Source of the DNA: an uncultured Anaerolineaceae bacterium
GTDB taxonomy: Bacteria; Chloroflexota; Dehalococcoidia; Tepidiformales; Tepidiformaceae
Direction of reading: 5' to 3'
Length of the DNA stretch: 36,538 nucleotides
Assembly (NCBI GenBank): GCA_964343095.1
Contig: CAYFHW010000001.1
Coordinates: 1-36,538 of the forward strand
Below, one piece after another: positions 1-36,538 of this stretch (its first letter is position 1; each line of letters begins with the position of its first letter). Made by a program: the position numbers and the translations under genes. The notes under the pieces were generated by a model. The model was given only the letters and a program-made list of their open reading frames with translations. It was not told the DNA's origin and did not search any database.

Positions 1-20
1 AAGTTTTTCTTTTGCATCAC

Positions 21-1040
21 TCATAAGGAAACACTTTTTGATTCAGAAGAAGCTGCCAATTCCATAGATGATCCTTTTAGCCTAGCCAACGGTATCCCAA
101 ATAGCCACATAAGTAATAGACCGACCACAGTTGTTGGAATGAAGATAACAGCATGTGCAACCAATGCATAAGCCGATGCTACCCCACTGGCAATTCCACC
201 ACTGGTAAGAACAAGACGTGCAGCCCATTCGAAAGGTCCTGTACCCCCAAAAAAAGTAGGTAAGATAATCGCTAAATTCGCAGCTGACAATAGTAATAAG
301 AAATGACCAAAGCCTAAATCAATTTTAAACCCTAGCCCTATGACGGCATAAGCAGAAGCTTCAACCGTCCATGCAATAGCGCTAAGAAAAACAACTGCTA
401 AAAAAGTTGATGAATTATGCACCGATCGAAAACCTATCAACAATGCAGACGCATGTGGCGCTAGAAGGGAACGAACCCGACGTGGTAGCTTCCAAAGGAA
501 CCAAGCAGCTACTCTTCGCGCACGTATTGGACTTGAGGTAAACCAATAGAAAAAGATGAACGCAACTGCAAAAAAAATTGCTGATACAACACCAATAATT
601 CGCAATGTGCCATCTTCAAAACCAATAAAAAGACCTGTAATTACAAACATCACAACAAGAACTCCACCATCAAAAAGTCGCTCAACTGCAATTGTGGCAA
701 TCGCACTTGCTTTGGGAATTCTCTCACGCTCCCCAAGAATCCAAGCACGCACCAATTCTCCGATTCGTGCTGGCAAAAGATTATTGGCCATGTATCCGAT
801 AATTGCATAAGGGAACAATCGTCTAGCAGAAATATTTGCAACTGGTCGCATAAGCAAAGTCCATCGAACACAACGTATCCAAAGAGAAATGAACAAAATT
901 GCAACAGCAGGAAGCATAAACAGAAAATTAGCCTCTTTAAATGCATTCCAAACATCACTCAAATCAACAAGAGTGAAAAACAAGCCAACTAATACTGCGC
1001 TAAAAACAAACCCTATCCAAATACGTAAGGAGCGAAACAT
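21..1040 (-). CDS. UPF0104 / flippase-like polytopic membrane protein (lysyl-PG synthase TM-region family, TIGR00374 type)
   Basis: 339-aa ORF that is hydrophobic throughout, with multiple predicted TM spans. It carries the family-like charged patch RCVRW...NNLLPARIGELVRAWIL. It is the last gene of the minus-strand string, 26 nt after the upstream gene. Confidence 0.7.
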   Translation of the reverse strand: MFRSLRIWIGFVFSAVLVGLFFTLVDLSDVWNAFKEANFLFMLPAVAILFISLWIRCVRWTLLMRPVANISARRLFPYAIIGYMANNLLPARIGELVRAWILGERERIPKASAIATIAVERLFDGGVLVVMFVITGLFIGFEDGTLRIIGVVSAIFFAVAFIFFYWFTSSPIRARRVAAWFLWKLPRRVRSLLAPHASALLIGFRSVHNSSTFLAVVFLSAIAWTVEASAYAVIGLGFKIDLGFGHFLLLLSAANLAIILPTFFGGTGPFEWAARLVLTSGGIASGVASAYALVAHAVIFIPTTVVGLLLMWLFGIPLARLKGSSMELAASSESKSVSL

Positions 1041-1066
1041 TACACCTGAGTGTAGCGGATCATTAA

Positions 1067-3355
1067 TTAGGGATCCGCATTCTTGGCGAACCAGGCAACA
1101 CCATCTACAGAACCCAGATCTGCAAAAGGTTCGTGATCACGCCAGAAAAAATACGAGACTAAAAACCAATTGTTACGACCAGAAGTTTTGAATATATTCG
1201 AACCAATCACTTTCCATGTTTGAATTTCCCTGAATGAATAGTACCTGCTCGTATTAGCTGGATCATTTGGATTTCGACGAAACGGTTCCTTATATGTTTC
1301 AGGAAACCACCAACGATGAGGGTATGACTCTGATGGGAAATAGTTGTCTTTTATTCCCAGACGGCTTAACTCAGAACGGATATAAGATGCATTGCTTGCA
1401 GTAGTTAAAATTACTGAATAGTCATATTTTTCGAAATCTAATCCGTCAACATGATCTCCATAATGAATTTTTCCAGGGAAATCACGGAAATACCAAACCC
1501 AAGGCCAGGCAAAGGAAGCTTTGCTGTCAACAGCTATAAAGACCTCCTGAGCATTTTGAGATTCACCTACAATACGATCTATCCTTTTATCTAATTCCTT
1601 CAAATATGGTGAGGACTGCGTATAAATAAGCAGATCCTTGGGAACATCACCACGCACAAACGTAAGACCTGTCATCGTTCGAAATGAGAAAAAGGATAAT
1701 GCAGATATTAATAAGACCACTGCCAAAAAAGGCACCGATCGAGAACCAAATTTATATATACAAAGACCAAACAAAAGGAGTGGGAAAAGAACAAACAGAA
1801 TACGCACACTCATAAACAGATCTTGTACATATACCGCTACTGGAAAGGCTACTGCCGAAATAATTGAAACAGCAAAAATTACAAATCCAACTTTCACCCA
1901 ATTTTCCTTTTTCCCAGAATCAAACCAATAACTCCAGAAGTTATAGACTGACCAAGCAGCCAATAGCGCTGCTGGTAAAGCTATATGGACAGTCAACCAA
2001 GGCATTTTTTCGCCTGCAAAGGAAAGAGCAAAAAAAACTGCAATTAACCAGAAAGACAAAAACTTCGCAAAATAATCACGACGGAAAAATGACCAAACAA
2101 GGCCTGGAAGAGCCAAGGAAAATAATAAGAACTCGTAGGGTGGAACAGTCATTAAATAATAAAACCAGGGCTGTTCTCCACGCCTGACCACTTGTTGATC
2201 TCGCCAATAGTCGAGAGATCCCCAGACCCCCGTGCAAAGACCATCAACATTAGTCCAAAAGGTGGTCATGAAAGTTGCAAAAATTACGCTTCCGAGAAGG
2301 GCACATATTAGCCAAATTTTCGGTTTCCATAATAAACCTACTGCTGCAGACAATCCCCCCACAATGAGCAAAGAAACAATAATGGGCATTCGATCACTTA
2401 CTGAACCAACACAAACAACATCCTGAGCAAGGATTCCAGAATCGACAACACCTTTTCCTATAAAAGGAATGCTTTGCAAAATCGAGACATCACGAAGCAA
2501 CGGAATACCCATTTCTAACGGATCACGAAGGAATGCAATCAGCAAAGGCAAGATAAGTGTCCCTAAAAGAACGAGTAAATCACCACTGCGTGGTAGGGCC
2601 TTCCACTCTAGTCGTGTGCGAATCTTGCCAATCAGAGGCCAAAAAACAACACACAGCCAGGCAACGGGCATTAAGGCAATCACACAAAAAACTCGCTTTT
2701 TTCGATTCATTGAGAATTTCATTTTTGCAAGATCACCAGACAATAGAGCATTTAATAGAAGTAGGAAGATCGCGGCTTCAAGATAAGCCATTTCCTTGGT
2801 GAGAAAGAGTCCTACAATCGAACCAGCAAATACTAGTAACCAGCGGTGGCGTCCTGTTGCCAAATAACGCCAGATAGCAATTACCAGGCAAAGGGTAAAA
2901 ACTGCAATGTATATGTCTCCACGAAAAAAGCGACTGTAATAGACAAGTGAAGGTGAGAAGGCAATAAAAGCCATTGCAGCAATTGTGCCCACAGTGCCCA
3001 GATGACGACGCAAAAATAGTGGGAGCGCAGTTAAAAGGATGCCAAAGAAAGCTACCGAAAGCCGGGCGGTGTAATCGCTATCCTGAAAAACAATAAATGT
3101 AAATGCTTGGACAAAGTAATAAAAAGGGCCATGAAAAACGGGGTCGTGAATGTAATGTCCCTCAAAAGCTAACTGCCAAGACCAGAATGCATGAATACTT
3201 TCATCATGATGTAAAGTAACTGAACCCAAATCCCAAAGACGCAAAATAGCCGCAGCTACAAATATTATTATGTAAATATAAACTTCCCATTTTGTAAAAC
3301 TCTTATCACTCAAATGGATATATTGCAGGCTACGTGCAGAAAGACGTGAAAACAT
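1067..3355 (-). CDS. TIGR03663-family GT-C / PMT-ArnT-like polytopic membrane protein (Agl23-like in some databases)
   Basis: 762-aa polytopic ORF. The N-terminal invariant features I recall for TIGR03663 are present: HHDESIH (DE dipeptide) and VFHGPFYYF (HGP tripeptide). It has a large C-terminal non-membrane part and lies next to a DUF2298 gene, as is typical for this family. Confidence 0.7.
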   Translation of the reverse strand: MFSRLSARSLQYIHLSDKSFTKWEVYIYIIIFVAAAILRLWDLGSVTLHHDESIHAFWSWQLAFEGHYIHDPVFHGPFYYFVQAFTFIVFQDSDYTARLSVAFFGILLTALPLFLRRHLGTVGTIAAMAFIAFSPSLVYYSRFFRGDIYIAVFTLCLVIAIWRYLATGRHRWLLVFAGSIVGLFLTKEMAYLEAAIFLLLLNALLSGDLAKMKFSMNRKKRVFCVIALMPVAWLCVVFWPLIGKIRTRLEWKALPRSGDLLVLLGTLILPLLIAFLRDPLEMGIPLLRDVSILQSIPFIGKGVVDSGILAQDVVCVGSVSDRMPIIVSLLIVGGLSAAVGLLWKPKIWLICALLGSVIFATFMTTFWTNVDGLCTGVWGSLDYWRDQQVVRRGEQPWFYYLMTVPPYEFLLFSLALPGLVWSFFRRDYFAKFLSFWLIAVFFALSFAGEKMPWLTVHIALPAALLAAWSVYNFWSYWFDSGKKENWVKVGFVIFAVSIISAVAFPVAVYVQDLFMSVRILFVLFPLLLFGLCIYKFGSRSVPFLAVVLLISALSFFSFRTMTGLTFVRGDVPKDLLIYTQSSPYLKELDKRIDRIVGESQNAQEVFIAVDSKASFAWPWVWYFRDFPGKIHYGDHVDGLDFEKYDYSVILTTASNASYIRSELSRLGIKDNYFPSESYPHRWWFPETYKEPFRRNPNDPANTSRYYSFREIQTWKVIGSNIFKTSGRNNWFLVSYFFWRDHEPFADLGSVDGVAWFAKNADP

Positions 3356-3392
3356 TACAATTAGTTTAATCTTCCCTTCATCTAAACACGCA

Positions 3393-5729
3393 TCATTCCT
3401 TCAATGGAATGCTATAAATGCGAGCCCCCAAACCTATATTATCGCCAAAAACTAGAGTTAGAATCGCATCAAAATGGAGAATAAAATTATCCGGATAACT
3501 AGCTCTCTCGAGTCCACTAACCACAAGGTAATTAACTTCCAATTCTCTCAGGATGGCCAAGACCTCTTCAGAATTAGAAGCTAGATAAATTTCGTCAACG
3601 AGATTTAAACGTCTGTTAATTTCTTCCCTTGAATTCTGTGAAGGACGCCATTGTATTTCATGTCCCGGCCAACCAATTGGCGATTGTAAACCAGTACGTG
3701 CTGCAACCCTACCAGCTAAAGTGTAATCAATTCGATGTGAAGAAATTTCGAGATCACCCTCGTTATTTCTAACCCATGTTCTCCCACTTGCCTCCACGAT
3801 AATCGAACTTTTTTTAACATTTTCCTGCAGCCACTGAACAACTTCTCGATCATCTGCATCGACATAAATCAAGCCATCAATTGTGGGACTGCCTACATTC
3901 TCATTAATACGATTAGGAATTGAGATAGCAATATACGTAAGAGAAACGATAACTAGACTCGCAACAACTACTGCAAAAACAGGCTTGAGTAACCGGTATC
4001 CCTCTAGCCTGCGAAATGCTTCAGATAGTGAAACAGCACCGACCACAGAAGACACAATCCAGGATTGGTACAGAAGTTTAAACACGGTATTCGAACGAGG
4101 ATGAATTTCTTCGAACACATCCCGAACGTAGAAGAACTCAGCGCCATAACAAAGTAGGGTTGAGAGAATCGCTAATGAAGTCAATAAAACCATCACAAAC
4201 CATTTTTTTTGCAAGAAAATAATCAACGCATAAGTGAAGCCCCACAACAAGACACCCTGAAATGCAATAGTGGACCAACCACTTGCAGTCCGAGCGATTT
4301 CAAAAATCGAACTATTCAATGCAGCAAGCCAAACAATAAAGGGAATCATCGGCATAACACCGGCAACTACAAACACACGCAAGGGCATCTTCGGTACAGA
4401 TCGTATTGCAAAAAATATCAGCGGAGTCATAGCGAGGAGAAGCGGTCCATTCAATAAAATCATTTGCTCAAGGTTGGAACCAGGACCTATGTACGGTGCT
4501 ATACCTCCGGCTTGTGTAGAAAAAGTGGCATACCAAGCCCCGTACATAGCAGCTGACAAAAACATCACAGGAACAAGCCATCCACAGATCTTTATAAAAG
4601 AACTGTAGGTGAAATCATTTTTTAAATTATGAGCTAACGCAGCAATTACAATTGCAGCATTGAATGTCACAAAATCCCAAGCATTTACGAAAGCAAGGGA
4701 GCCCATAATTAAAGCAAGCAGAAAGCCAATAATAGGATCTCTTAAATGTGTTCGGAAAGACAGGATACCTCGCGACCGCCACAAACTAGATGCCACCGCC
4801 AAACTTAAAATTACCCCAGGGATAGACATTAAATGAGGATGGAGGTCTCCTAAAAGAAAAGAAAAAGCAGGGAATTCAATAATCGTTTCAGGTATCAGTC
4901 GTGTTGCACGCCACCAAAACCAAAACTCAGTAGGATACCAAGTTGTAGAAAATGCATCTGTTAGAGAATTTAACCCTAACGTTTCTAAAAATTTATCCGG
5001 CAAATTCATGTGGATAGACAAAAATTCTATAAAGCCGGCAAGAGAACCTGTGAAAAGCAACAGTGTTATACCTAGTAAGCTGGTTGAGAAGAATGCTAAA
5101 GCTGAAAAGTTTTTCACTAGCCAGCGAAAAAGCGTAGCCACCAGTGAAAAAACTGTGGTGACACTTCCTGCAAAAGCAAGTGCAAGCGCCAAATTGTACC
5201 CAATAGATGTAGAAATATCCGTAAGCAAGATAAGTAAGCCAGCCTGAATAAAGCCACCGTAGTAATAGGAAAGACTTTCTCCTGCAAACCAAGGGTCATG
5301 TGGTGGATAACTAGGAGATTCGACAACTGCATTCAACATCATCAAATCCATAGGTTGTTCAGTGTGCGCAATCTCAGGGGTAAAGGAACGGAAAATCACG
5401 TACGCAAAAAACGCAATATTGAAAACACCAAATGTACATAACCCGAAAGGACCAGCTCTTCGAAGTACTAATACAAAATGACGATCTGTCCTAGCAATTA
5501 AAAACGATAAGACCGCAAATAAAAACAGTAGGATAGCTAGCGAACCTACTCCATTTGGGATTCCGATAACGCGAAGCAAAAACCAAGTGGCTGACAGAAT
5601 AATTAGCCCGAGAGGTATAGAAAACCCAATACCAGCATCAATAAATCGTCGGAATAAACGAACGGATAATGGAACCGTAAGAATACCGATCAATATTGCC
5701 GCTGCCCAAAAAGCTAGTACTGCTGACAT
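3393..5729 (-). CDS. DUF2298 / Chlor_Arch_YYY domain (TIGR03662) polytopic membrane protein
   Basis: 778-aa ORF. ESLSYYYGGF matches the YYYxG signature. The C-terminal soluble region (TGLQSPIGWPGHEIQWR...YLVVSGLERASYP) resembles the DUF2298 C-terminus. It starts 7 nt downstream of the ftsY stop. Confidence 0.75.
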   Translation of the reverse strand: MSAVLAFWAAAILIGILTVPLSVRLFRRFIDAGIGFSIPLGLIILSATWFLLRVIGIPNGVGSLAILLFLFAVLSFLIARTDRHFVLVLRRAGPFGLCTFGVFNIAFFAYVIFRSFTPEIAHTEQPMDLMMLNAVVESPSYPPHDPWFAGESLSYYYGGFIQAGLLILLTDISTSIGYNLALALAFAGSVTTVFSLVATLFRWLVKNFSALAFFSTSLLGITLLLFTGSLAGFIEFLSIHMNLPDKFLETLGLNSLTDAFSTTWYPTEFWFWWRATRLIPETIIEFPAFSFLLGDLHPHLMSIPGVILSLAVASSLWRSRGILSFRTHLRDPIIGFLLALIMGSLAFVNAWDFVTFNAAIVIAALAHNLKNDFTYSSFIKICGWLVPVMFLSAAMYGAWYATFSTQAGGIAPYIGPGSNLEQMILLNGPLLLAMTPLIFFAIRSVPKMPLRVFVVAGVMPMIPFIVWLAALNSSIFEIARTASGWSTIAFQGVLLWGFTYALIIFLQKKWFVMVLLTSLAILSTLLCYGAEFFYVRDVFEEIHPRSNTVFKLLYQSWIVSSVVGAVSLSEAFRRLEGYRLLKPVFAVVVASLVIVSLTYIAISIPNRINENVGSPTIDGLIYVDADDREVVQWLQENVKKSSIIVEASGRTWVRNNEGDLEISSHRIDYTLAGRVAARTGLQSPIGWPGHEIQWRPSQNSREEINRRLNLVDEIYLASNSEEVLAILRELEVNYLVVSGLERASYPDNFILHFDAILTLVFGDNIGLGARIYSIPLKE

Positions 5730-5736
5730 AAGTCAC

Positions 5737-6681
5737 TTAATTAAGGATAGCGTCAACAAAAACTTCTGGGTCAAATGGCGACAAATCCTCAAGCGATTCA
5801 CCTGTCCCAATAAGATATACGGGCACCCCTATTTCCTTTGCCACGGCGAAAGCAATTCCACCTCGAGCAGTGCCATCAAGCTTAGCAAGTATGATACCCG
5901 TAACATCTACGTATTCAGAAAAAATTTTTGCTTGCTGTAAACCATTTTGACCTGTAGTCGCATCTAAGATAAGTAAGGTTTCATGAGGTACATCCAAAAG
6001 GTTTCTCTCAATCACTCGTTTGATTTTCCCTAATTCTTCCATTAGATTGCTCTGATTATGTAAACGACCCGCTGTATCGACAATCACTGCACTTATATTG
6101 TTAGCCTTTGCGGCAGCAATCGCATCGAACGCAACAGAACTGGGGTCGGACCTATCTTGATGAGAGATAACACGGACACCAATCCGCTTTCCCCAAACTT
6201 CAATTTGTTCAACCGCTGCAGCACGGAACGTATCTGCAGCAGCTAAAACACAAGAGATACCTAAACCTTGCAGCATAAAGGCTAGCTTCGCAGTTGAAGT
6301 TGTTTTACCTGCACCATTTACGCCGACGACAAGAATAGCAAATGGATTGGGTATCTCATTTTCCGGGGAACCCCAAATAGGTACTCGACTCAAAGGGGTT
6401 TTTAAAATCGTAACTAACTCATCCCTCAAAAATAACCTTACATCAGAAGCAGACTTTATCTTTTTTTCGTGAACAGTTTTTCTAACTCTTTCAAGAATAT
6501 ATTCCGTGGTTGGAAGTCCAACATCAGCCGAAATTAATGCCTCTTCTAAATCATCCCAAAGACTGTTATCAAAATCTTGACGATTAAAAATATTTACGAG
6601 TACATCAAACCTGGAACGTGTTTTCTCTGTGGCATTTTTTGTTCGTTTTTTAACTTCGCTTGAATCGCCACGCCACCACAT
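5737..6681 (-). CDS. ftsY: Signal recognition particle receptor FtsY
   Basis: SRP54-type GTPase motifs are present: GVNGAGKTTSTAKLA (G1), DTAGRLH (G3) and AKLDGTARGG (G4/G5 region). There is a basic/acidic N-terminal A-like region. Confidence 0.95.
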   Translation of the reverse strand: MWWRGDSSEVKKRTKNATEKTRSRFDVLVNIFNRQDFDNSLWDDLEEALISADVGLPTTEYILERVRKTVHEKKIKSASDVRLFLRDELVTILKTPLSRVPIWGSPENEIPNPFAILVVGVNGAGKTTSTAKLAFMLQGLGISCVLAAADTFRAAAVEQIEVWGKRIGVRVISHQDRSDPSSVAFDAIAAAKANNISAVIVDTAGRLHNQSNLMEELGKIKRVIERNLLDVPHETLLILDATTGQNGLQQAKIFSEYVDVTGIILAKLDGTARGGIAFAVAKEIGVPVYLIGTGESLEDLSPFDPEVFVDAILN

Positions 6682-6704
6682 TTTTATAAAAACCGTTCTT
6701 GCTA

Positions 6705-9700
6705 TTACAAATTAGCAGACAACCGCATAGAAAGAGTTTTAGAAACCCCATCCCGACCCATAGAAACACCGTAGATGGCATCTGTAGCTTCAATTGTGTG
6801 ACGGTTATGCGTAACAACTAAAAATTGTGTTTTTTCAGACAGCTTCTTTAATTCACCGACAAAACGATTGACATTAGCTTCATCAAGAGATGCATCTGCT
6901 TCGTCCAAAATACACATAGGTGCAGGTTTAACCATTAGAAATGCAAATAATAAGGCCACTGCTGTAAGGGAACGTTCACCACCCGACAAAAGATTCAGCG
7001 ATCGCAAATCTTTCCCCGGAAGTTTTACCTCGATTTCAATACCGGAATCGGTTGGATCGCCAGCATTATCAAGCAATAAGCCTGCTTTACCTCCACCGAA
7101 AAAAGCAGTGAAATTATTTGAAAATGCAATATTTACTTTCTCAAATACATCCTTAAATTGCGAGCGGATCTTCTCATTTAACTCACTTATAGCTCCGTGC
7201 AGCTGCTTTTCTGTTTCCGTTAAATCATCAATTTGCGCAACAAGGAAATTGTATCGCTCTTCACTTTCAATCAAATCTTCGGATGCTTCTTGATTTACAG
7301 GTCCCAAGCGCCGAATCTGGGCACGCAAAGAATGCACTTCATCTTCAAGAGCATTCATATCCAATAGCGCACCTCCACGAACTGATTCAGAATTCTCTTC
7401 TGCGGGAGGAAGACTTCCGTCTCCTTCATTAACGACACCCGCATCGGAACCCCTTAAACCCGAACTATCGATTGGTCCCAATAGCCCAATGCCACCACTG
7501 CTTAAGGGGGTAAAACCATCACGCTCCATTTCCTCACGTAAAGAAATACGCCTTTCTGTAGCACGAGAAGCCTCTGCATCTAAAGTAAGTCGCTTTTGCT
7601 GAGTTTTTAGCAAAGCTGCTTGTGCCTCCTGATGTGAAGACCTCAATTCCCCCTCTCTATCTTCAAGATTTTTAAAACTGATCTCGTAGGGTTCTAAGCT
7701 TTCACGTAATTCTTGATACTTACTTTTTAGATCAACCAACTCCTGTTCCTTACTTACGAGGAGGACATCTATGTGTTGTACTTCAGAATTGAGCACTTCA
7801 ATCCTTGCTTCCCGATCCTTGATTCCGATGACGAGCCTATCAACGTTTTGCACATGTGTATCACTTAATCTTTTCTGCACTTCCATCTCGCTCTTGAAAT
7901 CGGCCACACGACTTACCACTTCTTCCATCTTCGAAGCCAAATTTTTATGTACTGAAACATTCTCCCTCAAATTTATCGTTAGTTCAGACAGTTTGGTTTC
8001 AATCTCACTCCGCCTGCTCTCAATTTCAGAAACGGCAACTCTGTTCTCGGTATTCTTCCTTGTGATTCGCTCTTGCTCTAAATCAAAAGCATTCAACTCA
8101 CTCAAAATAGCATCCCGGCCTTGTACACTTCTATAGTGCGCTTCCTGAGTAACTTCTCTATCGCGCCTAATATCATCCAATCGAGTATGTGCGCTATCCA
8201 ATTGGCCTGTCGTTTCATCTACCTGAATATTTACACGCTCAAGAGCTAATCGAGCACTTTCAACTTGACTATTTGAACCTTGATCACGAACTTGTAGCTC
8301 TTTTATTAAATCAACCAACTCATGCCGGTCACGCTCACGTGCAATTGCTCCAGCTGCCGGGGTATCCTTACTGCTTGAGCCACCAATTAGCGTTCCATTC
8401 GGTTCAACAATCACGCCGTCTGTCGTGACAATTAATCCTCCAAACGCACGTTTAGCCATCTTAAAAGCTGTTTCGATATCTGAAACAACTATTACACGGC
8501 CTAATATTGTCTCAACGAAGGGTCTAACCTCATCATCAAAGTCAATTAATCGGCTTGCAACTCCCAAAACACCACGTTCTTTAGCAAGATTCAAAGGAAT
8601 GGTTTTCTTAAAAGTATCGACAGGTAAAAAATGTACTCGTCCTAAAGTATTCTTCTGGAGAAGTTCGATAGCACGGATTGCCTCATCTCGATTCTCTATA
8701 AGTACAGAATGAAATCTTCTCTCCAAAACTGCTGATATGGCCGTTTCCAAAGCAAAAGGTACTCGCAAATGGTGCACTAAAATTCCAAGAACACCAGAGA
8801 GGTCGCGACCTTCCTCACTAAATTGCAAAACAGCCTCGGGGCCTGCAGCCAGATCTGTATGTTCAGTATGTATATGATTCAATGTCGCAAAACGACCTTC
8901 TAAAGCATCCAATTCACGCAAAATGATATTGCGTTCAGCTTCATATTTTCGTAACTCCTCTTGCACACGTATAAATCTTGAACGAGCTTCATTAACTGCT
9001 GCTTGGGCATTTGTAACTTCTTGCTCACGTAAATTAATATTTTCCGTAATCGCTTCTTCTTTCTGCCAACGGTCTTTGACAAGCTTTTCCGCTTCTGAAA
9101 GGCGAGCTGTAATTTCCGCTCTGCCTTCTGTGGATCGCCCATTTTCATCTGCTGTAATTTCAGATGTAAATTCTTCATGCTTTTCATTCAGCCAAGTGAG
9201 TTCTGCTTTTAATTCATTCTCTCGACGACGTAAAGAATTTACAGTTTCATCAATTTCATCAAATTCACTTTTTGCCTGATTAAGATCCCTTTCTAATAAT
9301 CCAAGCCGATCATCACTATCCTCAAGCTCCTTCGGTACATCTTGCATACTCAAGGCATCATAATCAGCTTTAAAAACAGTTAACTCGCTTTCAATTTCCT
9401 TAATGCGATCGACCACAGTAACTTTGCGTTCACGAGCATAAGAAAGGTCATTTTCAAATTTAGCTAAATTTACCTGGGCATTAGTACGCTCTTGTTCACG
9501 AGTTGTAAAACTCTCTCGATGACCTTTTATCTGATCGCCAATCGTAGTCAGTGCATCAGCAAATTCACGTACTAATTTTTCTGCAGAATCCTCCTCTGCA
9601 AGGCACTGATCTAACGCAGCATTGGCACTTACAATAGAATTGTGAGCTTCATCCCAACGGACACCATGGTAATCAGATAACAAGCTGTTCAACCGCTCAG

Positions 9701-10355
9701 TTAAATCCTTGTATTTAGTTGAGCGATCCGCCTGCCTCCTTAATCGAGTCAAATTCGGCTTTAATTCATCTGCTATAAGTTGTAACCTCGACAAATTCTC
9801 TGCAGTATCACTTAAACGTTTGTTGGCATCAGAAATCCGCAATCGGTACTGTTTAACACCCGCTACATCATCTACAAGTGAACGTCGCTCCTGCGCAGTC
9901 ATTGTTAAGAAATGATCAACTGCACCCTGATTTAAAAAAGAATATGAATTCTGGCCAAGATTCACTTTTTGCAAGAGTTCGAGGAGCTCACGATGCAAAA
10001 TCCGCGTCCCATTTAATAAATACTCACTACTCCCATCACGATAAGCACGCCTTGAAATCTCCACCTCCTTAAAATCTAGAGGAAATGCACCATCAGAATT
10101 ATCGATTGCGATAACAACCTCTGCCATACCAAACCTTGACTTAGCAGAACCTGCAGAGTGAATGACATCATCCTGTTTCTTTGCACGTATCAAACGGGAA
10201 TTTTGTTCACCAAGAACCCAGCGGACAGAATCTGCAACATTACTTTTTCCTGAACCATTTGGCCCAACGATCGCTGTAACACCTGGATCAAATTCAAACG
10301 TCGTCTCGTTAGCAAAGCTTTTAAAACCGGTGATCGTCAATTTCCTTATAAACAT
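6705..10355 (-). CDS. smc: Chromosome partition protein Smc
   Basis: 1216 aa. It has an N-terminal Walker A (GPNGSGKSN), long coiled coils, a hinge (GVLGILVHHL...VVSDIETA), the C-terminal signature LSGGERSL and Walker B (CILDEADASLD). Confidence 0.95.
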   Translation of the reverse strand: MFIRKLTITGFKSFANETTFEFDPGVTAIVGPNGSGKSNVADSVRWVLGEQNSRLIRAKKQDDVIHSAGSAKSRFGMAEVVIAIDNSDGAFPLDFKEVEISRRAYRDGSSEYLLNGTRILHRELLELLQKVNLGQNSYSFLNQGAVDHFLTMTAQERRSLVDDVAGVKQYRLRISDANKRLSDTAENLSRLQLIADELKPNLTRLRRQADRSTKYKDLTERLNSLLSDYHGVRWDEAHNSIVSANAALDQCLAEEDSAEKLVREFADALTTIGDQIKGHRESFTTREQERTNAQVNLAKFENDLSYARERKVTVVDRIKEIESELTVFKADYDALSMQDVPKELEDSDDRLGLLERDLNQAKSEFDEIDETVNSLRRRENELKAELTWLNEKHEEFTSEITADENGRSTEGRAEITARLSEAEKLVKDRWQKEEAITENINLREQEVTNAQAAVNEARSRFIRVQEELRKYEAERNIILRELDALEGRFATLNHIHTEHTDLAAGPEAVLQFSEEGRDLSGVLGILVHHLRVPFALETAISAVLERRFHSVLIENRDEAIRAIELLQKNTLGRVHFLPVDTFKKTIPLNLAKERGVLGVASRLIDFDDEVRPFVETILGRVIVVSDIETAFKMAKRAFGGLIVTTDGVIVEPNGTLIGGSSSKDTPAAGAIARERDRHELVDLIKELQVRDQGSNSQVESARLALERVNIQVDETTGQLDSAHTRLDDIRRDREVTQEAHYRSVQGRDAILSELNAFDLEQERITRKNTENRVAVSEIESRRSEIETKLSELTINLRENVSVHKNLASKMEEVVSRVADFKSEMEVQKRLSDTHVQNVDRLVIGIKDREARIEVLNSEVQHIDVLLVSKEQELVDLKSKYQELRESLEPYEISFKNLEDREGELRSSHQEAQAALLKTQQKRLTLDAEASRATERRISLREEMERDGFTPLSSGGIGLLGPIDSSGLRGSDAGVVNEGDGSLPPAEENSESVRGGALLDMNALEDEVHSLRAQIRRLGPVNQEASEDLIESEERYNFLVAQIDDLTETEKQLHGAISELNEKIRSQFKDVFEKVNIAFSNNFTAFFGGGKAGLLLDNAGDPTDSGIEIEVKLPGKDLRSLNLLSGGERSLTAVALLFAFLMVKPAPMCILDEADASLDEANVNRFVGELKKLSEKTQFLVVTHNRHTIEATDAIYGVSMGRDGVSKTLSMRLSANL

Positions 10356-11116
10356 CAGGCTCTTGCACTACTCCTATGGCGTTTTTGTTTCTGAGCACTA
10401 TTATCCACAGACTTCTTATTCGGATTATTACAATCTGCGTTGCCAGACTCTTGGAAACTTTGACAAGCTTTCTCTGCAGCACGCATTTGCGCCTCACGTT
10501 TGTTGCCACCATAAGCACGAGCTAACAAATTATTGTCCGCATAAACTTCGATGCAGAATCTCTTCTCAGGAGAATCTACTTGTTCCGAAACAGTGACGTA
10601 TTCTGGCGGGCTATGCCAACGAGCTTGGCACAATTGCTGTAAAGCTGACTTCGGATCGACACCTGGCCCATTCTTCACAACCTGCTGGATCTCCAATTTT
10701 AAAGTTCTTCGAATAAAAACCTCTGTAGAACGAAGCCCCTTGCCAATGTAAACAGCACCGACTACAGCTTCAAAAACTCCTGCAAGATTTCGAGTACGCG
10801 AACGGCCTCCCGCTGCTTCTTCCCCACGACCTAAAACAAGTCTACCTCCTAGCTCGAGTCGCTCCGCAACTGAAGCAAGGGCATCCCCGCGTACAATCTC
10901 CGCACGCATTTGCGTCAAATCACCCTCAGCAGCATTTGGACAAGCAACAAATAGCTCGCGTGCTATAACTGCACCCAATAAAGCATCACCTAGGAACTCA
11001 AGTCTTTCATTATTAGGTCCACCATCTCTGTCTTCGTTCGTATACGAAGCATGGGTAAGCGCCTCCCTCCGAAGATCATCGGAAAGGCTATCAAAAACCT
11101 GGAGCCCAGTATTCAC
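10355..11116 (-). CDS. rnc: Ribonuclease III
   Basis: It has the RNase III signature ERLEFLGDALLG and a C-terminal dsRBD (PKSALQQLCQ...GNKREAQMRAAEKA) followed by a basic tail. The ORF track extends to 11248. I place the start at the in-frame GTG at 11116, which lies 13 nt downstream of the AAGGAG Shine-Dalgarno motif and gives a normal N-terminal length. The TGA stop overlaps the smc ATG (TGATG). Confidence 0.85.
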   Translation of the reverse strand: MNTGLQVFDSLSDDLRREALTHASYTNEDRDGGPNNERLEFLGDALLGAVIARELFVACPNAAEGDLTQMRAEIVRGDALASVAERLELGGRLVLGRGEEAAGGRSRTRNLAGVFEAVVGAVYIGKGLRSTEVFIRRTLKLEIQQVVKNGPGVDPKSALQQLCQARWHSPPEYVTVSEQVDSPEKRFCIEVYADNNLLARAYGGNKREAQMRAAEKACQSFQESGNADCNNPNKKSVDNSAQKQKRHRSSARA

Positions 11117-11180
11117 TAAAACGTGACGTCTCCTTAATAAAACAATTCTACAAAATTGTAAGAAATGTTTAGATGCCTTA

Positions 11181-11432
11181 GTGAATGCTATTACTGATTT
11201 CCTGAAAGTCAAGAGATCAGTTAGTCTGCAGAAAGTGAGCGCAAACATTTGTGTAGTATGTAATGAAGAAGTTCCCGCCCTTATGCAGTCCGTTTGCGGA
11301 ACATGCGGTAGATTATTTCACCTCAATCAACGCAAAGATATGAATGTAAAAGAATGTGGGGAAGTCTGGCTAGATGAAGAACGGATGGGCTTAATGTTTA
11401 GGTGTGAAAATTGTATAAAAAGCGAAGCATAA
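11181..11432 (+). CDS. Small Cys-rich zinc-finger protein (CxxC-x11-CxxC-x4-H-x11-C-x15-CxxC)
   Basis: 83-aa ORF from GTG 11181; an alternative in-frame GTG lies at 11235. Seven Cys and one His sit in a regular metal-binding spacing. It is divergent from rnc and is followed 12 nt later by the next gene. The exact start is uncertain. Confidence 0.5.
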   Translation: MNAITDFLKVKRSVSLQKVSANICVVCNEEVPALMQSVCGTCGRLFHLNQRKDMNVKECGEVWLDEERMGLMFRCENCIKSEA

Positions 11433-11444
11433 AGGAGGACATCA

Positions 11445-11753
11445 ATGAGCCCATCAGCCAGTAAACGTAAGCGACGTGCAAGAGCAAAACAGATTGACAA
11501 ATATCAAAATGAACCAACTGTTTCACCAATAAGCACTCCAACCTTACCAATCTGGAATTGGCGTACATTTCCGGTAATTGCGGCTTTCGGTTTCGGTGGA
11601 TTCATAGGCATGATCTTGGGGGCAGAAACCGGAATCATCGCAACAATTGGCTTATTCGGATTTGTAGGTATCCTTGGATTTTCACTATCACGTCTTGCAA
11701 TAAGATTTTTAATGGCAAAGGGTCTAATAAAACCGCAACCACAAAAAAAATAA
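11445..11753 (+). CDS. Small membrane protein with a basic N-terminal tail and two Gly-rich TM helices
   Basis: 102-aa ORF with an ATG preceded by AAAGGAGGA 4 nt upstream. It has a KRKRRARAK tail followed by FPVIAAFGFGGFIGMILG and IIATIGLFGFVGILGF. Confidence 0.6.
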   Translation: MSPSASKRKRRARAKQIDKYQNEPTVSPISTPTLPIWNWRTFPVIAAFGFGGFIGMILGAETGIIATIGLFGFVGILGFSLSRLAIRFLMAKGLIKPQPQKK

Positions 11754-11762
11754 GGAATATAT

Positions 11763-12752
11763 ATGTTTGAAGGAGTGGTGCTTCATGAAGGTGGAGTACA
11801 TGAACATACAGAACAAGCTGTAGTTGCAGAACAACATGGCTTTGATTCGGTATGGGTAACCGAGGTGCATGGGCCAGATGTTGTCACAGTTTTAACTGCA
11901 ACCAGTGCCAAAACAAAAAGAGTTACTCTAGGTACAGGCATTGCACCGATCTATATACGTGATCCATACCTCACAGCCACAACCTTTGGGGCTTTGCATG
12001 AATTTTCAGGCGGAAGAATGATCGCAGGATTCGGTGTAAGCACACCTGCAATTGTAACAAACTGGCATGGACAAAATTGGTCCAAACCACTAGCGAGTAT
12101 GCGGGAATATGTAGAACTTTTCCGTAAATTAACTGCTGGGGAACGTTTAAAACATAACGGCCTATTCCAAACAGTTGGGGGGCCAGCACGTCCAATAAGT
12201 GAACCAGCAATTCCAGTTTTTATAGGTGCCTTAGGAAATCAAATGCTTGAACTTGCAGGTGAAATTGCTGACGGTATCATTTTGAATTTTCCAACTGTCT
12301 CTGCTTCAAAAAAAGCGATTCAAGCAATAGAGAAGGGACTGCACAAAGTAAAGCGTGAGCGAAAAGAAATAAGAATTACCGCCTTCTTGCGCACTGTTAT
12401 ACACAATGATTACGAAATTGCAGCAGCGCCTTTAAAACAAGAATTACTCAATTACTTTATGGCACCAGTGTACGAGCAATTGTTTCGTGAAGATGGATAT
12501 GAGGAAGACTGTGATCTGTTTCTCCAGCGCTGGAACGCAAGGGAAAGAGAACAAGCTATCAATGGCATCTCAGAACGAATGATTCGTGATCACGCAATAG
12601 TCGGCCAAACACCAGAAGAATGTAGAGACATCGCAGCTGCATTTAAGGATGCAGGTGTGGATGAATTGATCTTATACCCGATTGCCCCAAGCGATGCTCC
12701 TAATGAGCAACAAGCGATTTTACAAACAACTAGGTTCCTTTCAAACCAGTGA
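11763..12752 (+). CDS. Luciferase-like monooxygenase (LLM) class, probably F420-dependent oxidoreductase
   Basis: 329 aa with LLM-family features throughout, including an N-terminus EQHGFDSVWVTEVHG and GIILNFP. Confidence 0.8.
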   Translation: MFEGVVLHEGGVHEHTEQAVVAEQHGFDSVWVTEVHGPDVVTVLTATSAKTKRVTLGTGIAPIYIRDPYLTATTFGALHEFSGGRMIAGFGVSTPAIVTNWHGQNWSKPLASMREYVELFRKLTAGERLKHNGLFQTVGGPARPISEPAIPVFIGALGNQMLELAGEIADGIILNFPTVSASKKAIQAIEKGLHKVKRERKEIRITAFLRTVIHNDYEIAAAPLKQELLNYFMAPVYEQLFREDGYEEDCDLFLQRWNAREREQAINGISERMIRDHAIVGQTPEECRDIAAAFKDAGVDELILYPIAPSDAPNEQQAILQTTRFLSNQ

Positions 12753-13389
12753 GGCTCTCTCCTGTGCAAACTTCCCAGGCAATAGCTAAGAAAATGTGAG
12801 CCCACATCGAACCAGGGCAGTAAGTAATCACACGATAACCTTCGAAATCCCCGAAGTATCGTCTAAACACATCCTGATCATCCCGAGCTCTATGTAACTC
12901 CAAGACATCCATAAATGCCTGCTTTTCAGCTTTCCTCGGACCATCTGAAGAACAAGCTAATGGCGCAGACCAAAGCACAGTGTCCAAAATGACAAGAACT
13001 GAATCCAATCCGGCACGCACTAAATCTGCATCTTCAGGGGAAATAGTTAAGCTTTTGACTGAATTAACTACAATCCCCTCAACGGCATCCCGCCAAATTA
13101 AAGTTTTTCGATCAAGGGAACGTTCTTCAGATAATTTTTTATAAGCCGTCCGTACATTATCTACGTCTAAAATTTCTGGCAAGCAATCAATAACTGTATC
13201 GATACGGCCAACAAATTTAGGTTCGAACCTTGAGATAAGAATCGTATCAACAGGGCAAGATAGCGCTTTCCCCTTATCTTGCTTGATACCTACCACACGT
13301 CTTTCAAGAGGTGGCCCAGACACTTTTTCATCGAACCAACTATTTAAACGCTTTGTTAATGAGTCCAAAGAAGAAAAATTTTCAGGCAA
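12730..13389 (-). CDS. Hypothetical protein (no family recognised)
   Basis: 219-aa ORF with protein-like composition. It has only a TTG start at 13389, which overlaps the pncA stop by 8 nt, and there is no internal ATG until late in the ORF. Its 3' end overlaps the convergent LLM gene by 23 nt. Confidence 0.45.
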   Translation of the reverse strand: MPENFSSLDSLTKRLNSWFDEKVSGPPLERRVVGIKQDKGKALSCPVDTILISRFEPKFVGRIDTVIDCLPEILDVDNVRTAYKKLSEERSLDRKTLIWRDAVEGIVVNSVKSLTISPEDADLVRAGLDSVLVILDTVLWSAPLACSSDGPRKAEKQAFMDVLELHRARDDQDVFRRYFGDFEGYRVITYCPGSMWAHIFLAIAWEVCTGESLTGLKGT

Positions 13390-13960
13390 GTTCTACCCCA
13401 TTTTCCTCTAAATCCTTAAGAATCTGTACTTGTACGTCTCTATTGGTAGAACATACACAGCTTGAAACGACAGCAACTTCAAATCCTTTTGATAAAGCCT
13501 CTATAGCCGAATCACGTATACAAAAATCTGTACTTAAACCCACAAAAACAATTTTTTGGATATTTCGGTCACGTAGTAGCGTCTCCATCAACGTTGGTTT
13601 AACAACTCCTGATTCAAGGTCTCGAACGGAAAAACAGGAAAAGGCATCTTCACCATCGATACCTTTTCTCAATACATCGCCAGATATTTCTAAATCCGGA
13701 TGTATTTGTGCTCCCCAAGAATTACGCACACAATGCTCACCAGCACGACCATTATGTGATGCAAAATGCTTCGTCGTTGGTGGATGCCAATCCTGGGTAT
13801 AAATCACTTCACCACCACTTACATGACAAAGATTTATTTCAGCATTGATGTGCGAGATAATTTCTGAAGCCCCCGGAATATAATGTGCCCCTTGTGGGTC
13901 AGAAAAATCATTCTGGAAATCTATTACCAAAAGAGCGACGTACTTATTGTATTGAATCAT
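13382..13960 (-). CDS. pncA: Nicotinamidase / pyrazinamidase (isochorismatase family)
   Basis: The catalytic and metal motifs are present: LLVIDFQNDF (Asp), QDWHPPTTKHF (metal site) and VGLSTDFCI (catalytic Cys). Confidence 0.85.
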   Translation of the reverse strand: MIQYNKYVALLVIDFQNDFSDPQGAHYIPGASEIISHINAEINLCHVSGGEVIYTQDWHPPTTKHFASHNGRAGEHCVRNSWGAQIHPDLEISGDVLRKGIDGEDAFSCFSVRDLESGVVKPTLMETLLRDRNIQKIVFVGLSTDFCIRDSAIEALSKGFEVAVVSSCVCSTNRDVQVQILKDLEENGVELA

Positions 13961-14108
13961 AAAACGATTTCTTTGTTACAAATTAAAATCTCAATTAAGA
14001 AACTTGGTACTTGGACAAGTGACTCATTGAAAGATTAGTCAGTGCCACAAACCAAGATAGATAACAGAGTGTATCGTTATAAGGGAATAATTAAAACTTG
14101 GCGATAAA

Positions 14109-15329
14109 ATGAGCATTGAATCCGAAGAACATCCACCTCAAGGACCATTATCGGGACTTCGTGTATTGGACTTTACTTGGGCCTTAGCCGGACCATTCGG
14201 GACTATGCAACTTGCTGATCTTGGTGCAGAAGTTGTAAAAGTCGAACATCCCAGAGTAACTGAAAAACAGCGTGGATTTGGCCCTTATTATGAAGAAATA
14301 TCCACTTTTTTATTTAGTGTCAATCGCGGTAAGAAAGGAATTTGTATAGATTTAAAAGATCCTGAAGGACAAAAACTGGCCAAAAAGCTGGCTGAACAAG
14401 CCGATGTTCTAGTAGAAAATTTTAGACCTGGAACAATGGCAAAACTTGGACTTGATTACGATGCCCTTCATTTGGAGTACCCACAATTAATTTACGCTGC
14501 TCTAAGTGGTTTTGGGCAAACTGGACCTTATAAAAATCTTTCTGCGGTTGATGCTGTTGCCCAAGCAATGGGAGGAACAATGTCACTAAATGGGGAACTT
14601 GATGCACCACCTATGCGTGTAGGTGTCAGTATAGGTGACATGGTAGGAGGACTTTATTTAGCAATGGGAATTCTTGCTGCTGTACATGCACGAAAAACTA
14701 CTGGGAAAGGACAACTTCTAGACGTAGCCTTAATGGAAGCCCAAGTTGCCCTTTGTGAAAATGCCATTGTTCGTCATTCCGCATTTGGTGAATCACCCAC
14801 GCGTCAGGGCAGTCGACATGCTTTACTTGCACCCTTTGGCCCTTTTGCAACGGCAGATGGTTATTTAGTTGTGGCAAATGTGAAAGACTGGGAAATGTTT
14901 TGCGCATTACTTGAACGCGATGACTTGGGTCAAGATGTTCGATTTATCACCAATCAAGACCGTTTAGATAACATCGAAGCACTTGAGCATGAATTAACAA
15001 GAACTCTCCAAGAAAAAAATTCTGATGCGTGGTTTGAAATTTTCGGAATATCAGACTGCTGCTCAGTAGGGAAAGTAAACAGTATTTCAGACCTTTTCAC
15101 AGACGAACATATCAAAGCTCGTGATGCATTGATCGACATACCATTACCCTATGGAAAGCCCGGAACTTTAAAACTACCTAATACTCCGATAAAACTATCC
15201 TCAACCCCTGCAACGATTAAGAAACCTATGCCTGAACATGGTGGTGATACGAACACAATTTTGGAAACTTGGCTGGGCCTATCAACTGAAGAAATAGCTT
15301 CACTTAAAGAAAAAGGCGCGATCAAATGA
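14109..15329 (+). CDS. Family III CoA-transferase (CaiB/BaiF type)
   Basis: It has the N-terminal LSGLRVLDFTWALAGPFGTMQLADLGAEVVKVE, plus VENFRPG and the active-site region AVDAVAQAMGG. Confidence 0.9.
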   Translation: MSIESEEHPPQGPLSGLRVLDFTWALAGPFGTMQLADLGAEVVKVEHPRVTEKQRGFGPYYEEISTFLFSVNRGKKGICIDLKDPEGQKLAKKLAEQADVLVENFRPGTMAKLGLDYDALHLEYPQLIYAALSGFGQTGPYKNLSAVDAVAQAMGGTMSLNGELDAPPMRVGVSIGDMVGGLYLAMGILAAVHARKTTGKGQLLDVALMEAQVALCENAIVRHSAFGESPTRQGSRHALLAPFGPFATADGYLVVANVKDWEMFCALLERDDLGQDVRFITNQDRLDNIEALEHELTRTLQEKNSDAWFEIFGISDCCSVGKVNSISDLFTDEHIKARDALIDIPLPYGKPGTLKLPNTPIKLSSTPATIKKPMPEHGGDTNTILETWLGLSTEEIASLKEKGAIK

Positions 15330-16060
15330 GTAAGGCTATGCATATAAATATGACTGAGCAAAACGTAGCAGGTTTACGTCGAGTACGCTTTCAGATCAAG
15401 GTGGATAAGGAAATTGTTCCCGGACTTTTACAAATCCCCGATAAGGAGGGCCCTTTCCCGCTTGTGTTTGTTCAGCACCCAGGTCTAGCTAGCAAAGATG
15501 AAATGTATATTTCTGGAACTGCTAAAAAGTGGGCTGAACAGTATGGATGGGCATGCGCAGCATTAGATGCACCTGGACATGGTGAGCGTGCGTTAGAAAA
15601 TGCTCTAGATGTTTTGCGAGATACAGAAAAAGCATCACTAATGAGCAAACAATTCGCAAAAGAAATAACTGCAACAATAGATACTTTAGCGAACAGCTTT
15701 CCAATCAATATGAACGCCATAGGATACTGGGGTTTTTCATTGGGAGCACTGCTAGGCGTACAAGCTTGTGCTCTAGACAAAAGATTCAGAGCAAGTGTTT
15801 TAGCAGCAGCAGGAACAAGTCCTCTTACAGGACAATTAACAGATACTGTTTTGAAGGGTTTAAAGGAAACCGCAATACTTATGCTTGCCAAAACCGAAGA
15901 TGAAGTCATCCCAAGGGATTCGACAGAATCCCTTTTTGCAGACATTAAGTGCCGTCGAAAAGAACTACGCTGGCTACAGGGTGGACACTTTATGATAGGT
16001 GGTGATGTTATCACTGCAGGAGAGACGTGGTTGAATGAGGAATTAGCCCTACAGGATTGA
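15326..16060 (+). CDS. Alpha/beta hydrolase (dienelactone-hydrolase-like)
   Basis: It has the nucleophile elbow GFSLGA, later acidic (EDEVIP) and His (GGHF) candidates, and an ATGA overlap with the CoA-transferase gene. Confidence 0.7.
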   Translation: MSKAMHINMTEQNVAGLRRVRFQIKVDKEIVPGLLQIPDKEGPFPLVFVQHPGLASKDEMYISGTAKKWAEQYGWACAALDAPGHGERALENALDVLRDTEKASLMSKQFAKEITATIDTLANSFPINMNAIGYWGFSLGALLGVQACALDKRFRASVLAAAGTSPLTGQLTDTVLKGLKETAILMLAKTEDEVIPRDSTESLFADIKCRRKELRWLQGGHFMIGGDVITAGETWLNEELALQD

Positions 16061-16113
16061 ATCCAACCGATTAAATGTAAAAAACATCCAAAACATTTAC
16101 AGTTGTATCAGAA

Positions 16114-16638
16114 ATGAAGAAAAATTTTTCAATGTGGTTAATGCTTAGCGTTACTGCAGCCATTATTGTGGTTGCAGTCGTTTTCACAAACACTACTGAC
16201 GAACCTGGCACCGTATCAGAAAACAACTCTGAAACTGCATCTGCAACTGAAAATGATATACACCTACATGTCCCACTTTCTCAGTGCACAATACTTCCTG
16301 AAGGAAGTGAACGTAACTACTTCGGTGAGGCTTCCGGGACAGTAGTTAACAAGACAGAACGAGTACTTCGTATGGATGAATGGGTAAAAGTATTTGTCAC
16401 TTGGCATGATGAATCAGGCACAGCTCTATATGAAAGCTATAGCTTTATTGATGTACACAGCCTCGAACCAGGGGCAACTTCTTCTTGGAAAATCGATGAC
16501 TCATCATTTTGGAATTCTCACCTAGCTAGCAAAGATGAAAAAACTGATGTAGAGCCATCTAGCTGTTCAATTTATTTCGAAGTTTATGACGTTGTAGTCG
16601 TACCGACATTGGGCTCCGAAACAAAGTTCATAAAATAG
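16114..16638 (+). CDS. Membrane-anchored or secreted hypothetical protein
   Basis: 174 aa with an N-terminal TM/signal anchor (WLMLSVTAAIIVVAVVF), then a Ser/Thr/Glu-rich linker and a beta-rich domain. No family is recognised with confidence. Confidence 0.55.
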   Translation: MKKNFSMWLMLSVTAAIIVVAVVFTNTTDEPGTVSENNSETASATENDIHLHVPLSQCTILPEGSERNYFGEASGTVVNKTERVLRMDEWVKVFVTWHDESGTALYESYSFIDVHSLEPGATSSWKIDDSSFWNSHLASKDEKTDVEPSSCSIYFEVYDVVVVPTLGSETKFIK

Positions 16639-16661
16639 CATCGGCAAGAATGCCTAAAGTG

Positions 16662-17141
16662 CTACCCCTTCAAAGCAGGGTTCTTCGTATTATCCCAAGT
16701 AACTATCTGTTCCGGAGTAAATACTACCCATCGTCTAGTACGACCTGATGCCGTCCCGGAGTTACGTGGGACCTCATTTGAATCACTAGCAGATGAATAT
16801 TTCTGACCCATCTGCAAACGTGCTTCTTCAAGATCGGGATCTGCATCTTCTGCATCCGCATCCTCCAAAACAATTGCTGTTCCCTGTAGCATCGCACCTT
16901 GCAACTCATAAAACAGCTCATTACGATCTACAATCACGGTCGCGACTTGGTTTCGACGTAGGTTTCGTACCTTTTGACCTCTACACATCGTGTAAACTTT
17001 CCCACCGGCCCAACCATACCAAAGTGGTGTCAGATTAATTCGTCCGCTAGGACTAAAAGTGGCTATGCGCATATTTGCACAACTTTTCATGAAATCATCA
17101 AGCTCATCAGCAGACATTGCTAAATCTTTAGATAACGGCAT
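16662..17141 (-). CDS. Pyridoxamine 5'-phosphate oxidase (PPOX) family, possibly F420-dependent
   Basis: 159 aa with a split-barrel PPOX-like pattern (MRIATFSPSGRINLTPLWYGW...VYTMCRGQKVRNLRRN...ATVIVD). Confidence 0.7.
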   Translation of the reverse strand: MPLSKDLAMSADELDDFMKSCANMRIATFSPSGRINLTPLWYGWAGGKVYTMCRGQKVRNLRRNQVATVIVDRNELFYELQGAMLQGTAIVLEDADAEDADPDLEEARLQMGQKYSSASDSNEVPRNSGTASGRTRRWVVFTPEQIVTWDNTKNPALKG

Positions 17142-17162
17142 TTAACTCCCCTGTTAAAAAAA

Positions 17163-17236
17163 TGGAGCGGGCGAAGGGAATCGAACCCTCGTCTCAACCT
17201 TGGGAAGGTCGCGTTCTGCCATTGAACCACGCCCGC
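17163..17236 (-). tRNA. tRNA-Gly (anticodon CCC), CCA encoded
   Basis: Hand-folded cloverleaf: acceptor GCGGGCG/CGCCCGC, D arm GTTC-AATGGCA-GAAC, anticodon arm CGACC-TTCCCAA-GGTTG, 4-nt variable loop, T arm GAGGG-TTCGATT-CCCTT, then TCCA. It is near-identical in layout to E. coli glyU. Confidence 0.9.
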
Positions 17237-17470
17237 AGACTAATGATCGTAACACCTCGCGATTAATAATTAATTAAGAGTTAGTTTAGGTTCCTTGTAA
17301 GTTACACGTAAAATGCAGGATTTGAGTCCAAAATCAACAGATTTGGTGCGAATTTGGTAGATAAAAAAGGGCGGTAACTGTGACCGTTAGCAACTTGCAA
17401 CCGCAGAAGCCGGGATCGCAGCAAGCATGTTCTGACGCATACCCCCACCCCATCTGTAAACTATGTTCTA

Positions 17471-17839
17471 ATGTCTCTTACTTCAACACTTTCCAAAAAG
17501 TTACTGTACATACAGCGCGTTCTCTACATATACGTTTACCGACGGTGGAACCAATACCTCGAATTGATAAAAGCCCGTCAATATACAAACGTCGAAGAAA
17601 AAGACTATTTAGACGAAGCAATTGCAGATCTAAGTAACGTTGGCTGGGTGCTAGCAGTCCGGAGTGCAAACAGTGCCCATCTCACCCACTTCAACCCAAG
17701 CAACACAGGGAATGATGAGCTAAACCTTTTGGTTGAAGTTATAGATAATGAGCTGGCCCTTAGTGGAACTGGGGCAAAAGAAGCAGAGGAAGCGCTACGA
17801 AGGTTGCGGTGGGAGAAAAGTTTAACTACCGGCAAGTAA
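17471..17839 (+). CDS. Hypothetical protein (orphan; the coding status of the N-terminal third is doubtful)
   Basis: 122-aa ORF with no Shine-Dalgarno motif before the ATG. The C-terminal two thirds look helical and acidic like a real protein. The stop lies 4 nt before the next gene's ATG. Confidence 0.35.
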   Translation: MSLTSTLSKKLLYIQRVLYIYVYRRWNQYLELIKARQYTNVEEKDYLDEAIADLSNVGWVLAVRSANSAHLTHFNPSNTGNDELNLLVEVIDNELALSGTGAKEAEEALRRLRWEKSLTTGK

Positions 17840-17843
17840 GAAG

Positions 17844-18365
17844 ATGAGAATTAATGTTTTAGGAACATCTGGAAGCGGAAAGTCTACTTTCAGCAAGAAT
17901 TTAGCTGAGCAATTGAATATTCCCTATGTTCAGCTAGATGAATTATTCTGGAAACCTAACTGGACAGAATCTAGCGACGAAGAATTTTTCCCCAAGATAG
18001 AGGATGCATTGTCTCCTGATGAATGGGTGCTAGATGGGAACTATATAAGAAGTACCCCTGTTAAATGAAAGCGGGTGCAAATGGTGGTGTATCTCGACCT
18101 ACCCTTCCACACCGTTCTTTTTAGAGTACTAAAAAGAAGTCTAATCAGAAGTTTCAAGAATGAAGAGTTATGGGCAGGAAACAGAGAGACGTTCTGGAAA
18201 ACATTTTTTACCCGTGACTCCATAATTTTATGGACACTCAAAATGTTTCATGAGAATAGAAAAGATTATCCAAATCTATTTGAAAAACCCGAGTATTCCC
18301 ACATCAAGTTCATCAGATTGCGTTCCACTAAAGAAGTGGATGATTTTTTACATGCGGAGAGATAA
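17844..18365 (+). pseudogene. P-loop NMP-kinase-like (adenylate kinase / topology-modulation FlaR-like) gene interrupted by one in-frame TGA
   Basis: Track ORFs 17844-18068 and 18075-18365 are in the same frame and are separated only by TGA at 18066-18068. The joined product reads MRINVLGTSGSGKST (Walker A)...WVLDGNYIRSTPVK*KRVQMVVYLDLP...EELWAGNRETFW, which is a single continuous family-like protein. Confidence 0.7.
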
Positions 18366-18437
18366 ATTGCTAAATCGATTAATAATTGTAGTCGTGCTAA
18401 CCATCTTAGTACTTGTAGTTGCGAACAGGCTAATCAC

Positions 18438-19886
18438 TTAATCAAGAGTCAAAAAATATTCGCTAATCGCTTCAGCTGCACGCCTTCCATCCGCAAGAGC
18501 TGTAACTACAAGATCTGCACCATTTACGTTATCACCACCAGCAAAGACTCCTTTACGAGAGGTCCGACCTGAACCATCTATCTCAATCAAATCCTTGCCT
18601 GTAGCATTTAGCCCCTCCGTAGTTTTCGGAACAACTGGATCAGCTCCATATCCAATAGCAATCGCTACTGTATCAGCCTCAATAACAAACTCACTACCTT
18701 CGATCGGGACAGGTCTGCGTCTCCCTGAATCATCTGGCTCACCCAACTCCATTCGTTGGCACTCCACACCTGTAACCTGACCACTTTCGTCTCCTATTAT
18801 TCGCAATGGTGCAGTCAACATATCAAAATTAACGCCTTCTTCCCGGGCATTAATTCTTTCTTCTGCACGACCAAGCATCTCAGCTTCTGTACGGCGGTAA
18901 ACACAAGTAACATTCTCAGCCCCCAAACGCATTGCGGTACGTACACAGTCCATCGAGGTATCACCACCACCTATAACAGCAACGTTCCGCGGTTTTGCAA
19001 GGACATCGCGTAAATTCTCAGGTAACTGATCAAGCTCCAAATTCCCTCGCACAAGAAAATCAGTTGCTCGATGAACACCAGTAAGATTTTCACCTTCGAT
19101 ACCTAACTCATTACCAACCCCAGCTCCCGTCCCGAGAAAAACAGCATCGAACTCACCATCAAGCATTTCATCAACGGTAATGTCACGACCAACATAAACT
19201 CCACACTTGAACGTAATCCCTAAGCTCTCCAGATATTCAATGTACTCATCTACGATCTGTTTACGCATCTTGAAATTTGGTATTCCATAAACTAAAACAC
19301 CACCAGGTTCAGGCCAAAACTCAAAAACAGTGCAAGAGTGACCATCTAAAGCTAGTATCTCTGCAACCGCTAGACCCGCAGGACCAGAACCAATAATGCC
19401 AATACTTCTTCCAGTTGAAGCTACAGAATACTTGGGGCGCGGATACCCATTCAATTCTCGCCTCTGAAAATCTGTACAGAAAGATTCAAGCTTTCCAATT
19501 GTCACCGCAGGTTCAGCATGACCATCAGGGCGTATTGCAAAACCTACAACACATGAGCCCTCGCAAAGGCTCTCTTGGGGACAAAGCCTGCCACACATTT
19601 CAGGAAGATTTGATGTTTCTCGAAATTTTTCCGCAGCTCCAAGAATATCGCCCTCTTCAATCAATGCAAAGGCCCCAGGGATATCATTACTTACTGGGCA
19701 TGCCTCCTGGCAAGGAGCAGAGGGGCACTGAATACATCTCTGAGCTTCAATTTTCGCCGCATTTAAATCAAAACCAAGATACGTCTCATCCCAGTTTTGA
19801 ATGCGATCACCCGCTTCCTGCTTGGGAACTTTTTGCACCCCAATATCAAGTTTACGGTGTACTAAATGTGTCTGTTGCTGGCTCAT
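18438..19886 (-). CDS. Glutamate synthase small-subunit-like (GltD/NfnB/SudA type) NAD(P)H-dependent Fe-S flavoprotein
   Basis: It has N-terminal Fe-S Cys clusters (CIQCPSAPCQEACPV and GRLCPQESLCEGSC), two dinucleotide folds (IGIIGSGPAGLA and VAVIGGGDTSMD) and a C-terminal GVFAGGD. Confidence 0.85.
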   Translation of the reverse strand: MSQQQTHLVHRKLDIGVQKVPKQEAGDRIQNWDETYLGFDLNAAKIEAQRCIQCPSAPCQEACPVSNDIPGAFALIEEGDILGAAEKFRETSNLPEMCGRLCPQESLCEGSCVVGFAIRPDGHAEPAVTIGKLESFCTDFQRRELNGYPRPKYSVASTGRSIGIIGSGPAGLAVAEILALDGHSCTVFEFWPEPGGVLVYGIPNFKMRKQIVDEYIEYLESLGITFKCGVYVGRDITVDEMLDGEFDAVFLGTGAGVGNELGIEGENLTGVHRATDFLVRGNLELDQLPENLRDVLAKPRNVAVIGGGDTSMDCVRTAMRLGAENVTCVYRRTEAEMLGRAEERINAREEGVNFDMLTAPLRIIGDESGQVTGVECQRMELGEPDDSGRRRPVPIEGSEFVIEADTVAIAIGYGADPVVPKTTEGLNATGKDLIEIDGSGRTSRKGVFAGGDNVNGADLVVTALADGRRAAEAISEYFLTLD

Positions 19887-19960
19887 ATTAACCTTCTAAG
19901 TTTAACGCAAGGAATGATTTTATTGTTGAAGGCCTCTTATTTCTAGCATATTTAGAAAAA

Positions 19961-19980
19961 ATTTTAACTATTTTAACTAT
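19961..19980. repeat. Tandem 9-mer (ATTTTAACT x2.2) in the intergenic region upstream of the gltD-like gene
   Basis: Direct reading gives attttaact attttaact at. It lies about 75-95 nt upstream of the minus-strand ATG at 19886. Confidence 0.4.
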
Positions 19981-20004
19981 ATAAAAAGCTTTTTTTGGAA
20001 AAAA

Positions 20005-21003
20005 TTATGATATTTCATATTTCGGAGGAACTTTCCATACATCACTTGGGGGGGACTCCTGAGCACGTATTTGGGCTTTTAAACGAGCAGTTTTAAAACG
20101 TTCTGCCTGACGAATTATCCGTTCATGTTCTTTATCTTTTGCACTGACCTGTTGTTTCGACCTAGTCTTTTTCGGGATACCAGATATTTCATTAATTAGT
20201 CCGATATTTTTCAGCTGCTCCAAATGACTTTGTACATTGCTATCGGCTGCACGACGTAACCTAGTATCAATCTGTGGATATATTTCAAGCATTATTTCCC
20301 ATGAAGTGACCTGGGAATTTTTCTTTAATACATCTATTATTTGCTCCTCTCGCTGGTTACGATGAGCAATGTACTCAGTTAAACGTTCTCGAGGTTCTTC
20401 TATTAAGGGGCCATGACCTGGACAAATCACCTTTAAATTAGGTAACCCGACAAGATACTTAAGACTTTCACGATACTCAGCTAAATTTTGGACAGTCGTT
20501 GTCGTGCTTCCCAAAATTGTATCACCAGTAAACAAAACACCCTCAGACTCAAGATAAAAGCAAATAGAATCAACGGAATGCCCTGGTGTTTGCAATACAG
20601 TAACTTTTACGCCTTTTCCAAGATCAATATTCTCCCCATCTTGAATCTTTTTTACGCCACGTGCAGGAAGTTTACCTTTGAGCAGGGAACGAGCATTGTG
20701 AGGGATTAAGATCTCAGCGTCGTAAAATTCTCGAATCCATTTTAGATTTCCCGAATGGTCGGAATGATGATGCGTAATCGCAGCAAGTGCAATTTCAGTT
20801 TTCTCAATGGCTGCAAGATATCCCTTCAACATCCATCTATATTTCTCAAGCATCTCTCCGGAATCAATTGTTAATGACTGATCACCTCCAATATAGAAGA
20901 TATTTGTAAAAACTGGAGTCATCGGATTATCTTCAGGAACTTGAAGCGCTCGCACACTCTTTGAAACTCGCATACTACTACCTAAATCATTTAATCTGAA
21001 CAC
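20005..21003 (-). CDS. MBL-fold metallo-hydrolase with C-terminal winged-helix and basic tail
   Basis: It has the HHHSDH (HxHxDH) motif plus later TPGHSVDS and CPGHG metal ligands. The C-terminal extension is Lys/Arg-rich. Confidence 0.85.
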   Translation of the reverse strand: MFRLNDLGSSMRVSKSVRALQVPEDNPMTPVFTNIFYIGGDQSLTIDSGEMLEKYRWMLKGYLAAIEKTEIALAAITHHHSDHSGNLKWIREFYDAEILIPHNARSLLKGKLPARGVKKIQDGENIDLGKGVKVTVLQTPGHSVDSICFYLESEGVLFTGDTILGSTTTTVQNLAEYRESLKYLVGLPNLKVICPGHGPLIEEPRERLTEYIAHRNQREEQIIDVLKKNSQVTSWEIMLEIYPQIDTRLRRAADSNVQSHLEQLKNIGLINEISGIPKKTRSKQQVSAKDKEHERIIRQAERFKTARLKAQIRAQESPPSDVWKVPPKYEIS

Positions 21004-21047
21004 TAGTTTAGTAGTTGAGCCGTTCGAGAGGTAGAATTACATCATTG

Positions 21048-21121
<74 letters not shown>

Positions 21122-21186
21122 AAAAGTAGGAATTTACGAAAAAACTAACTTTTACTACAAATAACTGGGGCTTGGAGCTAACGACG

Positions 21187-21195
21187 TGGTATGAT
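21187..21195 (+). promoter_or_regulatory. Possible extended -10 promoter element (TGgTATGAT) for the ino1 operon
   Basis: TGGTATGAT lies about 67 nt upstream of the ino1 TTG start, in the 140-nt gap after tRNA-Arg. No well-spaced -35 element was found. This call rests on sequence pattern only. Confidence 0.25.
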
Positions 21196-21261
21196 CCGTT
21201 CGCACTTAAAGGATTCAAAACTACGAAGAACTTTAAGTGACAGGTACTAGGCAGGTCAGAT

Positions 21262-22338
21262 TTGAGTTCAATCAACGTTGCTATTATTGGTGTAGGAAAC
21301 TGTGCTTCCTCTCTAGTTCAGGGCTTAGAGTTTTACAAAGGTGTGGAAGCTAGTGAGGAGATCCCTGGGCTCATGCACCCCGTACTAGGGGATTACCACA
21401 TTAGAGACATTAATGTCGCAGTTGCTATTGATGTAGACAAAGATAAAGTAGGGAAAGATCTCTCGCAGGCAGTTTTCGCTGGGCAGAATAATACTCAACG
21501 ATTCACCGACGTTCCCCATGCAGGCGTCGAAGTTGCACGTGGAATGACACATGATGGACTAGGCCAGTACTTAAGCGACGTTATAGAGAAAGCACCTGGC
21601 GGAACTGCAGATATCGTCCGCCTCCTGAGAGATAACAAAATAGACGTTGTAATTAATTACCTGCCAGTTGGATCGGAAGAAGCGACAAAATGGTATGTCG
21701 AGCAAGCACTTCAAGCTGGTTGCGCATTCATAAATTGTATTCCCGTCTTCATTGCACGAGATGAGAATGGATATTGGCCTAAGAGATTCGAGGAAGAAGG
21801 TTTACCAATCATTGGCGATGACATTAAAAGCCAAGTTGGTGCGACGATCGTTCATCGTACACTCGCAAGGCTTTTTGAAGATCGGGGTGTTCAGCTTGAT
21901 CGAACCTATCAGCTAAATTTTGGTGGCAACACTGACTTTATGAATATGCTTGAGCGTTCGCGCTTAGAATCAAAAAAGATATCTAAGACGTCCGCAGTTA
22001 CCAGCCAGTTAGAGCACGAACTACCGGCTACAGACGTACATGTGGGCCCTAGTGACTACGTCCCGTGGCTCGAAGATAGAAAGTGGTGCCATATTCGTAT
22101 GGAAGGAACTACCTTTGGCAATGTGCCCTTGAACCTGGAATTGAAGTTAGAGGTTTGGGACAGTCCAAATAGTGCTGGAGTTGTTATTGATGCAATACGC
22201 TGTGCAAAACTCGGACTTGATCGTGGCCTCAAAGGCCCTCTATTAGCACCAAGTGCTTATTTTATGAAATCACCCCCAGTCCAATACTATGATGATCAAG
22301 CGCGAGATATGGTGGAAGAGTTTATTGTCGAAGGATAA
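21262..22338 (+). CDS. ino1: myo-Inositol-1-phosphate (inositol-3-phosphate) synthase, bacterial/archaeal type
   Basis: The start codon is TTG. There are strong matches to the mycobacterial/archaeal Ino1 blocks as I recall them: [88 protein letters not shown]. Confidence 0.9.
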
Positions 22339-23217
22339 ATGCAACACTGGCTCTGGCTAATAGGTACGCACCTAATACACCGTTTACCGGTTCAATTTCT
22401 CTATAAAGTAGCCAGACTCATTGGGAAGATTGTTTTTGTATTTTGGATCCGAGGGCGCCAAAATATGCTCGCAAACTATGCACACGTACTGCCTGAACTT
22501 AAAGAGTCTGAACGGCGAACAATAGCGCGAAAATCGCTCGAGAATTATTACTGTTACGTAGTAGATTTTGCGCGCTTGCCGAATCTTTCACCTGAATTAA
22601 TAGAATCAATACTTGTAAAAGATGAGCACTTTGAAGCACTCGACCATGCACTTGAAAAAGGGCGTGGCGTAATAGTAGTTTGCATGCATTTTGGTAATTG
22701 GGATTTGGGTGCAAGTAGCGCAGCGCTAAAAGGCTACCCCATATCAGTTATGGCTGAAACATTTTCTGACAAGAACCTTGACAAGATGATCGTAGGTGCA
22801 CGGGAAAAATTGGGCCTTAAAGTTATAAAAATTGAAAGCGCAGCCCCTTCAATAATTCGAGACCTCCGCAAAAATAGACTTCTAGCGATTTTGCTTGATA
22901 GACCAATGCAAGATGGTGAGGGTGTTCACGTAGAATTTTTTGGCAAAGATGCCATAGTGCCAGCAGGACCTGCAAGACTTGCTTTAAGAACAGGGGCTGC
23001 CGTTGCGCCAGTCGCTTTCCCAAAACTTCAAACAAATGGTTTAGGAATTTCCGCTCTTACGGCTTTCGACGTAAACGTGGGGCAAGAATCCGGAGAAAAC
23101 GATGAGGATGCGGTACAACGACTAACTCAAGCAATTATGAACGAACATGAAAAATTCATTCGTCTTCACCCAACCCAGTGGTACATGTTTCGTCGGTTTT
23201 GGCCTACAGACCAATGA
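22339..23217 (+). CDS. HtrB/LpxL-family lipid acyltransferase (PatA-like PIM acyltransferase candidate)
   Basis: 292 aa with an N-terminal membrane-associating helix, the HFGNWD (Hx4D) catalytic motif and the family C-terminus HPTQWYMFRRFW. The start directly abuts the ino1 stop. Confidence 0.8.
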   Translation: MQHWLWLIGTHLIHRLPVQFLYKVARLIGKIVFVFWIRGRQNMLANYAHVLPELKESERRTIARKSLENYYCYVVDFARLPNLSPELIESILVKDEHFEALDHALEKGRGVIVVCMHFGNWDLGASSAALKGYPISVMAETFSDKNLDKMIVGAREKLGLKVIKIESAAPSIIRDLRKNRLLAILLDRPMQDGEGVHVEFFGKDAIVPAGPARLALRTGAAVAPVAFPKLQTNGLGISALTAFDVNVGQESGENDEDAVQRLTQAIMNEHEKFIRLHPTQWYMFRRFWPTDQ

Positions 23218-24083
23218 TAAAACTACGGCTTTTTCAGATTTTCTTTCCCATCGCAGGGCGTTTGCCGATACTGTTTTATGCTTTGGCTTGGTTTATTAGC
23301 TTACTCATTTGGTGGCTCACCCCACAACTTCGCAAACGGATAAAGCAAAATTTATCTCCCATATACGAAACAGCACTAACAAAACCACGCAAAAGCGGCA
23401 GTGAAGTGATAAGAAATGTAGTTAATTACTATGTAGATCTAGCGGCTATGCCCTATCGAGATTTTGAAAAGTTTAACCGAACTAGCGTTACATATGCAGA
23501 TGACTCTGCATTCAATTTTCAACAAGTTGTTGAGGCCAAATCTGCAATCATTATGAGTGGTCACATAGGGAATCCAGAAATCGCACTAACTGCCCTACAC
23601 AACGCAGGACGGGAGTGGTTAGAAATCGTTGAACCTTTATCTGAACCAATGGACGAATTCCTTTCAGGAATCAGGAGCCATACGGGTGCACGCGTTGCAA
23701 CAAATAGTTTGAAAGGTGCCCGAACAGCACTCAAGGAACTGAGAAACGGTGGTATCGTTGCCATTGTGGCTGACCGAAACATGACAGAAAAAGGAGTTTG
23801 CGTTTCAGTATTCAATAAATACATCAACTTACCCGCAGGACCCTGGCAACTTGCCAGGGAAAGTAGAGCTACAGTCTTTCCGACCTTCTGTCATAGAGGA
23901 AAATGGGGGAGCACCAAAATCTTTTTCAACGAACCCTTAAAGATTCCCTACACTTCGAATAAAGATGAAGATATCAAAATCGCAGCCCAAGCATGGGCAA
24001 CTATTTGGGCTTCACATTTAAAAACACAACCGACACAATGGACAGTACTAGAAAACTTTTGGGAGAATCACCGCTGTGGGTAA
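23214..24083 (+). CDS. Second HtrB/LpxL-family acyltransferase paralog
   Basis: It has an HIGNPE (Hx4E) motif and a C-terminal QPTQWTVLENFW. I place the start at ATG 23214, which forms an ATGA overlap with the upstream stop, rather than at the track start 23178. Confidence 0.75.
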   Translation: MIKLRLFQIFFPIAGRLPILFYALAWFISLLIWWLTPQLRKRIKQNLSPIYETALTKPRKSGSEVIRNVVNYYVDLAAMPYRDFEKFNRTSVTYADDSAFNFQQVVEAKSAIIMSGHIGNPEIALTALHNAGREWLEIVEPLSEPMDEFLSGIRSHTGARVATNSLKGARTALKELRNGGIVAIVADRNMTEKGVCVSVFNKYINLPAGPWQLARESRATVFPTFCHRGKWGSTKIFFNEPLKIPYTSNKDEDIKIAAQAWATIWASHLKTQPTQWTVLENFWENHRCG

Positions 24084-24813
24084 AGCTGATTTACATCTGC
24101 ACACAAACCTTTCAGATGGAATGGCTTCCGTAGAAAGTTTGCTCTCATATGTCCAGAACGAGACAGAACTAGATGTGATTGGGATAACAGATCATGAGGA
24201 TGTGAGGGGAGGACTGTTAGCTCAAGAATTGGCAGCAAAACACAATTATCGTTTTGAAGTAGTACCAGGCGCTGAAGTTACAACCCGCCAAGGCCATCTT
24301 TTAGCTTTATTCATTGAGCAAACTCCAAAAATATTTCAGACCCTAGAACAAACCATAGAGAGTATCCACAAGCAAGAAGGCCTAGCAATTGCTCCACACC
24401 CCTTAAGTTGGCTAACTCGATCTCTGGGAAAAAAAAGCATTGATGGAATTATGCGCCGGGGTGAAGACGGCATTATGTTGGATGGAATAGAAACAGCTAA
24501 TGCAAGCATTGCAGGACAAATAACAGCCAAAAAGGTTCGCTTTTTAAATGAGGAAATTTGGAAACTTCCTGAATTAGGTGCCAGCGATGGCCACCATTTG
24601 GTACAAGTAGGATCAGGCTGGACAAGTTTTGAAGGGACCACATCGCAGTCTTTAAAGGAAGCTTTGAAGCTGAAAAAAACTTCTGCGCATGAAGGAAGGA
24701 ATCCTTCTCTTAAAGAAATAGGGTATTCACAGATCGCCCTTGGCTTACTCTGGGGATTTTCAGCAACTCCAAGGCAAGTGGTTCGCCGCATAAGGGGGGA
24801 GAATATCCAATGA
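24076..24813 (+). CDS. PHP-domain metal-dependent phosphoesterase
   Basis: It has the PHP motifs ADLHLHTNLSDG, IGITDHED, PGAEV, IAPHP and GASDGHH. The GTG start overlaps the upstream gene by 8 nt, and the stop overlaps the next ATG (ATGA). Confidence 0.8.
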   Translation: MGKADLHLHTNLSDGMASVESLLSYVQNETELDVIGITDHEDVRGGLLAQELAAKHNYRFEVVPGAEVTTRQGHLLALFIEQTPKIFQTLEQTIESIHKQEGLAIAPHPLSWLTRSLGKKSIDGIMRRGEDGIMLDGIETANASIAGQITAKKVRFLNEEIWKLPELGASDGHHLVQVGSGWTSFEGTTSQSLKEALKLKKTSAHEGRNPSLKEIGYSQIALGLLWGFSATPRQVVRRIRGENIQ

Positions 24814-25952
24814 AAATCGCTTTAGTTTCGCCTTATGACTGGTGTGTGCGAGGGGGAGTAAACGCACATATTTCCCAGCTCGCAGATCAATTTAGAGAAT
24901 GGAACCATCAAGTCACAATTATTGCACCAGCCTCTGACAAAAAAGCTGCCGCACAGGAATGTGTTGTGATGGGGGAACCTATAGCACTGCCAGTCAGTGG
25001 ATCAATGGCAAGGATTACTTTTACCTGGCAGCCCAAAGTCATCAAAAAACTGCTTGAGGATGGGCAATTCGACATAGTTCATCTACACGAACCCCTAATG
25101 CCCTTGCTCACTTATCAAGTACTAAGATATTCACGCGCAATTAATGTTGGAACTTTTCATGCAGCGAAAGAGGGTGGGAACCGATTCTATGGGTATACAA
25201 AGCCTCTCACAAAACGGTGGTTTCGAAAATTGGATGGGAAAATTGCTGTTTCCCCAACCGCGTCTCAACTTGTCAGCAGGTACTTCGCTGGATACTTCAA
25301 CATTATTCCAAATGGGATTGCGTACGATCATTTTAGTAAAAAGCACGAACCTTTCCCAGAATTCATGGACGGGAAATTAAACCTTCTCTTTGTCGGGAGA
25401 CCTGAAAAACGCAAAGGACTTCAATATCTATTACGTTCCTATTTACAACTACGGGAACAAAGTGAAAATATTCGTCTTATTGTCGTTGGTGCAGGAAGTT
25501 TTAAACGATATGAACGATTAATGGAACACCGTGGAGCTAATGTTATTTTCCGTTCTAACGTTCCTTACTCTGAACTCCCCCGCTATCACGCCAGCGCAGA
25601 CATTTTTTGCTCACCTGCTACAGGAAATGAAAGCCAAGGAATCGCGATTTTAGAAGCTATGGCAGCTGGTGTACCCGTTATTGCGAGCAATATCGATGGC
25701 TTTGCAGGCGTCATAACGGATGAAGTTGATGGACTACTTGTGCAGCCAAAAAGTGAACAAGCAATCACGGATGCGGTCCTCAGGCTGAAGAACAACCCTT
25801 CACTACGCAATGAACTTGGCCAACATGGTCAACTGCAATCACGAAGCTACTCTTGGGAAAGTGTGGCACGTAAAGTGATTGCCTACTACGAACGCCTACA
25901 ATATGAAAGACAACAGTTTAATAGCATCCGAAATACCAACCTTGATAGTTAG
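24810..25952 (+). CDS. GT4 glycosyltransferase, PimA-like (phosphatidylinositol alpha-mannosyltransferase candidate)
   Basis: It has a GT-B/GT4 layout: MKIALVSPYDW...GGVNAHI at the N-terminus and E-x7-E region ESQGIAILEAMAAGVPVIASNIDGF. It sits in an operon with a PIP synthase and an acyltransferase, as in actinobacterial pgsA1-patA-pimA. Confidence 0.8.
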   Translation: MKIALVSPYDWCVRGGVNAHISQLADQFREWNHQVTIIAPASDKKAAAQECVVMGEPIALPVSGSMARITFTWQPKVIKKLLEDGQFDIVHLHEPLMPLLTYQVLRYSRAINVGTFHAAKEGGNRFYGYTKPLTKRWFRKLDGKIAVSPTASQLVSRYFAGYFNIIPNGIAYDHFSKKHEPFPEFMDGKLNLLFVGRPEKRKGLQYLLRSYLQLREQSENIRLIVVGAGSFKRYERLMEHRGANVIFRSNVPYSELPRYHASADIFCSPATGNESQGIAILEAMAAGVPVIASNIDGFAGVITDEVDGLLVQPKSEQAITDAVLRLKNNPSLRNELGQHGQLQSRSYSWESVARKVIAYYERLQYERQQFNSIRNTNLDS

Positions 25953-25958
25953 GGCCTA

Positions 25959-26546
25959 ATGCCAATTCAAATTCTGCCCAAAAAACTACCACAAAACATT
26001 GCGAATCTTATCGGCAATTTTGGAGTAAAACTTGGCCTCGAACCAAATGCTATTACAACTTTCGGTCTTGTAGGGGCAATTAGCTCGGCATGGCTTGTAG
26101 GAGCAAACTTTTTGCTAACTGCAGGAATTTTATATCTATTTTTTAGTGCACTAGATTTCGTTGATGGTGCAGTAGCCCGTGCATCAGGAAAAACCTCTTC
26201 CTTTGGCGCAGTTTTAGATGCAGTGTTCGATAGAGCAGGTGAAACAATAATGCTGACCGGCTGTGCTTGGTATTTTGCTGACCGTACTGAAGGATGGCAG
26301 TCAATAGTAGCAGTAGTAGCAATTTTTGGCAGTGTAGCAGTCAGTCTTGTGAAATCAGAAGGTGAACGACAAGGAATTGCAGTTTCGGAAGGGTTCTTCC
26401 GGCGTCAAGAAAGAGTATTAATTTTGGGAATTGGACTCATCGCGAACGGACTAACAATTGCTATAGTTATTCTTGCCGTACTCTCAAATCTAACAGCTTT
26501 ACAGAGGCTAGTACTATTTGTGAAACGTAAAAAATCAGGACGCTAA
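25959..26546 (+). CDS. CDP-alcohol phosphatidyltransferase, phosphatidylinositol-phosphate synthase type
   Basis: It carries the exact CDP-alcohol motif D-x2-DG-x2-AR-x8-G-x3-D-x3-D, read as DFVDGAVARASGKTSSFGAVLDAVFD. It has about 6 TM spans and is co-operonic with ino1. Confidence 0.85.
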   Translation: MPIQILPKKLPQNIANLIGNFGVKLGLEPNAITTFGLVGAISSAWLVGANFLLTAGILYLFFSALDFVDGAVARASGKTSSFGAVLDAVFDRAGETIMLTGCAWYFADRTEGWQSIVAVVAIFGSVAVSLVKSEGERQGIAVSEGFFRRQERVLILGIGLIANGLTIAIVILAVLSNLTALQRLVLFVKRKKSGR

Positions 26547-27839
26547 GCGACGATTTAATACAGCATTGGCAATAAGGACAACAACCGCGACCAAAAAAAG
26601 AACAATACCAGAAACAATAAATCCTATAGTAAGACCACTGACATCGTTTGTAGTAGATGAGACCAACTCATCTATCAGATCGTCAGGCTCTTCATCTGAA
26701 GCCTCTTCAGATGATTCTTTTTGCTCTTCCAATATATCGGAGGTTTCTATATTGTCAGGTAAATTAAAAGCTTTTCGAAATGCGGACTCAAAACCAGAAA
26801 GATCAAATCCGTAAATTAATTCGAGTGCATCCTCGTAACGATTACCAGCTTTAATTGTTGCAAATAACTCAGCAAATTTTTCTTCACCTCCCAACTCAAC
26901 AAGAAAACCAACCATCGCATAAGACTGTCCATAAAAAAGGTTAACCTGAACAGCTTCAGCACTCGCCGTTGCCATTTCTGAAAATGGAATTAATCGATCA
27001 AACGACACCGCAATATTAAATGCACTTATATAACCTGCCCCGGGATCGCTTTGCCCAAACACTGCAGTACCCTCATCCAACCAACTTGGCAATCGGCCAA
27101 AAGCTCCTGCACCAGCTGCATCGGTAAGGATATGGACAAATTCATGACGTAACGTGTCTACTGGATCACATGCACCATCAGTCACATATAGCGTATTTGC
27201 AGCGACTTTCACTCCGCATGTGTAAACTTGCGCGTCGAAACTAGTATTCCGACCCGGCAAAGCTTCAAGCATTTCATTCTCACTGGAAAAAAGAACTACG
27301 CCAACCGTTCCGGCATCCAGTCCAGTTTTTAAAAGCTGACGTCCAATCGCTTCATATGTCTGAGTAGCGGCATCAAGTAACTTCTGGGCTAATTGCAAAC
27401 GATTCCCGTAGAAATAAATTGAAGCTATTGAATTTTCAACAGCAACCCATTCATTACCAGGCGGCAAAAAGACAAAGGATACCTCATCACTTAAAACTTC
27501 AGTTCCATCGACCAAAATCACTTCCCAAAAATAGGTAAACCTAGTTCCCACAGGAACACTAACATCAGACCCTCGTGTTAGAACCTCAACTTCAGCTGAA
27601 ACAGAACGCGCAGGCGTAAAGCTTACGGGCGAACCTCGTGCCCGTCCTAAACCCGATATTGAATACCTTAAAGTGATGTCCTCAATATCAACAGGTGCAG
27701 TAACATCGAGAGTAAAGATCAAAGACCTTGGAAAATTATTTTTAACAACTGATTCAAACTGTACAGACTGACTACTCGCAGTGTTCACACAAAAAAGCAC
27801 TACTAGCAATGGGAATAATAATGGAGCTATACGTTTCAT
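26535..27839 (-). CDS. Secreted, C-terminally membrane-anchored MA-clan zinc metallopeptidase (Peptidase_MA_2-like)
   Basis: It has a signal peptide (MKRIAPLLFPLLVVLFCVNTASS), HEFVH (HExxH) plus a downstream WLDEGTAVF Glu, an acidic linker and a C-terminal TM helix. Its ATG overlaps the prfB stop (ATGA). Confidence 0.7.
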   Translation of the reverse strand: MKRIAPLLFPLLVVLFCVNTASSQSVQFESVVKNNFPRSLIFTLDVTAPVDIEDITLRYSISGLGRARGSPVSFTPARSVSAEVEVLTRGSDVSVPVGTRFTYFWEVILVDGTEVLSDEVSFVFLPPGNEWVAVENSIASIYFYGNRLQLAQKLLDAATQTYEAIGRQLLKTGLDAGTVGVVLFSSENEMLEALPGRNTSFDAQVYTCGVKVAANTLYVTDGACDPVDTLRHEFVHILTDAAGAGAFGRLPSWLDEGTAVFGQSDPGAGYISAFNIAVSFDRLIPFSEMATASAEAVQVNLFYGQSYAMVGFLVELGGEEKFAELFATIKAGNRYEDALELIYGFDLSGFESAFRKAFNLPDNIETSDILEEQKESSEEASDEEPDDLIDELVSSTTNDVSGLTIGFIVSGIVLFLVAVVVLIANAVLNRRLAS

Positions 27840-28952
27840 TGCGATGAATTTTCCACTCGATTTTCACCAACACGAGATCGTAAAAAGGCAGCAATCAAAT
27901 CGTCCAATTCCCCATCCAAAACCGCGCTAGTATCACTGGTTTCAAAGTCAGTGCGGTGATCTTTTACCATTTTATATGGATGTAAAACATACGACCTAAT
28001 CTGACTACCAAAAGCCATATCCACATGCTCTCCTTTAAGTCGTTGACGTTCCTCCTCTTGGCGAAGCATTTCCTGTTCTAATAGGCGAGCTTCAAGCACC
28101 TTTAATGCACTCTCTCGGTTACGATGTTGAGACCTTTCATTTTGACAAGAAACGACAATCCCCGTGGGTAGGTGAGTAATACGAATTGCAGTTGAATTCT
28201 TCTGTACATTCTGTCCACCATGCCCACTGGCCCGAAAAACATCTACTCGAAGATCATCAGATGAAATCTCGATTTCTGTTGATGAAACCACTTCAGGCAT
28301 AACTTCAACTTTTGCAAAGGAAGTGTGCCGTGCATGGTCTGTATCAAATGGTGAAAGACGAACAAGCCGATGAACTCCACGCTCACTCTGCAAATACCCA
28401 AACACAAGCGAGCCACGTATTTCAAGCATAGCGCTCTTGATACCAGCCTCCTCACCTGGGGTAGTATCAAGAACATCGACAGAAAAACCACGCTTCTCAG
28501 CCCAACGGACATACATTCTTAGCAGCATTGCTGCCCAATCTTGTGACTCGGTCCCCCCTGCCCCTGCATGTATTGCAAGTATGGAAGCACGATCATCATA
28601 AGGACCAGACAATTGCAATTCAAAATCACGTTTTTGCAACTCTTGAAATAATGCATCAAATTCTAACGCAGCCGAATCTTCAATAGATGTATCTTGCTCA
28701 AGTGACGCAAGTTCAAGTAGCTCATAAAGTTCACGAGCTCTATTTTCCAAACCGCGCCAAACACCAATTCGATCCTTTAGAACAGCCAATTCCTGCATCG
28801 TACTACGAGCATTATCAGAATCATCCCAAAAACTTGGCGAGGCGGACTTCTCTTCGAGTTCTGCTACTAAAACTTCTTTGGAGGCTATGTCAAAGACGCA
28901 CCATTATGTCAGAAACTCGGTCCATAAGAGACTTAACATCATCAAACAACAT
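27836..28952 (-). CDS. prfB: Peptide chain release factor 2, requires programmed +1 frameshift
   Basis: The track ORF 27836-28798 contains the SPF (RLSPFD) and GGQ (SGHGGQNVQ) motifs. Upstream, frame 0 from ATG 28952 reads MLFDDVKSLMDRVSDIMVRL and then CTT TGA C (28895-28889). Shifting +1 continues DIASKEVLVAELEEKSASPSFWDD... in frame with the track ORF, giving about 371 aa in total. Confidence 0.9.
28889..28895 (-). promoter_or_regulatory. RF2 autoregulatory +1 frameshift site CTT TGA C
   Basis: The canonical heptamer sits at codon 21 of prfB. A weak SD-like GGTG lies a few nt upstream (ATGGTGCGT CTT TGA C). Confidence 0.85.
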
Positions 28953-28960
28953 TGACGGTA

Positions 28961-29866
28961 TTATCCTAGGAAAACTGGATCCAAACCAGCTCGCCGTGCT
29001 GCCGCATCGACAGTATTCGCAAGTAACATAGCTATAGTCATTGGACCTACGCCACCTGGGACTTTTGTTATATGTGAAGCAACCTCACAGGCACTCGCAA
29101 AATCAACGTCACCAACCAATCTCCAGCCACGTTTTCGAGTAGCATCGTCTATTCGATTAACACCTACATCAATAACCACTGAGCCTGGACGGACCATCTC
29201 CCCTGTAACCGCAAATGGTTTGCCAACTGCGACCACTAAAATATCAGCCAATTTAGTAAATGATGCTAAATCTGCCGTAGCAGAATGACAGATAGTCACA
29301 GTCCCGTTTGATCCCTTTGTTTTATTAGACAACAAAATAGAAAGGGGGCGACCAACTAAGGTAGAACGACCAACAATAACCACATGCTTACCAGAAGGAT
29401 CTACATTTGAATAACGCAACAATTGCATGACACCATGAGGCGTACAAGGAAGTGGGCCATTCTGCTCACCACGGAGCAAACGACCTAAGTTCACAGGGTG
29501 TAATCCATCGGCATCCTTCTCAGGATTAATTGCGTCAATAACCTTATCGGCATCAAAATGTATTGGAAGAGGTAACTGCGGTAAAATTGCATGGAAACGT
29601 TTATCCGAATTTAACTTTTCGATAAGCGAATCAAGATCTGCCTCCGTACAGTCTGAAGGCAAAGTAAACGTTTCTGACATGATACCTACTTCAGAACATG
29701 CCTTGGCTTTCGCAGTTACGTACGAAACAGAAGCGGGATCGTCACCAACAAGGATCGCAGCCAACCCTGGCTGAATATTTTGTCTTGCCAATCTTCCAAC
29801 TTCAAGAGTTAATTGCTGCCTAATAGTGGCGGCTACAGCAGTACCATCGATAATTGTTGCAGACAT
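28961..29866 (-). CDS. folD: Bifunctional methylenetetrahydrofolate dehydrogenase / methenyl-THF cyclohydrolase
   Basis: It has FolD blocks (IIDGTAVA, PGLAAILVGDDPASVSYV, LPLP, CTPHGVMQLL, VVIVGRSTLVGRPL, PGGVGPMTIAML). I prefer the start at ATG 29866; the track starts at GTG 29872. The stop lies 8 nt before the prfB ATG. Confidence 0.9.
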   Translation of the reverse strand: MSATIIDGTAVAATIRQQLTLEVGRLARQNIQPGLAAILVGDDPASVSYVTAKAKACSEVGIMSETFTLPSDCTEADLDSLIEKLNSDKRFHAILPQLPLPIHFDADKVIDAINPEKDADGLHPVNLGRLLRGEQNGPLPCTPHGVMQLLRYSNVDPSGKHVVIVGRSTLVGRPLSILLSNKTKGSNGTVTICHSATADLASFTKLADILVVAVGKPFAVTGEMVRPGSVVIDVGVNRIDDATRKRGWRLVGDVDFASACEVASHITKVPGGVGPMTIAMLLANTVDAAARRAGLDPVFLG

Positions 29867-29933
29867 ACACACAAGAGTATCAGAGGAGAGATGATTTCAC
29901 GATTATGATGTAATAGTCTTGCAAGTACTAACA

Positions 29934-30380
29934 ATGGAAACAAAATTTTCTACAGGAATAGACCTAATCGAAATTGAGCGCATTAAACGCGTTTTAAAAA
30001 AGCATAATCTCCGATTCTTAAAACGAGTTTACACAGAGGATGAAGTAAAATTCTGTCGAGGTAGAACTCCAGAATTGGCCGCACGATTTGCAGCCAAAGA
30101 AGCCGTAATGAAAGCATTAGGTACTGGTACTCATGGAGTTAGCTGGAAAGACATTGAAGTGCTTCCTAATAAAAGGGGGAAGCCGTTGGTTTTTTTGTAT
30201 GGAAGGGCTGCGATACGCGCAGAAAAGATTTCTCTACGTGGTCTCGAAATCAGCTTGTCTCATTCAAAGGAGTATGCATTAGCTTCTGTCGTTGGTGAAC
30301 GAGCACTTTCCATTGAAGAAGATAGTCCACGCTTTGGTTCAGCAGCCACTGAATTAATAGAAAAAGAAGGCCTCCGATGA
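29934..30380 (+). CDS. acpS: Holo-[acyl-carrier-protein] synthase
   Basis: It has GIDLIEIERI, FAAKEAVMKALG and SLSHSKEYA. I prefer the start at ATG 29934 over the track TTG 29919. The C-terminal extension is about 25 aa. Confidence 0.85.
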   Translation: METKFSTGIDLIEIERIKRVLKKHNLRFLKRVYTEDEVKFCRGRTPELAARFAAKEAVMKALGTGTHGVSWKDIEVLPNKRGKPLVFLYGRAAIRAEKISLRGLEISLSHSKEYALASVVGERALSIEEDSPRFGSAATELIEKEGLR

Positions 30381-31924
30381 AATTGCTAACCACACAAGAA
30401 ACTAAAGACCTTGAACAACAAGCTATTGAATCTGGTATGTCTGAGCAAGGACTAATTGAAGAAGCAGGATTAGCTGTAGCGCAAGAAGCGTGGATGCTTC
30501 TTGGTACCTTAGAAAACCGATCCATAATTGTGCTAGCTGGTCCTGGTAACAACGGTTCCGACGGTCTCGTCGCAGCACGACACCTTCATGATTGGGGAGC
30601 AAATATAACTATTTTCACTCCAAATGGAAAAAGGCCAGACCAAACCATCAAGGAACTGGAATTAAGAGACCTCACATTACAAAAAAAGTATGGGGAGGAA
30701 ATTCGAACAGAACTGGAAACCGCTGATTTAGTAATAGATTCACTACTTGGTATCGGTAAAAACCGTGCGTTTTCTGAGAATGACCCCATCGGCGATACTT
30801 TATCTACCCTGCAACTCGTAAGAGAAAACCATCAACCACCAAAAGTACTTGCAGTAGATATGCCAAGTGGAGTTGATAGCGACACAGGAGCAATTGAACC
30901 CCAAACAGTTGCTGCAGATATCACAATCACATTCTCTACTGCAAAAGTAGGAATGTACCAACTACCAGCAAGTTCTGTCGTAGGGCAGATTCAAGTAATT
31001 GATATAGGCATCCCTCTTCCCGAAAGTGAAACATCGCACCTTGAACTTTTGACTTCAAAATGGGCCCGTAACCAACTCCCGAATCGACCAGATGATGCGA
31101 ACAAGGGTACCTTCGGTAAGCTGTTAATAGTAGGCGGAAGTACTCGGTACCGTGGCGCAATTACCCTAGCCGGGAAAGGAGCATATAGGGCTGGTGCTGG
31201 ATTAGTAACTATTGCTTCACCAATAAATGTAGTGGATTCGATAGCTAGTAATTTAATTGAGGCAACATATCTTCCTGTTGCTGAAAGTGACGGAGGCATT
31301 GCTGGTGAAGCGGCACTGTTTATGAGCAAACTCTGGGCTGACTTTAATGCTGTCGTATTGGGGCCTGGATTGGGACAAGCAGAAACATCGCAAGGGTTCT
31401 TATGGGCGGCATTGCCAGATATCAATAATTCCGTCAAAAACGGTACAGTTTTAGATGCGGACGCTCTGAACATAATTTCAAAGATGTCTAATGGGAAAGA
31501 GCGTATACCTAAGAATTCAATTTTAACTCCTCACCCAGGAGAGATGGCTCGCCTACTTGATACTAGTATCGAAAAAATTCAAGAAAACCGACTTGAAGCT
31601 GCCAAAGAAGCTGCGCAACAATTTAAAGCTACTATTGTCTTAAAGGGTGCTCATACATTGATCGTGAATCACAACGGTTCTGCAATGCTGTCACCCTTTG
31701 CCAATCCACTACTGGCAACCGCAGGATCTGGAGATGTCCTCTCTGGGATTATGGGAGCTTATCTTTCCCAAGGTCACCAGCCGTTACAAGCAGCAGCTTT
31801 GGCGGTTTATATACATGGAGCAGTAGGAGAAAAGATGAGTCTTGAATATGGAAAAAGTGGGTTGCTAGCCAACGAAATTGCTAAACATTTGCCAAAGACT
31901 GTCAGTGAGCTTTTGATAAGCTAA
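30377..31924 (+). CDS. nnr: Bifunctional NAD(P)H-hydrate repair enzyme Nnr (epimerase + ADP-dependent dehydratase)
   Basis: It has a YjeF_N domain (VLAGPGNNGSDGLVAARHL) followed by a carbohydrate-kinase domain (KGTFGKLLIVGGS...TPHPGEMARL...GSGDVLSG). It has an ATGA overlap with acpS. Confidence 0.9.
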   Translation: MKLLTTQETKDLEQQAIESGMSEQGLIEEAGLAVAQEAWMLLGTLENRSIIVLAGPGNNGSDGLVAARHLHDWGANITIFTPNGKRPDQTIKELELRDLTLQKKYGEEIRTELETADLVIDSLLGIGKNRAFSENDPIGDTLSTLQLVRENHQPPKVLAVDMPSGVDSDTGAIEPQTVAADITITFSTAKVGMYQLPASSVVGQIQVIDIGIPLPESETSHLELLTSKWARNQLPNRPDDANKGTFGKLLIVGGSTRYRGAITLAGKGAYRAGAGLVTIASPINVVDSIASNLIEATYLPVAESDGGIAGEAALFMSKLWADFNAVVLGPGLGQAETSQGFLWAALPDINNSVKNGTVLDADALNIISKMSNGKERIPKNSILTPHPGEMARLLDTSIEKIQENRLEAAKEAAQQFKATIVLKGAHTLIVNHNGSAMLSPFANPLLATAGSGDVLSGIMGAYLSQGHQPLQAAALAVYIHGAVGEKMSLEYGKSGLLANEIAKHLPKTVSELLIS

Positions 31925-31954
31925 GCTATACTCTGACCGAAAAAGGGAGAACTA

Positions 31955-33199
31955 GTGAGTCAAAGAGTAGCCATAACTGGAGTTGGGATGGTAACTCCCT
32001 TAGGACATGACACTGACTCTACTTGGCAGTCTTTAGTAAATGGGAAAACTGGCACTGCAAAGATAACTGCATTTGACCCTGATGGATTTGCTTCACAGGT
32101 AGCAGGCGAAGTCAAAGATTGGGAACCTGAATCCTTCCTAGATAGAAAAACCATCCGTCGAACGGACAGATTTGTTCAGTTCGCCTTTAAGGCAGCTGAC
32201 GAAGCACTAAAAGAAGCCCAACTAGAAATCACTAAGGAAAATGCCGGCAGAATTGGAGTACTTGTAGGAACTTCGATGGGTGGCCTAGTGTCGCTATCGC
32301 GAGAATATGACGTTCTGCAAGAAAGAGGTCCAAATCGCGTTAGTCCATTTCTTTTGCCGCTCATGCTACCTGATATGGCCAGCGGACAGCTAAGTATCCG
32401 ATTGGGGGCACGCGCTGCAAATTATGCGATAGCTAGCGCCTGCTCTAGTGGGGCAGATGCTTTAGGTGAGGCGGCAAACCTTATCAGAAGAGGTGACGCG
32501 GACGTGGTTCTAGCTGGGGGAAGTGAAGCAACAATCGCACCAATTGTAGTCGCAGGTTTCGCAGCAGCAAAAGCACTTACAAATGCCAACAACGAACCTG
32601 ATTGCGCATCCCGACCATTTGATTCACAGCGTGACGGATTTGTAATTGCTGAGGGTGCTGCAGTACTGGTATTAGAATCTGAAAGACATGCCTTGCAGAG
32701 GGGAGCTAAACCGCTAGCAGAATTTGCAGCATATGCTGCAACAAGTGATGCACATCACGTTACCCAACCACTCGATGATGCTGCAGGTGCTGCAAATGCA
32801 ATGGAACTAGCAGTACATAGAGCAGGACTAAAACCTGATGAAATTGACTACATAAATGCACATGGAACATCAACGCCGCTGAACGATAAAGCAGAAACAC
32901 AGGCAATAAAACGAGCATTTGGTGAAGAGGTTGCGGCAACCATACCCATTAGTTCAACGAAATCAATGACTGGACATCTTTTAGGAGCAGCTGGTGCTGT
33001 AGAGGCCGGTATCTCTGTGTCTGCTTTAACACATGGAGTGATCCCGCCTACAATTAACTACCACTCTCCCGACCCTAATTGCGACTTGGATTATGTGCCG
33101 AACGTTGCACGCGCAATGGCTATTAAAACCGTACTATCGAATTCGTTTGGCTTCGGTGGACATAATAGTTCACTTCTGTTTCGGCAATGGAATGAGTGA
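31955..33199 (+). CDS. fabF: 3-oxoacyl-[ACP] synthase II
   Basis: The GTG start is preceded by AAAGGGAGA. It has the active-site Cys (IASACSSG), the two His motifs (DAHHVTQP, NAHGTSTP) and the C-terminal NSFGFGGHN. Confidence 0.95.
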   Translation: MSQRVAITGVGMVTPLGHDTDSTWQSLVNGKTGTAKITAFDPDGFASQVAGEVKDWEPESFLDRKTIRRTDRFVQFAFKAADEALKEAQLEITKENAGRIGVLVGTSMGGLVSLSREYDVLQERGPNRVSPFLLPLMLPDMASGQLSIRLGARAANYAIASACSSGADALGEAANLIRRGDADVVLAGGSEATIAPIVVAGFAAAKALTNANNEPDCASRPFDSQRDGFVIAEGAAVLVLESERHALQRGAKPLAEFAAYAATSDAHHVTQPLDDAAGAANAMELAVHRAGLKPDEIDYINAHGTSTPLNDKAETQAIKRAFGEEVAATIPISSTKSMTGHLLGAAGAVEAGISVSALTHGVIPPTINYHSPDPNCDLDYVPNVARAMAIKTVLSNSFGFGGHNSSLLFRQWNE

Positions 33200-34886
33200 T
33201 ACAACAACTGATAAATGGATATTGCGTAATCCTAAAGCACCCTTGGAGAGGATCGCTCACTATCCTAAAATTGTCGGTACCGTGCTTGCTGCACGTGGGA
33301 TCACAACACCTGAAGATGCTCAGAATTTTTATCGTCCAGAAGAGGCACCAAAAAATGATCCTTTTTTGCTTCCGGATATTTCCAGTGCTTTACTCCGCCT
33401 AGATAAAGCCATCTCAGATAGTGAAATAATTGCGCTTTTCGGTGATTTCGATGTGGACGGAATTACGTCAATTGCAGTGCTAAAGATAGGGTTAGAGCAA
33501 GTAGGTGCAAAATTACTTACATATCTTCCTGATCGGTTTACCGAAGGTTATGGTCTTAACCGGAACGCCGTACATAAACTTGCAAAACAAGGAGCTTCGG
33601 TCCTGATAACAGCTGATTGTGGAACCAGCTCCGTAGAAGAAATCGCACTCGCAAATAAACTTGGTATTGATGTAATCGTAATCGACCACCATACTGTTCC
33701 AGAAAAATTGCCGCCAGCATTGGCAGTAATCAACCCAAAACGCCCAGACTCACTTTACCCTTTCAGAGAAATGGCCGCAGTAGGCGTAGCTTTCCGTTTT
33801 TTAGAAAGTTTCTTTGCATCAAAAAAAATAACTTTTCCCGCAAACGAACTAATCGATCTGGTAGCCCTAGGGACTGTCGTAGATGTAGCGCCACTAATAG
33901 ATGAGAACCGCACAATTGTGAAAGCCGGCTTAGAGATAATGACTAGCCAACCAAGAACAGGAATCCTTAGTCTTTCTCAAACAGCAAAAATTAAAAATCA
34001 ACTAAGTGCTGAACAACTAGCATTTGCTTTAGGGCCCCGCTTAAATGCAGCAGGCCGCCTAGCTCACGCCAGTTTGGCATTTGATTTACTGACAACTTCA
34101 AAACAACAAATCTCTAGGGAATTATCAGAGAAATTAGAAACGCTGAATCTGCAAAGGCGGAAGGAATGCAAAGAAGCTCATTTGTTAGCAGAAGAATTAG
34201 CAGGTAGTACAACCGATCCACTCATAATGGTAGGCAGCAACCAAATTCATGCGGGGATAATTGGAATCGTTGCTGCGAGGTTAGCAGAATCTAGGAAAAG
34301 GCCTGCAATAGTTTATGAACGCCAGCAAGACGAAAGTCGCGCAAGTGCTCGATCAATTCCACAATTCGATATAGTCAAAGCTATTCGTAAAGAAAGCTCT
34401 CTACTTGAACGCTACGGTGGACATCGAGCAGCAGCAGGATTCACGATACGCAATGAAAATGTTGAAACTTTCCGGGAAAAAATTATTAATACAGCAGCAG
34501 AGCTAATGGAATCCGTAGACCTTAGAGGAACAATTGAGATTGATGCCGAAGCAACCTTGGGAAATATAAAAGGGAGTGAGCTTAGGGGTCTATTAGCCTT
34601 CGAACCTTGTGGGCATTCAAATCCAAAACCAGTCTTATTTAGTAAAAACGTTCAACTAATAGAAAAAAAACGTGTGGGATCGGAACAAGAACACTTACGT
34701 TTAAAAATTAAAGATGGTGGTATCACCTGGCAAGGTATCGCTTTTGGCAAGGGCGATCTTGAACTTACGGAACAAATTGACATCGTCTATAGCCTAAAAA
34801 AAGGCTGGTATGAACGGACTGAAATAGAGGTTTTTGATGCCTGCCCAAGTGGCTTAAGAGATATTGAAAACAGGATTGAAAGCTAG
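33192..34886 (+). CDS. recJ: Single-stranded-DNA-specific exonuclease RecJ
   Basis: It has the DHH motifs (GDFDVDGITS, ITADCG, VIDHH) and the DHHA1 motif GGHRAAAGF. I place the start at ATG 33192 (MSDTTTDKW), which overlaps the fabF end by 8 nt. The track start at 33093 lies inside fabF. Confidence 0.9.
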   Translation: MSDTTTDKWILRNPKAPLERIAHYPKIVGTVLAARGITTPEDAQNFYRPEEAPKNDPFLLPDISSALLRLDKAISDSEIIALFGDFDVDGITSIAVLKIGLEQVGAKLLTYLPDRFTEGYGLNRNAVHKLAKQGASVLITADCGTSSVEEIALANKLGIDVIVIDHHTVPEKLPPALAVINPKRPDSLYPFREMAAVGVAFRFLESFFASKKITFPANELIDLVALGTVVDVAPLIDENRTIVKAGLEIMTSQPRTGILSLSQTAKIKNQLSAEQLAFALGPRLNAAGRLAHASLAFDLLTTSKQQISRELSEKLETLNLQRRKECKEAHLLAEELAGSTTDPLIMVGSNQIHAGIIGIVAARLAESRKRPAIVYERQQDESRASARSIPQFDIVKAIRKESSLLERYGGHRAAAGFTIRNENVETFREKIINTAAELMESVDLRGTIEIDAEATLGNIKGSELRGLLAFEPCGHSNPKPVLFSKNVQLIEKKRVGSEQEHLRLKIKDGGITWQGIAFGKGDLELTEQIDIVYSLKKGWYERTEIEVFDACPSGLRDIENRIES

Positions 34887-36511
34887 GGACTGTACCTTTG
34901 CGCCAATGGTAATCGTCTGTCACGACCGAAAGCACGCTGCGTAATTTTAACCCCGGGCGGACTTTGCCGACGCTTATATTCGTTTCGATCAATCAAACCG
35001 ATTACATGACGTACATCATCTTCTTGGAATCCAGCGCTTATCAATTCATTTACAGTAGCATCACGCTCGACATATGCCTCAAGAATAGGATCTAAAATTT
35101 CGTATTCTGGTAAAGAGTCTGTATCGAGTTGCTCAGGGCGGAGTTCGGCACTCGGTGGCTTAGAAATCACTTCATCCGGGATTAATGGATTCGAATCTTC
35201 TAAATTTCTCCACTTTGCAAGTTTGTAAACAAGGGTCTTAGGAACATCTTTAATAACAGCAAAACCACCGGCAAGATCACCATAAAGCGTTGCATATCCC
35301 GTCGCCATTTCACTCTTATTACCAGTTGTTAAAACAAGTGCATTATTTTTGTTAGCCAGGCTCATGAGTATATTCCCGCGTAAGCGTGACTGTAGATTTT
35401 CCTCTGGTAATCCGTCCACCTCTCCCTCAAAAGATTCAGAGAGCATATTCAACATTGCAGTATGTGCTGGTTCGATAGGAATAGAGTGACATTTAATACC
35501 TAGGTTTTCCGCAAGCTTCTTGGCATCTTCACGACTGTGCTCACTTGAATATCGTGACGGCATAGAAACTCCAATAACATGAGAAGGACCAAGTGCATCA
35601 ACAGCTATAGCCGCAACTAAGCTAGAATCTATGCCCCCAGACAAGCCAATTAAAACATCCTCAAAGCCAGTCTTATCTAGATAGTCACGTACTCCTACAA
35701 CCAAGGCTTTCCAAACCTCCTCTTCTCCACTTAGGGTCGGTGCAACCTTCATTTCTGTTGACTCACGATCTGAAAGTTGCGGAGTATAACTTAAGATTAT
35801 GTGCTCAACTTCATTTTCTGTATTTGTCTCCCCATGACGCATTTCTATCCTTCCACGAGGATCATGGAGTCGAGGCTTGGAAACGGCATCAAGATCGATT
35901 TGTGCAACGAGTAATTCCTCGACAAATTGAGAAGCACGAGCAACAAGTGCTCCATCAGGCTTTACAAAAAAGGATGATCCATCAAACACAAGCTCATCTT
36001 GTCCACCAACAGCATTCACATAAGCTAACGCGATACTATTGTCCACGGCACGAGTGGATAACATCTGCTCCCTCTCTGCTACTCGCCCTGACGAGAATGG
36101 AGAAGCATTAATGTTTATGCATAATTCTGCCCCTGCCAAAGAAAAACCACTTAAAGGTAATCCCGGATACCAAATATCCTCACAAATCGAAACTCCAAAA
36201 GTCAGATCACCTGCATGAAAAAGGGGGGTTGTTCTCCCTGATGAAAAATATCGCTCCTCATCAAAAACACCATAATTTGGCAATCTTCGCTTGTGATAAA
36301 CGCCTGCAAGATCTCCATCTGCAAAAATAGCAGCTGCATTAAAAGGGCTTGAATTGTGCCAATCCACGAAACCAACAATCGCTATAATTCCTTCCGTTTC
36401 AGATTTAAGCAACTCAACGGAAGAGGAAGACTTTTGGCAAAATTCCTTGCGTAACAGCAAATCTTCTGGCGGATAGCCAGTTATAGCTAACTCAGGAAAA
36501 GCAATAATGTC
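34883..36511 (-). CDS. nadE: Glutamine-dependent NAD+ synthetase (CN-hydrolase + NAD synthetase domains); 5' end unresolved
   Basis: Nitrilase-domain residues are present (FPELAITGYPPEDLLL, YHKRRLPNYGVFDE, VSICEDIWYP), as is the synthetase SGGIDSS P-loop. Homology continues upstream of the track TTG start (36460) up to an in-frame TAA at 36512-36514. No canonical start codon lies in between. Confidence 0.85.
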   Translation of the reverse strand, partial: DIIAFPELAITGYPPEDLLLRKEFCQKSSSSVELLKSETEGIIAIVGFVDWHNSSPFNAAAIFADGDLAGVYHKRRLPNYGVFDEERYFSSGRTTPLFHAGDLTFGVSICEDIWYPGLPLSGFSLAGAELCININASPFSSGRVAEREQMLSTRAVDNSIALAYVNAVGGQDELVFDGSSFFVKPDGALVARASQFVEELLVAQIDLDAVSKPRLHDPRGRIEMRHGETNTENEVEHIILSYTPQLSDRESTEMKVAPTLSGEEEVWKALVVGVRDYLDKTGFEDVLIGLSGGIDSSLVAAIAVDALGPSHVIGVSMPSRYSSEHSREDAKKLAENLGIKCHSIPIEPAHTAMLNMLSESFEGEVDGLPEENLQSRLRGNILMSLANKNNALVLTTGNKSEMATGYATLYGDLAGGFAVIKDVPKTLVYKLAKWRNLEDSNPLIPDEVISKPPSAELRPEQLDTDSLPEYEILDPILEAYVERDATVNELISAGFQEDDVRHVIGLIDRNEYKRRQSPPGVKITQRAFGRDRRLPLAQRYSP

Positions 36512-36538
36512 TTAACCATTGATATCCGTTTAAAACCC

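Follow-up and report, generated by a model that had tools for sequence, protein, structure and literature searches.

A minus-strand gene block of Dehalococcoidia that joins two GT-C-fold membrane proteins, a UPF0104 protein and a flavoprotein to rnc-smc-ftsY, with a proposed role in envelope glycosylation

The window, which is the whole stretch of 36,538 nucleotides analysed here, carries a collinear block of genes on the minus strand. The block opens with rnc, smc and ftsY and runs past the window edge, where its last gene is cut off. The features are listed in the direction of reading.

10355..11248, minus strand: rnc (RNase III), first gene of the collinear block (TIGR02191, 206.4 bits, cut-off 166)
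6705..10355, minus strand: smc, chromosome segregation ATPase (TIGR02168, 783 bits, cut-off 567)
5737..6681, minus strand: ftsY, SRP receptor, 314 aa (TIGR00064, 344 bits, cut-off 260.7)
3393..5729, minus strand: DUF2298 / TIGR03662 (Chlor_Arch_YYY) polytopic membrane protein, 778 aa (HMM, AF2 and Foldseek)
5250..5279, minus strand: ESLSYYYGGF, the YYYxG signature (translation, invariant columns, hydropathy and charge)
1067..3355, minus strand: TIGR03663 / Agl23-type PMT-like GT-C protein, 762 aa (HMM, AF2 and Foldseek)
3191..3211, minus strand: HHDESIH, the invariant DE motif (translation, alignment, hydropathy and charge)
3113..3139, minus strand: VFHGPFYYF, the invariant HGP motif (translation, alignment)
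21..1040, minus strand: stand-alone UPF0104 / LPG_synthase_TM protein of the MprF-type flippase-domain family, 339 aa (HMM)
1..24, minus strand: first 8 codons (MSDAKEKL) of a fourth gene, for a PRK07233-family FAD-dependent oxidoreductase (translation and relatives)

An earlier note on this DNA placed three large membrane-protein genes after ftsY on the same strand, and the list of open reading frames confirms this arrangement. The gaps of 7 nt (ftsY to DUF2298), 37 nt (DUF2298 to TIGR03663) and 26 nt (TIGR03663 to UPF0104) match the coordinates exactly. No terminator-like site was found at the module junctions. We infer that the module is co-transcribed with ftsY, and it is probably co-expressed with the housekeeping genes. 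HMM searches for the families named in that note gave scores above the curated cut-offs for all three proteins.

The 778-aa protein scores 287.6 bits against PF10060 DUF2298 (cut-off 27.8) and 411.9 bits against TIGR03662 Chlor_Arch_YYY (cut-off 300.25), the latter match spanning residues 3-752. The proposed signature peptide ESLSYYYGGF translates exactly, with S154-Y-Y-Y-G-G159 at its core; an alignment of 50 DUF2298 homologues shows no variation at Y155, Y157 or G159 and conservation of at least 90% at Y156. The signature lies in an acidic loop after TM4 (residues 114-179), predicted from hydropathy and charge to be extracytoplasmic, and in the homologue alignment the same loop holds the invariant E124 and D145 and the near-invariant D128. 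The AF2 model (pLDDT 90.2, pTM 0.93) includes a C-terminal soluble alpha/beta domain of ~175 aa. The family is large, with ~8,000 clusters at 50% identity; biochemical data for any member are absent from the literature, in which the name itself is seldom mentioned.

The 762-aa protein reaches 236.1 bits against TIGR03663 (cut-off 126.25), while its PMT_2 match is borderline at 27.1 bits (cut-off 26.1). We take the family description of TIGR03663 to comprise an N-terminal invariant DE dipeptide, an HGP tripeptide and conserved arginine residues. The peptides HHDESIH and VFHGPFYYF, to which the DE and HGP invariants had been assigned, translate exactly within 3113-3211, and 45 TIGR03663 homologues all keep D51, E52, H75, G76, P77, R39, R98 and R116. 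HHDESIH sits ~10 residues past TM1, in a loop (residues 41-96) that has no lysine or arginine and six acidic residues. Most TIGR03663 orthologues are ~1050 aa long, with a C-terminal NHL beta-propeller (NHL/SGL domains) that the window protein does not have. Most relatives also carry a degenerate second TIGR03663 / Agl23-type paralogue between the DUF2298 and Agl23-type genes; it is missing from the window copy, in which it has been lost.

In Foldseek comparisons of both models with the PDB, all matches at or above a probability of 0.8 are to GT-C enzymes. Pooled, the matches at probability 1.00 are AglB/STT3/PglB, ArnT, ALG9/12, PMT, Emb, DPY19 and AftA. The DUF2298 model matches DPY19, STT3A, AftA, AglB and ALG12, and the Agl23-type model (pLDDT 87.6, pTM 0.90) matches AglB, STT3, ArnT, ALG12, PglB, PMT and Emb, each at 1.00. 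MurJ and other transporters reach at most 0.3. The predicted models therefore agree with the proposal of two GT-C-like proteins. As modelled, the likeness to solved GT-C enzymes is at the level of the fold only, with TM-scores of 0.3-0.6 and with no PDB sequence match found for either large protein, even with profiles. The positive-inside rule puts the acidic, K/R-poor loops bearing D51/E52 and E124/D145/D128 outside the membrane in the predicted topology, and these conserved acidic residues may be catalytic. In both GT-C proteins the predicted first outer loop is acidic and conserved, and the C-terminal domain is soluble.

Oligosaccharyltransferases of the STT3/AglB/PglB type are the top Foldseek matches of the Agl23-type model and fall within the top four distinct matches of DUF2298, whose C-terminal domain resembles the C-terminal globular domain of AglB (3vu0: TMt 0.56, E 0.24). 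TM-scores to these enzymes are, however, only 0.3-0.4. Membership of this group is ruled out, since neither translation contains a WWDYG motif and neither has a Pfam or NCBIfam match to STT3; the likeness is again one of fold. A second comparison is with the PMT (GT39) and TMTC enzymes. In PMT enzymes the first luminal loop carries a pair of acidic residues, DE. The 762-aa protein shares with the PMT/TMTC enzymes the GT-C fold, Pfam matches to PMT_2/PMT (27 bits in the window, 38-47 bits in orthologues), a DE pair in what is predicted to be the first outer loop and, in its relatives, an outer protein-binding add-on, NHL where PMT or TMTC has MIR or TPR. Foldseek, in contrast, ranks AglB/STT3/ArnT above PMT. 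Assignment to GT39 is ruled out by the borderline PMT_2 score, the absence of a MIR domain in the Pfam search and the absence of a sequence match to solved PMT structures. The protein resembles a PMT-type GT-C enzyme in its presumed mode of action and lies outside GT39.

The earlier note gave TIGR03662 and TIGR03663 no defined function. This holds for DUF2298 and is partly outdated for TIGR03663, because purified Agl23 of Haloarcula hispanica, a member of the latter family, moves lipid-linked glycans across liposome membranes (PMC11182771). The lipids that HhAgl23 flips in liposomes are M5GN2- and M3GN2-PP-lipid, and the protein also rescues a yeast rft1 deletion (PMC11182771). Agl23 is tied genetically to Dol-P-hexose use as well (PMC11182771). 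Among the nearest described systems is Agl22/Agl23 of H. hispanica (Lu et al. 2020, cited in PMC11182771), and the family is linked to outer-face handling of Dol-P-hexose and lipid-linked glycans. The flippase role may therefore fall to the TIGR03663 protein, instead of or besides UPF0104. Taken to its end, this view would make the Agl23-type protein an ATP-independent flippase or scramblase for lipid-linked sugars, with DUF2298 as the sole transferase and UPF0104 flipping another lipid. Besides the liposome and rft1 results, it can call on the NCBIfam title of TIGR03663, 'flippase activity-associated protein Agl23', and on flipping, not transfer, being the sole experimental activity in the family. 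We nevertheless consider it unlikely. The model has a GT-C fold and no known flippase fold (MurJ probability 0.1), and a transferase with an acceptor site would be expected to show what is seen here: invariant DE/HGP motifs in the predicted first outer loop, a conserved soluble domain at the C-terminus and, in orthologues, an NHL propeller. The window protein, moreover, is a distant bacterial relative of Agl23, compared with it through the family profile; it scores above the TIGR03663 cut-off with both the DE and HGP invariants, yet has an extra C-terminal soluble domain of ~200 aa. The window also has no adjacent gene for an Agl22-like Dol-P-hexose synthase, the partners being DUF2298, UPF0104 and the flavoprotein instead.

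The third protein had been assigned to UPF0104, the TM family of the MprF flippase, and a full-length HMM match bears this out: it scores 160.3 bits against PF03706 LPG_synthase_TM (cut-off 33.4), with residues 7-307 covering profile positions 1-302 of 302, and 79.4 bits against TIGR00374 (cut-off 43.2). At 339 aa, with LPG_synthase_TM as the sole domain found and the aminoacyl-phosphatidylglycerol synthase domain (DUF2156) absent, it is not MprF proper. It shares the domain family, to which lipid or glycolipid flipping is assigned, with MprF, gpgF and hexF; this activity is putative for stand-alone UPF0104 proteins, including that of gpgSDF. It differs from gpgF and hexF in having no adjacent GT4 or deacetylase gene.

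The stop codon of the UPF0104 gene overlaps the start of the fourth gene as ATGA, at 24->1, and the two genes are translationally coupled, as read from the sequence. The full fourth gene was read in two 93%-identical contigs (L001 and L002). Its protein in L001 scores 457.4 bits against NF005560 (PRK07233; cut-off 252), and its matches to HpnE (71 bits), PPOX (56 bits) and CrtI (47 bits) are all below their own cut-offs; PRK07233 belongs to the CrtI/HpnE/PPOX superfamily. In relatives, NuoE/NuoF-like genes often come after the flavoprotein gene.

Conservation of gene order was surveyed in the best-scoring 80 of 583 loci, from species-level genomes, so that the sample is biased towards relatives of the query. 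Among these, the TIGR03663 gene is directly preceded by DUF2298 in 60 of 68 loci, UPF0104 lies downstream of it in 53/66, and the PRK07233 flavoprotein gene is present in 50/65. Three-way co-occurrence of the trio, which had been put forward as a check, was found as collinearity in 47 of the 58 Chloroflexota loci with enough flank; with the flavoprotein included, order and strand are kept in 45/58. The attachment to rnc-smc-ftsY also recurs: of 62 loci with sufficient flank, 50 have ftsY directly ahead of the module, and rnc likewise lies upstream in related loci. Collinearity persists at protein identities as low as ~28-35%, and 4-nt stop/start overlaps occur among module genes in relatives. 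The block is conserved in most of the genomes of class Dehalococcoidia sampled. In Anaerolineae and Caldilineae, outside Dehalococcoidia (e.g. L064 and L083), DUF2298 and TIGR03663 are paired with neither ftsY nor UPF0104 nor the flavoprotein alongside, so the four genes need not be one pathway.

The last observation bears on a reading in which the block is conserved synteny and its two or three functions are unrelated: a DUF2298/Agl23-type glycosylation pair, a membrane-lipid modification unit of UPF0104 and PRK07233 (perhaps with the NuoE/NuoF-like genes that often lie downstream), and the rnc-smc-ftsY housekeeping genes. The ATGA overlap joins UPF0104 to the flavoprotein in particular, and the flavoprotein is far better conserved (median identity 47%, 60-70% among close relatives) than the GT-C proteins (31-34%). 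Against this, order and strand are held in 45/58 genomes at 28-35% identity with short gaps or overlaps throughout, which is more than neutral synteny usually keeps at that divergence, and an archaeal precedent has UPF0104 beside PMT/STT3-like genes (PMC5898192). We regard unrelated functions as quite unlikely.

The reading that we favour, at somewhat better than even chances, is that the block rnc-smc-ftsY-DUF2298-(Agl23 paralogue)-Agl23-type-UPF0104-PRK07233 acts in glycosylating the cell envelope outside the cytoplasm, with lipid-linked sugars as donors. An enzyme encoded elsewhere would build a polyprenyl-phosphate sugar or short lipid-linked glycan at the cytoplasmic face, as no GT2 polyprenyl-phosphate-sugar synthase was found where the window is Pfam-annotated or in four Pfam-annotated loci of relatives (L001, L003, L084 and L085). 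UPF0104, the Agl23-type protein or both would move this donor to the outer leaflet, where the two GT-C-fold enzymes would pass the sugar to an acceptor. The NHL propeller and TPR add-ons in relatives suggest that the acceptor is more likely to be envelope or S-layer proteins than lipids. For the tightly coupled flavoprotein, the probable substrate is a lipid of the system that is hydrophobic and isoprenoid-like. Donor type, direction of flipping, acceptor and flavoprotein substrate are thus put forward as a model, next to the observed family memberships, predicted GT-C folds, conserved motifs, gene order and fusions. The fusions found are PMT_2::DUF2298 (1417 aa, in L064), PMT/PMT_2::2xDUF2298 (P0384) and 2xDUF2298::TPR (P0392).

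The folds, the flippase family and the co-occurrence lend partial support to the earlier proposal that a lipid-linked sugar is flipped and then transferred outside. Two parts of that proposal were not borne out. The trio is not self-contained, given the conserved PRK07233 gene coupled to UPF0104 and the additional degenerate TIGR03663 paralogue of most relatives. It is very unlikely that, as suggested, UPF0104 flips the acylated phosphatidylinositol glycolipid of the 21262-26546 cluster and the module lengthens it on the outer face. GT-C enzymes do extend PIMs in Actinobacteria, and the idea is modelled on PimE and the other GT-C steps of mycobacterial PIM/LM synthesis. The window holds a PIM-like cluster (ino1/acyltransferase/GT4/PIP-synthase) with PIM acyltransferase, PIP synthase and INO1 as best NCBIfam matches, and in gpgSDF and hexSDF the UPF0104 protein is a candidate for flipping glycolipid. 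But these PIM-like matches all fall below equivalog cut-offs, and the two clusters lie 15 kb apart on opposite strands with unrelated genes between them. Across 83 related loci, the 10 kb on either side of the TIGR03663 gene are free of all six PIM-like genes, and the NHL and TPR add-ons suit a protein or a glycan as acceptor better than they suit a lipid.

Members of the Dehalococcoidia abound in oceans, sediments and contaminated aquifers; the class has an S-layered, archaea-like envelope of a kind unusual for bacteria. The module is composed wholly of catalogued, largely uncharacterised families; new here are the GT-C models, the collinearity in Chloroflexota, the fourth flavoprotein gene, the absence of the paralogue and NHL propeller from the window, and the PMT-like::DUF2298 fusions. 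Identifying the glycosylated target would give a function to DUF2298, a large family without a studied member, and would help to decide between flippase, transferase and a double role for Agl23-type proteins. It would also make envelope biogenesis in Dehalococcoidia accessible to experiment, now that Tepidiforma can be cultivated.

Dehalococcoidia are described as S-layered monoderms (PMC10284905). In archaea, arCOG00899 (UPF0104) neighbours arCOG00563 (PMT/STT3-like) and an AglD-like GT2 (Makarova et al. 2015, PMC5898192), and for the archaeal pair a role in S-layer or protein glycosylation is predicted, UPF0104 serving as the flippase (PMC5898192). The window is alike in that a stand-alone UPF0104 gene adjoins a PMT/STT3-like GT-C gene, arCOG00563 and TIGR03663 being comparable by description only; it differs in having no GT2 partner and in its second GT-C gene (DUF2298), its flavoprotein and its attachment to rnc-smc-ftsY. 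A more speculative extension, to which we give little credence, would make DUF2298 the STT3/AglB-like glycosyl- or oligosaccharyl-transferase of an archaeal-style protein glycosylation machine in these S-layered monoderms, together with the PMT-like Agl23-type enzyme, the MprF-type flippase and a flavoprotein tailoring a dolichol-like carrier. Its genetic, perhaps physical, coupling to FtsY and SRP-dependent co-translational secretion would be a bacterial counterpart of the eukaryotic pairing of OST and translocon. The favoured glycosylation module may also be viewed by analogy with ArnT/ArnE-F and mycobacterial PimE/Emb/Aft. These systems have another flippase family, other acceptors (lipid A, arabinan, PIM) and no sequence-level relationship to the window proteins; the shared logic would be that a lipid-phosphate sugar is flipped and then used by an outer-face GT-C enzyme. 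In Foldseek the Agl23-type model matches ArnT; normalised to the length of the target, the TM-score is 0.53-0.55.

The three-gene membrane module claimed behind ftsY is real. The ORF listing places it at the end of a tight collinear gene string, rnc-smc-ftsY-DUF2298-Agl23-type-UPF0104, on the minus strand of positions 1-11248.

Genes of the string, with the three membrane proteins assigned by HMM scores
10355-11248, minus strand: rnc
6705-10355, minus strand: smc
5737-6681, minus strand: ftsY
3393-5729, minus strand: DUF2298/TIGR03662 gene, 778 aa
1067-3355, minus strand: TIGR03663/Agl23-type gene, 762 aa
21-1040, minus strand: UPF0104 gene, 339 aa

The gaps of 7, 37 and 26 nt reported downstream of ftsY match the ORF coordinates exactly, and the family calls of the earlier note (DUF2298, TIGR03663-type and UPF0104) are borne out by HMM scores above the cut-offs. 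The 778-aa protein scores 287.6 bits with DUF2298 (cut-off 27.8) and 411.9 bits with TIGR03662 (cut-off 300.25). The 762-aa protein scores 236.1 bits with TIGR03663 (cut-off 126.25), a family currently named 'flippase activity-associated protein Agl23' at NCBI, and is borderline for PMT_2 (27.1 vs cut-off 26.1). The 339-aa protein is matched end to end by LPG_synthase_TM (160.3 bits) and also by TIGR00374. The three family assignments are unambiguous. The quoted peptides were all found by translation, with ESLSYYYGGF (5250-5279, minus strand) in the DUF2298 protein and HHDESIH...VFHGPFYYF (3113-3211, minus strand) in the Agl23-type protein, and their key residues are invariant over 45-50 homologues of only ~40-48% overall identity. 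The plus strand of positions 1-6000 has a strong excess of A over T, because the coding strand of very hydrophobic proteins is T-rich.

The promoter/terminator scan of the window gave fewer sites than in shuffled controls, with no terminator-like or good promoter-like site at the gene junctions; this fits a single transcript and proves nothing. From the gene layout, co-transcription of the module with ftsY is plausible. Rfam and tRNA scans of positions 1-11800 returned no match. Upstream of rnc lie a luciferase-like monooxygenase gene and an isochorismatase-family gene (11763-13960), a pair syntenic in a Tepidiformaceae genome (L085:1477-3646); the closest DUF2298 cluster, 92% identical, is likewise labelled Tepidiformaceae.

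The module extends beyond the window edge. The final 24 minus-strand bases, ATGAGTGATGCAAAAGAAAAACTT (positions 1-24), encode MSDAKEKL, and the ATG of this fourth gene, which is cut by the edge, overlaps the UPF0104 stop codon TGA (ATGA). In L001 and L002, marine-metagenome contigs that encode an Agl23-type protein with 93% identity to that of the window, the same ATGA overlap precedes a gene for a 440-aa flavoprotein starting MSDSNEQL (L001:7107-8429), followed by a NuoE-like gene, a NuoF-like gene, mutS and mutL. With 457 bits, the flavoprotein passes the cut-off (252) of NF005560/PRK07233, an equivalog whose product name is merely 'hypothetical protein', and falls below the cut-offs of the HpnE, protoporphyrinogen oxidase and CrtI models. 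Among solved structures it is closest to plant phytoene desaturase, the Methanosarcina structural-genomics oxidoreductase 3KA7 and PPOX. Based on these matches, it is assigned to the CrtI/HpnE/PPOX superfamily. The JGI label of protoporphyrinogen oxidase was rejected, with TIGR00562 reaching 56 of the 97.85 bits required in a match confined to the FAD-binding N-terminus. A role as polyprenol or dolichol reductase would be pure speculation, and the literature searched on PRK07233/3KA7 and on archaeal polyprenol reductase offered nothing specific. Among close Dehalococcoidia relatives the flavoprotein is 60-70% identical, a conservation far above that of the GT-C proteins. It is noted that NuoE-like (2Fe-2S) and NuoF-like genes usually follow the flavoprotein gene, at L001:8459-10836 and in most related loci, the NuoF-like gene being long (628 aa, with extra ferredoxin-like segments) and overlapping the NuoE-like gene by 4 nt. 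Their products could be electron-transfer partners of the flavoprotein, or the association could be mere synteny.

To survey gene order, one-genome-per-species contigs were scanned with the TIGR03663 alignment, and the 80 top-scoring loci of 583 relatives were analysed by placing ten query proteins on them with tblastn. Nearly all of these are labelled Chloroflexota, mostly Dehalococcoidia including Tepidiformales; L008 (Hyphomicrobiales) and L045 (Acidobacteriota) are among the few labelled otherwise.

Neighbours of the Agl23-type gene (tblastn, best 80 of 583 loci; denominators are loci with enough flank)
DUF2298 directly upstream, same strand: 60/68 loci
ftsY upstream: 50/62 loci
UPF0104 downstream: 53/66 loci
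Flavoprotein downstream: 50/65 loci
Full trio: 47/58 loci
Quartet including flavoprotein: 45/58 loci

The co-occurrence anticipated for Chloroflexota thus holds, the trio being collinear in 47 of the 58 loci with flank among the best 80 of 583. In this sample the order is conserved in marine and terrestrial lineages alike, although the median identities of the three membrane proteins are no higher than 31-35%, and in three complete or near-complete genomes the gene calls show 4-nt stop/start overlaps between consecutive genes. Since Anaerolineae and Caldilineae loci keep the DUF2298/TIGR03663 pair without ftsY, UPF0104 or the flavoprotein, the GT-C pair is the old core and the remaining genes are a Dehalococcoidia-level addition, as judged from the best 80 of 583 loci. 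This distribution speaks for a rather improbable reading, that two or three unrelated units are kept together by synteny.

AlphaFold2 models were built from alignments of 45 (Agl23-type; pLDDT 87.6, pTM 0.90) and 50 (DUF2298; pLDDT 90.2, pTM 0.93) sequences. In Foldseek searches of the PDB, the Agl23-type model matched GT-C enzymes alone at probability 1.00, namely AglB, STT3A/B, ArnT, ALG12, ALG9, PglB, Pmt1/2/4 and EmbA/B/C, with TM-scores on target length of 0.53-0.55 for ArnT and 0.62 for ALG12; MurJ and other transporters had probabilities of ≤0.3. The DUF2298 model matched DPY19 C-mannosyltransferase, STT3A, AftA, AglB and ALG12, and its C-terminal soluble domain resembles the C-terminal globular domain of AglB (3vu0; probability 1.00, TM 0.56, but E 0.24). 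The suggestion that both large proteins are GT-C-like is upheld by these models, which predict a GT-C fold for each. The kinship to solved GT-C enzymes is undetectable by sequence: PDB sequence and profile searches with DUF2298, the N-terminal 260 aa of the Agl23-type protein and a TM-only profile gave nothing useful, only chance TIM matches (E≥0.025) or matches to the NHL propeller of orthologues, and UPF0104 matched no PDB sequence. Profile-profile comparison found no detectable homology between the DUF2298 and Agl23-type families (probability 1.4%), which implies that they are not recent paralogues.

Catalytic carboxylates of GT-C enzymes are located in outward-facing loops. By hydropathy and charge, D51/E52 of the Agl23-type protein lie ~10 residues past TM1, and E124, D128, D145 and the YYY motif of DUF2298 follow TM4, in both cases in an acidic, K/R-poor loop that should face outward. 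By analogy, we infer that these conserved acidic residues are placed as GT-C catalytic carboxylates. A near-invariant HRWWFPETYK in the C-terminal soluble domain of the Agl23-type protein (residues 680-689; 1316-1345, minus strand) is reminiscent, by sequence alone, of the oligosaccharyltransferase WWDYG. DUF2298 has a GWxGHExQWR motif at residues 686-695.

The pairing of TIGR03662 with TIGR03663 is already stated in the families' own descriptions. That neither family has a defined function, as the earlier note held, still applies to DUF2298, which the literature searched names without functional work; TIGR03662, TIGR03663 and the YYY domain were not discussed there. It no longer applies to Agl23 of Haloarcula hispanica, the single studied TIGR03663 member, which was proposed as a flippase for the Dol-P-hexose used to complete N- and O-glycans. 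ATP-independent translocation of M5GN2- and M3GN2-PP-lipid by the purified protein in liposomes was reported in 2024, and Agl23 also complements a yeast rft1 deletion (PMC11182771). These data speak for the Agl23-type protein being a pure flippase, a reading that we consider unlikely in view of its exclusively GT-C Foldseek matches.

Our slight preference is for a general picture in which the module works with lipid-linked sugars at the outer side of the cytoplasmic membrane. A polyprenyl-phosphate sugar would be made by a GT2 encoded elsewhere; Pfam annotation, covering parts of the window and four relative loci, showed no such GT2. Flipping of this sugar would fall to UPF0104, the Agl23-type protein or both, the two GT-C enzymes would pass the sugar to envelope acceptors, and the flavoprotein would probably alter an isoprenoid-like lipid of the system. 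UPF0104 genes of gpgSDF and hexSDF are putative glycolipid flippases. In Archaea, Makarova et al. reported UPF0104 in one neighbourhood with a PMT/STT3-like protein and an AglD-like GT2; they predicted all UPF0104 proteins to be glycosylation flippases (PMC5898192). Dehalococcoidia are S-layered monoderms; Tepidiformales retain peptidoglycan, which the marine radiation and Dehalococcoidales have lost (PMC10284905). Because the module is found in terrestrial Tepidiformales loci and in marine MAGs, a peptidoglycan role is unlikely.

Most orthologues of the 762-aa protein (P0003-P0120) carry a six-bladed NHL/SGL beta-propeller at the C-terminus and reach ~1050 aa, ~300 aa more than the window protein. 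The propeller is missing from the window protein, which stops cleanly ahead of the propeller position with 26 nt to the next gene, and from a minority of others (e.g. P0031). In loci of the Tepidiformales type, the DUF2298 and Agl23-type genes are separated by an additional gene of 541-605 aa that has no Pfam match.

Extra 541-605-aa gene in related loci
L003:8364-10004
L064:8071-9888
L084:8368-9993
L085:12820-14478

The copy from Anaerolineales aligns at 30% identity (E 2e-17) with the first 190 residues of the Agl23-type protein in the window; the DE motif is EE in this copy and AE in the Tepidiformaceae copy, and the HGP motif is lost. These features identify the extra gene as a degenerate Agl23-type paralogue, possibly a non-catalytic partner. 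It has been lost from the window, where a 37-nt gap remains. In one Anaerolineales locus, a gene for a 1417-aa PMT_2/PMT::DUF2298 fusion (L064:52-4305) has as neighbours another DUF2298 gene, the degenerate paralogue and an NHL-bearing Agl23-type gene. An exhaustive HMM search for DUF2298 returned 8,080 cluster representatives at E≤0.001, with 3,677 remaining at E≤1e-30, including giants of 2,000-2,700 aa; the two scanned for domains are PMT::2xDUF2298 (P0384, 2434 aa) and 2xDUF2298::TPR (P0392, 2713 aa). Such fusions speak for joint action of DUF2298 with a PMT-like GT-C. In PMT and TMTC enzymes the acceptor is bound by MIR and TPR domains, which the NHL and TPR add-ons resemble, a likeness that favours a protein or glycan as acceptor.

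The proposed coupling to the inositol-glycolipid genes finds no support here. These PIM-like phosphatidylinositol-glycolipid genes form one cluster:
21262-26546, plus strand: ino1, two HtrB/PatA-like acyltransferases, PHP hydrolase, GT4, PIP-synthase-like CDP-alcohol transferase

Their best NCBIfam matches are mycobacterial/actinobacterial functions, all under equivalog cut-offs, and the PHP-domain hydrolase is a possible PIP phosphatase. The cluster lies 15 kb from the module on the opposite strand with unrelated genes between, and in 83 loci examined to ±10 kb around the module none of its genes occurs, making elongation of the PI-glycolipid by the module very doubtful. A tRNA-Arg(TCT) gene (21048-21121, plus strand) lies just upstream of the cluster.

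All four module proteins are clear members of catalogued families, and UPF0104 beside PMT-like genes has archaeal precedent. New here are the model-based assignment of both large proteins to the GT-C fold, the operon architecture, including ftsY and the PRK07233 flavoprotein, common to most Dehalococcoidia genomes sampled, the degenerate Agl23-type paralogue and the fusion proteins. A modest follow-up is worthwhile, given the size of the unstudied DUF2298 family and the availability of a host that can be cultivated.

Elsewhere in the window, a tRNA-Gly(CCC) gene lies at 17163-17236 (minus strand). A beta-ketoacyl synthase ORF (31955-33199) overlaps a RecJ ORF (33093-34886) by ~107 nt (33093-33199), and the true RecJ start is probably downstream of the longest-ORF start.
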